DNA of 64,000 nucleotides, taken from contig CBDESZ010000030.1 in assembly GCA_965242725.1 (NCBI GenBank), forward strand, positions 84,240-148,239. The letters run 5' to 3'. The position numbers and the translations under genes are program-made. The DNA is from Alkalispirochaeta sp. (GTDB lineage Bacteria; Spirochaetota; Spirochaetia; DSM-27196; Alkalispirochaetaceae). The notes below the pieces were generated by a model. It was not told where the DNA came from, did not search any database, and saw nothing but the letters and a program-made list of their open reading frames with translations. Positions within the stretch are counted from its first letter, which is position 1; every line of letters begins with the position of its first letter. Shown here in pieces: positions 1-64,000 of this stretch.

Positions 1-2
1 TT

Positions 3-59
3 GCGTTTGATCGGAACATACTCACGATCACGGGCGGGCTGAACGCCGTCAAGCGGTAA
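3..59 (+). CDS. 3' end of an upstream gene (partial, product unknown)
   Basis: Frame 3 is open from the window start (AFDRNILTITGGLNAVKR) to TAA at 57-59, followed directly by an intrinsic terminator. Confidence 0.45.
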   Translation, partial: AFDRNILTITGGLNAVKR

Positions 60-78
60 TGTCTGTTGCGATGATTTG

Positions 79-110
79 AAAAAAGCCACCCTCCGGGGTG
101 GCTTTTTTTT
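79..110 (+). terminator. Rho-independent terminator, likely bidirectional
   Basis: AAAAAA-GCCACCC-TCCG-GGGTGGC-TTTTTTTT: perfect 7-bp stem with a T8 tail and an A6 run upstream. Confidence 0.9.
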
Positions 111-293
111 GGGGGATTTTCACCTCCCATTGAACTCCCATTGAGCGCCATGGTCCGAGTTTCTTTCGGCAGTACTTCCCTCCGCCGGACGCGAAATCGC
201 ACCTCAGTCTGTATTTCGAAATCAAAATCCGCTACTGTGTAGATATCAATGGGATCCCACGGATAAAGGACTGCGCGGAGGGAGAAAAAGGAA

Positions 294-1493
294 GTGAAGA
301 AAAGCCTGCAGGTTGCGACACCGTCGCGGATAGGGTTCCTCAAGGATGTCCTGATTTGTTCTCTCGGCGCCTACGGTGGTCCTGAAACACACATCAGTGT
401 CTTTCTGAACCAGATGGTTCACCGGAAGAAGTATCTTTCGGAAGAGGAGCTTATAGAGCTTCTCGCACTCAACGGAATCCTTCCCGGCCCGACGAGTACT
501 CAGACAATCGTCTCCATAGGGTACAAGGTTGGCGGCCGTCTCCTCGCGCTCTATACGCTAATGGTCTGGGCGCTGCCGGTCATCTCGCTCATGACCCTCG
601 CATCCTTTGCCTACACCTTTCTCGAACGGCGGGGGCTCTCAGGCTCCGTTCTCCGGTTTATCGGGCCGATGGCGGTAGGATTTATCATATACGCTGCAAC
701 CAGGATCGGAAGGAAGGTCATCATCGACAAGGTGACGGCTGCTCTCTTTCTGTTCAGTGCAGTGACGACATTTTTCTTTAGACAACCATGGGTCTTTCCG
801 GTCGTCCTCCTCTGCGGCGGTGTCGTGACGGCCACCGTCAACCGAGAACCTGGAATGTGGAAGTCCGTGTCCCTTCGTCCACCGTGGATATTTCTCGTAC
901 TCTTTGTCGGTATCGCCGTCGGCGCGGCCGTGATGGCAGGCCTTTCGTCGGCAAAACCGATCCAGCTTTTCGAGAGCTTTTATCGATATGGATACCTTGT
1001 CTTTGGAGGGGGCCAGGTGGTGGTCCCGATCATGCAAAGCGAACTGGTTGACCTCCGTCATTTTATGACCAATCAGGAATTTCTGACCGGCTACGGCCTT
1101 GTCCAGGGGCTTCCGGGACCAATGTTCAGCTTTGCCGCCTATGCCGGTGGTATGGCGAGTCGAGACATGGGCGTGACAATGCAAATTGTTGGCGCCGCCA
1201 TCGGAGGCCTCGGTATCTTTCTGCCGGGAATTCTACTCATCTATTTTGTCTATCCCGTCTGGGAACGGCTGAAAGTAATCGGCGCGATACGTCTTGCACT
1301 GACAGGCATTAATGCAATTGCCGGAGGGCTCATCGCCGTGTCCATCGTTGTATTGGCGATTTCGACGGGACTTACCGCTCTCAATGTCGTCATCATGGGT
1401 GTCACGGCATCTCTGCTCACTTTTACCAGAATACCGGCGCCGGTGATTGTGGTGGTGACACTCCTTGGGGGCATCCTTCTTCCGCCCTTTTAA
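294..1493 (+). CDS. chrA: Chromate efflux transporter, long-chain CHR family
   Basis: Two homologous halves with AYGGP/VFGGG and LPGPTS/LPGPMF motifs; hydrophobic 399 aa; GGGAGA RBS before GTG. Confidence 0.92.
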   Translation: MKKSLQVATPSRIGFLKDVLICSLGAYGGPETHISVFLNQMVHRKKYLSEEELIELLALNGILPGPTSTQTIVSIGYKVGGRLLALYTLMVWALPVISLMTLASFAYTFLERRGLSGSVLRFIGPMAVGFIIYAATRIGRKVIIDKVTAALFLFSAVTTFFFRQPWVFPVVLLCGGVVTATVNREPGMWKSVSLRPPWIFLVLFVGIAVGAAVMAGLSSAKPIQLFESFYRYGYLVFGGGQVVVPIMQSELVDLRHFMTNQEFLTGYGLVQGLPGPMFSFAAYAGGMASRDMGVTMQIVGAAIGGLGIFLPGILLIYFVYPVWERLKVIGAIRLALTGINAIAGGLIAVSIVVLAISTGLTALNVVIMGVTASLLTFTRIPAPVIVVVTLLGGILLPPF

Positions 1494-1534
1494 GACACGA
1501 AGAAATGACATAGGCTGGACGAAGCTGGACCAAA

Positions 1535-2155
1535 ATGAAGACAAAACAGCAGAATACGATCCCCATAGAACCCCTGTACACCGAGTTGCACGACGATCTT
1601 CATGTCTATTTTGCCAGGCGGGTGGAATCGTCGGAGGCGGCGGAAGACCTCGTCCAGGAGACATTTCTGAAGTTCCTCCGCGCCCTTGAACAAGGGCGCA
1701 CCGTTTCAAACGCGGAAGCGTATCTGTTTCGACTCGCACGAAATCTGGTCATAGACCATTACCGGACACGGCGGCACAGTTCCCCGCCTCCGGAGCTGCT
1801 CGACGAGTCCCAGGAAGATGCGCGGAACGAGGAAACCCGGCGGGTTATCGCCGGATGGATGAGAGACTTCATTTCCACCCTCCCTTCGCCCTATCGGGAA
1901 ACGTTGCTGTTGAGTGAATTTCACGGCCTTCCCTACTCCGAAATTGCCGGACGGACGGGAGGTACCGTGGGAACGGTCAAGAGCCGTGTTCACCGAGGCA
2001 GGAAGCTCCTGCGGGAGCGACTCATCACCTGCTGCCGTTTCCATTTTGATGCCGCGGGGCGTGTGGTTGACTACGAACCTCACCACTGGACGCCTGCAAA
2101 AAACGAGGAACGGCCCGACGGGTCGAACCGTTCCCGCTGTTCCGATTGCGAATAG
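1535..2155 (+). CDS. sigZ: ECF RNA polymerase sigma factor, SigZ-like
   Basis: Region 2 AEDLVQETFLK...YLFRLARNLVIDHYR; region 4 GTVKSRVHRGR; C-terminal CCRFHFDAAGRVVDY typical of SigZ-like sigmas. Confidence 0.8.
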   Translation: MKTKQQNTIPIEPLYTELHDDLHVYFARRVESSEAAEDLVQETFLKFLRALEQGRTVSNAEAYLFRLARNLVIDHYRTRRHSSPPPELLDESQEDARNEETRRVIAGWMRDFISTLPSPYRETLLLSEFHGLPYSEIAGRTGGTVGTVKSRVHRGRKLLRERLITCCRFHFDAAGRVVDYEPHHWTPAKNEERPDGSNRSRCSDCE

Positions 2156-2177
2156 ACGCCGGAAGCATCGTCGGACT

Positions 2178-2939
2178 TTACGGTTTGTGTGCCGAAATGG
2201 TCGCCGAAAATACCGCCACGACCGGCGCGTCCGGATCACCCCAGTTGAACGGCGTCGAGTTCACCTCTATGAGTATGTCCGTGAAGCCTGCGCCTTCAAG
2301 CAACCCCCTGATCACCTCTCCCGTCTCCGCTCCGCTCACACAGGCACTGTAGAGATCCATGTCGGAGCGTTCCGCGTCGGTCGGTTTGCGTTCTGCGACA
2401 AGGTCGGAGACGACAAGCCGTCCGCCCCGTTTCAGCACCCGGTGGGCTTCCCCAAATACACGCCCCTTGTCCGGAGAGAGGTTGATGACGCAGTTGGATA
2501 TGATGAGATCGACGCTTTCATCGGGAAGTGGAAGCTCTTCTATTGCTCCGAGAAGAAACTCAACATTTCCGTAGCCTCCCTCCCGGGCATTGTTCCGCGC
2601 CTTCTCCACCATTTCCGGGGTCATATCGACACCGATTACGTGCCCTTCAGGACCTACTTTCCCGGCGGCGAGAAAACAATCGACCCCGGCGCCGCTGCCG
2701 AGATCCAGAACCGTCTCTCCCTCAACCGGTTCCGCGGCCACTGTGGGGTTACCGCATCCGAGACCGAGATCGGCGCCGTCCGGCAGCGTCTGCAACTGCT
2801 CAAAGGTATAGCCGCCGCCGCAACTCCCGGTGGAGCAATCGCTCAGAGGATCACCGCAACAACTGGTGCTTGCTTCCCGTGCCCTGGCTGCGTAGCGATC
2901 CTTGACCGCCGTTCTGATTTCGTCATGTGAATAGTTCAT
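2178..2939 (-). CDS. arsM: Arsenite S-adenosylmethionine methyltransferase
   Basis: [43 protein letters not shown] motifs; start placed at ATG 2939 (GGGAGAG RBS), alternative ATG 2966. Confidence 0.88.
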
Positions 2940-2973
2940 AAGGACTCTCCCGTTTGTAGATTTCATTCTCTAT

Positions 2974-2999
2974 GACGAACGGGCGCGTCCGAGGTTGCA
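2974..2999 (-). promoter_or_regulatory. ECF-type promoter upstream of arsM
   Basis: Minus strand TGCAAC (2999-2994), 16-nt spacer, CGTC (2977-2974); fits the ECF AAC/CGT consensus. Confidence 0.6.
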
Positions 3000-3031
3000 T
3001 TGGCGGTGAAATTTCTCCGTATGATTTCTTT

Positions 3032-4288
3032 TCAGGAGACAATTGCCCCGTAGAACAGACCCGCCGCTGTGGACATGCTCACGACCAGGAAGATGTAGGT
3101 AGCCGTTTTCTTCATACCAAGTTCACTGCCGATCACCATGATTGAGGGCAGTGAAAGGGAGGGACCGGCCAGCAGCAGGGCCAGTGCGGGGCCGTCGTTC
3201 ATACCCGCGCCGAGAAGGCCCTGCATGATGGGTACCTCCGTCAGCGTGGCAAAGTACATGAGAGCACCGGCGAGGGCTGCGATAAGATTGCTTCCGAGCG
3301 AGTTGGTTCCCACCAGATCGGCGATCCACTCTTCCGGGATGAGGGCCGCGTGACCCGGGCGCCCCAGAAGGAAGCCCGCCACAAGTACTCCGGCAAAAAG
3401 CAGCGGCAGGATCTGAACGGCAAAATCTCTGGTTGCCGAGACCCAGTCAGTAAGCTCACTCCTGCTGAACCATCGCAGGAGCGTATAGCCCAGGATCACG
3501 GTAAAGACTCCAGTGATTGGCCACTTCCATCGATAGATGACATCCCACCATGTGACGGAACCGCCGGACGGCGCCCAGTTCACGAAGAGGAGTATCCCGA
3601 CCATGGATGCCATGTAGAGCGCCATTTGCGGGAGAGTGCGGCCCCTGGTATCGTCAAAGGGCTGAAACATCGCGGCGTTCGTCGTACGGTCTTTGTCCTC
3701 CCGGAGGTAGACCATCTGCATGACAACTCCAATGACAAAGGCAAAAAGGATCGCTCCCACGGCTCGGGCGACTCCGAGCCGTACTCCCAGCACCTTGGCG
3801 GTGAGAATAATCGCGAGGATGTTAATCGCCGGACCAGAGTAGAGAAAGCTTACCGCCGGGCCAAGACCGGCACCTTTCCTGTAGATGCCTTTGAACAGCG
3901 GCAGGACGGTACAGGAACAGACCGCCAGGATCGTACCCGATACCGATGCAACTCCGTATGCCGTGAGTCTTGGCGCATCGGGTCCAAGGTAGCGAATGAC
4001 CGCCTGCTGATTGAGGAAGATCGTAATCGCGCCGGCGATGAAAAATGCGGGAACGAGACAAAGCAGCACATGTTCCCGGGCATACTCCCCGAGCATGAGG
4101 AACGCCTCGTTTACCGCCGAGGAAACTCTTGGTGCCGACCAGGGGACAAAAAAGGCAACAAGAAAGACAAGAGCCATCGCCGTGAGGATTCGGTTCTTGT
4201 CCTCCCCCCAGAACGCATTGATTCGCCGAATGATAACCCGTCCGGAGGACCCACCGGCTTCATCGGGCGCTGACGTCGTCGTGTTCAT
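3032..4288 (-). CDS. DUF318/ArsP-like permease
   Basis: REHVLLCLVPAFFIAGAI, LAVCSCTVLPLF, FLYSGPAIN, MYFATLTEVPI, LLAGPSLSLP motifs; ars-cluster context. Confidence 0.85.
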   Translation of the reverse strand: MNTTTSAPDEAGGSSGRVIIRRINAFWGEDKNRILTAMALVFLVAFFVPWSAPRVSSAVNEAFLMLGEYAREHVLLCLVPAFFIAGAITIFLNQQAVIRYLGPDAPRLTAYGVASVSGTILAVCSCTVLPLFKGIYRKGAGLGPAVSFLYSGPAINILAIILTAKVLGVRLGVARAVGAILFAFVIGVVMQMVYLREDKDRTTNAAMFQPFDDTRGRTLPQMALYMASMVGILLFVNWAPSGGSVTWWDVIYRWKWPITGVFTVILGYTLLRWFSRSELTDWVSATRDFAVQILPLLFAGVLVAGFLLGRPGHAALIPEEWIADLVGTNSLGSNLIAALAGALMYFATLTEVPIMQGLLGAGMNDGPALALLLAGPSLSLPSIMVIGSELGMKKTATYIFLVVSMSTAAGLFYGAIVS

Positions 4289-4351
4289 CGTTCTTTCTCC
4301 CCCATATCATCGATCAGAGAAATCTCCTGGACCGGTACTGAAGGCTTCAGC

Positions 4352-4597
4352 CTATCCGGCGGTGTAGGCTCTCAGAGACTCGGCTATCTGTGCAGGTGAG
4401 TAGACTTTGCCGAACTTCTGCACCACGCCGTCAAAGGCGTAACCCGGTGTCCTCAAAACACCCATCTCGAGAATCCGATCACTGTCAGTCACTTTTTCTA
4501 TCGTCACATCGATACCCAGTTGTGTTGCAGCTTCGATCGCGTTCTCCTCGAGTTTTTTACAGTTTGGACACCCCCCACCCAGTATTTGTATGGTCAT
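4352..4597 (-). CDS. Small redox-active disulfide protein (thioredoxin-like, MTH895-type)
   Basis: IQILGGGCPNCKKL CxxC motif, GVLRTPG; AAGGAG RBS; usual partner of DUF318 permeases. Confidence 0.88.
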   Translation of the reverse strand: MTIQILGGGCPNCKKLEENAIEAATQLGIDVTIEKVTDSDRILEMGVLRTPGYAFDGVVQKFGKVYSPAQIAESLRAYTAG

Positions 4598-4627
4598 GGC
4601 GGACTCTCCTTTCTGAATTTATTGTTT

Positions 4628-4729
4628 ATTTGTCTATATAACCAAGTTTACATCAACATCGTACACCCGTCAATTCGTTTTCCCGACATCAGAGTTGACA
4701 TGGCGGAATATTTGCTTATATTTGCAAGT
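4628..4729. promoter_or_regulatory. Divergent sigma70 promoters, each overlapped by a putative ArsR operator
   Basis: Leftward TTGACG(4673-4668)-17-TAAACT(4650-4645); rightward TTGACA(4695-4700)-16-TATATT(4717-4722); ATTTG-nn-TATAT-nnn-CAAGT at 4628-4647 and 4710-4729. Confidence 0.7.
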
Positions 4730-5065
4730 ATGCAGCAAACAGCCAGATTCAAGGCCGAAGCGCGCTCGGAGATTCTGAAAGCCCTCGCTCACCCGACCCG
4801 CATTTACATCGTAGATCTCCTCGATCGGGAAGGCCCCCGCTGCGTCTGCGAGCTCGCCAAAGAGATCGGCGCGGACATGTCCACCGTTTCCCGGCATCTT
4901 TCGCTCCTGAGAAATGCGGGCATCCTCGAAGATGAAAAGAAGGGTACCACCGTCTACTACTCTCTTGCCTGCGACTGCATCTCGGAGTTCATGAAGGGAC
5001 TCGAGAAAATCCTTCGTTCAAAGCATCAGCGGGAAAACAGGCGTTTCCAGGCGCTGGTCGAGTAG
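4730..5065 (+). CDS. arsR: ArsR/SmtB family repressor
   Basis: LKALAHPTR, RCVCELA metalloid-binding box, MSTVSRHLSLLRNAG HTH; start ATG 4730. Confidence 0.9.
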   Translation: MQQTARFKAEARSEILKALAHPTRIYIVDLLDREGPRCVCELAKEIGADMSTVSRHLSLLRNAGILEDEKKGTTVYYSLACDCISEFMKGLEKILRSKHQRENRRFQALVE

Positions 5066-5187
5066 CGCAGGAATCCCCTAGGTCACAATATCAGCATGAG
5101 TGTTTCCGACACCTCCGGCTGATGACAACCCTTGTCCCTGAAGACGCAAGTCGGACATACCGCAATCATGAAGAATTCAGGAGGAGA

Positions 5188-5667
5188 ATGGTGAACAAGA
5201 AACCAAGAGTACTCGCAATTTGTATCCATAACAGCGCCAGAAGCCAGATGACCGAGGAGTTTATCAGACAGGCCGCAGGTGATCGGGTGGAAGTCATGAG
5301 CGCGGGGATCGAGCCGGGAAAAATCAACCCCGTCGTCGTCGAGCTTCTGAAAGAGGACGGAATCAATATCGAGGGGAAGGGGACACAAAGTGTCTTTGAA
5401 CTACACCAACGGGGAGAACGTTTTGACTACGTCATCGCCGTGTGCGACAAAGAAGCCGCCGATCGTTGCCCTATATTTCCCGCCGAGAAAAAACGACTTC
5501 ACTGGCCGTTTCCTGATCCATCGAAAGCAGAGGGGACCATGGAAGAGAAGCTCTCGTATGTGCGTCCCATCCGGGATCAAATACGGGACCAGGCACGCCG
5601 GTTTGTACAAGACACACTTTTTGCAGAACCGCAACCGCACGACACCACACAGGTGAACGACCAATGA
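5188..5667 (+). CDS. arsC: Arsenate reductase, LMW-PTPase fold (thioredoxin-coupled)
   Basis: CIHNSARSQM (CX5R), AVCD...RCPIFP, HWPFPDP; AGGAG RBS before ATG 5188. Confidence 0.9.
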   Translation: MVNKKPRVLAICIHNSARSQMTEEFIRQAAGDRVEVMSAGIEPGKINPVVVELLKEDGINIEGKGTQSVFELHQRGERFDYVIAVCDKEAADRCPIFPAEKKRLHWPFPDPSKAEGTMEEKLSYVRPIRDQIRDQARRFVQDTLFAEPQPHDTTQVNDQ

Positions 5668-6746
5668 ATGAACAGCACAGCTCCAGGCAGATAGATGGTC
5701 TCGGTCTGTTCGGAAAATATCTATCGGTCTGGGTCGCCCTCTGTATCGTAGCAGGTGTCGCGGTCGGTCGGTTTATGCCGGCGGTGCCGAATTTTCTCAG
5801 CCGCTTTGAATACGCCCACGTCTCCATTCCGGTTGCACTACTGATCTGGGTGATGATCTACCCGATGATGCTCAAGGTCGATTTTTCGAGTGTCCTTGGT
5901 GCATTGAAAGCACCGAAAGGGCTCACCATCACTACCGTCACCAATTGGCTGATCAAGCCCTTCACCATGTTCTTCTTCGCGTGGCTCTTTTTCACCGTCG
6001 TCTTCCGATCTATCATTCCGGAAAAACTTGCACGGGAGTATCTTGCCGGTGCAGTCCTTCTCGGTGCCGCTCCGTGCACGGCAATGGTCTTTGTATGGAG
6101 CCACCTGACCAGCGGGAATCCCGGTTACACGCTCGTGCAGGTCGCCGTAAATGATCTCATCCTGATCGTCGCCTTCGCTCCCATCGTCATGTTTCTCCTT
6201 GGTATCTCCGACGTTGTCATTCCTTACGACACACTTTTCCTTTCAGTGGTGATATTCATCGTCATTCCTTTGACCGCCGCCGCGCTGACGAGACGGTTTC
6301 TCATTCGCCGGCGGGGGACAGCCTACTTTGAACACGTCTTTCTTCCGAGATTTGACGGTATCACCACCACAGGACTGCTGGCCACGCTTATCCTGCTGTT
6401 CTCATTTCAGGGTGAGACGATTCTCAATAATCCATTTCACATCGTGTTGATCGCGGTTCCGTTGATCATCCAGACATTTTTTATTTTCGGGCTTGCATAC
6501 GGATGGGCAAGGTTGTGGCGTGTACCGCATGATATCGCCTCTCCCGCGGCGATGATCGGAGCGAGTAATTTTTTCGAACTTGCCGTTGCGGTGGCCGTTT
6601 CTCTCTTCGGACTCTCATCGGGTGCCGCCCTGGCAACGGTAGTCGGGGTTCTTGTGGAAGTTCCTGTCATGCTCGCGTTGGTGAGTATCGCCAATTCGAC
6701 ACGGGATCGCTTTCCGCGGTCTTATTCGTCGATCGATTCCGGATAG
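5664..6746 (+). CDS. acr3: Arsenite efflux permease, ACR3 family
   Basis: MIYPMMLKVDF, NWLIKPFTM, GAAPCTAMVFVWS, GASNFFELAVAVA, GVLVEVPVML; ATGA overlap with arsC. Confidence 0.95.
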   Translation: MNEQHSSRQIDGLGLFGKYLSVWVALCIVAGVAVGRFMPAVPNFLSRFEYAHVSIPVALLIWVMIYPMMLKVDFSSVLGALKAPKGLTITTVTNWLIKPFTMFFFAWLFFTVVFRSIIPEKLAREYLAGAVLLGAAPCTAMVFVWSHLTSGNPGYTLVQVAVNDLILIVAFAPIVMFLLGISDVVIPYDTLFLSVVIFIVIPLTAAALTRRFLIRRRGTAYFEHVFLPRFDGITTTGLLATLILLFSFQGETILNNPFHIVLIAVPLIIQTFFIFGLAYGWARLWRVPHDIASPAAMIGASNFFELAVAVAVSLFGLSSGAALATVVGVLVEVPVMLALVSIANSTRDRFPRSYSSIDSG

Positions 6747-6901
6747 GATTCCTCGGTCAGGCGGGTCAGTTCGTTGATTCTGTCACGCAAATCGGCGGCA
6801 CGTCGCGTATCTGCCTCTAATTTTTCCTTGTCGGCGGCGATTGTTTCCCTGAGTTGATCGTACTCGGCCGTTAGATCAGCCAGCTGAGACTGAATTGTCA
6901 T
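6722..6901 (-). CDS. Small hypothetical coiled-coil protein (~59 aa)
   Basis: Strong AAAGGAGGAG RBS; heptad-like LADLTAEYDQLRETIAADKEKL; convergent overlap with the acr3 3' end. Confidence 0.55.
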   Translation of the reverse strand: MTIQSQLADLTAEYDQLRETIAADKEKLEADTRRAADLRDRINELTRLTEESYPESIDE

Positions 6902-7047
6902 GTGTTTCACCGTTCTCCTCCTTTCGCTGCTTGAATGCCAACCCATTACAATGTGCTGCGCCGCCGGTGCGAGGTCAAGTGCAACAGTTTACCCCGAAGT
7001 CGACGAGCCCCTTGACCTCAGACCGGATATCCTCATGTAGTTACCGT

Positions 7048-8226
7048 ATGCAAGGGAACGGACGGGAAGAGGACTATCCTCGGAGAATTGACCGGGACGG
7101 GGAGAAAGCAAACCCCGACGCATTCCGATCGCCAAATGACCCTGACGAACCGACAACCGTTTTTCAGCGCCATTTCCATCGCGTTTTTCGAGCATCCGCC
7201 GGAAAAACACTTCGACGATTCCGTATCATTCGTCCGTTGCTTATTCTGGTTTCGGCGGGCGTCGGATTTGTGGTTGTCGTGGTCACTCTCAACAGTGCAC
7301 ATCTATTCAGATTGACCCACCCGATACCCCCGAATAACTCCGCCCCGACGCCGAAACTCATCGCACATCGCGGCGTCCACCAGCCCTTTGATACAACAGG
7401 ACTGACAAACGATACGTGTACCGCGGCACGAAGCCTTCCTTCATCCCACGGATTTCTTGAAAACACGATTCCCTCGATGGCGGCCGCCTTTCGTATGGGT
7501 GCAGACGTCGTTGAGCTTGATGTTCACCTCACCAGGGACGGCCGATTCGCCGTTTTTCACGATTGGACTCTGGAATGCCGAACCGACGGCGCAGGGGTGA
7601 CCCGGGAATCCGATTGGGAAGAACTCAAATCGCTGGACGTGGGATATGGTTATACACGTGACGGCGGCGGATCATTCCCTTTTCGCGGAACAGGTGTCGG
7701 CATGATGCCGAATCTCCGGGAGGTATTTGAAGCGTTCCCGGATGGAAAGTTTCTTATTGACATCAAAAGCAACGTGGCGTCCGACGGCGACGGTCTTGTG
7801 CGGTTTTTCCGGGACAATCCGAACTGGCTCAACAAGGTCTGGGGGGTCTATGGAGGCCCCGTCCCGGTCGAACGATTCTCAGACGTCTACCCGGACATTC
7901 CAACGTTCACCGCCGGGAGTGTCGTGAACTGCCTGAAAGATTATTTGATGACGGGGTGGACCGGACGCATACCGGAATCCTGCACCGGAACGACGGTGTA
8001 CATTCCGGTCAATTTTGCGCCGATTCTCTGGGGGTGGCCCGACCGTTTCCTGTGGCGTATGGAGAACGCCGGGACAACGGTTGTACTTATCGGTCCGCAT
8101 ACATGGGGCAATACGGGAACCCGCGGTTTCGATGATACCGTACTCCTCGAAAAAATTCCCCGGACATATACCGGTTACATTCAGACCGATCGTATCGAGC
8201 TCCTCGGTCCCGCGCTGAGAAACTGA
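7048..8226 (+). CDS. Glycerophosphodiester phosphodiesterase family protein, membrane-anchored (start uncertain)
   Basis: IAHRG, ENTIPSM, VELDVHLTRDG..VFHD, IDIKS, IQTDRIE motifs after a TM segment. Confidence 0.85.
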   Translation: MQGNGREEDYPRRIDRDGEKANPDAFRSPNDPDEPTTVFQRHFHRVFRASAGKTLRRFRIIRPLLILVSAGVGFVVVVVTLNSAHLFRLTHPIPPNNSAPTPKLIAHRGVHQPFDTTGLTNDTCTAARSLPSSHGFLENTIPSMAAAFRMGADVVELDVHLTRDGRFAVFHDWTLECRTDGAGVTRESDWEELKSLDVGYGYTRDGGGSFPFRGTGVGMMPNLREVFEAFPDGKFLIDIKSNVASDGDGLVRFFRDNPNWLNKVWGVYGGPVPVERFSDVYPDIPTFTAGSVVNCLKDYLMTGWTGRIPESCTGTTVYIPVNFAPILWGWPDRFLWRMENAGTTVVLIGPHTWGNTGTRGFDDTVLLEKIPRTYTGYIQTDRIELLGPALRN

Positions 8227-8324
8227 CGGTACTCTCCGGCGGTACAGAATTTCGTCGAAATCGCGCTATCACGGTAAATGAGGATTCTTGTGTCGCCGTT
8301 CGGGATATACTACACTCGCCTATT

Positions 8325-9587
8325 ATGCCGTCGGATCAACAAAATGTAGATTACCCTGTCCAGGATGATACGATTTCGCTGCTTGATTTGGTTGCCGTAC
8401 TGGTCCGACACAAATGGCTCATTGTCGGCACAACGTTTGCCGCGGCGATCGGTATTTTGATATTTTCGATCATTTCGCTGGTCCTGCCGTCCGATATTTC
8501 CCCCCTGCCGAACTACTTCAAGGCGACCGCAGAGGTCCTCATTACGGAGGAGAGCGGCACCAATCTGCAGTCGGTCCTCGGGAATTCCCAGCTTGCAAGC
8601 CTGGCGGGACTGTCCGGAGCGGGCGGCGGATCGAGTAACGGCGAGCTGGCCCTCTCCCTCCTCACCAGTCGCACGGTTCTGGATCAGATCGTCAACGAGT
8701 TCAACATCATTGAACGATACGAAATCGAAGAATCACCGCGGGCACGAAGCAGACAAGTGGTGCGGGAGATGATGGAGAGCAACCTTGAGCCGGAAACGGG
8801 AATTCTGTCGGTCTCCATTCAGCATATCGATCCCGCCTTTGCCCGGGATGTGACCAATCGCCTCGTTGAAATTCTCAATGGCCGTTTCCAGGAACTGGGT
8901 GTCGACCAGAACCGAAGTCGCGCAAATCTTCTGGAACGCAAGATATCTGAAGTGGATGAGGAAATCCTGCAGCTGGAGCAGCAAATCAAAGAGTTTCAGC
9001 GTCGGTACGGAGCGTTCAACGTCCAGAGTATGGTGGAAGAGCAGGTCGCCATGCGGGGTCGTATTCGAAGCGATCTCGTTCTCAAGGAGATTGAAATCAG
9101 CACCTACGAAGATTTTTCGACGATAAACGATCCTGTTCTTCAACGCCTCAGGACGGAGCGCGACAACCTGCGTCAGCTTCTACGGGAAATGGAAGAGGGT
9201 TTCTCCGAATTTTCCACAGGACTGCCGTCACAGCAGGAGCTGCCGGAACTGGCGGCGGAGTTTGCACGACTCCAGCGGGAAGCGCAGGTGCAGCAACAGA
9301 TTTATACGACCCTTCGTCAGCAGTATGAACTGGCTCAACTGTCACTGGAGGGTGAAGAGCGAACGTTTCAGATTCTGGAGCTCGCGGAAGTCCCCGACCA
9401 AAAGGCGGGACCGAGCCGTGCGATGATTTCAATCATTACGACAATTACCGCGTTCTTTGTAAGTGTATTTCTCGCCTTTGTTCTGGAGTACTTCTCCAGG
9501 GTGAAGGAAGATCCGGAAGAAGGCAGGAAACTCAAAGAGATCGAACAGGGTCTCCGGATATTCCACCGGAGAGCACAAGGGAGATAG
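8325..9587 (+). CDS. Wzz/GumC-like polysaccharide co-polymerase (chain-length regulator)
   Basis: ISLLDLVAVL N-terminus, two TM helices flanking a long coiled-coil region, Pro-rich AEVPDQKAGPSR before the C-terminal TM. Confidence 0.8.
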   Translation: MPSDQQNVDYPVQDDTISLLDLVAVLVRHKWLIVGTTFAAAIGILIFSIISLVLPSDISPLPNYFKATAEVLITEESGTNLQSVLGNSQLASLAGLSGAGGGSSNGELALSLLTSRTVLDQIVNEFNIIERYEIEESPRARSRQVVREMMESNLEPETGILSVSIQHIDPAFARDVTNRLVEILNGRFQELGVDQNRSRANLLERKISEVDEEILQLEQQIKEFQRRYGAFNVQSMVEEQVAMRGRIRSDLVLKEIEISTYEDFSTINDPVLQRLRTERDNLRQLLREMEEGFSEFSTGLPSQQELPELAAEFARLQREAQVQQQIYTTLRQQYELAQLSLEGEERTFQILELAEVPDQKAGPSRAMISIITTITAFFVSVFLAFVLEYFSRVKEDPEEGRKLKEIEQGLRIFHRRAQGR

Positions 9588-9604
9588 CCCTCCGGCGAGT
9601 GGAG

Positions 9605-9982
9605 TCATGAAAAACTCGCCCAAAGGATTTTCAGGTTCTCGGAAATTGACAATACGGTTTCATCCGCAGTGGGGAGTGCCAGTGTCTCAATAATCCCCAT
9701 TGATTCTCCGGGCAGGACCGCTACCGATTCGACGATCCGCCGATAGAAGACCTGTTCCCCCGCGGACAATCGAAAGACAAAATCCACATGAGAAATCGTC
9801 TCACCGCCGACGTTGGTGATCGAAAAAACGACATCACAGAGCCCTTCGGCGTCGACACTCAGCGCTTCCGCCCTTACAACGCCTTCCGGGACCGGAGGCT
9901 CGTCCAGGGGACACCCGGACAGCATCAGAGCTGCAACGATACACATGCCGATGACCGCGACTCCTACGATTCTGGTTTCCAT
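9605..9982 (-). CDS. Hypothetical lipoprotein with an Ig-like domain
   Basis: Hydrophobic signal ending in lipobox LSGC; VFSITNVGGETI and VLPGES beta-sandwich-like motifs; GGAGG RBS before ATG 9982. Confidence 0.7.
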   Translation of the reverse strand: METRIVGVAVIGMCIVAALMLSGCPLDEPPVPEGVVRAEALSVDAEGLCDVVFSITNVGGETISHVDFVFRLSAGEQVFYRRIVESVAVLPGESMGIIETLALPTADETVLSISENLKILWASFS

Positions 9983-10686
9983 AGCCATCCTCCACGAACA
10001 TTCAATTCCGATGGGCCTTCCATATGGTGCATCACGGTCGACGCGCCGACGTGAAATCGGTCCCATCCCCATCTCATGGAGATAACTGCGGCAAATGAAA
10101 CCTGCGTAAATGTCGGCCCGTTGCGAATGAGCGGTACAATTTCGAATTGGATTGAGGTTATGTCGTTTGTCACCAGCACCGAAGAAAGCGGCATTTGCAG
10201 GACCATCTCCTCGGGAGATTCCGTCGAAAATATCGCCACGACTCCGCATCCGTGAACCATCGGATCTCTGATGAACATCACATTTGCCGATCCGGTGACC
10301 GCCCTCCCCGTATCGAGGGAAGCGGCAATGCGGCTTTTTCGAAAAGCCGGACCGAAGGTATATCCCGTCTCAAACGAAACGACACCGTCGGCGGTATATC
10401 CAAGAACCAACCCGTCCGCAGTTGTACGATGGGCTCCTATCGGAACGCGCCCTTCCACGGAGAAATCGTACCGCTGGCGCACCTTCCCGCCGATTTCAAT
10501 GTTAACGTCTCCTTCAAAGACGGACACGACACTGCGATAGTAACGTTCTGTCTGTGGCAGGATAGATAGACCGCCGTTGAAAAAAAGTTCGATCCGGCGA
10601 TGGGTTTCAACTGCGATGCGCTGGTGATCGGATTGTTCCTCGGAAAAGGTTGATATGCCAGGAACAATCACGAGCAGAATCAGCAT
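9964..10686 (-). CDS. Hypothetical exported protein, putative outer-membrane beta-barrel
   Basis: Short signal (MLILLVIVPGISTFS) then alternating polar/hydrophobic strands and an aromatic C-terminus (VRGGWLWK); ATG 4 nt after the C39 stop. Confidence 0.55.
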   Translation of the reverse strand: MLILLVIVPGISTFSEEQSDHQRIAVETHRRIELFFNGGLSILPQTERYYRSVVSVFEGDVNIEIGGKVRQRYDFSVEGRVPIGAHRTTADGLVLGYTADGVVSFETGYTFGPAFRKSRIAASLDTGRAVTGSANVMFIRDPMVHGCGVVAIFSTESPEEMVLQMPLSSVLVTNDITSIQFEIVPLIRNGPTFTQVSFAAVISMRWGWDRFHVGASTVMHHMEGPSELNVRGGWLWKPES

Positions 10687-10690
10687 CGTC

Positions 10691-11236
10691 CTACCTGCCG
10701 TCACGGACCGCCTCCAGCCGCTTCCATCGAGAGCGTGCAGCATCCATTGCCGCCGCAAATGCCTCCGTGCGGACCTGCCCGTCAATAACAATGGCAGCAC
10801 CCGACGCGCGACGTGCCCACCAGATCGGTGTCACGATAATCATGCCCCGTGCGGGATCTCCCAACAGCATTGTCTCCTTGTCTTCGTCAACCGCTCCGAA
10901 AGCAAGCGCGTAGTGTCCGTAGGGACGGTCAAAGTGCACGATGACTGGACCAAACCTCGTCGTACCCTCATGAACCAGCTCCCAGGTAAGCCAATATGCC
11001 CTGTTTGACAATCCGATCTGCCGGAGAATGTCGGTTACCTCTCGAACGGAGAGGCTGTAATCCCCGCTCACGTCATCCCGGGAGAGCTCGAGATCCGTCA
11101 CCCAGAACGACTCCACAGCCGACTCGATAACGGCGTGAGCGCAATCGGTGTCGTACTGTTGTTCATTCATAAAGGTGAAAAGGAGCGCCTCCATGGAGAC
11201 AACGCCTGCCAACGCAGTCGAAAGAAGTATATTCAT
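10691..11236 (-). CDS. Stand-alone peptidase C39 family cysteine protease
   Basis: EQQYDTDCAHA (Gln oxyanion, Cys nucleophile), PYGHYAL (His), LLGDPARG (Asp); no ABC domains; ATGA overlap with the upstream gene. Confidence 0.8.
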   Translation of the reverse strand: MNILLSTALAGVVSMEALLFTFMNEQQYDTDCAHAVIESAVESFWVTDLELSRDDVSGDYSLSVREVTDILRQIGLSNRAYWLTWELVHEGTTRFGPVIVHFDRPYGHYALAFGAVDEDKETMLLGDPARGMIIVTPIWWARRASGAAIVIDGQVRTEAFAAAMDAARSRWKRLEAVRDGR

Positions 11237-12015
11237 CGTGGTTTTGGTAAATAGTCACCTTCCCAGGGCCCAAGGCTTTCTCTCAGCTGGGGAAAGCGCC
11301 GATATACCGGCGGGAGCGCATAGAGCGGTGATATATTGATCTCGGATACGCCCGCCAGAGCCTCAAGCTCTTTGGGAATCGGTCGTATTTCCAGTCTGTA
11401 GTTATAGCGAAGCGACACGGTGCGAAGGGTCGGGGGAATGTGGTTTATCAGGGGCAGTTCCTCTTGGAAGTAGAAGGTGATCGCAAACTCCGCCAGAGAC
11501 GGAAAACTCTTGAGTGAGATATACGAAAGGTTGCCCGACCATAGACTGTCCTGGATGGTGAGTCGCTTCAGGTTCTTTGAACCGAAGTAAAAAAGGCGCA
11601 AATCTTCAAACCACATCCCCGTGATAGTCAGCTCCTCCAGATTTGGAAAACTTCTGAGGATGGTCCAGTCATACGGTTCAGTGAGATTCCAGAGATGCAG
11701 AGAACGGACATTGACCGTCGTTTCGGATCTTCGAATCGAAGAAATCCGTGACCGCGTCAATATCCCGGCGTCATAGATATTCCACACCGAAATCGTCGCC
11801 TCCCGGGGATTGGCCGCGGGAAGGATGGGAATGATCCCCTCCTCGCCGATGGAGGTGGCGACATACAGGACTGGGTTGTCGGCGGCGTCGGGATCCACGG
11901 CGTAAACGGACAACGAACAGGCGATGAAGAGCGTAACGTACAGTCGAACCGGACGCAGCCGGGCGGAACCTGAACCGGTTTTCATTGAATCGGAATCGGC
12001 TGCCGCGGACTTCAT
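11233..12015 (-). CDS. Exported leucine-rich-repeat-like protein (paralog 2)
   Basis: Signal/TM LYVTLFIACSLSVYA; repeats FPNLEELTI, KNLKRLTI, FPSLAEFAI, PPTLRTVSL. Confidence 0.7.
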   Translation of the reverse strand: MKSAAADSDSMKTGSGSARLRPVRLYVTLFIACSLSVYAVDPDAADNPVLYVATSIGEEGIIPILPAANPREATISVWNIYDAGILTRSRISSIRRSETTVNVRSLHLWNLTEPYDWTILRSFPNLEELTITGMWFEDLRLFYFGSKNLKRLTIQDSLWSGNLSYISLKSFPSLAEFAITFYFQEELPLINHIPPTLRTVSLRYNYRLEIRPIPKELEALAGVSEINISPLYALPPVYRRFPQLRESLGPWEGDYLPKPR

Positions 12016-12770
12016 CGATCCCTCCGTCGCGAACCGTCCCAGGGGCCTGCACCGTCGGCCAACTGCGGAAACTGAAGCCGTACCTCATCCGAGGCCTGAA
12101 GCGGCCATACGTTAATCGTTTTGAGTCCGGATAGTGCGATAAGTCGCGGCGTTGCCCGCTCGAAGACAATGGTCCTGTTCATATGGAATGTCACTGTTTC
12201 CAGAGAGGGCGGGATGTCGACCAGGAGCGGGATATCCTCAGCTCCACTGCACATGTACCCCAATTCCACCAGCGCAGGAAAGCGTTTGAGAGAAATGACG
12301 GGTCGGCGGTCGCAGCCGTAGGTTTCGCTGATGACAAGAATCTCGACTTTTGGCGCTCCGTGGTCAAAAAGACGATCTCGTTCAAACCGCATCCCAGTAA
12401 TTGTAAGACTTTTAAGGTTTGGAAAACTGTTCAATATGGACCATTCCATGGGTTCTATGACATGCCATAGATGTAAGGACTGGATTCTCTCGGTAAATGT
12501 CGTTCGCCTGACGGCAGAAATGCGGGCTCTCCCGGTAATCCCGTTTTCCTGCATCGCCCAGAGGGCAATTGAAGCGTGATTCGCTTCAATTTCACGAATC
12601 GGAATTATGGCTGTCTCTCCGGTGGCCGCCGTGACATAGAGCGACCGTTCTTCCGGTACTAAGGGTAATATAGCGACTACGGTGTAAATGAATATCGCAA
12701 TACTCAGATAGCTTCGCCGAGGCCGCCGCACATGCGGCGGCCTCCTCATGAAGGATTTAATTACTCCCAT
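12012..12770 (-). CDS. Exported leucine-rich-repeat-like protein (paralog 1; start 12770 or 12749)
   Basis: TM/signal LSIAIFIYTVVAILPLV; repeats FPNLKSLTI, FPALVELGY, PPSLETVTF, LSGLKTINV; alignable with the neighbouring gene. Confidence 0.7.
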   Translation of the reverse strand: MGVIKSFMRRPPHVRRPRRSYLSIAIFIYTVVAILPLVPEERSLYVTAATGETAIIPIREIEANHASIALWAMQENGITGRARISAVRRTTFTERIQSLHLWHVIEPMEWSILNSFPNLKSLTITGMRFERDRLFDHGAPKVEILVISETYGCDRRPVISLKRFPALVELGYMCSGAEDIPLLVDIPPSLETVTFHMNRTIVFERATPRLIALSGLKTINVWPLQASDEVRLQFPQLADGAGPWDGSRRRDR

Positions 12771-13372
12771 GACAGTATTGTATTGTGATCGCGCCGGGGA
12801 AGAGGCACAAAAGCCTGCTGTGTTGTATTCGGCGGCATTCGTTCGGGTTCCCACTGTTGCATTTCCTGCAAATGGTCGTAACTACCGTTGATATACCGAT
12901 CATACAACGCCCCTCCGGCGCGATTGTCGTATACCTGGAGGTGAGTTTTTCCCTCGTCATTACCGGTAAAGATATACCCCGCAGTGCCTGGAGGCGGTGT
13001 GGGAGATGCATTGGAGCGATGTTGCTGGTAGATCTCGTTGACCGTTACCCGGTCATAATCGAGAAACCCTCCCGTCGGTGTGGATGTGTCGAGCCCCATA
13101 CCTTCCGCCCGGTTCCGGGCGATGAAGTCGCAGTGGACGGCACTGCTGTTTGATGTCTCCCGTTTCCAGGAAATCCGGCGTAACCGTCTGCGAAGACTTG
13201 CAAACCGGGGAAAGAGGGCCCCCTCAGTTTCATCCATCTCCGACACACTCATTGTCGGAGCGTCAAAGCCAATAAATCCGTCGACGGGAGATTCCGTCGA
13301 TTCCCATGCGCCAACTGCCGCGAGTCCGCCGATGACGAACCCGACAATCAAGAGAGGAACGTACTTGTGCAT
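12761..13372 (-). CDS. Secreted precursor: Sec signal + double-glycine-type leader + putative Cys/His (CHAP/NlpC-like) domain
   Basis: GGAGG RBS; signal to A22; MSVSEMDETEGA in GG-leader register; single Cys81 (HCDF) and His144 (THLQVY). Confidence 0.65.
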   Translation of the reverse strand: MHKYVPLLIVGFVIGGLAAVGAWESTESPVDGFIGFDAPTMSVSEMDETEGALFPRFASLRRRLRRISWKRETSNSSAVHCDFIARNRAEGMGLDTSTPTGGFLDYDRVTVNEIYQQHRSNASPTPPPGTAGYIFTGNDEGKTHLQVYDNRAGGALYDRYINGSYDHLQEMQQWEPERMPPNTTQQAFVPLPRRDHNTILSWE

Positions 13373-13569
13373 GGCAACCTCCTATGCACGTAAGCCGAGA
13401 TCCGCATTGCTGCGTCCTTCTGCTCCTCCCTACCGGTAAATATGTCTTCCCGCTTTATTTAATTCGTCTTTTCTATTCGCTTTTATTGACCTGCTGATGC
13501 ATGAAGGGCGGAGGCCACCAATGGTACGCCTCCGCCTTACGCTTGTTCCTGCGTTAGTTCCGGCACATC

Positions 13570-14145
13570 CTATTCAGCCGGACCGGGCCGCACCGGATCG
13601 AGCATTGTGTGAATATGGTCGACGATATCCGCCGGCCATAATCCGATTATCGCATCGAATACGTCCCATCGCCGGGCGTACAGCGCGCGTACCGCCTCCT
13701 CAAATCCAGAGCGGTTTCCGGCGGTCACCCACATGAATCGTTGCGTCGCCTCGATGCGCTCCAGCTCCCGTTCTTCAGGAGTCATGTTTTTCATCGCCCC
13801 TTCCACCAGTCGGCGCAGCGTCGCGGATGCTCGTTTCGGCTGCCGTTCCAGCCACTGCCAGTGACGCGGCATGAGGCATACCTCACCACACTGTACGCCC
13901 ATCCGCGGGCGGCCCGGACCTTTCTGTGACTGCTTCGGAAGGGCTCGTTCAAGCGATTCTTCCAGCGTGCCGTGGAGCGCAAAATCAACCTGTTCGCCCG
14001 TATCGTCCCGAAAGAAGAGGAGGTTCGCCGTATCTTCACCACGTTCCTGGCGGGCGTGATGATACGCGGCGGTCAGGACCACCTCGAGACTCCCCGATGC
14101 GATTTTCTTTTCTCCCGCAAATGCGGTGTATGTCGTGTCATTCAT
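13570..14145 (-). CDS. DUF2239 family protein
   Basis: YTAFAG, FRDDTGEQVDF, GPGRPRMGV..EV.LMPRHWQWL..QP..ASATLRRLVE, AGNRSGFEEA.RALY. Confidence 0.88.
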   Translation of the reverse strand: MNDTTYTAFAGEKKIASGSLEVVLTAAYHHARQERGEDTANLLFFRDDTGEQVDFALHGTLEESLERALPKQSQKGPGRPRMGVQCGEVCLMPRHWQWLERQPKRASATLRRLVEGAMKNMTPEERELERIEATQRFMWVTAGNRSGFEEAVRALYARRWDVFDAIIGLWPADIVDHIHTMLDPVRPGPAE

Positions 14146-14270
14146 GGGCATATTTTATCCGGGTTTAATTACCATGTCTATATATACCGGGTTAATTTCT
14201 TGAGAAGACCCGCAATCATTACACTGATCGTTTCCGTTTTTGCAGCACGATTCTATACACAGCCCGAAGC

Positions 14271-14311
14271 TTCACAGATACTCTCTATCTTCTTCACATT
14301 CTATTCACATT
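14271..14311 (+). promoter_or_regulatory. Phased TTCACA direct repeats (OmpR/PhoB-type response-regulator boxes)
   Basis: TTCACA at 14271, 14293 and 14304 (22- and 11-bp spacing) just upstream of a TATTAT -10 box. Confidence 0.5.
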
Positions 14312-14332
14312 TTTCTGTATATTATTTTTCAT

Positions 14333-15721
14333 ATGAAGAAGCGTTATGGAACGCGATTGCGAAAAACATTATTCGGCATGCTCCTCCTCGTTGCAGCGTT
14401 GTACATACCGGCCGAAATCGCCGCCCTGTCCTTTGATGAGGTGACGGCGCACATGAACGCCGCGCCGGCGGTAAAGGCGGCGCAATGGAATCGCTATGAG
14501 GCGGAAGACCGCCTGCTCCTCTCCATGTTTCCCGGTGACCCGGAGCTGACGCTGACACCGGCAACATCGTTTGAGACGGCGGAAGGTAACGCATTTACGG
14601 ACGTCACAACGATCGGTGCTACCGCCGCACTTTCCATTCCGATAGCGTTGTCTCAGGACCGACGTGTCGCGGTCGATGCCGCTTCGATGGCACTGTCCCG
14701 TGCCCGTACTACCGAAATTCACGCCCGGGCGGAAGTGTATGCGACCCTTCTCAACGCCTATCGACGCGCATGGCTCGCCCAGCGGGAGCTGGAAGTACTG
14801 CAACGCGAATTGGAGGCACTGTCGGAAGTCGCCCGCGTAACGAACGAGCGCTACCGGCGCGGAGCCGCCTCCCTGCAGGAGGTAAACGATGCAGAAGACG
14901 ATCTGGTACGGGCGAGGACGGCACTCCGCGAGGGAACGCTGGCGCGCCGTTTACGTTCCCTTGAACTCCTGTATGCAGCGGGATTGGAACGGAGTCGAAC
15001 GGATGACCTGCAACCCCTTACCGTCGTCCTGCCGGACATACCCCGTCCGCCGGAACTCACAGAATGGGCGGTGGAACACGATCCCCGTATTGTCGCTCTG
15101 AACGATGACGCGACACTGTTTTCCCTGGAAGAGACGGCACTGGACGGTCCCGTCGGAATGCCGACGTTTCGTGCCGGTTTTTCCGGTTGGGACCAGAGCG
15201 CGTCGCTGACGGTCATGACCGAAAATCCCGCCCTCTCTCTCTCCTATACCCTTCCGGTCGCATCATATGGTGAAATTCCGGAGAGCAGAAGCGGCGCCTC
15301 CAATGAGGAGACGTGGGAACTGTCCTTCTCGCTCGCCCTCCCCCTGCAGACGACAAAAGACAGACGCATAAACTCGGAAATTCTGACAACCAACCGGGCG
15401 CAGGCGGTGGTTGCACGAGAGGAAATTGAACGGGAGCTGGCGCTGGCAATACGGTCGCAGTACCAGAAACTGGAGCTTTCCCGGGAGACGATCGCCGACG
15501 CGCAGCGATCGGTGGAGGCGACCCTTGAGATCCTGAATACCGTCACCGGGCGACTCGCCGAGGACCGGGCAACGACGGCGGACCTCCTCCTTGCGGAGGC
15601 GCAATACCATCGTGCCCTGTACCGGCTGGATGCGGCACTGGCGGAACGGGAAGAGGCCAAAATCCTCACCGCCGCCGCGGCCACATATTTACACGTCTTA
15701 CTAGGAACACTGGATCAATGA
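14333..15721 (+). CDS. TolC-family outer membrane efflux protein
   Basis: Signal peptide, two helical repeats ending ERYRRGAASLQEV and GRLAEDRATTADLLLAE; first gene of the efflux operon. Confidence 0.75.
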   Translation: MKKRYGTRLRKTLFGMLLLVAALYIPAEIAALSFDEVTAHMNAAPAVKAAQWNRYEAEDRLLLSMFPGDPELTLTPATSFETAEGNAFTDVTTIGATAALSIPIALSQDRRVAVDAASMALSRARTTEIHARAEVYATLLNAYRRAWLAQRELEVLQRELEALSEVARVTNERYRRGAASLQEVNDAEDDLVRARTALREGTLARRLRSLELLYAAGLERSRTDDLQPLTVVLPDIPRPPELTEWAVEHDPRIVALNDDATLFSLEETALDGPVGMPTFRAGFSGWDQSASLTVMTENPALSLSYTLPVASYGEIPESRSGASNEETWELSFSLALPLQTTKDRRINSEILTTNRAQAVVAREEIERELALAIRSQYQKLELSRETIADAQRSVEATLEILNTVTGRLAEDRATTADLLLAEAQYHRALYRLDAALAEREEAKILTAAAATYLHVLLGTLDQ

Positions 15722-16929
15722 AAAGACAAAACAAAGTCATTGCGACGATCATCGTCGCGGTCATTATCATTGCGGGATGGCTCGTCATGGGCGGCTATTT
15801 CCAGGCCGGAACGGAAGACGGGCGGGAACGCGCACCGTCTCCCGAAGCGGCCACGGCGGAGGGTGAGATTCCCACCGTCGCCGCGAGACCGGGCTCAATC
15901 TCCATCCGGGTGGAAGGTCCCGCGGTGGTGGAACCGCTGCGGCAGCTTTCCGTACGCAGCAGCATCTCCGGAACCGTTACCGCCGCCGTCGGAGTTGGAA
16001 CGCTCCTCACTGCAGGGGATACCCTGATCCAATTTGAAGGGAGGACCTTTCAGACGGCGCTGCGACAGGCCCAACTCAACCTTGAGGAGGCGCGGGTCAA
16101 CCTCCAGCGGGCAAACCTCGCCGTGCAACGGGCGCAACGGGACCTCGATGATCGGGAAAGTCTCTTTGCCTCGGGTTCGATTACGAGAACCGAGCGGGAC
16201 GCCGCCCGTGAAGCCCTCTCAACGGCGGAGCTGGAACGGCGATCCGCGGAAATCAGGGTGGACCAGGGCGTTCTCGCCGTCGAGACGGCGGAGGAGAACG
16301 TCGCCGCAACGACGATCGAGGCGCCCTATACCGGGGTGGTGCTGGAATCAAACGTGGGTATCGGTGATGTGGTATCGTCGGGATCGGTGCTCATGGTATT
16401 TGCCGACGTGAGCCGGCTCCGCGTCCGGGCGGAGGTTGATGAGTTTGACGTGGGTACCCTACAGCCGGGTATGGCCGTGCTCATCACCGCCGATGCGTTG
16501 GGAGAGCAGGAGGTTTCGTCAACGGTGGAAACGGTCAGCCCCTCGGCAGAGGTGGTCAACAATATTTCCATTTTTACCGTGTCCGCCGTCATACGCGCTG
16601 ATCAGTCGCCCCTGAGACCCGGAATGAGCGCCGATCTCACCGTCCTCGTCAGTGACGACACAGGGCTCATCGTACCAAGCAGCGCCCTTTCCACCGTACG
16701 CGGCCGCTCCTATATCGACGTGTTTGAAAACGGCGAAATCGTGACGAAACGCGTTACCGCCGGAACCGATGACGGTCGCAATACCGTCGTTCTTGAAGGG
16801 CTTGATGAGGGTGCCCTCGTCGTCCTGCCGGAGACGGCGGCCTTCACACTGGGTACCACAGGCGGCACTTCGAACACCGGATCATCCATTATTCCCGTGA
16901 CCATTCCCGGCTCCGGGGGGGCACGCTGA
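15718..16929 (+). CDS. Efflux periplasmic adaptor subunit (MacA-like)
   Basis: N-terminal TM, coiled hairpin, IEAPYTGVV, VDEFDV, LRPGMSA, GLDEG. Confidence 0.9.
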   Translation: MKRQNKVIATIIVAVIIIAGWLVMGGYFQAGTEDGRERAPSPEAATAEGEIPTVAARPGSISIRVEGPAVVEPLRQLSVRSSISGTVTAAVGVGTLLTAGDTLIQFEGRTFQTALRQAQLNLEEARVNLQRANLAVQRAQRDLDDRESLFASGSITRTERDAAREALSTAELERRSAEIRVDQGVLAVETAEENVAATTIEAPYTGVVLESNVGIGDVVSSGSVLMVFADVSRLRVRAEVDEFDVGTLQPGMAVLITADALGEQEVSSTVETVSPSAEVVNNISIFTVSAVIRADQSPLRPGMSADLTVLVSDDTGLIVPSSALSTVRGRSYIDVFENGEIVTKRVTAGTDDGRNTVVLEGLDEGALVVLPETAAFTLGTTGGTSNTGSSIIPVTIPGSGGAR

Positions 16930-16930
16930 G

Positions 16931-17659
16931 ATGACACCATACCATCCGGCACCTTCCGGAGACGTACCGGTCATTGAGCTACAGGACGTTACCCGCCATT
17001 ACCAGATGGGTCCTACCACGGTGAAAGCGGTCGACGGCGTCTCCTTTTCCGTCAGGCAGGGCGAGTTTGTCGCGGTCATCGGTCCCAGCGGATCGGGAAA
17101 GTCGACGCTTATGAATATCATCGGGTGTCTCGACTCGCCCACCTCGGGGAGCTACTTTCTCAACGGTGTCGACGTCTCCCGGATGAATCGGTCTCAACTC
17201 GCGGCGATACGCAACCGCTCCATCGGCTTCGTCTTTCAGACCTTCAACCTCCTGGGTCGGGAGACGGCGGTGGAAAACGTCGAGCTCCCCCTCATTTATG
17301 CCGGTATTTCACCGAGAGAACGAAAGGAGACGGCACTGCGCATGCTCGCTCGCGTTCAACTTGAAGACCGATCGGACCACGTCCCCAATCAGCTCTCGGG
17401 AGGCCAGCGACAGCGCGTGGCAATTGCCCGGGCGCTGGCGACACAGCCGGCGATCATCCTTGCCGACGAGCCGACAGGCGCCCTGGACAGCAAGACCGGG
17501 GTAGAAATCATGAACCTCTTTCACGAACTGAACGCGGAAGGGGTGACCCTCATCATGGTAACCCACGACAACGACCTCGCAAGGCAGGCGCGGCGGGTCG
17601 TGCAAATACGGGACGGACGGGTCCTGCAGGACGTTGCCGCCGAAGAGTTTACGCCATGA
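16931..17659 (+). CDS. ABC transporter ATP-binding protein (MacB/LolD family)
   Basis: [35 protein letters not shown]. Confidence 0.95.
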
Positions 17660-18882
17660 AGTGGTTTGCCTTTCGGGAAAGCCTCATGATGAGCCTCAGA
17701 AGTATCGCGTCCAACAAGATCCGCTCCTTTCTTACCGCACTGGGAGTTATGATCGGTGTCGCCGCCGTCATCGCCCTGGTCGCCCTCGGAAACGGCGCGC
17801 AACGGTCGGTGGAAGCGAGTCTGGAATCCCTCGGGTCCAATCTGCTTCTCGTCTACTCCGGTGAACCCCGGGGCGGGAGCCTCGTGCGCCGCAATACCAC
17901 GAGCATTCGGCCCACCCTGACCGAAGAGGATCTGGAACTTGTCCGCTCTTTTGGACCGAACTATGTCACGGCGGCAACCCCGGAATCGACCGCCACGGGG
18001 CAGCTGAAATACGGGAATACCAACACCACCGCCACGGTAGTTGGTACGGGTGTGGAATACCCGGAGATTCGCAACTTCCACCCCGTCTACGGTGAGTTCC
18101 TGTCTGCCCTCGATGTGGAGACGCGGAAGACGAACGTCGTCATCGGGATGCAGGTCTACCGCGACCTCTTTCCGGACGGGACGGATCCGGTGGGTGAACG
18201 AATCCGCATTGACGGTATCAACTATCGTGTCGTCGGTATCATGGAGGAAAAGGGCAATTCCACAGCGGATGCTTCCGTATTCATACCCATTACCACCTAT
18301 CAGCGATACGTTTCAGGTGAACGAGCATACGCGGTGATTAACGTGCAGGCGGCGTCCACGGAGGTCATGCGTGATCTTCAAAAGGTGATTGAGGACGGTA
18401 TTCTCCGCACCCATCGACTCCCCTCCATGGAGACTGCCGATTTCTACGTCGCCAACCAGCTGGATCTCCTGGATACGATGCAGGGCGTGACGGAAACGTT
18501 CACCGTTCTCCTGGCGAGCATTGCGGCGATCAGCCTCGTCGTCGGCGGAATCGGGATCATGAACATCATGCTCGTCTCCGTTACCGAGCGTACCAGGGAG
18601 ATCGGTGTCCGCATGGCCCTTGGGGCGACGGGTTCCGATATTCTGCGGCAGTTTATCACCGAAGCGGTGATTATTTCCCTCATCGGAGGGATCGTCGGTA
18701 TCGCCCTCGGCGTCGGTGCCGCCTGGGGGGCCGTCCGTTTCGGTGGTATGGCCGCCGAGGTATCGGGTGGCTCGGTGGTACTCGCCTTCGGTTTCGCCTT
18801 TATGATCGGTCTGTTTTTTGGTGGCTATCCCGCCTATCGGGCATCCCGGCTGGATCCCATTGAGGCGCTGCGATATGAGTAA
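17656..18882 (+). CDS. ABC transporter permease (MacB/FtsX family)
   Basis: RSFLTALGVMIGV, ISLVVGGIGIMNIMLVSVTERTREIGVRMALGA, PAYRASRLDPIEALRYE. Confidence 0.95.
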   Translation: MKWFAFRESLMMSLRSIASNKIRSFLTALGVMIGVAAVIALVALGNGAQRSVEASLESLGSNLLLVYSGEPRGGSLVRRNTTSIRPTLTEEDLELVRSFGPNYVTAATPESTATGQLKYGNTNTTATVVGTGVEYPEIRNFHPVYGEFLSALDVETRKTNVVIGMQVYRDLFPDGTDPVGERIRIDGINYRVVGIMEEKGNSTADASVFIPITTYQRYVSGERAYAVINVQAASTEVMRDLQKVIEDGILRTHRLPSMETADFYVANQLDLLDTMQGVTETFTVLLASIAAISLVVGGIGIMNIMLVSVTERTREIGVRMALGATGSDILRQFITEAVIISLIGGIVGIALGVGAAWGAVRFGGMAAEVSGGSVVLAFGFAFMIGLFFGGYPAYRASRLDPIEALRYE

Positions 18883-18907
18883 AATTTCGATTCACATGGA
18901 GAGAACG

Positions 18908-19453
18908 ATGAAACACGTACACGTACAAACCAGACGCCGTCCCGTCGCGGCAGTCGTCATCCTGGCGATCGCCGTGGTTGGGATCACCGCGCTTTTTGCG
19001 CCGTCCCTGCTCTGGGGGCAGACGACGCCTGAGATGCAGCAGGCCCGGGAAGAGACGCAGGTCGTCTACGATCTTGGCCGCTTTTTCGGCTACGTTCACG
19101 GGATGGTCACCGAGAAGGCCAACCTCGCCCTGACGGCGGCGCAAAAACGGGAAATCAAGTTGGTCATGGATGAAATCCTCAGTATGACCAGAATCGAGCC
19201 GCGATGGGCGGCGGAGAAACTGGAACACCTGGAACTCGACGTCCTGACGCCGGCGCAGCTCATGGAGGTGGACCGCCGGGCCATCGCGTGGCAGGAGAGT
19301 CGGGAAACGACGACGCCCGGTACAGGCGCGGGGGGCGGTACCGGAACCGGTCCGCTGAGCACCTACGTCGCCGGCGGCGCATTCAATCCGATCATTGATG
19401 CCGGCCGGACGATCGGCCAGGGGTTTCACGGGCTCTATGATATGTTGAAGTAG
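18908..19453 (+). CDS. Hypothetical exported protein in the efflux operon
   Basis: GGAGAG RBS; signal peptide; LTAAQK/LTPAQL helical repeats; Gly/Thr linker; FNP motif. Confidence 0.7.
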   Translation: MKHVHVQTRRRPVAAVVILAIAVVGITALFAPSLLWGQTTPEMQQAREETQVVYDLGRFFGYVHGMVTEKANLALTAAQKREIKLVMDEILSMTRIEPRWAAEKLEHLELDVLTPAQLMEVDRRAIAWQESRETTTPGTGAGGGTGTGPLSTYVAGGAFNPIIDAGRTIGQGFHGLYDMLK

Positions 19454-19544
19454 GGACATACCGAAACAGATCCTGCCCCGCCGGTTGCCACAGCCGCGCC
19501 TGTCGCCACAGTACCACAGCGGCAGGCGGCGACACCGCCGCAAC

Positions 19545-19558
19545 TTGACGTAGGTCAA
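19545..19558 (+). promoter_or_regulatory. Crp/Fnr-family (HcpR/Dnr-like) binding site of the hcp promoter
   Basis: TTGAC-GTAG-GTCAA palindrome centred about 41-42 nt upstream of the start implied by TACACT (19581-19586). Confidence 0.7.
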
Positions 19559-19620
19559 TTCTGACGACTCCTGAATCCGGTACACTGCCCCGGTAAATTC
19601 AACGATTAACAGGAGTCACC

Positions 19621-21339
19621 ATGAGTATGTTTTGTTTTCAATGTCAGGAAGCGGCGGCCAACGTCGGATGCACGGTGCGCGGGGTCTGCGGGAAGCAGGA
19701 GTCCACGGCAAACCTGCAGGACGTCCTCGTCTATTCCGCCCGCGGCCTCGCCCTTGCAGTGGACATGCTGCATCGGGCGGTAGAGATGAACGCCCGGGAG
19801 GACAACGGAGCCGGCGATGACCTCTACGGTGGAACAAGCCTCAGGGAAATTACCACAGAAAGCGGCAGAACGATCCTGCGGGCCCTCTTCACGACGGTCA
19901 CCAACGTCAGTTTTGACGACAAGCGCATAGCCGGGGTGATCGGACAGGTATTGCGGCAGAAGGACCTCGTAGTCCGACAGCTCCAGGCGGTATGCAAACA
20001 GGACCACGAGCTTCCCCGCCCGGTGCAGTGGCACGCCGATGAAAAGGACCTCGCCGCGTTGTACGCCATGATTCCGGAAGCGACGGTCAAGGCGGACACC
20101 AATGAGGACACCCGGGCACTGCGGGAGCTGGCAACCTATGGCCTCAAGGGAATCGCCGCCTACGGCGACCACGCCCTCATTCTGGGATATGAGGATTACG
20201 ATCTGTACCGTGAGATTGCGCGCCTCCTGGGAGCCACTGTGGAACTGGAGGATGCGGATGCTCTTACCCAGCTTGTCATGGATACGGGAAAGGCGGCCAT
20301 TCGGGTAATGGCACTCCTGGACAAAGCCAATACGGAAACATACGGTAATCCGGAAATCACCGAGGTCAACATCGGCGTCCGGAATAACCCGGCCATCCTC
20401 ATCTCCGGTCACGACCTGAAGGATATGCAGGAGCTTCTGGAACAGACTGAAGGCACCGGCGTGGACGTCTACACCCACGGCGAAATGCTGCCCGCCAACT
20501 ATTACCCCGCTTTCAAGAAGTACGACCACTTTGTGGGGAACTACGGCAACTCATGGTGGCTGCAGGACAAGGAATTTGCCGCCTTTAACGGCCCCATTCT
20601 CATGACCACCAACTGCATCACGCCCCCGAAGGATACCTACAAGGACCGAATCTTCACGACCGGACTTGTCGCCTTTCCCGGGGTCAAACACATCGCCGAC
20701 CGGTCGGACAAGCCGGGCGCAGGGAAAGACTTTTCCGAAATCATCGACATGGCGAAAGGGTGCCCTTCCCCGACGGAACTGGAAACGGGCTCCATCGTCG
20801 GCGGATTTGCCCACGCCCAGGTGACGGCCCTGGCCGACAAGGTGGTTGAAGCGGTAAAGTCCGGGGCGATCAGGAAGTTTGTCGTCATGGGCGGGTGTGA
20901 CGGTCGTCAGAAAGGCAGAAGCTATTTCACCGACATGGCCGAGGCACTCCCCCGGGATACGGTGATCCTCACCGCCGGGTGCGCCAAATTCCGGTACAAC
21001 AAGCTCGATCTGGGCGATATCGGCGGCATTCCCCGCGTCCTGGACGCAGGCCAGTGCAACGACAGCTACTCCCTGGCGATGATCGCCCTCAAGCTCAAGG
21101 AAGTCTTTGAACTGGAAGACATTAACGACCTGCCCATAGACTTCGACATCGCCTGGTACGAGCAGAAGGCGGTCACCGTCCTCCTGGCTCTGCTGGCGCT
21201 GGGATTCAAGGGCGTGCGCATCGGCCCCACCCTGCCCGCCTTTGTCAGTCCCGCGGTAGCCGACGTTCTGGTCAGGAACTTTGATCTGAAGGTTATTACG
21301 ACGGTGGAAGAGGACCTGCAGGCGATAATGGGAGCGTAA
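19621..21339 (+). CDS. hcp: Hybrid cluster protein (hydroxylamine/NO reductase)
   Basis: MFCFQCQE...[52 protein letters not shown]. Confidence 0.97.
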
Positions 21340-21363
21340 AGGGGAAGGCCGGGGGCGACGGAT

Positions 21364-21389
21364 CGGCAGGGCGGCGAAACGCCCTGCCG
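21364..21389. terminator. GC hairpin between convergent genes
   Basis: CGGCAGGGCG-GCGAAA-CGCCCTGCCG perfect 10-bp stem; no U tract. Confidence 0.55.
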
Positions 21390-21438
21390 CCACCCGGTGT
21401 ACCCCCTGTACCACCCGGTGAGCCGGTTTTCAACGGGC

Positions 21439-22416
21439 CTATTGCCAGCGTATCACACCCTTTACATATCCATTTTCTTTGGAAAGGCCGTCGGCGTACA
21501 ACGCGGCGGCCTCTTCCGGTCCGCCCACATGGGTCACCAGCGGTGCAAGATCCACCCGACCCGACTCGATGAGGGGGACGCTCCGACGAAAACAATCGGC
21601 AAAATCGGGGGCTGCGGCGGGAGAGGTGTTGAGCACGGTAATTCCCCGGACGTGCCAATCGCCGAAATCAAAGGTCATGTCGTGATGGTGCCACGAAAAG
21701 ATCCCCAGGGTACCGCCTGTACGCACCAGGGAGTTTGCCAGTCGAAATGCGGGCTCAACGGCGGCTGTCTCAAAGACGATGTCAAAACTCCCCATGAGCT
21801 CGTCGGGGACGGCGCCGTCGTTCAGATCGTAGACCTCCACCAGCCCGTCGGGGCCGACGGTGCGGGCAAACTCGAGGGATTCCTTTTTCAGATCAAAGAC
21901 GGCAATACGGGACGCCGGACTCATTGCCAGAAGCTGCAACAGAATACTTCCCATGAATCCGCTGCCCACGAGGGCAACACGCATACCCGGACGAATCGGC
22001 GCCAGATCCACCGCGTTGACGCAGCACGCGACCGGCTCGATCATCCAGTGCTCGGCGGGCTTTCCGTCATCAGGCAGCGGAATGACTTCGTTTTCCCGCT
22101 GAATTGCGTACTCCGCCATATGTCCCGTTCCGAGGGCGCCGATATCCCGGCTCTCCCGGAGGGCGATACGGTCTCCCCGCTTGAATCGCGTGACCTGGGG
22201 GCCCGTCTTCTCCACGGTGCCCACTCCCTCGTGACCGAAGTAGAAGGGGTAGTCCTTGAAGGAACGGAATCCGCCGCTGTAAATGAAAAGATCCCACGTA
22301 CATATTCCGCACGCGTCCACCTTCACAAGCAGCTCATACGGTCCCGGTTCGGGGATATCAATCTCCCGGAGCTCCAGCTTCCGCTCCCCGACATACCAGA
22401 GGGTCTTTGACTTCAT
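21439..22416 (-). CDS. Zn-dependent medium-chain (polyol/sugar) dehydrogenase
   Basis: CGICTWD, FGHEGVG, IEPVAC, VGSGFMG; lacks the structural-Zn Cys loop. Confidence 0.85.
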   Translation of the reverse strand: MKSKTLWYVGERKLELREIDIPEPGPYELLVKVDACGICTWDLFIYSGGFRSFKDYPFYFGHEGVGTVEKTGPQVTRFKRGDRIALRESRDIGALGTGHMAEYAIQRENEVIPLPDDGKPAEHWMIEPVACCVNAVDLAPIRPGMRVALVGSGFMGSILLQLLAMSPASRIAVFDLKKESLEFARTVGPDGLVEVYDLNDGAVPDELMGSFDIVFETAAVEPAFRLANSLVRTGGTLGIFSWHHHDMTFDFGDWHVRGITVLNTSPAAAPDFADCFRRSVPLIESGRVDLAPLVTHVGGPEEAAALYADGLSKENGYVKGVIRWQ

Positions 22417-22419
22417 GGA

Positions 22420-23352
22420 TTACTGCTCCCGCAATCGGTCGATGTAGACGGCGCCGATAATGATCACACCCCGGGCAAGTTCCTGAAAGTAGGGAGAGAT
22501 ACCGAGGAGGTTCATACCGTTGTTGATGACGGCGATGAGAAGGGCGCCGACCAGTGATCCCCACACGCTTCCCCGTCCACCGCTGAGGCTCGTTCCTCCG
22601 ATGACGACGGCGGCGATGACGGTCAGTTCATAGGTGAGTCCCGCAGTCGGACCGGCGGAGTTCAACCGGGACGTCAATATCAGGGCACTGATCGCCGCAG
22701 TGGCACCGGAAATGACGTAAACCATGGTCTTGTAAAAATTGCTCTTGATACCGGAAAGCTTGACCGTCTCCTCGTTGCCGCCGATGGCGTAGGTGTACCG
22801 ACCGAGACGCGTCTGCGTCAGTACCAGCCAGGCGAGAAATACGACGAGGAGTAGCATGAATACCGGAAAGGGCAGACCCAGAATCGCGCCGCCGCCGATA
22901 TACCGGAACGCGTCGGTAAATCCGCTGATGGGATATCCCTGACTGTAAATGAGGGTGACACCCCGCGCGATACTCATCATACCGAGGGTGACGACAAAGG
23001 GCGTGATGCCCGCCCTGGTCACCAGCAGTCCGTTGATCAGGCCCGCAACGATACCGACGGCGAGACCGATGAGGATGGCGACAAACATGCTGCCCCCATT
23101 TTGCATCGACCCTGCCGCGATCATACCGGAAACGGCGAGGATGGAACCGACGGAAAGGTCGATTCCCCCGGAGAGTATGACGAAGGTCACTCCCACCGCC
23201 ATTATCCCGATGATGGAAGACTGCCGTACCACGTTGAGGAGGTTGGAGGGCGTAAGAAAGTGGGGAGTAAGAATCGTCAGTACAATACAGACCAGCACAA
23301 AGGCGATGATCATTCCATAGTTCTTGAGTATATGTGTCATTCGTTCCTTCAT
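22420..23352 (-). CDS. Monosaccharide ABC transporter permease (RbsC-like)
   Basis: GGIDLSVGS, GRYTYAIGGNEE, VIGGTSLSGGRG. Confidence 0.93.
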   Translation of the reverse strand: MKERMTHILKNYGMIIAFVLVCIVLTILTPHFLTPSNLLNVVRQSSIIGIMAVGVTFVILSGGIDLSVGSILAVSGMIAAGSMQNGGSMFVAILIGLAVGIVAGLINGLLVTRAGITPFVVTLGMMSIARGVTLIYSQGYPISGFTDAFRYIGGGAILGLPFPVFMLLLVVFLAWLVLTQTRLGRYTYAIGGNEETVKLSGIKSNFYKTMVYVISGATAAISALILTSRLNSAGPTAGLTYELTVIAAVVIGGTSLSGGRGSVWGSLVGALLIAVINNGMNLLGISPYFQELARGVIIIGAVYIDRLREQ

Positions 23353-23371
23353 CGACTTGCTCCTGTTAAGG

Positions 23372-24868
23372 TTATGAGGCGTCCTGGGTCAGGCCGAAAG
23401 CCGCCCGCATAATCATCTCCTCCGTCGCCTGTCCGTGGAGAAATTCACCGGTAATCCTGCCGTTATGAACGACGATGATCCGGTCGCTTATATTCATGAC
23501 TTCCGGGAGTTCTGAAGAGATCATAATGATTGCAGCCCCTTCCTTCGCGAGACGCTGCATCAGTTTGTAAATCTCAACTTTCGCGCCGACGTCGATACCC
23601 CGGGTGGGCTCGTCAAAAATGTAGATCTTCGCCTTGCGAATGAACCATTTTGACAACACGACCTTCTGCTGATTTCCGCCGGAGAGGTTCTTTACCGTCT
23701 GACGCAACGACGGCGTTCGCACGCCGATGAGCTCAACGATCTCCCGGATCGCCTTGCCCAGTCTGGAATAGTTGATGCGCCCCAGTTTGCTGAAGCTGTT
23801 CAGAACAGGAAGCGCCACGTTATCAAAGACCGACTGGCCGAGAACGAGGCCCTGTTCCTTTCGCTCTTCAGGGATGAGGGCAATACCGTTTCGAACGGCG
23901 TCGGATGTACCGGTTATGCGCGCTTCCGTCTCTTCAAGGAACACCTTCCCGCCGTCTTTCTTCAGATATCCGAAAATAAGCTGGGCAATCTCGGTGCGTC
24001 CCGCTCCGACGAGGCCGGATATTCCGAGAATTTCCCCTTTCTGTACGGAGAAGGAGACGTCATGACAGATACCCGTCTTTGTAAGACCTTCAACACGCAG
24101 GGCTTCACCGCCGGTCTCTATCTTCTCCTTGGGATACTGTTCATCAAGGTTCCGTCCCACCATGTCGGTGATAATTCCGTCGATCGTCACCTCTTCAAGA
24201 GGCTTTGACGAGACTTTCCTGCCGTCACGCAGGACGGTGACGCGATTTGCCACCCGCCAGATCTCCTCCAGCCGGTGAGAGATATAGACGAGCGATACTC
24301 CGTCACCCTGCAGTTTTTTAATGACCGCAAAGAGGCGGTCCACCTCATGCCCGGTCAACGCCGCCGTCGGCTCGTCCATGACAAGAATTTCCGCGTTGAG
24401 GGAAAGCGCTTTGACGATCTCCACAACCTGCTGATACGCCGGGCCGATGGAGGATACCCGGGTAAACGGTTTAAGGGGAACATCAAAGGGCTCTATCAGG
24501 TCGGTAAAATTCCGGGCCATCGTTTTCCAGTCGATCAACCCCGAGGGTAACAGAGGCTCCCTTCCAAGAAAGACGTTTTCTGCAAGCGTCAAATGGGGAA
24601 TAAGGTTCAGTTCCTGATAAATGACGGCAACTCCCGCCTCGATCATCGAACGCGTCCCCGTCGGCTCAACAACATCACCCTTGAGTCGAATGATTCCCGA
24701 GTCGGCCCGGTGCACCCCCGCGAGAATTTTCATAAGCGTCGATTTCCCGGCGCCGTTCTCGCCGACGAGGGCGTGAACATCACCTTTCTCAAGATCGAAA
24801 TCGACTTCTTCAAGGGCCTTTACTCCAGGAAAGGACTTTGTTATCCCTTCCATACTCAATAACGGCAC
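23372..24868 (-). CDS. Monosaccharide ABC transporter ATP-binding protein (RbsA-like)
   Basis: GENGAGKST, MDEPT, LSGGNQQKV, FDEPTRGIDVGAK. Confidence 0.95.
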   Translation of the reverse strand: MPLLSMEGITKSFPGVKALEEVDFDLEKGDVHALVGENGAGKSTLMKILAGVHRADSGIIRLKGDVVEPTGTRSMIEAGVAVIYQELNLIPHLTLAENVFLGREPLLPSGLIDWKTMARNFTDLIEPFDVPLKPFTRVSSIGPAYQQVVEIVKALSLNAEILVMDEPTAALTGHEVDRLFAVIKKLQGDGVSLVYISHRLEEIWRVANRVTVLRDGRKVSSKPLEEVTIDGIITDMVGRNLDEQYPKEKIETGGEALRVEGLTKTGICHDVSFSVQKGEILGISGLVGAGRTEIAQLIFGYLKKDGGKVFLEETEARITGTSDAVRNGIALIPEERKEQGLVLGQSVFDNVALPVLNSFSKLGRINYSRLGKAIREIVELIGVRTPSLRQTVKNLSGGNQQKVVLSKWFIRKAKIYIFDEPTRGIDVGAKVEIYKLMQRLAKEGAAIIMISSELPEVMNISDRIIVVHNGRITGEFLHGQATEEMIMRAAFGLTQDAS

Positions 24869-24926
24869 TCATACCTCCTTATACGAAAACAGACGGCGTC
24901 GGCCGAATATTCTCGATTATTTCGGG

Positions 24927-25039
24927 TGCCGCAAGGCGGCATGCGAAACAAAACGGGAACGGCCGACACACGGTCGGCCGCCGGCGTAAGGAGGCGCCGC
25001 ACGGCCGGTCGCGAGGGACCGGCGTGCATGCGCCGCCTT
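24927..25039. other. Multi-hairpin intercistronic structure between the SBP and ATPase genes
   Basis: Hairpins CGGCCGAC/GTCGGCCG, CGGCG/CGCCG and GCCGGTC/GACCGGC enclosed by AAGGCGGC/GCCGCCTT. Confidence 0.5.
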
Positions 25040-25056
25040 CACATTCGCCGATTCGA

Positions 25057-25983
25057 TTACCGGCTCGTTACCGGCTCGGGACTGATGTAAATGACATCGT
25101 TTTCCGGGTCGGTTCCGTTGTTGATCTTCTCTACCAGATAGCGTAATGCCTGTCCCGCCTGCTGGCCAGGAAACTGGTCGATCGTCGCGTCAAGAAGGCC
25201 TTCTTCGATATAGGAAAAGGCGTCCGGTGTTGCGTCAAATCCGACGGTTACCTTGCTCGCTGCGTCGATCCCGCTTCCGCGCATCGCTTCGATCGCACCG
25301 ATGATCATCTCGTCGTTTGCACCGAAAACCGCGTCAAAATCGGGATTCGCCTGAATGAGGTTTTCCATGACCGTTTGCGCCTGGGCGCGGTTGAAGTCTG
25401 CGGGCTGGCTTGCGATGACTTCCACATCGGACTGGCTCATCACTTCGTTGAATCCCTGTGAGCGGTCGATAGCCGCAGAGGCGCCGGGAGTTCCTTCGAG
25501 TTCGATGACCCGTCCTGAGCCGCCGAGCTGTTCGATGATATAACGCGCTGCGGCACGGCCGCCCTCGACGTTGTCCGCACCGACGTGTACGAGAATCCTG
25601 TCAGTATTGGCTTTGCGGTCGACGGAAGCAACGGGAATGCCCGCTTCAACGGCGCGCTCCATCACGGGGACCTGAGAGTCTACGGTGATGGGTGAGATCA
25701 GGATGGCGTCCACGCCCCGGGAGATGAAACTCTCGATGTCGGCAGTCTGCTTTGCCGAGTCATTTTGACCGTCCGCAAAGACGATACGGGCACCGAGTTC
25801 CGCGGCAGCTTCTTCCGCCTGATCACGCATGGTGACGAAGAACGGAAACTGCAGGCCCGGTACGGACATGCCGATCACAATTTCGCCGTCGTCGGCTTGT
25901 TCGCCGCGACCCGCTGCAAATGCTCCGAGGGGAGCCAACATTGCCAATACAATAGTGAGTAGAAGGATTTTCTTCATATTCAT
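25057..25983 (-). CDS. Monosaccharide ABC transporter substrate-binding protein (RbsB-like)
   Basis: Signal peptide; QFPFF, VDR, GADNVEGG, ADFNR, ANDEM, GFDAT. Confidence 0.93.
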   Translation of the reverse strand: MNMKKILLLTIVLAMLAPLGAFAAGRGEQADDGEIVIGMSVPGLQFPFFVTMRDQAEEAAAELGARIVFADGQNDSAKQTADIESFISRGVDAILISPITVDSQVPVMERAVEAGIPVASVDRKANTDRILVHVGADNVEGGRAAARYIIEQLGGSGRVIELEGTPGASAAIDRSQGFNEVMSQSDVEVIASQPADFNRAQAQTVMENLIQANPDFDAVFGANDEMIIGAIEAMRGSGIDAASKVTVGFDATPDAFSYIEEGLLDATIDQFPGQQAGQALRYLVEKINNGTDPENDVIYISPEPVTSR

Positions 25984-26095
25984 CTCCTTTTTTGATCTGA
26001 AAAATAGTACCTACAACCGTTACACGTTGCGATGACGCGTCAATTCAACACATCACCTATGTTTCTCTGCACTCTCCGTTCCGGCATCACCTCCT

Positions 26096-27298
26096 TTACG
26101 CCTTTGGTCCGAAGTGTTTCAGGATAACCAGATTTTCATATTCGCTCTTGTTTGTTATGACGACGCCCTTTCCTGCGGCGTCTGCAGTGACGAAGAACTC
26201 GTCTTCCGTCATTTCACCAAATCGAATCATCGACGGCGAGTTGGTGGTGAGTGGTCCGAACGAGCCGTACCCCTGTATGACGATCGCGCCGTAGGCGGCG
26301 TCATCGACTATTTTTACGGACCGCCCGGGCAGCACCGTCAACTCCTTGGCGCTGAAGTATTCGCTCTTGTAGGTGATCCACATCTCTTCATAGCCGGCCT
26401 CACGCATCTCCTCGATGTCCGACACCGGCTTGGGCGGGCTGAAACGGTTCTGGTAGAGATCGGGATCTACATTGAGGTCCCACTCGATGAGACTCATGAT
26501 GAAATCGAGATCGTGCTTCTTGTCCTGGGGGACGTTTTTGACAAGCAGCTCCCAGGGTGTGTAGGAATCCCACACGATGGACTGGAACATCGCAAATACG
26601 TCGGACGCGCGCTGCGGTTCATAGGTCAGGAATGAACCGGGTGCGTGCAGGAGCCCCGGCGGAACGTCCCAGCCCGTTCCGGGAACGAGCTTGTATGCCC
26701 GTGAAAGATCAAGAATTCCGTTGTCACCGGTGTGCCAGTTTTCAAGGGTCTTCCTCACCTGGTCGGGAGTGACGCCGGGATTGAATCCAAAGAATGTATA
26801 GGGGAAATATCCCCGCTTGTTGTTCAGCTGCTTCGGGAAGTAATAGGCTTCCGGTTTTCCCCGCATTCCGACAAGGGCCGCTTTTTCATCGGTCTGATGC
26901 AGGTGATGCGGCAGTGGCTCGAGGTTGTCAAAAAATTTGCTGTACATCGTCCATCCGCCGTGCGCGGACATGACATCCTGACCGAGTATTTCATCTCCGA
27001 TCTCGTCAATCACTTCCTTGAGGAGGACTTTGTTCCCGTCCCCTTCCGAACCGGTGACGACATAGCTTAACCCCTCGTCTTCAAGGGTCTCCGGACCGTT
27101 GTCGGCGCGGGTCGTCGATGCGAACCACCGCTCGTCTATGCCACCGCGATGGGCGCCGAATGCATAGTAGTCATCGGGGTGCAATTTCAGACGCTTCCCG
27201 GGGATGCAAAAGGAGCGGGGCACCCACGTCGGTGCCAGACGGACAACACCTTCGCCCCGTTTCAGCGATTCCCTGACGCGTTCAATCTTGTTGGCCAT
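26096..27298 (-). CDS. Uncharacterised cupin protein, type I phosphomannose-isomerase-like (paralog A)
   Basis: ERWF, SKFFDNLEPLPHHLH, GKPEAYYFP, LHAPGS..TYEPQ..SD metal-binding cupin motifs. Confidence 0.75.
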   Translation of the reverse strand: MANKIERVRESLKRGEGVVRLAPTWVPRSFCIPGKRLKLHPDDYYAFGAHRGGIDERWFASTTRADNGPETLEDEGLSYVVTGSEGDGNKVLLKEVIDEIGDEILGQDVMSAHGGWTMYSKFFDNLEPLPHHLHQTDEKAALVGMRGKPEAYYFPKQLNNKRGYFPYTFFGFNPGVTPDQVRKTLENWHTGDNGILDLSRAYKLVPGTGWDVPPGLLHAPGSFLTYEPQRASDVFAMFQSIVWDSYTPWELLVKNVPQDKKHDLDFIMSLIEWDLNVDPDLYQNRFSPPKPVSDIEEMREAGYEEMWITYKSEYFSAKELTVLPGRSVKIVDDAAYGAIVIQGYGSFGPLTTNSPSMIRFGEMTEDEFFVTADAAGKGVVITNKSEYENLVILKHFGPKA

Positions 27299-27334
27299 GA
27301 TTCTCTCCCCTCAACCTGTCGTCGAAACTGTTTG

Positions 27335-27368
27335 TGAAAACGATACCACGACCCAAAATGGCTGTCAA
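27335..27368 (-). promoter_or_regulatory. Sigma70 promoter with an overlapping LacI-type operator
   Basis: Minus strand TTGACA-17-TATCGT; operator TGAAAACGATACCA at 27335-27348. Confidence 0.65.
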
Positions 27369-27394
27369 ATTTTTTCTCCCTATCTTTTTCGCGT

Positions 27395-28273
27395 TTAATA
27401 CACCGGTATTTCCCGATCCGCCTGATCCATAAGATTTTTCAGCCACGTTCTGGCTGCCGGGAGGAACGCGACGTCGCCGTCACGGTTCCACATCTCCATG
27501 AGGAAGTGACCGGCGTAATTCCACCGTTTCAGGACGCGGAAGAGACGGAGAAAATCCACACAACCCTCGCCAAAGGGGACGTCCCGGAACTTCCCCGCCG
27601 ATGATGCGGTTACCGGATGGGTATCCTTGAGATGGATCGCCGAAATGATTCCCTCCGTGAGTCCCAGTTCCAGTTCTTCCGCCGCATTGTCGTTCCAGGC
27701 GGAGAGATTTCCAAGGTCGGGGTAGACCGTCAGCCAGGGAGACGGGATGCGTCGTTTCACGTAGAGAAAACGGGAGATTGAGCTCATGTACCGGGTGTCC
27801 ATGATCTCCACCGCGAGGGTCACGCCCCGGGTCGCCGCGTAGGCGACCGCTTCCGCAAGATGGACGACAAATCGTTCCCGTGACTCGGGGGTGCTTTCCT
27901 CGTCGTAATAGACGTCGTATCCGGCGACCTGAATGATTCTCACGCCGATATCGCCGGCGAGGTCAATCGCCCGGTACATGAGTCCCACCCCTTCCGCGGC
28001 GATTTTCGGATCGCCGCTTCCCATGGGAAAGCGGCGGTTTCCGCTGAGGCATATGGAGGGAACACGCACTCCGCTTGTTGCCACGACATCGCGGAACGCC
28101 TGGCGTTCGACCTGCGTCCACCGGAGTCTTGAGAGCCGTTGGTCCGACTCATCTATGGACATTTCCAGAAAGTCGAAACCCAGGTCGCGGGTCTGTCGCA
28201 ACAGGACGGGCCACTTCGCCGGCGGCAACGCCTTCTCGTAGAGACCGAAGGGAAGCGTGGCGAGATCAGGCAT
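27395..28273 (-). CDS. ulaE: L-ribulose-5-phosphate 3-epimerase (L-xylulose-5-P 3-epimerase)
   Basis: GLYEKALP, FLEMSIDESDQRL, CLSGNRRFP, AGYDVYY, VEIMDT, YPDLGNL, HLKDT, EMW. Confidence 0.92.
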   Translation of the reverse strand: MPDLATLPFGLYEKALPPAKWPVLLRQTRDLGFDFLEMSIDESDQRLSRLRWTQVERQAFRDVVATSGVRVPSICLSGNRRFPMGSGDPKIAAEGVGLMYRAIDLAGDIGVRIIQVAGYDVYYDEESTPESRERFVVHLAEAVAYAATRGVTLAVEIMDTRYMSSISRFLYVKRRIPSPWLTVYPDLGNLSAWNDNAAEELELGLTEGIISAIHLKDTHPVTASSAGKFRDVPFGEGCVDFLRLFRVLKRWNYAGHFLMEMWNRDGDVAFLPAARTWLKNLMDQADREIPVY

Positions 28274-29762
28274 AGCGTCTCCAGACGGGATCCATGAGCG
28301 TTACCAGCTCCGCAAAGCGGGCCTGCTTTTTCCGCAGCATTGCTCCCCGCTCAGGATCGGGCGTGTAGGTATCCCTGATGGAGGTCATCCCTTTCATCGC
28401 GGCGGGATATCCGTCGTACGCACCAACCCCGACGGCAGCGCAAATCGCCGCTCCCAGCGCGCCGAGTTCCGACGCCGACGAGACTTTCAGGGGCAGTCCG
28501 AAGGTGTCGGCAAACATTTGCATCCAAACGGCGCTGCGGGTGGCGCCGCCGGCAAAGCGAACGTGGTCGGGTTGTTCCGCGACGGAGAGGAGCTTGTTCA
28601 TATGCCGGGCGTGCTGAAAAACAACACCTTCGTATATACCCCGAATTATCTGCTCCCGGCTTGTACCGGCACGAATGCCGAGAAAGGTACCCGACGCATC
28701 GGCACCGAGGTCGTCACCGAAGAGATAGGGGAAGAAGGTTACCCCCGTCTCCGGCGTTTCCGCGGCGGCGGTATTGCAGAAGGCGTAACGTTCGTCCACG
28801 GGAATCTCGGGCAGGAGTTTTTCCGTGAACCATTCCAGGTTGCTCGCCGATGTGGGGCTTGCCTCGTGGACAAGGCGCTGTCCCGGTACACAGTGCTCCT
28901 GAATGACGTACCGTTCCGCCGCTGCTATCGCGCGACTCACATCGGACGAGACAAAGGCGCTTATGCCCCACGTCCCGATCGTGCCCTGTATCTGGTTGGA
29001 CGTTTCGACGCCCGTGGCGAGGGTACATGCGTTGACATCAAAGAGTCCGCCCATCACGGGAGTTCCCGCGACAAGACCGGTGGCGGCGGCGGCTTCCGCC
29101 GAGACCGTCCCTCCCCGATCGTGCGAATGGAGGATCGGCGGTATGGCGCCGTAGATTTCCCCGATACCGAGACGGTCAAGGATGTCCCGATCCACCCGGG
29201 ACTCCAGATTGTTCCAGAATCCGGTGCCGGAGATATCGGTCCGTTCCGTCGCGGCCGTACCGGTGAGGAAGAAACGCAGCATGTCCTTGGCAAGGAGTAC
29301 GGTACCGATCTTTTGATATCGCTCGGGGTGCCGTTCCTTGAGCCACACGAGAATGGGTGCCGTATGCCCCGGCCAGAAGGGCTGGAAGGTCCGAGCGTAA
29401 AAGAACTCATCGTAGTCGTCCTCGTTCATGAAGGACTCACCGAACTCCCAGCTCCGGGTATCCATCGACAGAATCCCCTCCCCCGGCGTTCCGTCCCTGT
29501 CCAGGGTATAGAGCCCCTTTCCGTGACCGGTGGTGGCGATTCCGGCGATATCGCCGGCGGAGATCGCCGCTTTTTCAAGAGACTCCCGGACGGCGGTATA
29601 GGTGAGGCTTCGCAACTCGTCAAGGTCACGCTCCGCCTGCCCCGGCTCATCGGCGATGAGCCGGGTTCTCCGTCCGGCGGTACCGACCTCATTGCCGGAG
29701 GCGTCGAAAATCGACGCCTTCACCACCGTTCCGCCGATATCGATACCCATGAAGTAGGTCAT
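28266..29762 (-). CDS. FGGY kinase, L-xylulokinase/3-keto-L-gulonate kinase-like
   Basis: GIDIGGT, TGHGKGLY, SMDTR, GGLFDV, GTWGI, SPTSASNLEWF; coupled to ulaE. Confidence 0.85.
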   Translation of the reverse strand: MTYFMGIDIGGTVVKASIFDASGNEVGTAGRRTRLIADEPGQAERDLDELRSLTYTAVRESLEKAAISAGDIAGIATTGHGKGLYTLDRDGTPGEGILSMDTRSWEFGESFMNEDDYDEFFYARTFQPFWPGHTAPILVWLKERHPERYQKIGTVLLAKDMLRFFLTGTAATERTDISGTGFWNNLESRVDRDILDRLGIGEIYGAIPPILHSHDRGGTVSAEAAAATGLVAGTPVMGGLFDVNACTLATGVETSNQIQGTIGTWGISAFVSSDVSRAIAAAERYVIQEHCVPGQRLVHEASPTSASNLEWFTEKLLPEIPVDERYAFCNTAAAETPETGVTFFPYLFGDDLGADASGTFLGIRAGTSREQIIRGIYEGVVFQHARHMNKLLSVAEQPDHVRFAGGATRSAVWMQMFADTFGLPLKVSSASELGALGAAICAAVGVGAYDGYPAAMKGMTSIRDTYTPDPERGAMLRKKQARFAELVTLMDPVWRRYA

Positions 29763-29773
29763 GCTCGACTCCT

Positions 29774-30979
29774 TTACAGCCCGTTACTCAGCTGTTCCCG
29801 GGCATTGTCGGGACCAAAATGCTTCAGGATCACCATCGGTTCGTGGAGGCTGCGGTTGTGGATGCGCACCCCTGACGTCGCCGCCGGATAGGTCACAAAG
29901 AACTCGTCCGAACTCATCTGTCCGAATCGAAGCATCGTCGCCGATTCGGCCTGTACGTCGTTGATTGTTCCGTACCCCTGTATGACAATCGCGCCATATG
30001 CGGCGGGATCCTTCACGGTCACCGTCGTGTTCGGCGGAACCGTCAGTTCCGTCGCGGAGAAGTATTCATTTCCGTAGACGATCCACCGCTCGGTGAAATC
30101 GGGACCCTTTTCCTCATCCGTGATGGGCGGCCGGAAATAATGACGACGGTAGTCGGGATCGACATTCCTGTCCCAGTCCAGAAGGCTCATGATGTAGTCC
30201 ATATCCCGTTTTTTGTCGTCCGGACAGCTTTCGACGAGAAAATCCCAGGGGTATATCTCACCGGCAACGATGTTCTCGTGGACTGAGTTTACGTCGGCGT
30301 TCCACTGCGGTTCATAGGTCAGGTAACTTCCCGGCGCATGAGCGACTCCGGGTGGCGTGTACCAGCCGGTGCCGAGCTGAAGGCGAAACGCCCTGGAGAG
30401 CTCGGTAATCCGGTTGTCTCCCTTTTCGAACATCTCCAGACGACGCCGCACTTCATCTCTGGTTACGCTCATGTCGTACCCGAAGTAGGTGTGGGGGAAG
30501 GTGCCTGGATGGTTGTTGAGCTGGGGCGGGAAAAAGTACGCCTCGGGTTTTCCAAGAAGGTTGATCGTTTCGGCATCCGCAAAGGAGAGATGCAGGTGGT
30601 GAAAGAGAGCGTCATTGTAGTCAAAGAACTTTGAGTACATCGGCCAGCCGCCGTGTTCCTTCAGAAGCCGTTCACCGATGAGATCGGCTTTCCCTTCCGC
30701 GACGACGTCCCGGAAGAGGACCCGTTTTTTTGCCTGATCATCAACGGCGACGTAACTCAGCCCTTCGTTTTCGGGAGCAAGGGGGCCGTTGTTGGCGGGG
30801 ATCGTCGCGGTAAACCACCTTTCCTTCATCGCTCCCCGCTGCATTCCCAGAGCGAAATAATCGTCGGGATGGAGTCGAAGGCGGCGACCCGCCACGCCGT
30901 TGCGCCGGGGTACGAAGGTAGGGACCATACGCAGGACACCGCTTTTCCGGTTGAGTACTGCTTCGATTTCGTTATTCAT
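29774..30979 (-). CDS. Uncharacterised cupin protein, type I phosphomannose-isomerase-like (paralog B)
   Basis: ERWF, SKFFDYNDALFHHLH, GKPEAYFFP, AHAPGSYLTYEPQ; collinear with 26096-27298. Confidence 0.75.
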   Translation of the reverse strand: MNNEIEAVLNRKSGVLRMVPTFVPRRNGVAGRRLRLHPDDYFALGMQRGAMKERWFTATIPANNGPLAPENEGLSYVAVDDQAKKRVLFRDVVAEGKADLIGERLLKEHGGWPMYSKFFDYNDALFHHLHLSFADAETINLLGKPEAYFFPPQLNNHPGTFPHTYFGYDMSVTRDEVRRRLEMFEKGDNRITELSRAFRLQLGTGWYTPPGVAHAPGSYLTYEPQWNADVNSVHENIVAGEIYPWDFLVESCPDDKKRDMDYIMSLLDWDRNVDPDYRRHYFRPPITDEEKGPDFTERWIVYGNEYFSATELTVPPNTTVTVKDPAAYGAIVIQGYGTINDVQAESATMLRFGQMSSDEFFVTYPAATSGVRIHNRSLHEPMVILKHFGPDNAREQLSNGL

Positions 30980-31006
30980 ATTCTCTCCTCCAAATAAAAA
31001 GTATTT

Positions 31007-32014
31007 CTATGTAAGATTTCTGAAGCTTTCGCGAATCACGATACTCGTGGGTATTTGAACGAGCGTTTCCGGCGGTGCGTAGGTCGGATCCTCCAGCTGT
31101 TCATGGATTATGTAAAATGCGCGCCGACAGAACTCTTCAAAGGACTGATCCACCGTGGTCAGTGACGGGGTAACCATTTTTGCGATCGGAACGTTGTCCA
31201 TTCCCACGAGGGAAACGTCTTCGGGCACCCGTATTCCCTCCCGGGAAAAGACGTTGAGAATACCGATTGCCATCATGTCCGACTGCGCCCAGATCGCCGT
31301 CGGCAGAGGGTCGAGCCGGGCAAAGGCCTTCCCCGCTTCCAGCCCGCCGGCGTATTCAAAATCCCCTTCCACATGGCAGGCGGCGGGCACTTCAATACCC
31401 GCCTCGGCGAGGGTATCCAGAAATCCCCTGTCCCGCTCACGGACGAGCTTTATGTTCTGTGGTCCCGTCACCGTGGCAATCGACCGATGACCGCCGTTGA
31501 GAAACATGGTTGCAACCATTTTCCCGGCGCCGTAATTGTTTGACTCTATGGAGGGGATCGTTTCGTGTTCAATGCCGCGGTCGATCACGACTATCGGCAA
31601 CCCCCGTTCCTCGATGCGGTCCGGCAGATGGCTCGCATCGGAGACGCGGGAAAAGATGATTGCATCGACGTGACGGGACAGGAGGTCCTGGATGAATGCC
31701 CGTTCCCGTTCCGGGTCGTCTCCGGTATTTCCGATGATGAGGCCATATCCCATTTTTGCCGCTTCTTTCTCGGCGTAGTGGATGATCGTGGAAAAGGTGT
31801 CGTGGACGATTTTGGGCAGGGCCAGCCCGACCAGTTGTCCACTCCGGGAACGCAGACTGCGGGCGTTGAGATTGGGCCGATATCCGGTCTGCCCGATCGC
31901 ATCGAGCACCCGCTGGCGAGTTGAAGGTTCAACATTGGCGCTGCCGCTTACAACCCGGGAAACCGTTGAGATGGAGACGCCCGCCAGTTTGGCTACGTCA
32001 CGAATCGACGCCAT
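31007..32014 (-). CDS. LacI family transcriptional regulator
   Basis: SIRDVAKLAGVSISTVSRV HTH, YRPNLNARSL hinge, sugar-binding domain. Confidence 0.95.
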   Translation of the reverse strand: MASIRDVAKLAGVSISTVSRVVSGSANVEPSTRQRVLDAIGQTGYRPNLNARSLRSRSGQLVGLALPKIVHDTFSTIIHYAEKEAAKMGYGLIIGNTGDDPERERAFIQDLLSRHVDAIIFSRVSDASHLPDRIEERGLPIVVIDRGIEHETIPSIESNNYGAGKMVATMFLNGGHRSIATVTGPQNIKLVRERDRGFLDTLAEAGIEVPAACHVEGDFEYAGGLEAGKAFARLDPLPTAIWAQSDMMAIGILNVFSREGIRVPEDVSLVGMDNVPIAKMVTPSLTTVDQSFEEFCRRAFYIIHEQLEDPTYAPPETLVQIPTSIVIRESFRNLT

Positions 32015-32036
32015 GGAAAACTCCTGAGAACGACGT

Positions 32037-32050
32037 TGACAACGTTTTCA
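32037..32050. promoter_or_regulatory. LacI-type operator (autoregulatory)
   Basis: TGACAACGTTTTCA matches TGnAAnCGnTTnCA, about 23 nt upstream of the lacI start. Confidence 0.7.
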
Positions 32051-32152
32051 TCCTTCGAGAATACCATAAATACGAGAATTGACAAGGGTGAAAGGAAAAA
32101 GCGCACTACTCCGATTTGCAGGAACTGCATTTCTCGGCATACCATAATGAGT

Positions 32153-33301
32153 ATGGATACAGGGACCACACAAATCATCGACGGACAGGAATCATGGACC
32201 ATCGCGACCGGCGCGGTATCGGCGGCAGTCACCGTGAACGGCGGAATGATCGCACCGGTCACCTTTACGCTTCACGACGGCAGGGGTGTCAGACCGTACT
32301 ACGTCAATCCGTGGAAAGATGAAGCGGGTACGCGGGACGGCTCGATCGAACCTCCCGTGCTTCGTCCACTCAGGGGCGACTTCCTTTGCCTCCCCTTCGG
32401 TGCGAACAATGCCGCAGGCAGTGAGGACCACCTGCCCCACGGCGAGTCCGCCTGGGCGGCATGGAATCTCGCCGAATCCTATGATGACGGACTCACCCTT
32501 GAAATGAAGTACACGGCGTGCTCCGGTACCGTGCGGCGGAATATACAGATCGGTACCGACGCTCCATGGATTCTCAGTCGCCATGAAATTACCGGTTTCT
32601 CCGGAGCGTATCCATTGGGAATGCACGCCATTCTCCACGGCGGCGAGAACGGGGCGATCTGGACGATTCAGACCAAGGCGTTCGACTTCGGCATGGTCGA
32701 CCCCGAGTTCATACCGCCCTACGCAGACGGCGAGTATACCTCTCTCGCGCCGGGAGCGTTTTTCAACGATCTCAGAGAGATTCCGACGCGATGGAAAGAC
32801 CCTCAAACGGCGGACTGTTCTCAATTTCCCGCACGTCGCGGATTTGTGGACATAATCGCTCTTTTTCGCCGCGCCGAAAGCGGGATTGCCTGGACGGTTG
32901 CAATCAACAATGAAGAAAATTACCTGTGGTATTCACTCAAGGACGCCTCTGTGTTGCCGGCGACGGTACTCTGGATGGAGGACAGCGGTCGCTACGGTGC
33001 TCCCTGGTCGGGACGGAACAGCTGCATCGGTATCGAGGAGACCTGTTCTTTCCTCTCAACCGGCCGGGCAGGCTCCATTCGTGGTAATGCAGTGAATCGA
33101 CGGGGTATTCCCACTACGATCAACCTCTCGAAGGAAGATCCGACGGTGGTTTCCACCCTTCAGGGCGTTCTCCCGTTGGAGAACGTTGATATCTCGGTCG
33201 TCGATCTCGTCCGGGATGCGGGGCCGTCCGGGAACGGGTGGGCCTTTCTCCTATCCGACGGCAGGAAACTACCCCTGAACGCACCGGTGGACAGCTTGTG
33301 A
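32153..33301 (+). CDS. Hypothetical protein, possibly galactose-mutarotase-like fold
   Basis: LRGDFLCLPFG, PHGE, GMHAIL, CIGIEE motifs; divergent from lacI; stop codon is the first triplet of the IS inverted repeat. Confidence 0.7.
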   Translation: MDTGTTQIIDGQESWTIATGAVSAAVTVNGGMIAPVTFTLHDGRGVRPYYVNPWKDEAGTRDGSIEPPVLRPLRGDFLCLPFGANNAAGSEDHLPHGESAWAAWNLAESYDDGLTLEMKYTACSGTVRRNIQIGTDAPWILSRHEITGFSGAYPLGMHAILHGGENGAIWTIQTKAFDFGMVDPEFIPPYADGEYTSLAPGAFFNDLREIPTRWKDPQTADCSQFPARRGFVDIIALFRRAESGIAWTVAINNEENYLWYSLKDASVLPATVLWMEDSGRYGAPWSGRNSCIGIEETCSFLSTGRAGSIRGNAVNRRGIPTTINLSKEDPTVVSTLQGVLPLENVDISVVDLVRDAGPSGNGWAFLLSDGRKLPLNAPVDSL

Positions 33302-34587
33302 AGTACTCACAACCCTGTTGATACGGCCGCCAGGAGATCCCGGGCCGCATACCTGGGTACCCTGACGGTCGTACCTTTCTGCCCCTTCTTCCACCGCACC
33401 GGCGGCGTCGCGACCTGTGCAAGAAAGACCTCCCGGATCGAGTCCGGTATCGCCTGCCGGGTCACCCGGTATCGTCGGGTATAGAACCGTTCATTCAACC
33501 CGCGGATCAATTCCGACGAGATCCCCGCCGCAGAGGCGTGACTTCCCATCTCTGCCCGCTTCTCCCGCCACGGCCGCACGCAGTTATGGTTCCACCCGAA
33601 TACCCACGCCCGATGCATCTGGATCGTTCCATGACGCCCGAAGGCGATCGTCTCCCGGGTATGTTCCTTCTCCCGGTGCCGCAACAGCCGGTCAACATAG
33701 TTTACCGGAAACAACCGGTTCTCCATCGTCCGCGGGGCACTCCCCGCGGTCCGGATATGCGTCAGCTGCCCCGCCGACCGGAGATGCCGGTAACAGTCGT
33801 TCGACCGGAGAACCGATCGATACACCGGGTGTTCGTCGGTGTCGATAACAATCGGTGCCGTGCAGGTATATCGGACATAGTCGAGTATTTCACGACACAA
33901 CAGAGAGATAGCGCTCCCCACCGCCCCCTTCGTCGGGGACCATACGGCGTACTTTCGCCGCCGTCGTCGCCGTTGTCGGGATGTCATGGTACCGCCCCGA
34001 CGGGTGATGGTATGGGTCATAGTCAGGATCATCTCACCGGTTCGACTGACCACCGTGGTGATATCGCAGGGGTAGTCCTGGGAGGTCACGAATGACCGCA
34101 GGCCGTCGAAGACGACATTCCGGAGGGGTGGCATGGTATCCAGCAGATGGATATGCCCGATCATTGCCTGACGACCGAGGCGCAGAACGGCGTTTCGTAT
34201 CGCTGCCGGAGAGACGTGGTAGCGGGTCGCCGCTTCGCGCATGGAGGCGCCGCCGGTGAGGGTGGTGGAGATCGCCTTGAGGGGGAGGCGTCGTTTGGCG
34301 TAGTAGTGCATGGATTCGGTCTGATCACTGAAGGTCTTGCCGCAGGCGATACAGCGATAGCGCGGGACGGTTCCGTGGGCCACTGTATCGTAGGAGCCGA
34401 AGCGGACGCGCCAACGGGGCGGCGGATGGTGGAAATGGCGACAGGCAGGATTGGAACAATGGGTCGGAATGGGCATGAGGGATACCTCCGGGGGACGGAT
34501 CGGGAACCCGCAAAGTTGGGTTCCCGTCATAACTCCCTACACACCAATGACTACTGTCACTTTTTCAACACGCTTGTGAATACTTCA
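33299..34587 (-). mobile_element. IS1-like insertion sequence (1289 bp) with 23-bp imperfect terminal inverted repeats
   Basis: TGAAGTACTCACAACCCTGTTGA (33299-33321) and TCAACACGCTTGTGAATACTTCA (34565-34587) match 20/23 as inverted repeats and flank a single transposase-like ORF. Confidence 0.75.
33307..34476 (-). CDS. IS1-family-like transposase (Zn ribbon + HTH + RNase H-like domain)
   Basis: CSNPAC...RYRCIACGKTFS, SMREAATRYHVS HTH, VVFDG and IDTDEHPVY acidic motifs; GGAGG RBS before ATG 34476 (alternative 34530). Confidence 0.75.
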   Translation of the reverse strand: MPIPTHCSNPACRHFHHPPPRWRVRFGSYDTVAHGTVPRYRCIACGKTFSDQTESMHYYAKRRLPLKAISTTLTGGASMREAATRYHVSPAAIRNAVLRLGRQAMIGHIHLLDTMPPLRNVVFDGLRSFVTSQDYPCDITTVVSRTGEMILTMTHTITRRGGTMTSRQRRRRRRKYAVWSPTKGAVGSAISLLCREILDYVRYTCTAPIVIDTDEHPVYRSVLRSNDCYRHLRSAGQLTHIRTAGSAPRTMENRLFPVNYVDRLLRHREKEHTRETIAFGRHGTIQMHRAWVFGWNHNCVRPWREKRAEMGSHASAAGISSELIRGLNERFYTRRYRVTRQAIPDSIREVFLAQVATPPVRWKKGQKGTTVRVPRYAARDLLAAVSTGL

Positions 34588-34590
34588 AAC

Positions 34591-35025
34591 TTACTCCACC
34601 ACCCCTTTCTTCAGGATGACGTTGGCGTAGAGCGCCGATTCGCCAGTTGCAAGAATGGCGAATGCCTTTTGGGAGCGCTCGTAAAATGCAAAGCGTTCAA
34701 CCATGTCAAACCCTTCCGCAATCCTGGCCGGCTGATGTCGCGTTACGATTTCCCGATAGCGGTCCCAGACGGTGGGCACCGTCTTGTCGCCGGGAACCAC
34801 TTCCATAAGGGCAACCGGCTTGGGTACAAACCTGTCGAGGGGGAAAAGGGGCAGAATCGCCTCAAGCAGATCGGCGACTCCATGTCCATCCGCACGGATC
34901 AATCGAGCGGCCATTGAAGCGGCGGGGAAATTGCCGTCTCCGATCACCAGTTCGTCGCCATGTCCCATTTCAGCAATCACCTTCAACAGCTCCGGGCTGA
35001 GCAGCGGAGAAATTCCTGTGAGCAT
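34591..35025 (-). CDS. fucU: RbsD/FucU family mutarotase (copy 1)
   Basis: EMGHGDELVIGDGNFP, ERFAFYER, YANVILKKGV. Confidence 0.9.
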   Translation of the reverse strand: MLTGISPLLSPELLKVIAEMGHGDELVIGDGNFPAASMAARLIRADGHGVADLLEAILPLFPLDRFVPKPVALMEVVPGDKTVPTVWDRYREIVTRHQPARIAEGFDMVERFAFYERSQKAFAILATGESALYANVILKKGVVE

Positions 35026-35046
35026 CGTTACCTCCTGTCGGATCGT

Positions 35047-35895
35047 TTAACCGAAAATTTTTTCCAAAGCGGCACGCATGACCGTCGGGTCGGGGTCGAC
35101 ACCGGTCCAGTACTGAATGCCGATTCTTCCCTGGTTTATCAACATGCCCAGTCCATCTATGGTCGTACATCCCGCAGCTTTTGCCCGTTGCAGAAACGGC
35201 GTGCGCGGCGGGTTGGGAATGACGTCGGCTACGATCGTTTCCCGGGAGAGCGAATCAAAGTCGACGGGGGCGCATCCATCCACATCGGGATACAGTCCCA
35301 GGGAGGTTGCATTAATGAGCACGTCCACGCCGTCTGGTAGAGGAATCGGATCGGACCACTCTTTTCCCTCTACCTTCACACTGAGACGGGAAGTGAGATG
35401 GTTCACCAACTCCTGAAGACGGTGGGGATCCCGATTGACGATTGTCAGTTTTGAAACACCCGCGAGGGCGAGTTCCACGGCGATCGCCCGGGACGCGCCG
35501 CCGGCGCCGATGATCATCGCGTGCCTGCCCTTTGGATCGGTCAATTCCCGAAGAGATTCAAGAAAGCCGCGACCGTCTGTGTTTTCGCCGATAAGTGACG
35601 AATCGCGGCGGACGACACAATTGACGGCGCCGATCAATTCGGCGGACTCTCCCAGACCGTCGAGGTGGGGTATTACCGATACTTTGTGAGGAATGGTGAG
35701 GTTGAAACCGCCGAAACCCATTGCTCGCGCGCCCTCTACTGCCGCCTTGAGCTCGTCCGGTACCACTTCAATCGTCAAATATCGCCAGTCCAGGTTGTGG
35801 TGCCGATAGGCAGCTTCCACCATGACCTGTGTGGGATTTTCCGCAACGGGATGCCCGAAGACGGCGGTGAGTCCCTGTTTGAAATTCAGTTCCAT
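35047..35895 (-). CDS. aroE: Shikimate/quinate dehydrogenase family protein
   Basis: FNLTIPHK, GAVNC, GENTDG, GAGGASRA, INATSLG, DGLGMLINQ; AAGGAG RBS before ATG 35895. Confidence 0.82.
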   Translation of the reverse strand: MELNFKQGLTAVFGHPVAENPTQVMVEAAYRHHNLDWRYLTIEVVPDELKAAVEGARAMGFGGFNLTIPHKVSVIPHLDGLGESAELIGAVNCVVRRDSSLIGENTDGRGFLESLRELTDPKGRHAMIIGAGGASRAIAVELALAGVSKLTIVNRDPHRLQELVNHLTSRLSVKVEGKEWSDPIPLPDGVDVLINATSLGLYPDVDGCAPVDFDSLSRETIVADVIPNPPRTPFLQRAKAAGCTTIDGLGMLINQGRIGIQYWTGVDPDPTVMRAALEKIFG

Positions 35896-35905
35896 ATGTC
35901 GCTCC

Positions 35906-37048
35906 TTATCGCTGTGTTTTGTCCGACGGCCAGTCCAGCCAGGTGCCGCCTTCAACGCCGCTGCGTATGACCAGATCGGAAAAGATCATACCCGTCACTC
36001 CGTCTGCGATACCGGGTACGTTGGGAACGTCGGTTTCCCGCACCCCCTTGCGGATGCTTTCGAAGGTATCGGCGTAAATATTGGCAAATGCCTCAATGAG
36101 TCCTTCCGGATGACCTGGAGGCAGACGAAATCGGTAATTCGATGCACCCGATGCGACGGTCATACCTGAATCGTACACGACCTGAGATAGGTCCCGGTTC
36201 CTGATTGTCAACTGGTTTGGTTGCTCCTGCCGCCATTCAAGTGACGCCTTCTCGCCGTATATGCGTATTTTCAGGGCGTTCCGTTCACCCGTCGCGACCT
36301 GGGAGGCAAGAAACACGGCATCCACACCGCCCTCCAGCTCCGCCATCACCGTCATGTCGTCATCCAGCTCGTTCGCCTCCAGATAGGTCCTGGTCCGTGC
36401 GGACAGACGCCGAATGGATCGGCCGGTGATGTACCGGGAGAGATTTTCCGCGTGTGTGCCGATGTCGGCAGTGGTACATGCGATACCGCTGACCGCCCGC
36501 TGTGTCCTCCACGGCATCTGTGACCGGTCTGTCACGCCATGGTACGCACTGAGCCATCCCTGCAGATACTCCACCACCACTTTGTACACCCGTCCAAGTT
36601 TCCCCTCAGCGACCAGATCGCGGGCCTGACGAACCATTGGATATCCGGTGTACGCGTGGGTGACTGCAAACGGTCGTTTTCCCCGGTGCACAAGCTCTGC
36701 CAGCTTCAACGCTTCTTCCACCGTTGCCGTCAAAGGCTTGTCGGCGACAACGGGAATGCCCGCGTTCACAAAAGGAACGATTTGCTCATAGTGAGCGTTG
36801 TTGGGGGTCATGACGGAGACCCAGTCCAGCTCAGTCTGGGCAAGAAGCTCTTCCACGGATGCGTAACACCTCTCCGCCGGAACTCCGTGGAGCGCGCCGG
36901 ATTCCTCGTTCCGACGGGCATCGCGGGAAAACACGCCCGCTACTATCTCTGTGTTCCCATCCATCGCGATGGCGGTGGTGTGGACCGAACCTATGAGAGA
37001 TCCAATACCGCCGCCGATCACCGCTCCACGCAACCGTCTTCCGGTCAT
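35906..37048 (-). CDS. Gfo/Idh/MocA family oxidoreductase
   Basis: IGGGIGSLIG..H, TPNNAH, DKPL, YTGYPMV, YLQGWL, DIGTH, PPGHPEG. Confidence 0.9.
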   Translation of the reverse strand: MTGRRLRGAVIGGGIGSLIGSVHTTAIAMDGNTEIVAGVFSRDARRNEESGALHGVPAERCYASVEELLAQTELDWVSVMTPNNAHYEQIVPFVNAGIPVVADKPLTATVEEALKLAELVHRGKRPFAVTHAYTGYPMVRQARDLVAEGKLGRVYKVVVEYLQGWLSAYHGVTDRSQMPWRTQRAVSGIACTTADIGTHAENLSRYITGRSIRRLSARTRTYLEANELDDDMTVMAELEGGVDAVFLASQVATGERNALKIRIYGEKASLEWRQEQPNQLTIRNRDLSQVVYDSGMTVASGASNYRFRLPPGHPEGLIEAFANIYADTFESIRKGVRETDVPNVPGIADGVTGMIFSDLVIRSGVEGGTWLDWPSDKTQR

Positions 37049-37071
37049 GAATTCGTACCCCCAATCGTTTC

Positions 37072-37085
37072 TGAAATCGATTACA
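37072..37085. promoter_or_regulatory. LacI-type operator in a divergent promoter region
   Basis: TGAAATCGATTACA near-perfect TGnAAnCGnTTnCA palindrome. Confidence 0.7.
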
Positions 37086-37192
37086 GTTAATACGTAGTAT
37101 GGTAATTTCGAATATCCCCGTTGTCAAAGGGTACCTGGGCTCCGATGACGGGGACGGTGAGCATCCTGTACAATCCACTGCGGAGGATACAC

Positions 37193-38404
37193 GTGAGTAC
37201 AACAAGGTCGATCCTGTCGGGTACGGGATGTGCGCTCATTGACTATCTGTTTACCGATATCAATTTTGATTCACCGCCCTTCCAACGCTACATATCCCGT
37301 ACGCCCGGCGACGGCGGTCTGCGTCCGGGACATCTCGTGTTCGTGGAAGGGATTGAACGATTTTCCGGATTGTCCTATCAGGACGTTCTGGAGGAGGTCA
37401 CCGGAGGGAGCCGGCCTTTTTCAAGCAATCTCGGAGGTCCCTCAATCGTCTCCCTTGTACACGCTGCACAGCTGCTTGCGGGGCGGGACGTGGAGGTTCC
37501 TTTTTTCGGCGTCCGGGGCAGCGATACAGCGGGAGAGCGGATCGCCGAGATCATCGCAGGGACGCCCCTTTGTACCGACCATTATGACGTATGGGACGGG
37601 ACAACCCCCTTTACCCACGTCCTTTCCGATCCGACCTGGGACGACGGTGCGGGGGAACGATCGTTCATCAACGGCACCGGTGTCGCCGGTCGATACGCAA
37701 CTGCCCATATCCCCTCCTCATTTTATGATCACGAAATAGTCGCATTCGGCGGAACGGCTCTCGTCCCTGCGCTGCACGATGAACTGCATGTTCCTGTACG
37801 CCGCGCCCGGAAGGGCGGATCGCTGACCGTGGTCAATACGGTCTATGATTTCCATAACGAGTCCCGCGCCCCCGACAGGCCGTGGCCGCTTGGAGAAAGC
37901 AACGAGACCTACAGACATACGGACCTTCTCGTCGTCGATGCCGAGGAGGCCCGTCGACTGAGCGGCGTTGAATCTATTGAGAAAAGCGCACAACGCTTTG
38001 TAGAAGCCGGTGTTTCGGCGGTCATCATCACCAACGGTCCTGACGATCTTTTCGTGATATCAACGGGAGGGCGGTTTCATCGTCTCGAAGGACAGCGTTT
38101 TCCGACGAGCCGTCGTGTACGGGAAGAGCTGAAGAGCACACCTGCGGCCCGGCGGGACACCACGGGGTGCGGTGACAACTTTGTCGGCGGCGTCCTGTAC
38201 TCACTGGCTGAGCAGATCTCCGCCGGCGAGAAGCGGCTGGATATGCGCCACGCAACGGCCTGGGGCGTTGCGTCAGGCGGCTTCGCCTGCTTCTCCGTCG
38301 GGGGTACGACGATAGAATCATATCCAGGCGAAAAGCGGGAACAGATTATCCCCTACGTGCGGGCGTATCAACGTCAGCTGGGAGGCGTTGTTGACGACGC
38401 ATAA
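37193..38404 (+). CDS. PfkB family carbohydrate kinase
   Basis: NLGGPS, DGAGERSF, ITNG, DTTGCGDNFVGG; GGAGG RBS before GTG 37193. Confidence 0.85.
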   Translation: MSTTRSILSGTGCALIDYLFTDINFDSPPFQRYISRTPGDGGLRPGHLVFVEGIERFSGLSYQDVLEEVTGGSRPFSSNLGGPSIVSLVHAAQLLAGRDVEVPFFGVRGSDTAGERIAEIIAGTPLCTDHYDVWDGTTPFTHVLSDPTWDDGAGERSFINGTGVAGRYATAHIPSSFYDHEIVAFGGTALVPALHDELHVPVRRARKGGSLTVVNTVYDFHNESRAPDRPWPLGESNETYRHTDLLVVDAEEARRLSGVESIEKSAQRFVEAGVSAVIITNGPDDLFVISTGGRFHRLEGQRFPTSRRVREELKSTPAARRDTTGCGDNFVGGVLYSLAEQISAGEKRLDMRHATAWGVASGGFACFSVGGTTIESYPGEKREQIIPYVRAYQRQLGGVVDDA

Positions 38405-39623
38405 CGACACCGACGGACAACTGATCGTCATATTCGGCGCAGGCAATATCGGACGTTCCTTTATCGGTCAGATCTTCGGCCGCAGCGGATACCGGGTCGT
38501 ATTCGTCGACGTCGATACCGCTCTTGTGAAACGGCTGAATCGGGACCACCGGTATCACGTCGTTCACCGACATCCCGACGGGAGTGAAGAGCGACTCATC
38601 ATCCCCAACGTTTCAGCTGTCGATGGAAATGATAAGAACGCCGTGGGGCAATATCTAGGGTCTGCACGGACGGTGGCAACCGCCGTCGGTGCCGCCGTTC
38701 TGCCCCGGCTGCTGCCGCTCCTCACCGATGAAGCTTCCCGCCGTATACGGAACGGCGAAGAGCCCTTTGACATTATCCTTGCGGAAAACATGCACGGCGC
38801 GGGCGACCTCGTACGCGCATCCTTTGAAAGGGCGGCAATCGACGCGGGCGTTCCCGCCCGGTACGACAGGACAAGACCAACCGGAAATCTCCCCGGCGTC
38901 GTTGAGTGCAGCGTCGGTAAAATGGTCCCCATCGTCTCACGTGAACGTCGAACCGCGGAGCCGACGACGGTGTGGGCGGAAGGATTCAACACGCTCCTGG
39001 TCGATGCAGACGGATGGAGCGGCGCGGTTCCGGACGTTCCTGAGCTCCGTCCCGTACGACCGATCGCCGCATGGGTAGACCGGAAGCTCTATATTCACAA
39101 TCTCGGCCATGTGGCGTGTGCCTATCTCGGCCATCAGGCAATGTCGGAAGGCACCTATATATGGGAGGTTGTTTCCCGCAACGATATCGCCCCGGCGGTA
39201 CGACGCGTTATGTCCGCCGCCGCAACGGGGCTGAGGAGAGAATACCCCGCCGTATTTACCTCTGAGGATCTGGATGATCACATTGAGGATCTCCTCAGGC
39301 GCTTTGCCAACAGAGGTCTGGGAGACACGATATTCAGAGTGGGTCGGGATATACACCGGAAGCTCGGCCCCCGGGAGCGGGTGGTCGGCGCGCTGAGAAT
39401 GCTGCAAAAACAGAATCTCGATACGACGCCCGTCGAAGCGGTCTATCGCGCCGCCCTTGGATTCCACGCCGTCGACGGCTCGGGACGCCCTTTTCCCGCC
39501 GACGAGGAGTTTCATCGCACCCTTGCGGAAACGGAGGACCCCGCGGGCGTCCTGGCCGGGATATCCGGTTTTGATGTCACCGGCGATCGGGCGTTACTTG
39601 AACGCCTGCTTCAACCGATGTGA
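38388..39623 (+). CDS. mtlD: Mannitol-1-phosphate 5-dehydrogenase-like polyol-phosphate dehydrogenase
   Basis: FGAGNIGRSFIG, TAVG, LAEN, RKLYIHNLGH, RFANRGLGDTIFRVGRD..RKLG..ER. Confidence 0.8.
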   Translation: MLTTHNDTDGQLIVIFGAGNIGRSFIGQIFGRSGYRVVFVDVDTALVKRLNRDHRYHVVHRHPDGSEERLIIPNVSAVDGNDKNAVGQYLGSARTVATAVGAAVLPRLLPLLTDEASRRIRNGEEPFDIILAENMHGAGDLVRASFERAAIDAGVPARYDRTRPTGNLPGVVECSVGKMVPIVSRERRTAEPTTVWAEGFNTLLVDADGWSGAVPDVPELRPVRPIAAWVDRKLYIHNLGHVACAYLGHQAMSEGTYIWEVVSRNDIAPAVRRVMSAAATGLRREYPAVFTSEDLDDHIEDLLRRFANRGLGDTIFRVGRDIHRKLGPRERVVGALRMLQKQNLDTTPVEAVYRAALGFHAVDGSGRPFPADEEFHRTLAETEDPAGVLAGISGFDVTGDRALLERLLQPM

Positions 39624-39631
39624 TCTGCCGG

Positions 39632-41149
39632 CTATCCTCTTTGAAGGGCTTCGAGAAATGCCCGCCGGTATTCATCGATACCGGGAATGGAAACTGCATC
39701 CACCGGAACGGTATTCAGCTCGACGGTATCCGCCAGATCCGCCAGCGGTCGACCCGTCAGCACCGACTGTCCGCAGAGGGCGGCACCAAAGGCGGTCGCC
39801 TCTTCCACCGAGGTCAAAAAGATCGGATTATCCGGCAGGAGTGCGGAGAGCACGGCGAGATAGGTCTCATTGTTTCTGAATCCGCCCTCTATGAAAATTT
39901 CGGTTCCCTTCCGCATACCCACCCGCTGCAGCGCAATCACCGACTGTATGGCGACGGAAATATCAACAAGCGCGAAAGCACGGGCATACTCGTTGAATGC
40001 TGCGGGAAAGGCGTCTTCCCTGTGTATTGACTCGAGACTGATCGTCATGAAGGTCCCGCCCTCCCCTTTCTCGACGACCCGCGCCTCCGAATCGGGAAAC
40101 TGTCCGGATCCGCGTACCACCGACGGGAGAATAAACGCATCCCGCCGGGCCGCGATGTCCGTCAGGAGGCCGGTGTTGAGGGGCGGTTCATCGGAACGGT
40201 CATGACGCCGGGAGAGAATTTTCCGGTACGTCTCATACTCCAGCCCCCCCATGAGGATCGACGTTTTGACCGGCCTGCCGTCATACCCGAGGTTGAAGAA
40301 AACCATTTTCCCGATTTCATCCGGTCGAAACGCAACGGTGTCGGTTGGGCGCATGGCAACACACCACGTTCCCGTCGAATTGAGGACGAAATCCCGGTCC
40401 CTGGTAATGAGATAGGGAATGAGACTGGAGTTGGAGTCGTGAATCCCGGCGGTTACGACCGTTTGCGGGTCCAGACCGGTATGTTCCGCCACATCGGGAG
40501 TAATTGTTCCAATGGCCTCCGTCGGCAGCACCGGCCGCACGGGCAGGGCGTGACGCAGACCGAGTCGATCGACCACGTGGGACCAGTCGTTTTTCTCGTG
40601 ATCCCACAGGTAGGTATGACATCCTGTATAGGTGATATCTGCGGTGGCCTTCCCGGTGAGGAGATAGGCGAAGTATTGGGGATAGAGGAGGAGGTGTCTG
40701 GTGGCATCAAAGCGGTCGGGGTAGCGTTCTTTCAGAAAAAAGAGAAGCTTTCCCACGTTTATCAACGGCTGGACTTCCGCGGTCGCCGTCTTCTGCTGCA
40801 ACTCCTCGGGTGAACCCATGGCGGCGAAGAAGCGTTTCCGGACCTCCTCATCCACTTCCTGGGTGTAGTCAAGAGGCGGCACCGACGGTTTCCCGTCGGC
40901 ACCGACACATACCGCCGCCGCCCCGTGGGTGGCGATGGATATGACCTTGATGTCCCAGGCAGCGGCGAGATCGGTAAGCTGATCCAGAAACCACCGCTCG
41001 ATACCCGCGACGTCCTCGACGCGAAACCCGTCAACAGTGACTGGTTCAATCTTGGTACGCCGGGCGTCCCGCATGCGCATGTCTTGATCAAAGATCGCAA
41101 CTTTCTTGTTCGTCTTTCCGATATCCAGGACCGCGACTACCTGTTCCAT
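39632..41149 (-). CDS. FGGY kinase, fuculokinase/rhamnulokinase-like
   Basis: LDIGKTNKK, ATHGA, GCHTYLW, GIHDSNSS, STGTW, EGGF; directly downstream of fucI. Confidence 0.8.
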   Translation of the reverse strand: MEQVVAVLDIGKTNKKVAIFDQDMRMRDARRTKIEPVTVDGFRVEDVAGIERWFLDQLTDLAAAWDIKVISIATHGAAAVCVGADGKPSVPPLDYTQEVDEEVRKRFFAAMGSPEELQQKTATAEVQPLINVGKLLFFLKERYPDRFDATRHLLLYPQYFAYLLTGKATADITYTGCHTYLWDHEKNDWSHVVDRLGLRHALPVRPVLPTEAIGTITPDVAEHTGLDPQTVVTAGIHDSNSSLIPYLITRDRDFVLNSTGTWCVAMRPTDTVAFRPDEIGKMVFFNLGYDGRPVKTSILMGGLEYETYRKILSRRHDRSDEPPLNTGLLTDIAARRDAFILPSVVRGSGQFPDSEARVVEKGEGGTFMTISLESIHREDAFPAAFNEYARAFALVDISVAIQSVIALQRVGMRKGTEIFIEGGFRNNETYLAVLSALLPDNPIFLTSVEEATAFGAALCGQSVLTGRPLADLADTVELNTVPVDAVSIPGIDEYRRAFLEALQRG

Positions 41150-41172
41150 ATCGCTCCTTGCCTCTCGGTCCC

Positions 41173-42981
41173 TTACCGATACAACGGGCCGTAGGTATCG
41201 CACGCCCGGTAGTCAGCGCCTTCCAGATCGGATCCAAAGAGTTTCCACGCCTGGGGGCGGAACACCTGTTCCTTCGGAACGTTGTGCATATTGACCGGTA
41301 TACGCAGCATCGACGCCAGTGTAATGAGGTCCGCGCCGATATGGCCGAAACTGATTGCGCCGTGGTTTGCGCCCCATGCACCCATGACCGAGTACACGTC
41401 GGTGAAATAGCCCTCGCCGGTTACACGCGGGACGAACCAGGTCGTCGGCCACGTCGGGTTGGTCCGGAGGTCCAGTTTTTCGTGAACCTCTTCAGGAAGA
41501 TCCACAGTCCAGCCTTCCGCGATTTGCAGCACCGGCCCCTGCCCCTTCACGAGATTAACCCTGCACATCGTCACAGGCATGTCGCCGCGGGTAAGGAAGT
41601 CCGTTGAAAAACCGCCGCCCCTGAAGTAGCCGAGATCGGCGGGACAGAACTCGGTGTTGTTCACACACGCCGCCGCTTCTTCTCCGGTTATCTCCCAGAA
41701 CGGTTTGATCGCCGGTTTTCCCTCTTTTTCCTGCCGTCCCGTCCCGTCGAGACAGGTGGAACCACTGTTAATGAGGTGAATGATGCCGTCTTTGGCCGTT
41801 CCGGATAGGGTATGGCCGGTAACCCGCTTCACCGCTTCGGGGCTCCAGAATGTCCGTACATCGCTGAATATCTGCGCCGTCCCCGTCAGGAGATGGCCGA
41901 AGAGCATGACCGCGCCGTTGAGGCTGTCGTTTTCGGTGGCGAAGATATAGGGGGCCCGTAATCCGTCCCAGTCGAAGGAGGAATTGAGCATCGTCTCCAT
42001 GAAATCGCCGTTGGGGAGGTAGTCCGTCCACTGTCGCTGGCCCTGGAACCCGGCGGCTATGGCGTTAAAACCGAGGGCTTCCTCGCCAAACCCGCGTTTT
42101 TCGAGCACAGGGTTGCCCTTCATGAGATCCTTGCCGATGAGCGTCATTTTCACCGACGTCTCCCATTCCCGGTCTTTCTCTTCCCGCGAGTGCTGCACCG
42201 ACGGATCGTTGAAGTCACGACCTTCCTTCAGGTTTTCCTTCACCCATTTGATCGCCCGCTTGTACTCTTCAGGATCGTAAATATCCTGTTCGATCCGGCG
42301 GGAAACTTCACTCATGTCGACGTACTCGTTCCGCATGCCCAGGTATCTCTGGAAGAAATCGGGATCGACGATGGACCCGCCGATACCCATGGAGACCGAT
42401 CCAATGGAGAGATATGATTTCCCGCGCATCACGATGACCGCCGTCGCCGCCCTGGCAAAGCGCAGTATCTTTTCCTGTACATCCGCCGGTATTGAATCGT
42501 CGTCAAGATCCTGGACGTCGTGTCCGTAAATGCCGAATGCGGGCAGCCCTTTCTGGGCGTGCGCCGCGAGTACGGCGGCGAGATAGACCGCGCCGGGACG
42601 CTCCGTTCCGTTGAATCCCCATACCGCCTTGACGGTCATGGGATCCATATCCATCGTCTCCGAGCCGTAACACCAGCAGGGCGTCACGGTCAGGGTCGCG
42701 CCGACGCCCTCCCGTTCAAATTTAGCCTGACACGCCGCGGATTCCGCGACGCGCCCGATCGTCGTATCGGCGATGACCACTTCCACCGGCGTTCCGTCGG
42801 GATAGCGGAGATTCTTTGTGATGAGATCCGCCGCGGCCCGCGCCATTTTCATCGTCTTGTCTTCCAGCGACTCCCGGACGCCGCCGAGGCGACCATCTAT
42901 AGTCGGACGGATACCGATTTTCGGCTTTTCGCCGGCAAATCGCCACTCATCGGTTTTTTTGGGTTGTGGTTTCCAGTTCAT
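41173..42981 (-). CDS. fucI: L-fucose isomerase
   Basis: [58 protein letters not shown]. Confidence 0.97.
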
Positions 42982-43002
42982 CTGCTCCTCCTGTAGGTCT
43001 GA

Positions 43003-43437
43003 TTATTCCTCAATGACTACGCCCTTTTTCAAAATGATATTGGCATATAACGCTTTTTCACTCGTCTGAATCGTCGCCACCGCCCGACGCGCCCGCTCAT
43101 AGAAGGAAAAGCGTTCCATATGTTCAAAATGCGCGTGATCGGGTTCATGCTTTTCAACGATCTTCCGATACGTCTCCCAGATCGGCGTCTCCACCGGATC
43201 ACCCGGCGAAACTTCCATGAGCACCACCGGACTCTCCACATATCCGTCCAGAGGAAAGAACCGGAGAATCGCATCGAGAAGGGGCGGAATCCCCACCCCG
43301 TCGGTGCGTATGACCCGGTCTGCACGCCCGCCGACAAAATAGTTCCCGTCGGCAATGACGAGCTCGTCGCCGTGGCCCATTTCCATCAGGGTGGAGAGAA
43401 TTGCCGGAGACAATACGGAAGGGATTTTTTTCAACAT
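43003..43437 (-). CDS. fucU: RbsD/FucU family mutarotase (copy 2)
   Basis: EMGHGDELVIADGNY, ERFSFYER, YANIILKKGV; AGGAG RBS before ATG 43437. Confidence 0.9.
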   Translation of the reverse strand: MLKKIPSVLSPAILSTLMEMGHGDELVIADGNYFVGGRADRVIRTDGVGIPPLLDAILRFFPLDGYVESPVVLMEVSPGDPVETPIWETYRKIVEKHEPDHAHFEHMERFSFYERARRAVATIQTSEKALYANIILKKGVVIEE

Positions 43438-43469
43438 AGGCGCTCCTGTTGTTCCGGGACCATTGTACC

Positions 43470-44741
43470 CTAAGATGAAATCTTCGGCGCGTGGGTGAGG
43501 ACGTATTTTTCCGCCTCGCCGTTCCACAATCCGTTGTGCCGTTCCACGATCTTCGCAAGATCCGCCATGAACTGATCATTTCGACCGAGTTTTTTCATGT
43601 CTGCTATGGCAGTGAGGGGCATCTCCACGTGGGTGTATATAAGCTTCTTTCCGCCGGGGATCTTCGGCAGATTGAGGGTGGTCTCCACGACGGCGTTGAG
43701 CCCGCCGATGTGAGTAATCATGATCGAGGGATTGATCCGTCCCTCTTCCATCAACTCGAGAGAAATACGCATATCCTCGGTGTTTCCGCCGGAGGTACCC
43801 ACGAAGTGGTGTGCCTCATAGTGGAGGTCGTACAGATTCAGTCGCGCGGAAAAGGCGGTATCCGTCGGACCTGCAAAGAAATTCAGACATCCGTCACGCC
43901 TGAGAATGCGGTCTCCCTGTTCCACCACCATTGAAACGGGCGCCATCACGAGAACGTCGTCAAATCCGAGACCGTCGTCGGTAAGACTCTTGAGGTGTTC
44001 TTCGGCATTATCCACCGTGGCGGTATTCACGAACTGCAGGGAAATTCCGTCCGCCGCAGCCGCCTCGACGGGAAAAAGCTCTTCCGCCCGGGAAAGACGG
44101 TCGTCGTCGATGTCGGTGACAACAAGCTGCTTCGGCCGCCGGTCGCCGTGAAGTGCGAGATCAACGGCGCCAAGTCCCATCGGACCGGCACCGGCAAGTA
44201 TCGCCATGCGTCCGCCTTCACGTATTCCCATTTGATGATCATACGTGCCGGTGGGAACGTGATAGGAGGCACGAAAGGCGCCGACAATACACGACATGGG
44301 TTCGCTGAGACTCCCGAAGTACGACGCCTCACCGGCGTAGGGCAGGAGGCAGTCCATTTCCATTACTTCATTGGGAATAATGACGTGGGTGGCGTCTCCC
44401 CCGATGAACTGGTAGGAGTACCCCGGTGCGTCGAGACTGCCCTTGTAGTTCAGGGCGGGCTGAATGACGTAGCGCTCGCCCTCGCGGTACGTATCCTTCC
44501 ACGCCTTCCCGACCTGGAGGAGGCGAATTGAGAACTCATGTCCGATCATCACCGGGTGGTCCTTGATATTACCGGGCACCCGTTTATGGTCGGAACCCTG
44601 CTCCGCCGCCTTGTAGCTGCTCATGCAGATGCTGTCCGAGACGACTTCTCCGAGAATCTCATTGTCTCCCGGTTCCGGGAGCTCAAAGGTCTCCATCCGT
44701 AAATCTTTTTTTCCGTACATTCGTACTGCCGTCGTACGCAT
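43470..44741 (-). CDS. L-sorbose-1-phosphate reductase (SorE)-like Zn dehydrogenase
   Basis: DSICMSSYKA, HKRVP, IGHEF, IQPAL, PGYSY, EPMSC, GAGPMG, GTSGG, ITHIGGL, PGGKKLIY. Confidence 0.85.
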   Translation of the reverse strand: MRTTAVRMYGKKDLRMETFELPEPGDNEILGEVVSDSICMSSYKAAEQGSDHKRVPGNIKDHPVMIGHEFSIRLLQVGKAWKDTYREGERYVIQPALNYKGSLDAPGYSYQFIGGDATHVIIPNEVMEMDCLLPYAGEASYFGSLSEPMSCIVGAFRASYHVPTGTYDHQMGIREGGRMAILAGAGPMGLGAVDLALHGDRRPKQLVVTDIDDDRLSRAEELFPVEAAAADGISLQFVNTATVDNAEEHLKSLTDDGLGFDDVLVMAPVSMVVEQGDRILRRDGCLNFFAGPTDTAFSARLNLYDLHYEAHHFVGTSGGNTEDMRISLELMEEGRINPSIMITHIGGLNAVVETTLNLPKIPGGKKLIYTHVEMPLTAIADMKKLGRNDQFMADLAKIVERHNGLWNGEAEKYVLTHAPKISS

Positions 44742-44819
44742 ACTGTCTCCTTCTTTTCGTTTGTGCCGCAACGGCGACATATTCACTGCCGTGGCTTTCC
44801 GCCCGATGTACCGGTACCG

Positions 44820-45572
44820 CTATACCACGGTGACCTGCACCTCGCACGTCTCAAGCTGTTCTCTCATTTCCGCAGAAATGCCGTCGTCCGTTATCAGGAC
44901 ATCCACCTCGGAAAGAGACATTACCTGAATAAAACCCCTCTTTCCGAATTTGGTCGAATCTGCCACCAGCACCGTCCGGTCGCAGTGGCGCGCCATGGTG
45001 CGGGATACCTCGGCGGCATCGACGAAGTTGGTCGTCAGACCGTGCTCACATGAAATACCGTCGGAACCGATGAAGGCCGTGTTGACGTGAAACTGGGACA
45101 GTTCCGCAATGGTCACCGGCCCGACCATTGACTCCGTCGCAGGTCGGAATGTACCCCCGACAAAGGCGAGGGAAATCATTGGATTTGCCCGGACAAAGGG
45201 CAGTATCAACGTGGAGTCGGTAACCAGTTTGAGGTCCTTTTTCCCGAGGAGATACCGGGCGATCATCGCTGTGGTGGTACCAGACTCGATCATCACCGAG
45301 TCGCCGTCGGATACATACTCCGCAGCGGCTTTTGCTATTCTTCGCTTCTCTTCGATTCTGGTCTGCTGCCGGGCGATGATGTCGGGATGAAACGCCGGAA
45401 GGGCTCCGCCGCGGATACGGACGAGGTATCCCTTTTCCGCCAGGGTATCCATGTCGCTTCGCGTCGTGACGACCGAAACGCCCAGACGCTCGCTCAACTC
45501 CGCCACAGTCAGCAGCGGTTCTTCCGCGAGAAGACGGACAATGGTTTTTTCTCTATCACGCAGGTTATCCAA
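44820..45572 (-). CDS. DeoR/GlpR family regulator (copy 1)
   Basis: LSERLGVSVVTTRSD HTH, RIRGGA, IESGTT, ADSTKFG. Confidence 0.92.
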   Translation of the reverse strand: MDNLRDREKTIVRLLAEEPLLTVAELSERLGVSVVTTRSDMDTLAEKGYLVRIRGGALPAFHPDIIARQQTRIEEKRRIAKAAAEYVSDGDSVMIESGTTTAMIARYLLGKKDLKLVTDSTLILPFVRANPMISLAFVGGTFRPATESMVGPVTIAELSQFHVNTAFIGSDGISCEHGLTTNFVDAAEVSRTMARHCDRTVLVADSTKFGKRGFIQVMSLSEVDVLITDDGISAEMREQLETCEVQVTVV

Positions 45573-45659
45573 TGGTTTCCAATTACCTTATTTTCTGTTT
45601 CATTATACTTGTTTTTACATACTTCGCAAGTGTATGATGCATATATACCCGGAGGTTCC

Positions 45660-46958
45660 ATGGACTCAAAAACCCCTCAATACGTAACGCAACTGGAATC
45701 GGCCGATCGAGACAGCCGGATTAACGCGCTGCGCCGGCTGGCGGATTCGACCGATCTCACCACGACCCCGTTCGGGGAAGAAGTAAACAACCACGTCCAT
45801 ACCAGATACTCCTTCAGTCCCTACTATCCCGCGTCGGTGGCGTACCACGCCCGTCGGGCGGGGCTCCAGGTCGTCGGTTCTGTTGACCACGAGTCGATCG
45901 GCGCCGCCCGGGAGATGAAGGAAGCCGCGGCTATTGTGGGTATGGGTGCTACGGTGGGGTGTGAAGTGCGTGCGAGCTTTGCCGATACGGAATTTGCACG
46001 GCGTCGCCTCAATAATCCCGATACCGTCGGGAACGCCTATATGGTGATCCACGGCGTCCCCGGGCCGTCACTTGAAGCGCTGGCTGAGTGGCTGAAGCCG
46101 TTAAACGTCGCCAGGGAGGAGCGGAACCGCCGGCAGGTCGCCAATTTGAACGGTATCATTCAGACCGAGCTGGGAAGCCTCGACTACGACCGCGACGTCC
46201 GTTCCCTCTCACTCGCACACGAGGGGGGAAGCGTCACGGAACGGCACATACTGTACGCCCTGGCGCTGCGCGTTCTGGATGCGGTGGTCGACGGAACGGG
46301 TATTTCCACATTTCTCACGGAACGACTGGAGATGGAGGTCGCCCCGGCGATCGCCTCCCGCATTGATGACGAGACAAATCCCCACCGGGTCTACGACCTC
46401 CTCGGGGCGTTTAAGGCGACGTTCGTTCCCCAGTTTTTCATTCAACCGGGAACGGTGGAGTGTCCGCCCGTGGCGGAGGTAAACGCCTTTGCCCGCGCGC
46501 TTGGCGCCATTCCCGCCTACGCCTACCTCGGCGATGTGGAAGAATCCCCGACGGGTGACAAGAAGGCACAGCAGTTTGAGGACTCCTTCCTGGACGAACT
46601 TTTCACGGAGTTGCCCCGTCTCGGGTATCAGGCGGTAACGTATATGCCGCCCCGGAACACCATGGTCCAGCTGCGACGCGTGCAGGAACTGGCAGCGGGC
46701 CATAATCTCATGGAAATAAGCGGTGTCGACATCAATTCCAGCAGACAGTCATTTCACTGCCCCGAGGTCCTTGAGCCGGAGTTCCGCCACCTCATTGAAA
46801 GCACCTGGGCGCTGGTGGGACATGAAGAAGCGGCGCAACGGGAGATCGACAGGGGATTGTTCGGTACCTCATCGGAGGCGCAGGCGGAATCGATCTCCCG
46901 ACGGGTCGGGACATACGCGGCGATCGGGCGGGCAACTACGGAACGCCGCCGCAGATGA
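45660..46958 (+). CDS. PHP-domain protein of unknown function
   Basis: NNHVHTRYS, VDHES, GCE, ERH, YAYLGD; GGAGG RBS before ATG 45660. Confidence 0.8.
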   Translation: MDSKTPQYVTQLESADRDSRINALRRLADSTDLTTTPFGEEVNNHVHTRYSFSPYYPASVAYHARRAGLQVVGSVDHESIGAAREMKEAAAIVGMGATVGCEVRASFADTEFARRRLNNPDTVGNAYMVIHGVPGPSLEALAEWLKPLNVAREERNRRQVANLNGIIQTELGSLDYDRDVRSLSLAHEGGSVTERHILYALALRVLDAVVDGTGISTFLTERLEMEVAPAIASRIDDETNPHRVYDLLGAFKATFVPQFFIQPGTVECPPVAEVNAFARALGAIPAYAYLGDVEESPTGDKKAQQFEDSFLDELFTELPRLGYQAVTYMPPRNTMVQLRRVQELAAGHNLMEISGVDINSSRQSFHCPEVLEPEFRHLIESTWALVGHEEAAQREIDRGLFGTSSEAQAESISRRVGTYAAIGRATTERRRR

Positions 46959-47016
46959 ACGCCGCCGTCGCTGACAGCCGCTGCCTCCGACCATCGCCCC
47001 GCCGTCTATGTACAGA

Positions 47017-48219
47017 TCAGGATAGCATCACCTGGCCGCCGGTCACGGGAAGGGCCTGGCCCGTCTCATATTCCTGTCCCACGAGATACGCAATCGCACG
47101 CACCACGTCGCGACCTGTACATCCTCGCCCCATGGGAACCTTCGACTCGTAAAAACGGCGAACGTCGGCAACCGTTTTCGCCCCGGGCACCTTTCCGGCG
47201 TTCAGATATTGAACAAACAGTCCCCGTTCCGGATCGCTCCACAATGGGCCGTCGAGGAAATTACCGGGACAGACGGCGTTTACTTTGGTTCCCTGTTCCA
47301 CCAGTTCAAGGGCAAAACTCTGGACGAGCCCGATGCCGCCGAATTTGCTCCCCGCATATGCGGCGTTCCTGTTGCTGCCCACCAGACCGCTTTTGGAGTT
47401 GATTTCGACGATGTCGGTAAGGTATTGGCGTCGCCCGTTTCGGGCCGGTTCGTTGGTCGGTTCTACGACAGAACCGCCCTCGCCGTAACCGGCAACGTAG
47501 TGCCGGACCGCCTGGTTCTGCAGCTCCATCACCGGCGCGGCGTGTTTGGTCATCAGAAAGAAGCCGATATAGTTGACGTCGGTTACAAAACGGAAATCCT
47601 TGACTTCGAGAGTCTTGACGCTCCCCGCTTTCAGGACGCCGGCGTTGCTCACAAGGAGATCGATACCACCGTAATTTTCAGTCACCTCCCGGATGAGCCG
47701 GGCTACACTCTCTTCCGAGGTAACGTCAACGACAAATCCGCCATGAGGCACGCCGAGTTTTTCAGCCGCCTCGCGAACTCCCCCTTCGTTGATGTCCGCG
47801 AGAACGACCACCGCACCAAGGGCGGCGAGTCCCCGGGCGATTTCCCATCCGAAACCCTGTGCCGCACCGGTCACGACGGAGACGCGTCCCCGAAGGCTTT
47901 CAGCAATCTCCCGGGGAGAGAGTACCTGGTTCTCATCGTCGGTATCCGGGTGCCCACCGCCGTCGACGACGCTCCACGCCGTTCCGTCCGGAAGTCCTAC
48001 CGTCAGCGGCGCCACGCCCATTTGGTCCACATAGGAGTGCCACTGGGCGGTAATGCTCTCCACCGTTGCCGGCTCGGTGACGGTGAAATCCGGTGTGGAA
48101 ACCTTTCCATATCTATACAACGCGCCGGGACCGACGACGGTATCCCGTTCGGTCATGCAGGCGCTCAGGCCGCGCAGGACCGGTCCTATTTGCCACGCGT
48201 GCAGTTCGGCCATCGTCAC
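47017..48219 (-). CDS. Sorbitol-6-phosphate dehydrogenase (SrlD)-like SDR with an N-terminal extension
   Basis: [51 protein letters not shown]. Confidence 0.85.
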
Positions 48220-50690
48220 ACTCCTCCGGCGGCGCGGCGCAGTACTTCGGCACCGGACTGTTTTGTCGTGACCGAGTGCCCCGGCAGCGGAACGATCTGC
48301 TCATGGATCGCGTCTATGATCCACTCCGCCTGGGGAAAGAATGCGTCCTCCAGCTCCTTCGCGGGAGTGATCCAGTTTCTGCTTCCCACCACGACGGGCG
48401 GAGCGTCAAGTTCGTCAAAGGCAACCCGGGCGACCGAACCGGCTATGGTGTGGAGGAAACTGCCCCGTTCCACGGCGTCACTTGCAAGAACAAGTCGCCC
48501 CGTCTTGCGCACCGACGCCACGATAGGTTCGATATCGAGGGGATTGATGAATCGCGCGTCGATGACCTCCGCGCTCACTCCGTATTTCTCCTGAAGGGTG
48601 TCCGCCGCCTCTATTGCACGGTAGAGGGTCGCACCGATGGTGACGATGGTCACATCCGTCCCTTCCCGTTTGACCTCCGGCTGTCCCTCGGGTATCTCGT
48701 AGTAGCCTTCGGGCACCCCTTCCGTATGGAAGAGCTCGCCCACATCGTAAATGCGCTGACTCTCAAAGAAGACGACGGGATCACTGCCGTGGAGGGCAAG
48801 GTTGAGCATTCCTTTGGCGTCGTAGGGCGTCGCGGGGAAATACACTTTCAACCCCGGTATGTGGGCTACCATGCTCGTCCAGTCCTGACTGTGCTGGGCG
48901 CCGTATTTGCTGCCCACGGAAACACGCAGGACCAGGGGCATTTTGAGGACGCCGGCGCTCATGGATTGCCACTTCGCCATCTGGTTGAATATCTCGTCGC
49001 CGGCCCGGCCCATGAAGTCGTTGTACATGAGCTCCACCACGGCGCGTCCCCCGGCGAGGGCGTATCCGACGCCGCTGCCGGCGATCGCTCCCTCGGAGAT
49101 GGAGGTATTGAAGAGGCGGTGGTAGGGAAGAAGCTCCGTGAGTCCCCGATAGACGGCGAAGGCGCCGCCCCAGTCGCGATTCTCTTCCCCGTAGGCGACC
49201 ATCGTGGGATCTATGGCAAAACGGTGCGCCATCGCCTCGAAGAGGGCGTCCCTGAGGGCAAAGACCTTCAGTTTGGAAACGGGTTTGCCCTCGTCGTCCA
49301 GGCCGAACCTGACCTTGCGCTTCAGCTGCTGGACCCGTTCATTTTCTTCCAGGGGCTGCAGGAGTTCCGGTTCCCGGTCGTCCCACTTCTCCGTCGGGGT
49401 ATTGCTGAACATGTACGATTCGATCTCTTCCGGCGCCATGTAGGGACTCACGGCAGGGTCGGTGGCGAGACGTGTCGTTTGAATGATCTTCTCCTTGGCG
49501 CGACGGTCGTACCCTTCCAGTGTCGCCTCGTCGGCAATGCCGTTCTCAAGCAGATAGGCGCGGTACCCCGCAATGGCGTCGTTTTCCTGCCACGCCTCGA
49601 GCTCTTCCTTGGTTCTGTAGCTGGACGCGTCCGACGGGGAGTGGCCGCTGTAGCGGTAGGTCACCGTATCAAGGAGTACCGGCCCCCTCCCCTCAAGAAG
49701 GATCTTCTTCTTCCGGGCGATCGCGTCGGCGACGGCAAGGGGATTGTACCCATCCACCCGTTCTGCATGCATATTGTCGGGATTGACGCCGGCTCCCATA
49801 CGCGCGAGCACCCGAAAGCCCATCGTCTCTCCGACGGGCTGCCCGCCCATTCCGTAGAAATTGTTGAGGAAATTGAAGAGAACCGGAGGCGCACCACCCA
49901 CATGGTCCGGCCAGAGGGAGCGATACTGCTCCATGGAAGCGAGCATCATCGCCTCCCACACGGGACCGCAGCCGGCGGAGGCGTCGCCGATATTTGCAAG
50001 GACGATGCCGTCTTTCCTGTTTACCCGTTTATAGAGGGCAGCTCCCATGGCGATATCGGCGCTTCCCCCGACGATTGCGTTATTCGGCATCGAGCCGAAG
50101 GGCGCAAAGAAGGCGTGCATGGAACCGCCGAGTCCGCGGTTGAAGCCGGTCTCCCGGGCAAAGATTTCCGCAAGCGTTCCGTACAGGACGAAATCCTCCG
50201 CGGCGGAGACGATGTCGCCGTCCTCGGCCCCACCTTCCCGACGGGCACGCTCGACAACCCGCAACGCCGCACCGTCGAAATAGGATTCCATGGCGGAGCG
50301 CAGCTCCTCCTCGGAGAGGCGCGTCACCGCGGCAAAGGACTTGGCAAGAATCTCTCCGTGGCTGCGGTGACTTCCGAATACGAGGTCCGCAACGTCGAGG
50401 TTCATGCTGAGTCCCACCACGGCGCTTTCCTGACCGATGGAGAGGTGCGCCGGTCCACCGTGGTTGTATTCGATCCCTTCGTAGCTGCCGCTCATTTTGA
50501 TGCTGTTGAGCATCGTTTCAAACTCCCGGATCAGCTGCATATCGTAATAGGCGCGGACGAGACGCTCTTTTCCGTAGGTCTTCAGTTCCTTTTTTGCGTC
50601 ACCTTTGTACTGGTTTACCGGGATGGGATCGATGTTCAATGTCTGCGCCGCACGGGCGTTTTTCGGATCGACAAATAGTGTTTTCGGCAT
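48216..50690 (-). CDS. Fused E1 alpha/beta ThDP-dependent dehydrogenase (acetoin/2-oxoacid dehydrogenase family)
   Basis: [21 protein letters not shown]...NN ThDP motif, YRYSGHS; beta domain [24 protein letters not shown]. Confidence 0.9.
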
Positions 50691-50710
50691 AGATTTCCTC
50701 CGTCCGGCGA

Positions 50711-51937
50711 CTATCGCGCCAGGGTTAGTTCAAAGTTTGCGATACCTTCGGCGACGGCCTGCAGAACGCGTGCCGCCGGCGCGCCGTCCACGGCGCGATG
50801 GTCGATCGTCAGGGAGAGCCCGATCCGGGGGATGACTTCTCCGTCGTCGTCAAAGCCCTTTACGATCGATCCGACACCGAGAATGCCCACCTGCGGCGTA
50901 TTGAGCACCGGCGTAAAATGTTCGACACCCAATCCGCCGAGGTTGGTGACGGTAAAAGTCGCCGCGGCGAGATCATCCGCCGTGGCGGTTCCCGCAACCG
51001 CCCGCTCCGCCAGGGCCCGCGTCTCTTCGGCAAGAACGCTCAGGCTTTTTCCGTTTGCACCCCTGATCGTCGGCACGAGGAGGCCCCGCGGTGTATCTAC
51101 CGCGAAACCGAGATCGACCTGCTCAAACCGGCGAATTACCGAATCGAGGAAGTGGGCATTCATCTCGGGGTAGTCGGAAATTACCCGGGTCACGACAAAG
51201 TTCACCATGTCGTTAATTGAAATCCGCAATCCCTCCGCCGCCTTTACTTTGGCGCGGTAGGCAAGGAGGGCGCGGGCATCGGCCTTGCGATGGAGGGTAA
51301 GCTGGGCGGAGTTTTGAAGGCTCGCGAGCATCCGCGTGGCGATCGTCTTGCGGACGCCCGTCACCGGAACATCGGTAAAAGCCGCCCCCCGGTCTACCTT
51401 CGCCGTGGATACGCCTTCCTTTTCAGCCGCACGGACATCCCGTTCAATGACGCGACCGCCGGGACCGCTCCCCTTGAGCGTCGACGGATCGATGCCGGCT
51501 GCTTCCGCACGCTTTCTTGCCCGGGGGCTGACACGAACCTTTCCGGTGGAAAAGGAACGCACTACCTGCGCCTCCGCCGCCCCGCCTTCCGCGCCTGCGA
51601 CCCGGGCCTCCTGCGACGCCGAAGGCGTATCTTCTTCCTCTGTTCGATCATCTTTGCCGCCACCGTCACCGGGAGCGCCGTCGGGGGGAGTCTCACCTTT
51701 CCGTCCCACCGCGACGAGAGGTTCCTTGACGGGGACCTCGTCACCTTCCCGGGCGTACAACTTGAGGACGGTGCCCGCGGCAGTGGATTCCACCTCCATC
51801 GTCGCCTTGTCCGTCTCGATATCGCAGAGGATGTCCCCCACCGCGACATTGTCCCCTTCGGAGACACGCCAGGAAATGACGATACAGCTTTCCACGCTAT
51901 TGCCGGCTTGCGGCATGACTACTATCTCAGCCATCAT
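50711..51937 (-). CDS. Dihydrolipoamide acyltransferase (E2)
   Basis: Lipoyl [39 protein letters not shown]. Confidence 0.93.
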
Positions 51938-52710
51938 TTCTCCTTTTCTGGTCGATCAACGATTCGTACATCCCTTCCCCGGGCCAAAAGTTCCTCTCTC
52001 ATATCCGCGGGGATGCCGGAATCGGTAATGAGCACATCGATATCTGCAATTTCAAGGACCCGGACAAAACCGACCTTACCGCACTTTGAACTGTCCGCAA
52101 CGGCGATCGTACGGTCCGCCTGAGCGGCCATTTTGCGTACGATCTCGGCGCCTTCCACCAGATGGGTAGTGAATCCGGCGTCAAGGGTGAAGCCGTCGGT
52201 TCCGACAAAAGCCTGCCTCACGTGGAACCTTGAGAGGTCTTCAATCGCCAGCGGACCGACGAGGCTCTCCGTTGTCGGGCGATATTCACCGCCGATCATT
52301 GTCATACGTATTCCCGGATTTCCCCGTCCATACGCAAGGGCGAGGGCGTTATTGGTCACCACCATCACATCACGCCGCCCCAGGAGGTAGCGAACGATGA
52401 GAGCGGTAGTCGTTCCCGCTTCAATCATCACCGTGTCGCCGTCCTCGACCATTTCCGCCGCCGCCTTGGCAATACTTCGTTTGACCGCATCATTTGTCTG
52501 CCGGCGTTCAAGGATTCGGGGATGAAAGGTTGATACGGCACCGCCATGGGTACGGATGAGATAGCCCTTCTCTTCCAGCGCATTGAGATAGGAACGGATA
52601 CTGACTTGAGATACTCCTAATTCATCGGCGAGCCGGGCTACCCCCGTCGACGGATCATCGGCGAGGTAGGAGAGGATCTCGCGCTCACGATCGGTTATAT
52701 TCGGCGTCAT
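51934..52710 (-). CDS. DeoR/GlpR family regulator (copy 2)
   Basis: LADELGVSQVSIRS HTH, RTHGGA, IEAGTT, ADSSKCG; overlaps the E2 start. Confidence 0.92.
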   Translation of the reverse strand: MTPNITDREREILSYLADDPSTGVARLADELGVSQVSIRSYLNALEEKGYLIRTHGGAVSTFHPRILERRQTNDAVKRSIAKAAAEMVEDGDTVMIEAGTTTALIVRYLLGRRDVMVVTNNALALAYGRGNPGIRMTMIGGEYRPTTESLVGPLAIEDLSRFHVRQAFVGTDGFTLDAGFTTHLVEGAEIVRKMAAQADRTIAVADSSKCGKVGFVRVLEIADIDVLITDSGIPADMREELLARGRDVRIVDRPEKEK

Positions 52711-52766
52711 GACTAAACCGAATCATAACTCAACCGTAAGTATTTCGCAAGTAATTCAAAGATCAA

Positions 52767-53720
52767 TTACAAGACCGGGTGAAGGGCAAAGTAGGTCACA
52801 AAGACGACGAGAGAGACGACGGTATACACGGAGAGCACGTTATTGGCGTAGATTCGTTCTTCCTCCTGGTCGGCTCTCATGAAGAGGGGAACGATATAAG
52901 GCGGAGGCAGGATGAGAAACGTTATGACCGCAGCCTCAAAGGCGGGATCAAGACGGAGGATGCGACGGATTATCACCTGGACCACCACGATCGTCACCGG
53001 TATGAGCACCACCGCCCTGGTCACAACGATGCCGACGGCATCCCGGATCCCCCGACGGGAGAGACGCATGCCGTAGCCGATGACGATGAGAATCGCGGGG
53101 ATCAGAAGCCCCCCCAGAAGATCGAAGGTTTCTATAACGGCACTTCCCACGGGAGACGCGCTGATTGCCGGCCCCGCTCCGGCCACGTTCAATACGGTGG
53201 CGCTCACAATTGCGATAATCAGGGGCGACGAAACAAAGCCGCGCACCGTTCCGGCGAGGCTGCTGATTCCGTCCCGCTTCGCCGTCAGAATTGTCGCCAG
53301 CACAAACCAGATGAAGAGCTCATGACTCAAATCAACGATGGCAATATACCCCACATTTGAAAGACCGTAGGCGGTGCCGAAGAGAGTGACCCCCAGCATG
53401 CCGAATTCAAAACCCGTGGTGAGGTGGGGAAAATAGTCGTGCCTGATGGAGAATATACGTTTGAGGAGGTAGCCGTAGCCGAGAAGGCCCAGACAGATCA
53501 CGGCGATCGTCAAAAAGAGACCAAGAAAGGAGCGTTTCATTTCCATATCCAGGAATGCAACGAAAAGAACTGCAGGCAGTGCGATGTTCACCACCAGCCC
53601 TTTCAACTCGTCTACCGTTTCGGGACTGAGGATCTTCCTGGCGCGGATGCCGTTACCAAGGGCGATAAGAAAAATAATCGGCAGTACTTTTGCGACGACG
53701 CCGGCGATGTGAGGGCTGAT
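52767..53720 (-). CDS. AEC (auxin efflux carrier) family transporter; start uncertain
   Basis: About 10 TM helices; VVNIALPAVLF, FEFGMLG, SPLIIAI, LIVIGY, ILPPPY. Confidence 0.8.
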   Translation of the reverse strand: MSPHIAGVVAKVLPIIFLIALGNGIRARKILSPETVDELKGLVVNIALPAVLFVAFLDMEMKRSFLGLFLTIAVICLGLLGYGYLLKRIFSIRHDYFPHLTTGFEFGMLGVTLFGTAYGLSNVGYIAIVDLSHELFIWFVLATILTAKRDGISSLAGTVRGFVSSPLIIAIVSATVLNVAGAGPAISASPVGSAVIETFDLLGGLLIPAILIVIGYGMRLSRRGIRDAVGIVVTRAVVLIPVTIVVVQVIIRRILRLDPAFEAAVITFLILPPPYIVPLFMRADQEEERIYANNVLSVYTVVSLVVFVTYFALHPVL

Positions 53721-53770
53721 ACGCGCTCCTTTACTATCGGGTATCACCCATTTTACCGTATCGGCTGAAC

Positions 53771-53801
53771 AAAAAAAAGGCCCGCGGCATAACCGCGGGC
53801 C
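53771..53801 (-). terminator. Rho-independent terminator after the ABC SBP gene
   Basis: GGCCCGCGG-CATAA-CCGCGGGCC 9-bp stem with A8 (U8 on the minus strand). Confidence 0.9.
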
Positions 53802-53824
53802 CTTCCACAATCTCTGACTATGAA

Positions 53825-54937
53825 TCAGTCGTAGAGAAGAGGAGCGATATCGGAATCGTCCATATTCTCTGAGGTGTAGAACTTCGCGCCCGTATCGACA
53901 TCGGAGACTTCTTCTCCCATGTACGCCTTGTAGGCGAGCTCAACAGCCTTGTAACCGATCTGGCGGGGATCCTGGGTGATTGAACCGAGGAAATAACCCT
54001 GTCGTACGGCATTTTTCTGACCGGCGCCCGCGTCATACCCGACAACGACGACGTCGCTGTACTCGGTGGCAAACTCGGCACCATCGTTGGTGGCGGCGAG
54101 AAGACCCTTCACGGTCGCTTCATTGGAGCAGAAAATACCAAGAATGTTGTCCGATTCCACCCGGTTCAGAACGGCGTTTGCCGCAGAAGTGGCATCCTGT
54201 GCCGATGCGGAAGCGGGAACAACCATGTAAATGGTGACCGCTCTGCCGCTGGTCGGGCTGTCGTCGGCGATGTACGCAGCGTTTCCGGTGACACGAATGT
54301 TGCTCCGGCTCTTGCTCGTTTCATTGGCGATGAGGTCCACCATGGTGTCACGGAATCCGAAACCGCGGCTCAGCAGAGACTCACCCGAGGCGTCCTGGTT
54401 CATGACGACGATGGTGACCGGATTGGACGCTGAAGCGGCTTCGATGTCGTCCTGAATCTCGGCAAACATCTTCTCCGCGGCCAGTCCCGCAGCGGCATAG
54501 TTGTTGGTCGACGCGTTTGCGACGATGGAACCTTCCGGTGCATTGGGAACACCCGAGTCGAAACCGACAACGGGAATGCCCCGATCCCGGGCCTGCTCGA
54601 GCTGATCGATAACCGCATTTGTATCAAGTGCGGCAAGAGCGATAGCGGAGGGATTCTTGGCGAGCGCATTGTTCAGCATCTGTACCTGATCCTGAACGTC
54701 GCTCTCTGTCGGAGGACCTTCAAAGGTCATGTCGACGCCGTATTCTTCGGCCGCTTCTTCAGACCCGATACGAACCTGCTGCCAGAAGTCGTGCTGGAAG
54801 CCCTTGGAGATGACCGGAATGTACGGCGTCTCTCCGGCGCCGCCTTCAGCCTGCCCCGACGCAAAGAGGGGTGCACTGAACGCAAGCAACACTGTGAGAG
54901 CCATCAGAGCTGCAATTGTTCGCTTAGAAATACTCAT
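53825..54937 (-). CDS. Monosaccharide ABC transporter substrate-binding protein
   Basis: Signal peptide; ISKGFQHDFW, GFDSGV, STNNY, CSNE, GYDAG, ITQDP. Confidence 0.93.
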   Translation of the reverse strand: MSISKRTIAALMALTVLLAFSAPLFASGQAEGGAGETPYIPVISKGFQHDFWQQVRIGSEEAAEEYGVDMTFEGPPTESDVQDQVQMLNNALAKNPSAIALAALDTNAVIDQLEQARDRGIPVVGFDSGVPNAPEGSIVANASTNNYAAAGLAAEKMFAEIQDDIEAASASNPVTIVVMNQDASGESLLSRGFGFRDTMVDLIANETSKSRSNIRVTGNAAYIADDSPTSGRAVTIYMVVPASASAQDATSAANAVLNRVESDNILGIFCSNEATVKGLLAATNDGAEFATEYSDVVVVGYDAGAGQKNAVRQGYFLGSITQDPRQIGYKAVELAYKAYMGEEVSDVDTGAKFYTSENMDDSDIAPLLYD

Positions 54938-54991
54938 AAATACCTCCTGTATTTTTTACCTGAAACTCTCTGTTTCAGGGTTTTCTCCATA

Positions 54992-56278
54992 TTACTCCCG
55001 GGAGTTTTCTGATTCCCGCTCTTTCCTGAGAATCTCCTGAAACTCCCGCTCGGCGGCGCGTTCTGCCGCGCGCTGCCTGTCCATTTCTTCCTTTTCTTCA
55101 GCTTTCATTTTCCGATACGTCTCTGTCAACGTTCGCTTGGTCTCCCGCAACTCGTTCTGCAATTGCGAAACCTTCTCGTTGTCGCCGCTCTTCCTGGCGC
55201 CGGAAATCTGTTCCTTCAGCTCATCGATCTTTGAGAACATCGTGTTCCTGTACTGATCCGCCGGCGTCAGAATCTTCACTTCCGTCGCCTTCTTCGTCCG
55301 ATACATATCAAGCAGGACCGCGCCGATAACGACAACACCGGTGAAAAAGGTCTGATAGTGGGCCTGAAGATCCATGGAAGGCAGGCCGGTACTGAGGACC
55401 GACATGATGAAAACACCAATCAGCGTTCCCCATACTGAACCGATACCTCCCGACAGAGAGGTGCCTCCGATGACGGCTCCGGCAATGGCATACAGCTCAA
55501 AGCCCTGCCCCTGGGCGGGCATGACCGTCGTGTACGTTGCGGCAAAGGCGATCCCGCCGATTCCCGCGTAGGTGCCGGCGACGACGTACGCCATCATTTC
55601 CCATTTCCGTACATTCACTCCCGAAAGACGTGCCGCCTCTTTATTACTGCCGATTGCAAAGATATACCGTCCCATCTTCGTCTTGTTCAGAATGATGTGG
55701 GAAACGATAACCACGGCAAGCAACACGAGCGCCCCCGTTGGTATGGACAGATTATCTTCCGTAATGAGCTTGAAAATTCCTTTAAACCAGCCGTCCGCTT
55801 CGGATCGGGTGGGGAATGTGGCACTCCGCACATTTGAAACGATCGATCCCACGCCCATGGATATCATCATCGTACCGAGGGTGACGATGAAGGGGGGCAT
55901 ACCGATTCTCGACACCATCAGTCCATTGAATATGCCGAAAAGAATCGCCACAACAATGATAAGGATCAGGGAAAGTTCCATGGACAATCCCCACGTCTTG
56001 TATGCCGTTCCACCGATAATTGAGGCCGCCATCATGACCGTTCCGACGGAGAGGTCGATACCGCCGGATATGATGACGAAGGTTACACCGATCGAAATGA
56101 AACCGATGTAGTAGGACGCATCAATAATGTTTACAAAGGTGGCATACGAAAAAAAGTTTCGTCCAAAGAGCCCAAAAAATACATATAGAATTACGAGTGC
56201 CGCCGGAGCCATCAGCTTCTGTATGGCTTTCTGGCGGGTGCTTTTCTTATCCAGACTCGTACCGGTCATATCAGACAT
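54992..56278 (-). CDS. Monosaccharide ABC permease with a ~100-aa charged C-terminal coiled-coil tail
   Basis: GGIDLSVG, GSNKEAARLSG, IGGTSLSGG; E/K/R-rich tail after the last TM. Confidence 0.9.
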   Translation of the reverse strand: MSDMTGTSLDKKSTRQKAIQKLMAPAALVILYVFFGLFGRNFFSYATFVNIIDASYYIGFISIGVTFVIISGGIDLSVGTVMMAASIIGGTAYKTWGLSMELSLILIIVVAILFGIFNGLMVSRIGMPPFIVTLGTMMISMGVGSIVSNVRSATFPTRSEADGWFKGIFKLITEDNLSIPTGALVLLAVVIVSHIILNKTKMGRYIFAIGSNKEAARLSGVNVRKWEMMAYVVAGTYAGIGGIAFAATYTTVMPAQGQGFELYAIAGAVIGGTSLSGGIGSVWGTLIGVFIMSVLSTGLPSMDLQAHYQTFFTGVVVIGAVLLDMYRTKKATEVKILTPADQYRNTMFSKIDELKEQISGARKSGDNEKVSQLQNELRETKRTLTETYRKMKAEEKEEMDRQRAAERAAEREFQEILRKERESENSRE

Positions 56279-57800
56279 TCTCTTTTACTCCTATGGTGCT
56301 GACTTGCCGCATGGTGGCGTATTTCATGATCGCCTCCTGGCTCGCGTCGGCGATGTCGAGTTCACCGGTAACCCGACCCTCGCACATTACAATTATTCGA
56401 TCACTCATGCGCAGGATCTCCGGCAACTCAGAGGAAATCATGATAATCGACTTTCCCTCTTTCGCCAGTTCGTTCATGAGATGGTAAATTTCACTCTTTG
56501 CACCCACGTCTATTCCGCGGGTGGGTTCATCAAAAATCAAAATGTCGCTGTTGCGGATAAGCCATTTGGCGATAACCACCTTCTGCTGATTGCCGCCGGA
56601 AAGATTTCGCAGGAGCTGTTCCATCGAAGGGGTTCGAATCGTCAGTTTGTCGATATACTCCTGACCCACCTCGTCGATCTTTCCATAGTCGATAAAGGGA
56701 CCGGCTGCAAACTTGTCGTAGCTTGCCATCGCCATATTGTCGGAAACGGAAAGATTCAGAGCCAGTCCAAACCGTTTCCGATCCTCCGAAAGGTATCCGA
56801 TCCCATGGGCAACGGCGTCCTCGGGACTTCCGATCTTCGCGGGCTTTCCATGCACTTCAATCGTACCGCTCTGGACTTCATCGGCGCCAAAAATGGCGCG
56901 AGCCGTCTCCGTCCGCCCCGCCCCGATGAGACCGGCGAAACCGAGGATTTCTCCTTTCCGCAATTCAAAACCAACATCCTGGACGAGACGTCCCGCATTG
57001 AGATTGCTGACCCGGAGCACCACCTCCGCGTCTGCGGGGACATTGCTCTGCTCCTTCGGCTGCTCGTAAATGACGCGGCCGACCATCATGTTAATGATAT
57101 CCTGCTTGGTCACATCTGCGGTATTTGCGCTGCCTGCATTTTCACCGTCCCGCAATACGGTAACCCGGTCGGTTATTTGATCGATCTCATCGAGGCGGTG
57201 GGAAATGTGAATCATGGCGACGCCTTTGCCGGCGAGATCGCGCATAATGGTAAACAGCTCACGGATCTCAGTGTCCGTCAACGCGGCGGTCGGTTCGTCG
57301 AGAATGAGGATGCGGAGATCGTGAGATACCGCCTTGGCAATCTCCACCATCTGCTGACGTCCGACGGTAAGATTTCCAAGCATCTCCGCAGGATCGATAT
57401 TCATATTCAATCGTTTGAACAACTCAGCCGTCCGACGGTGCTGTTCGTTTTCGTCGAGAAGGATCCTGCTCTTGCCCATCGACTCCCGGCCGATAAAGAC
57501 ATTTTGCGCGACCGAAAGTTGATCCATGAGGTTGAGTTCCTGGTGGATAATCCCGATACCGAGGTCGAGAGCGTGCTTTGGATCCCGGGCATTGAAAGGT
57601 CTTCCAAAATAGCGGATTTCACCGGAATCCTTGGCGTGAATCCCCGTAAGCACCTTCATGAGAGTGGATTTACCGGCGCCGTTTTCTCCGACCAGAGCGT
57701 GAATCTCACCCCTGCGGAGTTCAAAATCGACCCCCTTCAGGGCGTGAACACCGGTAAAGCTTTTCTCGATATCCTTCATAGAAAGAATCGGATCTTGCAA
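56271..57800 (-). CDS. Monosaccharide ABC transporter ATP-binding protein
   Basis: GENGAGKST, LDEPT, LSGGNQQKV, FDEPTRGIDVGAK. Confidence 0.95.
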   Translation of the reverse strand: MQDPILSMKDIEKSFTGVHALKGVDFELRRGEIHALVGENGAGKSTLMKVLTGIHAKDSGEIRYFGRPFNARDPKHALDLGIGIIHQELNLMDQLSVAQNVFIGRESMGKSRILLDENEQHRRTAELFKRLNMNIDPAEMLGNLTVGRQQMVEIAKAVSHDLRILILDEPTAALTDTEIRELFTIMRDLAGKGVAMIHISHRLDEIDQITDRVTVLRDGENAGSANTADVTKQDIINMMVGRVIYEQPKEQSNVPADAEVVLRVSNLNAGRLVQDVGFELRKGEILGFAGLIGAGRTETARAIFGADEVQSGTIEVHGKPAKIGSPEDAVAHGIGYLSEDRKRFGLALNLSVSDNMAMASYDKFAAGPFIDYGKIDEVGQEYIDKLTIRTPSMEQLLRNLSGGNQQKVVIAKWLIRNSDILIFDEPTRGIDVGAKSEIYHLMNELAKEGKSIIMISSELPEILRMSDRIIVMCEGRVTGELDIADASQEAIMKYATMRQVSTIGVKENV

Positions 57801-57862
57801 CCTATATCTCCTTATATCTTATACCAACGTAATCGAAAGAAAGCGGGAAGACAACCGAAATG

Positions 57863-58714
57863 TCATCGATCCGATAATCCATATGTCTCCACCGCACACT
57901 GTCCCATGAGCCACTTCTGTTCGTCAGCAGTCATGGCGGCACAATACTCCCGTATCGTGCGAAACCATTTTCCATAGGACGCCGCAACGAGGCAGACAGG
58001 CCAGTCGCTGCCGAACATAAGCTGCCGGGGACCAAAGGACGCCACCACGTGGTCCAGATATGGTCTCAGACTCTCAAGCGTCCAGTGATCCCAGTCAGCT
58101 TCCGTAACCAATCCCGAAATCTTACAGGTTACGTTCTCCCGTTTTGCAAGTTCGGTGATATTCCGCTTCCACGGCTCCAGCACCCCCTCTGCGATTCTGG
58201 GCTTTGCAATGTGGTCAAGAACGAACTGATGATTCCGATGGCGATCGACAAAGTCCAGCACCTGAGGCAGCTGACGTTCCGTCACGAGGATATCGTAGAC
58301 CAGGTTGAACTCCTTCAGGAGTTCGACACCGCGATTAAAGGCGCTGCCGAGAATAAAATCGGGATCCGGTTCATCCTGCACCACGTGACGTACACCGGCC
58401 AGGAACGATCCGCCGGGTCCCTCCAGGCGGCGGGAAATTGCTTCTTCAACTGCAGGCTCGGCGAGAGGGAACCATCCGACCACCCCGCGAATGACGGAAT
58501 TGTCCGTCGCGACAGCAAGGAGCCGGTCCGTTTCCTGAAGGGTCTGCCGCGCCTGAACAACGACGCTCCCGTCTACACCGACCTCCGAAAGTGTTTCGGC
58601 AAGCAAATCGGGCCGAAAATCGCGTCGAATCGCCGCCATATCGTCACCGATCCACCCATATTCAGCCTTGTTGTAGTCCCAGAGATGGTGGTGTGCATCA
58701 ATAATCGTGCTCAT
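57863..58714 (-). CDS. Amidohydrolase, sugar-lactonase (L-fucono/L-galactono-lactonase-like)
   Basis: IDAHHHLW, VVQA, GVRH, LDHIAKP, CKISG, FGSDWPV. Confidence 0.85.
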   Translation of the reverse strand: MSTIIDAHHHLWDYNKAEYGWIGDDMAAIRRDFRPDLLAETLSEVGVDGSVVVQARQTLQETDRLLAVATDNSVIRGVVGWFPLAEPAVEEAISRRLEGPGGSFLAGVRHVVQDEPDPDFILGSAFNRGVELLKEFNLVYDILVTERQLPQVLDFVDRHRNHQFVLDHIAKPRIAEGVLEPWKRNITELAKRENVTCKISGLVTEADWDHWTLESLRPYLDHVVASFGPRQLMFGSDWPVCLVAASYGKWFRTIREYCAAMTADEQKWLMGQCAVETYGLSDR

Positions 58715-59760
58715 CGCAACTCCTCCGGGGTAACTGCAATGATTTTGTCCCCGCGCAACCGATTCCAGAATTCCAGGGGAGCCCTTTTTGACAGGCTTTC
58801 CACATTTTCAGCGATACGTTCCGGCCTGGTCGTGTTCATCGCGATCGAACCGACCGCATCGGGGGCAAAGCCGAACTCTACGCATGCATCGGCAGGAGTG
58901 ACGTCATATTGCCGGCATATTTCAAAGAATCGGTTTCTCCATTCATACAGTTCCCCGTCGGATTCAGGAGTGACCCGTTTATAGTCGAAGTAGGATCCAC
59001 CGACAAGAAAACCTGAATTGAAGAGCGCTGAATTGATCACGTAAATACCTGAGCGTTTGAGCTCGTTGATGAAATGCAGCAGATCTTCCGGGTGGGTCCG
59101 GATCGTAAAACTGCCTGCAAGCATCACCCAGTCAAGCTCCACCTCCTGGACAAGTTCACGAATGACGGTCCACTCTTTTGAACCGATTCCTATAGCCGTC
59201 GCGTTGCCCTCATTTTTCAGCTCCTTGAGAGCCCGGTAGGCTTCCCGAATATCGTCGAGCCTTTTCAGCCTCTCGGCGGGAGAAACGGAGGCGGCGAGAT
59301 ACTCATCGGGATCGTGAATGGAAAGCAATTGCGCACGGAATGGAGCACCGAGGAGATCGTTCCCCTGTTTCCAGCAATCACGGATACCTTTATAATTGAT
59401 AGCCTGAACCGCGTCATGGTCCAGATTTTTCCAGACTCCCGGTTCAAAGGTCGGTTCCGCAGCGGTAAGGGGAACGCGCTTCCACCCGAGTTTATTGCTG
59501 ATGATCACATCGTCCGGTGAAACCTCGAGAGAACGAAGTGCGTCGCCGATCTCTTCAAGTGCCAGTCCGGCGCCGTACTTGCCGGCGCTGTCGATACACA
59601 CCGGAGGAGTCGTCTTCTGAAACCAGTTTCCGACGATCGCCCGCTTCGCGGGGACGTCAAGCTCCTGATAGAGATTCCCCAGCGCACTGCTTCCGAAGAT
59701 CAGCTGCGGCAACTCGAGGACGGTACCGCCGGCCCCCTTCTGCGCGTTCCTAACCACCAT
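58711..59760 (-). CDS. Aldo/keto reductase, D-threo-aldose (L-fucose/L-galactose/D-arabinose) dehydrogenase-like; start uncertain
   Basis: FGSSALGNLY, DSAGKYGAGLALE, ISNKLG, IHDPD, FNSGFL. Confidence 0.8.
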   Translation of the reverse strand: MVVRNAQKGAGGTVLELPQLIFGSSALGNLYQELDVPAKRAIVGNWFQKTTPPVCIDSAGKYGAGLALEEIGDALRSLEVSPDDVIISNKLGWKRVPLTAAEPTFEPGVWKNLDHDAVQAINYKGIRDCWKQGNDLLGAPFRAQLLSIHDPDEYLAASVSPAERLKRLDDIREAYRALKELKNEGNATAIGIGSKEWTVIRELVQEVELDWVMLAGSFTIRTHPEDLLHFINELKRSGIYVINSALFNSGFLVGGSYFDYKRVTPESDGELYEWRNRFFEICRQYDVTPADACVEFGFAPDAVGSIAMNTTRPERIAENVESLSKRAPLEFWNRLRGDKIIAVTPEELR

Positions 59761-59802
59761 CAGTTGATTCTTGATCGGGTTTTCCCGATTGGCAATGCGC
59801 GA

Positions 59803-59831
59803 TTTACGCATATCGTATGTGATTTTACGCA
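59803..59831. promoter_or_regulatory. AraC/XylR-type direct repeats
   Basis: TTTACGCA at 59803 and 59824 (21-bp period) between the divergent dehydrogenase and regulator genes. Confidence 0.5.
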
Positions 59832-59863
59832 AACGACTGGAGATATCCGGTACAATACAGGAA

Positions 59864-61000
59864 ATGAAACGCATCGCTCTGGCAATGGGATTGTCCGATT
59901 ATTATGACCACGGAATAGCCCGTGGTATCGTACGCTACGCAAAAGGACAGGCGGACTGGCAACTGTACGGACACGGATGGATGTTTTCGCCCCTTGAGGA
60001 TCTCTCGTCGTGGAGCGGCGACGGTGTCATTGCCCGGGTCGAATTTGAAGATGACGCCCGGCATCTCGCGGAACTCCGATGCCCCGTGGTGGATGTGGCG
60101 AACGCCTTTCCCTACACGGGAATACACAGCGTATCAAACGACGACGAGGAAACGGGCCGTCTTGCGGCACGTCACTTTCGCAGAAACGGTTTTTCCACAT
60201 TTGCCTATTGCGGGGTCTCTCCGGCAGAATGGTCGCGACAGCGTCTGAAGGGATTCAGAGAGGAGGCGGGTACGAATGAAATTCCAACCTTTGAACGCCC
60301 GCTCCACTGGTGGCTTGAAGAGTCGTACAGCCTTGAACTGGCACTTTTCCTCGCCCGGCTGCCAAAGCCAGCAGCCCTGTTCGCGTGCAACGACAAGGTC
60401 GGTCTCCGGGTAAGCAGTGTCTGTGCCAATGAGGGTTTTGCCGTTCCCGACGACATCGCAATCCTCGGTGTGGACAACGAGGATATCCCGTGCGAACTTG
60501 CAAATCCTTCCCTCTCCTCCGTGGAACTCCGTCTTGAAGAGATCGGCACCCGTGCGGCGTACACGCTGCGCCTGCTCATGGAAGGATCCCGCGACGCGAC
60601 GACGCCCAGGCGGGAGAACGGGGTGCCTCCGTCGGATGTGGTTGAGCGCAGATCGACCGCCACCTACGCCAGCGACAATCCCCTGGTAGTGGAACTCTTC
60701 CGGGCGATTCGCTCCGACGGCGGCCATTTGAAAAGCGTCCCCGATGTCGTATCGGAACTCGCCGTCGGACGACGCACCCTGGAAACCCACTTCAAGAAGG
60801 AGACGGGGTACTCCCTCCATCAGGCGCTTATTGCGGAAAAGATACGGGTGGCGTGCCATCTGCTCCGGACAACAAGTGACAAGATCGAGTCGATCGCCGT
60901 TGCAGCGGGGTTTCACTCAACCCAACGTTTTTTTGCCCACTTTCGCCGTCTGACCGGGACCACACCGGCCCGATTCCGCAGCGGTGACAACGCGGTGTAA
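59864..61000 (+). CDS. XylR-type regulator (PBP sensor + AraC HTH)
   Basis: GDGVIAR, ALFACND, ILGVDNE, LSSV; C-terminal RRTLETHFK...AGF...FRRLTGTTPARFR. Confidence 0.9.
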   Translation: MKRIALAMGLSDYYDHGIARGIVRYAKGQADWQLYGHGWMFSPLEDLSSWSGDGVIARVEFEDDARHLAELRCPVVDVANAFPYTGIHSVSNDDEETGRLAARHFRRNGFSTFAYCGVSPAEWSRQRLKGFREEAGTNEIPTFERPLHWWLEESYSLELALFLARLPKPAALFACNDKVGLRVSSVCANEGFAVPDDIAILGVDNEDIPCELANPSLSSVELRLEEIGTRAAYTLRLLMEGSRDATTPRRENGVPPSDVVERRSTATYASDNPLVVELFRAIRSDGGHLKSVPDVVSELAVGRRTLETHFKKETGYSLHQALIAEKIRVACHLLRTTSDKIESIAVAAGFHSTQRFFAHFRRLTGTTPARFRSGDNAV

Positions 61001-61073
61001 ATCGCTGCCCGTGGTGGCGGGGAGAGACGCTTTTCGCCTTCCCGAGAACGACTGAACCCGCTATATTTCCCCT

Positions 61074-61349
61074 ATGGAATGGCGTGCAAGTCACATACTG
61101 GTCAAGGAGAAAGGGCTCGCGGAACAGGTCCTCAAGAAACTGAAGAGCGGGGCCCGCTTTGACGCGCTGGCAAAGGAGTTTTCAACCTGTCCCAGCAAAT
61201 CAAAAGGGGGCGATCTGGGGTGGTTCGGCCCCGGGAAGATGGTCAAACCCTTTGAAGAAGCGGTTATAAAACTTCGACAGGGAAAGATTTCCGGTGTCGT
61301 CCGCACCCAGTTTGGCTATCACATCATTAAAAAGACCGGCGAGCGCTGA
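61074..61349 (+). CDS. ppiC: Parvulin-type peptidyl-prolyl isomerase
   Basis: ASHILVK, FDALAKEFSTCPSKSKGGDLGWF, MVKPFE, TQFGYHII. Confidence 0.93.
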   Translation: MEWRASHILVKEKGLAEQVLKKLKSGARFDALAKEFSTCPSKSKGGDLGWFGPGKMVKPFEEAVIKLRQGKISGVVRTQFGYHIIKKTGER

Positions 61350-61351
61350 TT

Positions 61352-62053
61352 TCAGGGTTCTTCGCCCCAGGCGATTTCTATTCCGACAATAGCCGCTATC
61401 TCGTTGAGGTCGTCACTGTCGTGATAGATTCCCGGTGCCCGCAGCGCCGTCACCTCTCCGTCGGAGCGGACAAAGCGCGTCGCCTCATGTCTGGCGGCGC
61501 TGACGGTGAGCCCCGATTGGTCAAAATCAATGATCCCGTGACAGGTACATACATAGGTGGTGTCGGGGTCTTCAATTTTGACAAAGAACACGGTGCCGCG
61601 AACGCCTGCAACTGTTGACGGTGTTCGCACGATAAACGTGTCGTCAGGTCCCGTTCCGATCGATTCCAGACCTTCAAAGACCGCGCTCACCGTGCCGCGC
61701 CGGATATCCAGCCCGACCGCGGGATCGGACAAATCCATGACCATAACGGTGTCTTCCGATACCCTCAATGCGTTTCCCGATCCAAAGACGATATCGACGG
61801 TGCCGTCGGACCCTGTTCTGACGGTGCTTCCGGGATCCAGGGACATGCCGATAAGGGCTTCATCGCCGTCGACGGTCACCTCTCCGACGAGGAATTCTAT
61901 CCTCGCTGCGGATTCATCGGATCGCGCAGGTTCCGCAGGTTCAACTCGGGACTCCCCTTCCCCGCCGGCAAACAGGGAGGGAGCAACTGCAATTAGGCAG
62001 AGGGGCAGCAGGAAACGGGAGATCCCTCCCGTCAATGTGCGATCACGTTTCAT
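61352..62053 (-). CDS. FecR-domain exported protein
   Basis: Signal LFAGG; TVRTGSDG, VRTPSTVAGVRGTVF FecR motif. Confidence 0.8.
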   Translation of the reverse strand: MKRDRTLTGGISRFLLPLCLIAVAPSLFAGGEGESRVEPAEPARSDESAARIEFLVGEVTVDGDEALIGMSLDPGSTVRTGSDGTVDIVFGSGNALRVSEDTVMVMDLSDPAVGLDIRRGTVSAVFEGLESIGTGPDDTFIVRTPSTVAGVRGTVFFVKIEDPDTTYVCTCHGIIDFDQSGLTVSAARHEATRFVRSDGEVTALRAPGIYHDSDDLNEIAAIVGIEIAWGEEP

Positions 62054-62151
62054 AGGAACAGTATATCACTTACAGCGCATATGCCTGACACTAAAACCGG
62101 GATTTCCCAGGCCGTGACAATTCAGAAGGGGGATAAGTATTATCTATTGAT

Positions 62152-64000
62152 ATGAGCCTCAAGGAAGATGCGCTGCGCTATCACCGCGACGGCACCCCGG
62201 GAAAACTGGAAATCGCCCCTACCAAGCCGCTGACGACGCAATACGATCTCTCCCTCGCGTATTCGCCGGGAGTCGCCGAACCGTGCCTGGCCATTGCGGA
62301 GAACAGTGACGAGAGCTTCACCTTCACGGCACGAGGAAACCTCGTCGCCGTGATCTCCGACGGGTCGGCGGTGCTTGGATTGGGAAATATCGGTCCCGAC
62401 GCCTCCAAACCGGTCATGGAGGGCAAGGCGGTACTCTTCAAACGCTTTGCCGGCGTGGACGGAGTCGATCTGGAAATTCGGCGCAGCAGCGTCGACCAGT
62501 TTGTGGAGACCGTCGCCGCCCTGGAGCCGAGCTTCGGCGGCATCAATCTGGAAGACATAAAGGCGCCCGAGTGCTTTGAAATCGAGCGTCGCCTGAAGGA
62601 GCGCATGGCCATTCCGGTTATGCATGACGATCAGCACGGTACGGCAATCATCACCGGCGCCGCCCTGGTCAACGCCTGCGAGATCGCCGGGAAACGGATG
62701 AACGAACTCAGGGTTGTCGTCGTCGGAGCCGGCGCGGCCGCGCTGGCGTGTACAAGGTTTTTCCTGACCCTGGGGGTGCAACGGGAACAGGTGGTGATGT
62801 TTGACCGGGACGGCGTCATCAAATCGGGGAGCGACAATGCGGCGGCGGAGTTCGGTACCACCCGGTCGGTCACGACGATCAGGGAGGCACTGAAGGAGGC
62901 GGACGTACTGCTGGGACTGTCGGCGGGAAACATTCTATCCCCCGAGGATATCGCCGGCATGGCGGCGCGGCCGATTATCTTTGCCCTCGCAAATCCGACA
63001 CCGGAAATCGATCCCGAGACTGCCAGGACGGCACGACCGGACTCCCTCATCGCCACCGGACGCAGCGACACCGCCAACCAGGTCAATAACGTCCTCGGCT
63101 TTCCCTACATCTTCCGGGGGGCCCTCGACGTGGGCGCACGGGAGATAAATGACGCGATGAAAATCGCCGCGACACATGCGATCGCCGCACTGGCGCGGCA
63201 GCCCGTCCCGGAAGGCGTAAGCCGCGTCTATGCCGGCGAACGCCTCTCATTCGGACCTGATTACTTCATTCCCAAACCTCTGGACCCGCGGCTCATAACC
63301 ACCATTGCCCCGGCGGTGGCGCAGGCCGCAATTGATACGGGCGTTGCCAGACGCACGATAGAGGATTGGCCCCCACTATCACGCCGAGCTGCTTGAACGC
63401 GTCGGCATGGGACAGAAACTCATCACCGGGATCGTTGCCCAGGCGCGGCGGGAGCCGAAGCGCGTCGTATTTCCGGAAGCGACGGATTACGAAGTTCTCA
63501 AGGCGGCGGAAATGGCGGTCGCCCAGGGCATCGCAAAGCCCGTCCTGCTCGGCCCGGTCATGGAGCTGCGGGGAATGATCAACCGGCACGGTCTGGAGGA
63601 ACTGCAGGACGCGGATATTCTCGATCCCGCCGCTGAATCAGGGCGAATAGAACGGTTTGCGGTACGCCTCTTTGAACGCCGGCGGCGCAGGGGTATGACG
63701 CTGTATGAGGCACGTCGTCTCCTGGGGGAATACGATTTCTTTGCGGCCGCCCTCGTGGAAGCGGGTGAGGCCGATGCCGTCGTCACCGGACGTACCCGTC
63801 CCTATCCCGGCGGCATTAAACCGATGCTGCAGGTGATCGGTACGGCCGAGAACGTCGGACGCGTCTCGGGAATGTACGTGGTCAACACGCGGCGGGGCAC
63901 CTACTTCTTTGCGGACACGACGGTCAACGAGAACCCGGACCTGGAAGCGCTTATGGATATCATCGAACTGACGATCCGCCGGGTACGGGACTTTGATGTA
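62152..64000 (+). pseudogene. maeB: NADP-dependent malic enzyme (ME + PTA domain), frameshifted near 63370 and truncated by the window end; may be a sequencing error
   Basis: [46 protein letters not shown]; the PTA domain (KRVVFPEA...GEADAVVTG) continues in the +1 frame after the C5 run at 63370-63374. Confidence 0.85.

Follow-up and report, generated by a model that had tools for sequence, protein, structure and literature searches.

A fucose gene cluster of Alkalispirochaeta sp. as a possible version of a conserved 6-deoxyhexose module with a pyruvate-dehydrogenase-like complex

How is L-fucose degraded when the genes for its isomerase and kinase lie beside a ThDP/lipoyl enzyme complex, with no aldolase gene nearby? 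We examined this question in a 64,000-nucleotide stretch of Alkalispirochaeta sp. DNA (hereafter, the window). The original prediction proposed an aldolase-independent fucose pathway, in which two dehydrogenases move the carbonyl group of the ketose phosphate and the complex cleaves the resulting methyl ketol to acetyl-CoA. All of the genes named in it were present, as judged from open reading frames and from Pfam and NCBIfam matches, as follows.

37121-38404, plus strand: PfkB kinase (Pfam)
38388-39623, plus strand: Mannitol_dh-family dehydrogenase, mtlD-like (Pfam)
39632-41203, minus strand: FGGY-family sugar kinase (Pfam FGGY_N and FGGY_C_2)
41173-42981, minus strand: FucI, L-fucose isomerase (NCBIfam NF008220, 1085.6 bits, cut-off 775; TIGR01089, 1046.1 bits, cut-off 850)
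43003-43527, minus strand: FucU, L-fucose mutarotase (Pfam RbsD_FucU; NCBIfam L-fucose mutarotase model, 113.5 bits, cut-off 141), with a probable start near 43437
43470-44741, minus strand: long Zn-dependent MDR dehydrogenase, SorE-like (Pfam ADH_zinc_N)
44820-45572, minus strand: DeoR1, DeoR-family regulator (Pfam DeoRC and HTH_DeoR), heading the MDR-fucU-fucI-kinase operon and divergent from the PHP gene
about 45660-46958, plus strand: PHP-fold metal phosphoesterase, 432 aa (HxH motif, AlphaFold model and structural matches)
47017-48219, minus strand: SrlD-like SDR (NCBIfam sorbitol-6-phosphate dehydrogenase model, 215.2 bits, cut-off 307)
48216-50690, minus strand: fused E1 alpha/beta ThDP enzyme, 824 aa (Pfam E1_dh, Transket_pyr and Transketolase_C)
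50711-51937, minus strand: E2 acyltransferase with lipoyl, E3-binding and catalytic domains (Pfam Biotin_lipoyl, E3_binding and 2-oxoacid_dh)
51934-52710, minus strand: DeoR2, DeoR-family regulator (Pfam DeoRC and HTH_DeoR), heading the E2-E1-SDR operon
52767-53810, minus strand: AEC/Mem_trans family membrane protein (Pfam PF03547, 30.2 bits), between the transporter and DeoR2
53825-54937 and 54992-56278, minus strand: substrate-binding protein and permease of a sugar ABC transporter (Pfam Peripla_BP_4 and BPD_transp_2)

The gene order around the complex was conserved. In all 12 related 20-kb loci, drawn from the genus, family and order, the order DeoR-E2-(E3)-E1 was kept, and orthologues of DeoR2 (50-62% identity) preceded E2. 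fucI adjoined DeoR-E2-E1 in eight of these loci, the SDR gene was present in eight, and the PHP gene was present beside the SDR gene in eight. In one complete genome, deoR-E2-E1-PHP-SDR-FGGY-MDR lay on a single strand. Among 151 genomes sampled from the phylum, the E1 orthologue was found in seven and the long Zn-MDR in six, all of them among those seven. Where the MDR-SDR-PHP triad was distant from E1 (five genomes), an E1 orthologue (52-60% identity) was encoded elsewhere in every case. Further, both operons of the window start with a DeoR-type regulator. Each of these results was taken to favor the predicted route. Together with family-level homology, synteny, co-occurrence and regulators bore out the prediction that fucI, the kinase, the MDR, the SDR, PHP and E1/E2 belong together, and the linkage of fucose genes to the ThDP/lipoyl complex is not a matter of chance.

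Clostridia, Bacteroidales, Lentisphaeria and Fibrobacterota likewise carry the module, beside rhaA, fucI or a GH95 fucosidase gene; the fucosidase gene adjoining it in locus L059 also speaks for the route. rhaA was joined to it as often as fucI, and the module is not specific to fucose. Nor did pfkB and the mtlD-like gene prove to be parts of it: their homologues were absent from all 12 related 20-kb loci, and the two genes are probably a separate unit. In another spirochaete family, paralogues of the fused E1 gene do have MtlD-like homologues (38-40%) beside them. Fused E1 paralogues lay beside an MtlD-like dehydrogenase gene at three loci and beside a transaldolase-like gene and GcvH at three others; thus, the fused-E1 family accompanies sugar-phosphate enzymes, in favor of the route. 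The window is also rich in unrelated sugar operons.

For the two putative sugar-phosphate dehydrogenases, the PDB matches fitted the labels given. The MDR, whose true start is residue 16 of its open reading frame as judged from orthologue alignment A1, best matched sorbitol dehydrogenases and a ketose reductase in the PDB (41-47 bits). Its orthologues across phyla were 58-66% identical, with at least 582 matching stretches in the contig search. Homologues (approximately 62% identity) were found in operons that encode a fructose/mannitol-type PTS, a PRD regulator, EIIA and a 1-phosphofructokinase (341 bits, cut-off 292); these genomes have no E1 orthologue. The MDR thus resembles sugar-phosphate dehydrogenases and is of the polyol/ketose-reductase type, as the route supposes, and we propose that it is a ketose-1-phosphate/hexitol-phosphate oxidoreductase. 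The best PDB match of the SDR was the sorbitol-6-phosphate dehydrogenase 5o3z (146 bits). By its matches, the SDR appears nearest to this enzyme, again in favor of the route; it scored below the SrlD cut-off, however, and was 42% identical to the sole module SDR that passed it, which counts against the route. The window SDR has an N-terminal extension of about 105 residues. It shared 55% identity with the SDR portion of a fusion protein in locus L058, and in hhalign its entire length mapped to fusion positions 223-660. It corresponds to the aldolase-SDR fusion found in other phyla, but without the aldolase core.

The remaining proteins were less readily assigned to named families. The FGGY kinase belongs to an unnamed subfamily, scoring at most 58 bits on every NCBIfam kinase model and showing only approximately 21% identity to RhaB/FucK-type kinases. 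tblastn detected neither a second copy of this subfamily nor a RhaB-type kinase in the genome. Homologues (43-49%) adjoin rhaA or the MDR gene at other loci, and we propose that the kinase acts on L-fuculose (and L-rhamnulose). The ABC transporter is probably the fucose uptake system, as its homologues (38% and 47% identity) directly adjoin fucI in low-GC spirochaetes, at loci with the canonical fucO-fucA-fucK genes (e.g., L130-L132). The PHP protein of the window had no Pfam match, although its orthologues match PF02811. In alignment A2, an HxH motif was conserved and other Asp/Glu/His residues were invariant, and the AlphaFold model (pLDDT 91.6) best matched the TrpH/YciV-type phosphoesterases 3e0f, 2yb1 and 9etk (E 1.6e-10 to 4.5e-9). 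E2 was below the cut-off of all NCBIfam equivalogs, the highest score being on the PDH E2 model (254.7 bits, cut-off 445). E1, with orthologues of at least 62% identity in 35 of 41 relatives (counted as rows), best matched PDH and BCKDH E1 subunits in the PDB (166-203 bits). Most relatives have an E3 gene between E2 and E1, where the window has none, and the genome holds two other E1/E2 sets, on contigs C18 and C1. In other genomes, E3, LplA and LipA accompany the module; the complex is therefore lipoyl-dependent and oxidative, which was counted for the route.

We tentatively propose that the window carries the fucose form of a conserved module for 6-deoxyhexoses. From the genes present, their synteny and co-occurrence, and homology at the family level, we infer substrates, step order and products as follows. 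L-fucose would enter through the ABC system, FucU would interconvert its anomers, FucI would isomerise it to L-fuculose, and the FGGY kinase would phosphorylate C1. The MDR would then reduce the C2 keto group to give a 6-deoxyhexitol-1-phosphate, and the SDR would oxidise the carbon beside the methyl group to give a 1-deoxy-ketohexose-6-phosphate, a methyl ketol. The acetoin-dehydrogenase-like E1 and lipoyl E2, using the E3 of the contig C18 complex, would cleave it to acetyl-CoA, NADH and a tetrose-4-phosphate. Rhamnose would enter the same module via rhaA. A carbonyl shift of the SorE/SrlD type, and then a cleavage of the acetoin-dehydrogenase type, fits the family-level homology, and we consider this route plausible, at somewhat less than an even chance. 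Two features of the scheme weigh against it. By our own stereochemical reasoning, the tetrose would be D-threose-4-phosphate unless an epimerase intervenes, and to our knowledge this is not a central metabolite. Further, the scheme gives the PHP phosphoesterase no role.

The aldolase bears most directly on the route. No fuculose-1-phosphate aldolase was found in the window, as predicted: all eight PF00596 (class II aldolase) matches of the genome were on other contigs, and custom FucA-type and RhaE-type HMMs had no match among window open reading frames of at least 70 aa. fucA and fucO were absent at fucI in the window and in other E1-positive genomes, which was counted for the route; E1-negative low-GC spirochaetes show the arrangement fucO-fucA-fucK-ABC-fucI-fucU. 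However, fucI also lacked an adjacent fucA at 11 of 17 fucI loci from genomes without an E1 orthologue, and the absence of fucA beside fucI is therefore weak evidence. Elsewhere in the genome, a FucA-like gene lies beside mtnA (178.8 bits, cut-off 264) and there are four Fe-ADH genes, which counts against the route. A stand-alone RhaE-like gene lies beside rhaA here, and another was found in nine of ten other module-bearing genomes tested; these calls are our reading of weak PF00596 matches on frames of 345-419 aa. Further, rhaA adjoined the RhaE-like gene both here and in all four other rhaA-bearing genomes checked. One protein cluster, in 42 of 80 loci, contains the module SDR, mostly as fusions of 637-689 aa with a RhaE-like Aldolase_II domain, and FucA-type aldolase genes lie within the module in Bacteroidales and one spirochaete. 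An aldolase-family partner thus nearly always accompanies the module, against the route. Under the route, the RhaE-like protein might be an epimerase giving D-erythrose-4-phosphate, a rhamnulose-1-phosphate adaptor or a true aldolase. The original prediction is partly supported in that the genes form one unit, whereas pfkB/mtlD membership and fucose specificity were not sustained and aldolase independence is unproven.

These aldolase genes suit an explanation that we consider somewhat less likely than the route. Following Rodionov et al. (2021), who proposed that the complex acts on lactaldehyde in Caldicellulosiruptor, a class II aldolase would split the ketose-1-phosphate into DHAP and L-lactaldehyde, and the module would dispose of the C3 half. 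A RhaE-like aldolase would act on rhamnulose-1-phosphate and the unlinked FucA-like enzyme on fuculose-1-phosphate; lactaldehyde would be a substrate for oxidation or reduction by the SDR (RhaW-like), the MDR or both, and E1/E2/E3 would form acetyl-CoA from the pyruvate made in this way or from another C3 methyl-carbonyl compound. Besides the predominance of RhaE-SDR fusions outside spirochaetes, the constant pairing of rhaA with the RhaE-like gene and the FucA-type genes of Bacteroidales, the literature lends support. RhaEW, the sole characterised relative, yields DHAP and lactate from rhamnulose-1-phosphate in vitro, according to PMC3870299. PMC8579813 reports neither lactaldehyde dehydrogenase nor reductase in Caldicellulosiruptor and suggests that the acetoin-dehydrogenase-like Athe_0702-4 carries out the final step, and a reference title mentions 1,2-propanediol from methylpentoses in this genus, which implies lactaldehyde. 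The supplement of PMC8579813 lists the C. bescii order RhaD1-hypothetical-SrlD-SorE-LipB-LipA-E2-E3-E1-DeoR-RhaA, so that Caldicellulosiruptor, matched by gene names and order only, appears to share the module; its E1 (Athe_0704) is listed there with acetoin dehydrogenase as the best characterised match (41%), in favor of the carbonyl-shift route. However, lactaldehyde chemistry leaves the strongly conserved MDR without a role, and a lactate or lactaldehyde enzyme makes little sense given its homologues in PTS/1-phosphofructokinase operons. The SDR is closer to sorbitol-6-phosphate dehydrogenase than to RhaW models (215 bits versus 128 bits on TIGR02632), the fusions are far below the RhaEW equivalog cut-off (231-299 versus 567.75 bits), and the aldolase core has been lost specifically from the window SDR. 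Further, 12 of 25 long E1-holding loci had no aldolase gene within 10 kb, a lactate dehydrogenase would still be required, and PHP is left unexplained here too.

The same enzymes could also convert the methyl end to acetyl-CoA by other chemistry, which we judge unlikely: the 6-deoxyketose-1-phosphate might be oxidised directly at C5, with E1 cleaving the 5-keto compound and the MDR reducing the C4 product; the kinase might act on a deoxyhexitol; or the PHP enzyme might strip the phosphate ahead of cleavage. The sequences do not fix the step order, the kinase subfamily is unnamed, the phosphoesterase is a constant member (with HAD phosphatases added in Bacteroidales), and in aco operons MDR-type butanediol dehydrogenases partner acetoin dehydrogenase. 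Yet the SorE and SrlD precedent explains the MDR and SDR pair more simply, and if the phosphate were removed first, the ATP invested in it would be wasted. It seems very improbable that E1/E2 is just a common dehydrogenase of pyruvate, acetoin or branched-chain oxoacids that happens to lie near sugar genes in a carbohydrate island. Although every E1/E2 family match is a PDH-type model and unrelated sugar operons are dense around it, its synteny with fucI, SDR and PHP is kept throughout an order and is seen again in other phyla, nearly all E1-orthologue genomes carry the MDR, a DeoR regulator heads the operon, and the genome already has the sets on C18 and C1.

Two sugar-phosphate dehydrogenases, a phosphatase-like protein and a pyruvate-dehydrogenase-like complex thus form a module common to many phyla, which, by the homology of its parts, may convert the methyl-bearing end of both fucose and rhamnose to acetyl-CoA.

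ORF and domain scans recovered the genes that the original prediction had listed for the window, which are arranged as follows.

37121-39623, plus strand: a PfkB gene and a Mannitol_dh-family gene
39632-41203, minus strand: FGGY kinase, DeoR1 operon
41173-42981, minus strand: FucI (NF008220, 1085.6 bits with a cut-off of 775; TIGR01089, 1046.1 bits with a cut-off of 850)
between MDR and FucI, minus strand: FucU, DeoR1 operon
43470-44741, minus strand: long Zn-dependent, SorE-like dehydrogenase (MDR), DeoR1 operon
44820-45572, minus strand: DeoR1 regulator, heading the first operon
about 45660-46958, plus strand: PHP-like gene, between both DeoR operons
47017-48219, minus strand: SrlD-like dehydrogenase (SDR), DeoR2 operon
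48216-50690, minus strand: fused alpha/beta ThDP enzyme (E1), DeoR2 operon
50711-51937, minus strand: lipoyl acyltransferase (E2), DeoR2 operon
51934-52710, minus strand: DeoR2 regulator, heading the second operon

This gene picture stood, with three amendments: E2 and E1 have no E3 gene between them, the SDR carries a 105-residue N-terminal extension, and the kinase shares only about 21% identity with RhaB/FucK-type kinases. This protein is an FGGY kinase of another subfamily, well under the FucK and RhaB-type cut-offs (TIGR02628, 41.5 bits vs 470.9; rhamnulokinase model, 55.9 bits vs 527.95).

The window is a carbohydrate island. At 22420-28273 lie further sets of sugar ABC transporter genes, along with a TIM-barrel gene resembling xylose isomerase. 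Further, a second RbsD/FucU gene (34591-35025), then a shikimate-dehydrogenase-like gene and a gene for a GFO/IDH/MocA oxidoreductase, make up a minus-strand stretch (34591-37048) that may mark another sugar-oxidising unit. The mutarotase gene adjoining fucI in relatives is orthologous to this second FucU (64-80% identity) and not to the FucU beside the window fucI. At 14240-21339 there is a MacB-type efflux set (OEP, HlyD-like protein, ABC ATPase and MacB/FtsX permease) and then a hybrid-cluster (prismane) protein gene. The 9-mer TTCGCAAGT was the sole word of at least 9 bases common to the deoR1/PHP intergenic region (45623) and the region upstream of deoR2 (52700-52780), and in the former it sits inside ACTTCGCAAGT, an imperfect inverted repeat. 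As a shared operator it was dropped, being too weak (chance expectation about 0.07, a rough estimate).

Across the genus, family and order, 35 of 41 genomes have an orthologue of the fused E1 with at least 62% identity (row count). When 12 related loci of up to 20 kb each were compared, all contained DeoR-E2-E1, and fucI and a fucU directly adjoined these genes in eight. The SDR and the PHP gene were each found in 8/12 loci, the MDR was adjacent in two and the kinase in one. In most relatives a 1.4-kb gap between E2 and E1 holds the E3 gene. The pfkB and mtlD-like genes, which had been proposed as parts of the same module, have no counterpart in the 12 loci; they were rejected as the source of the second dehydrogenase step because relatives lack that synteny.

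One complete genome of another family has the single-strand run deoR-E2-E1-PHP-SDR-FGGY-MDR, with rhaA and a RhaE-like gene 5-8 kb off and fucI far away. The cluster of a third family adds LplA, a radical-SAM gene, a RhaE-like gene and an ASRT-family gene, and a TIM-barrel isomerase replaces fucI; from its size and position, the radical-SAM gene probably encodes the lipoyl synthase LipA. Among 151 genomes sampled from the phylum, E1 orthologues occurred in seven and the MDR in six, all within those seven, a co-occurrence to which no statistical test is attached because the sampled genomes are related to one another. On several counts the gene neighbourhood is meaningful, and chance adjacency of the complex and the fucose genes is highly improbable.

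Paralogous fused E1 genes (34-40% identity) are present in several copies per genome in another spirochaete family (loci L038, L040 and L043, and L037, L041 and L044). They lie in two conserved settings, either beside a Mannitol_dh-family gene or in the order transaldolase/FSA-like gene, E1, GcvH lipoyl carrier; no E2 was found near them in either setting.

A search by MDR alignment of one-genome-per-species contigs returned at least 582 related stretches, by which measure the module is very widespread. The best 80 of these (58-66% identity) belong to Clostridia, Bacteroidales, Lentisphaeria/Victivallales, Spirochaetota and Fibrobacterota; many are MAGs of gut or rumen origin, and no transaldolase-like genes were found in the 80 loci. 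In the 49 of these 80 loci that were at least 18 kb long, genes within 10 kb of the MDR included the SDR (33/49), E1 (25/49), the PHP gene (24/49), E2 (22/49), E3 (19/49), the FGGY kinase (12/49), rhaA (5/49) and fucI (2/49). A GH95 fucosidase gene borders the module at one locus (L059). In five genomes the MDR-SDR-PHP triad had no E1 nearby, and all five encoded an E1 orthologue elsewhere (52-60% identity); in five others the MDR had no other module genes nearby (in two it lay in a PTS operon), and one of the five encoded an E1 orthologue. Named E1 homologues include thermophilic Spirochaeta.

The two dehydrogenases resemble polyol enzymes. By sequence, the only PDB relatives of the MDR were sorbitol dehydrogenases, a ketose reductase, butanediol dehydrogenase and xylitol dehydrogenase (28-47 bits), and the model library gave no SorE model match. 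In two Clostridium-type loci (L093 and L094), whose genomes lack an E1 orthologue, MDR homologues (about 62% identity) close an operon of PTS EIICB, a PRD regulator, EIIA and 1-phosphofructokinase; the PTS is of the fructose/mannitol type and the 1-phosphofructokinase scores above its equivalog cut-off. This operon context suggests that the MDR substrate is a phosphorylated ketose or hexitol. The best PDB match of the SDR was sorbitol-6-phosphate dehydrogenase (146 bits; next best about 100). Its score was under the cut-off of the NCBIfam SrlD (sorbitol-6-P dehydrogenase) model (215.2 bits vs 307), whereas the module SDR at locus L120, only 42% identical to it, was above (362.9 bits).

Such a pair is known from L-sorbose metabolism, in which SorE, a Zn-MDR, is L-sorbose-1-P reductase and SorD/SrlD, an SDR, is D-glucitol-6-P dehydrogenase. 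The likeness lies in an MDR adjoining an SrlD-like SDR together with a step that forms a ketose-1-phosphate, and the carbonyl would likewise move from one chain end to the other. In contrast to the L-sorbose pair, however, the window enzymes would act on a 6-deoxy sugar, and therefore the product would be a 1-deoxy ketose, unusable by glycolysis. Further, unlike SorE, the window MDR is about 420 aa long and resembles solved polyol dehydrogenases only distantly (47 bits at best), and the SDR differs from SrlD in falling under its cut-off.

Domains of a ThDP E1 (alpha + beta) and a lipoyl E2 were found in the window. No E3 is encoded in the window; a 35%-identical homologue lies on contig C18 of this genome, and the E3, LplA and LipA homologues are on C18 and C17. 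E1 and E2 scored under every curated pyruvate dehydrogenase cut-off (E1 beta, 248.8 bits vs 321; E1 alpha, 180.4 vs 393.85; E2, 254.7 vs 445). A search for relatives of a split E1 alpha gave only orthologue fragments without informative names. Among the closest known systems is acetoin dehydrogenase (AcoA/AcoB/AcoC/AcoL), which likewise comprises a ThDP E1, a lipoyl E2 and E3 and is often found together with an MDR dehydrogenase. Its reaction splits a methyl ketol into acetyl-CoA and an aldehyde, and the same cleavage is proposed for the window complex. The window complex differs, however, in its fusion of E1 alpha with E1 beta, in having no E3 gene at the locus, in a DeoR-type regulator where the acetoin system has AcoR/sigma-54, and in the sugar phosphate that is proposed as its substrate. 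For the Caldicellulosiruptor protein Athe_0704, the supplement of Rodionov et al. (2021; PMC8579813) gives acetoin dehydrogenase as the best characterised match (41%).

In the PHP protein, residues H45, H47, D76, E102, H196, D292 and H388, which include the HxH motif, were invariant in alignment A2; they are candidate metal ligands. The predicted structure (pLDDT 91.6) matched 3e0f, 2yb1 and 9etk in Foldseek with TM scores (target) of 0.70-0.73, and is similar to phosphoesterases of the TrpH/YciV type (3e0f, 2yb1, which is a pAp phosphatase, and RNase AM). The PHP protein is probably a phosphoesterase. An Atlas search with the protein returned nothing beyond 'PHP domain' labels.

The original prediction held that the window has no fuculose-1-P aldolase, and this was borne out: class II aldolase (PF00596) had eight matches in the genome and none on the window contig, and our FucA-type and RhaE-type HMMs had no match in the window. 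HMMs were used for the aldolase searches because tblastn with our aldolase references missed the Pfam-verified FucA of L130, a low-GC spirochaete locus. With the same HMMs no FucA/RhaE-type aldolase was found at the 12 related loci. The only FucA-like gene of the genome adjoins mtnA and scores 178.8 bits vs the FucA cut-off of 264, and a pairing with mtnA is typical of the methylthioribose/5-deoxyribose shunt. Four matches to Fe-ADH, the family of the lactaldehyde reductase FucO, were all on other contigs and none was in the window. Aldolase-family members otherwise comprise OtnC, fragments of AraD, one double-domain protein and two proteins of the RhaE-like kind.

The locus resembles the canonical fucPIKUR/fucAO system in its orthologous FucI and FucU, in a kinase after fucI and in a homologous ABC transporter nearby, but it lacks fucA and fucO and its kinase is of another FGGY subfamily. 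The canonical set is retained by low-GC, E1-negative spirochaetes. When 20 fucI loci from the phylum sample were compared, a FucA-type gene lay beside fucI in six of the 17 from E1-negative genomes, was absent in the other 11, and occurred in none of the three from E1-positive genomes. Five of the six fucA-bearing loci are from low-GC genomes with one common synteny, which in L130, scanned with Pfam, reads fucO-fucA-fucK-ABC-fucI-fucU. The relation between fucA absence and E1 presence is suggestive, but the pattern is not clean.

The only microcompartment locus of the genome, under a DeoR regulator, is on contig C16 (76157-82720; positions 6158-12721 of the fetched locus L150). It encodes BMC-H, a tandem BMC protein, three EutN/CcmL proteins, an aldehyde dehydrogenase and a DeoC/LacD aldolase, with an RHS-repeat protein nearby; no diol dehydratase was found in the stretch scanned. 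No propanediol microcompartment was found, and the locus looks like the sugar-phosphate type rather than the propanediol/ethanolamine type.

Aldolase-like sequence accompanies the module in other lineages. In most non-spirochaete lineages the SDR is the C-terminal domain of a 637-689-aa protein that carries a RhaE-like class II aldolase domain on its N-terminal side. These fusions scored 231-299 bits on the RhaEW equivalog (TIGR02632, cut-off 567.75) and 227-235 bits on the SrlD model, and make up a subfamily without a name. An Aldolase_II domain is absent from the window SDR (TIGR02632, 128.6 bits), which shares 55% identity with the SDR portion of one fusion. Profile comparison matched the entire window SDR, including its extension, to fusion positions 223-660; on this alignment it corresponds to the C-terminal two thirds of such a protein, with the aldolase core missing. 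A stand-alone 398-aa RhaE-like gene lies directly after rhaA on contig C25 and shares 37% identity with the fusion's N-terminal part. Weak PF00596 matches in frames of 345-419 aa indicated RhaE-like genes in all five other E1-positive spirochaete genomes and in four of five Clostridia-type genomes that have the module with none nearby. FucA-type genes of about 211 aa lie inside Bacteroidales modules and adjoin E1 in one spirochaete. No aldolase-family gene was found within 10 kb in 12 of 25 long E1-bearing loci.

The C25 gene belongs to a rhamnose unit (221891-229033; locus L045) with a sugar ABC transporter, rhaA and the RhaE-like gene. This unit has no kinase of its own, and tblastn found neither an RhaB-type kinase nor a second copy of the window FGGY subfamily in the genome; one kinase may therefore serve both deoxy sugars.

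The RhaEW protein of Chloroflexus (YuxG; rhamnulose-1-P aldolase/lactaldehyde dehydrogenase) converts rhamnulose-1-P to DHAP and lactate and forms neither product without NAD+, according to Rodionova et al. (2013; PMC3870299). Its two-domain architecture is that of the module's fusions in other phyla. The module fusions, however, fall under the equivalog cut-off and the window protein lacks the aldolase core; further, the RhaEW organisms cited in PMC3870299 have no MDR, PHP or E1-E3 partners.

Among the nearest described systems is a Caldicellulosiruptor locus. In C. bescii, Rodionov et al. (2021; PMC8579813) list for Athe_0696-0706 RhaD1 (predicted aldolase), a hypothetical protein, SrlD, SorE, LipB, LipA, E2, E3, E1, DeoR (RhaR2) and RhaA; the counterpart rhamnose locus of C. 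saccharolyticus is Csac_0872-0876, and the locus is labelled 'Rhamnose, Fucose'. Compared by gene names and order only, it matches the module here and at loci L035, L056 and L125, but it is joined to rhaA whereas the window's is joined to fucI. The paper gives a predicted function to E1-E3 alone, and places SrlD, SorE and the hypothetical gene in none of its regulons. [quoted passage not shown] Full-text searches of open-access papers and preprints turned up no account of fucose or rhamnose breakdown by a ThDP/lipoyl route, and none of fucitol or rhamnitol phosphates or 1-deoxy-ketohexose phosphates as catabolic intermediates.

In the route of the original prediction, the ketose-1-phosphate would be reduced, the product re-oxidised at the carbon adjoining the methyl group, and the resulting methyl ketol cleaved to acetyl-CoA and a C4 phosphate. 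Of the schemes in which the MDR, SDR, kinase, isomerases and an oxidative lipoyl complex all take part, this is the most economical, and we regard conversion of the methyl end to acetyl-CoA in this way as a real possibility, though we lean slightly against it. By our own stereochemical working, fuculose and rhamnulose would yield the identical tetrose, since the carbon at which they differ ends up as the aldehyde. This tetrose would be D-threose-4-P unless C4 of the 1-deoxy ketose were inverted; speculatively, D-erythrose-4-P would result if the aldolase-family domain had an AraD-like activity. A joint reading, which we hold only tentatively and think doubtful, would take both sugars from fuculose-1-P or rhamnulose-1-P through a 6-deoxyhexitol-1-P and a 1-deoxy-ketohexose-6-P to acetyl-CoA and tetrose-4-phosphate at a lipoyl-dependent complex of the acetoin dehydrogenase type, with no aldol cleavage. 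The RhaE-like domain would then be an AraD-style 4-epimerase leading to D-erythrose-4-P, and all six carbons would enter central metabolism with no propanediol.

The alternative in print is that an aldolase acts first and the complex acts on the C3 half. RhaEW offers a precedent, and the title of a work cited in PMC8269263 reports 1,2-propanediol from methylpentoses in Caldicellulosiruptor; this order of events would, however, assign no function to either the MDR or the PHP protein, and we consider it rather doubtful as well. Other orders of the same chemistry are unlikely.

Mucus, pectin and algal polysaccharides have fucose and rhamnose among their major sugars, and in the textbook anaerobic breakdown half of each deoxy sugar is lost as 1,2-propanediol. 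If the methyl end is indeed converted to acetyl-CoA, the carbon and ATP yields on both sugars would change, as would propanediol cross-feeding in gut and rumen communities and the annotation of hundreds of genomes. Cultured carriers are thermophilic Spirochaeta and, if its locus is homologous, Caldicellulosiruptor. Further, the substrate range of lipoyl-dependent dehydrogenase complexes would be wider, and if the reading without aldol cleavage is true, this would be the first complex of the 2-oxoacid-dehydrogenase type to act on a sugar phosphate.
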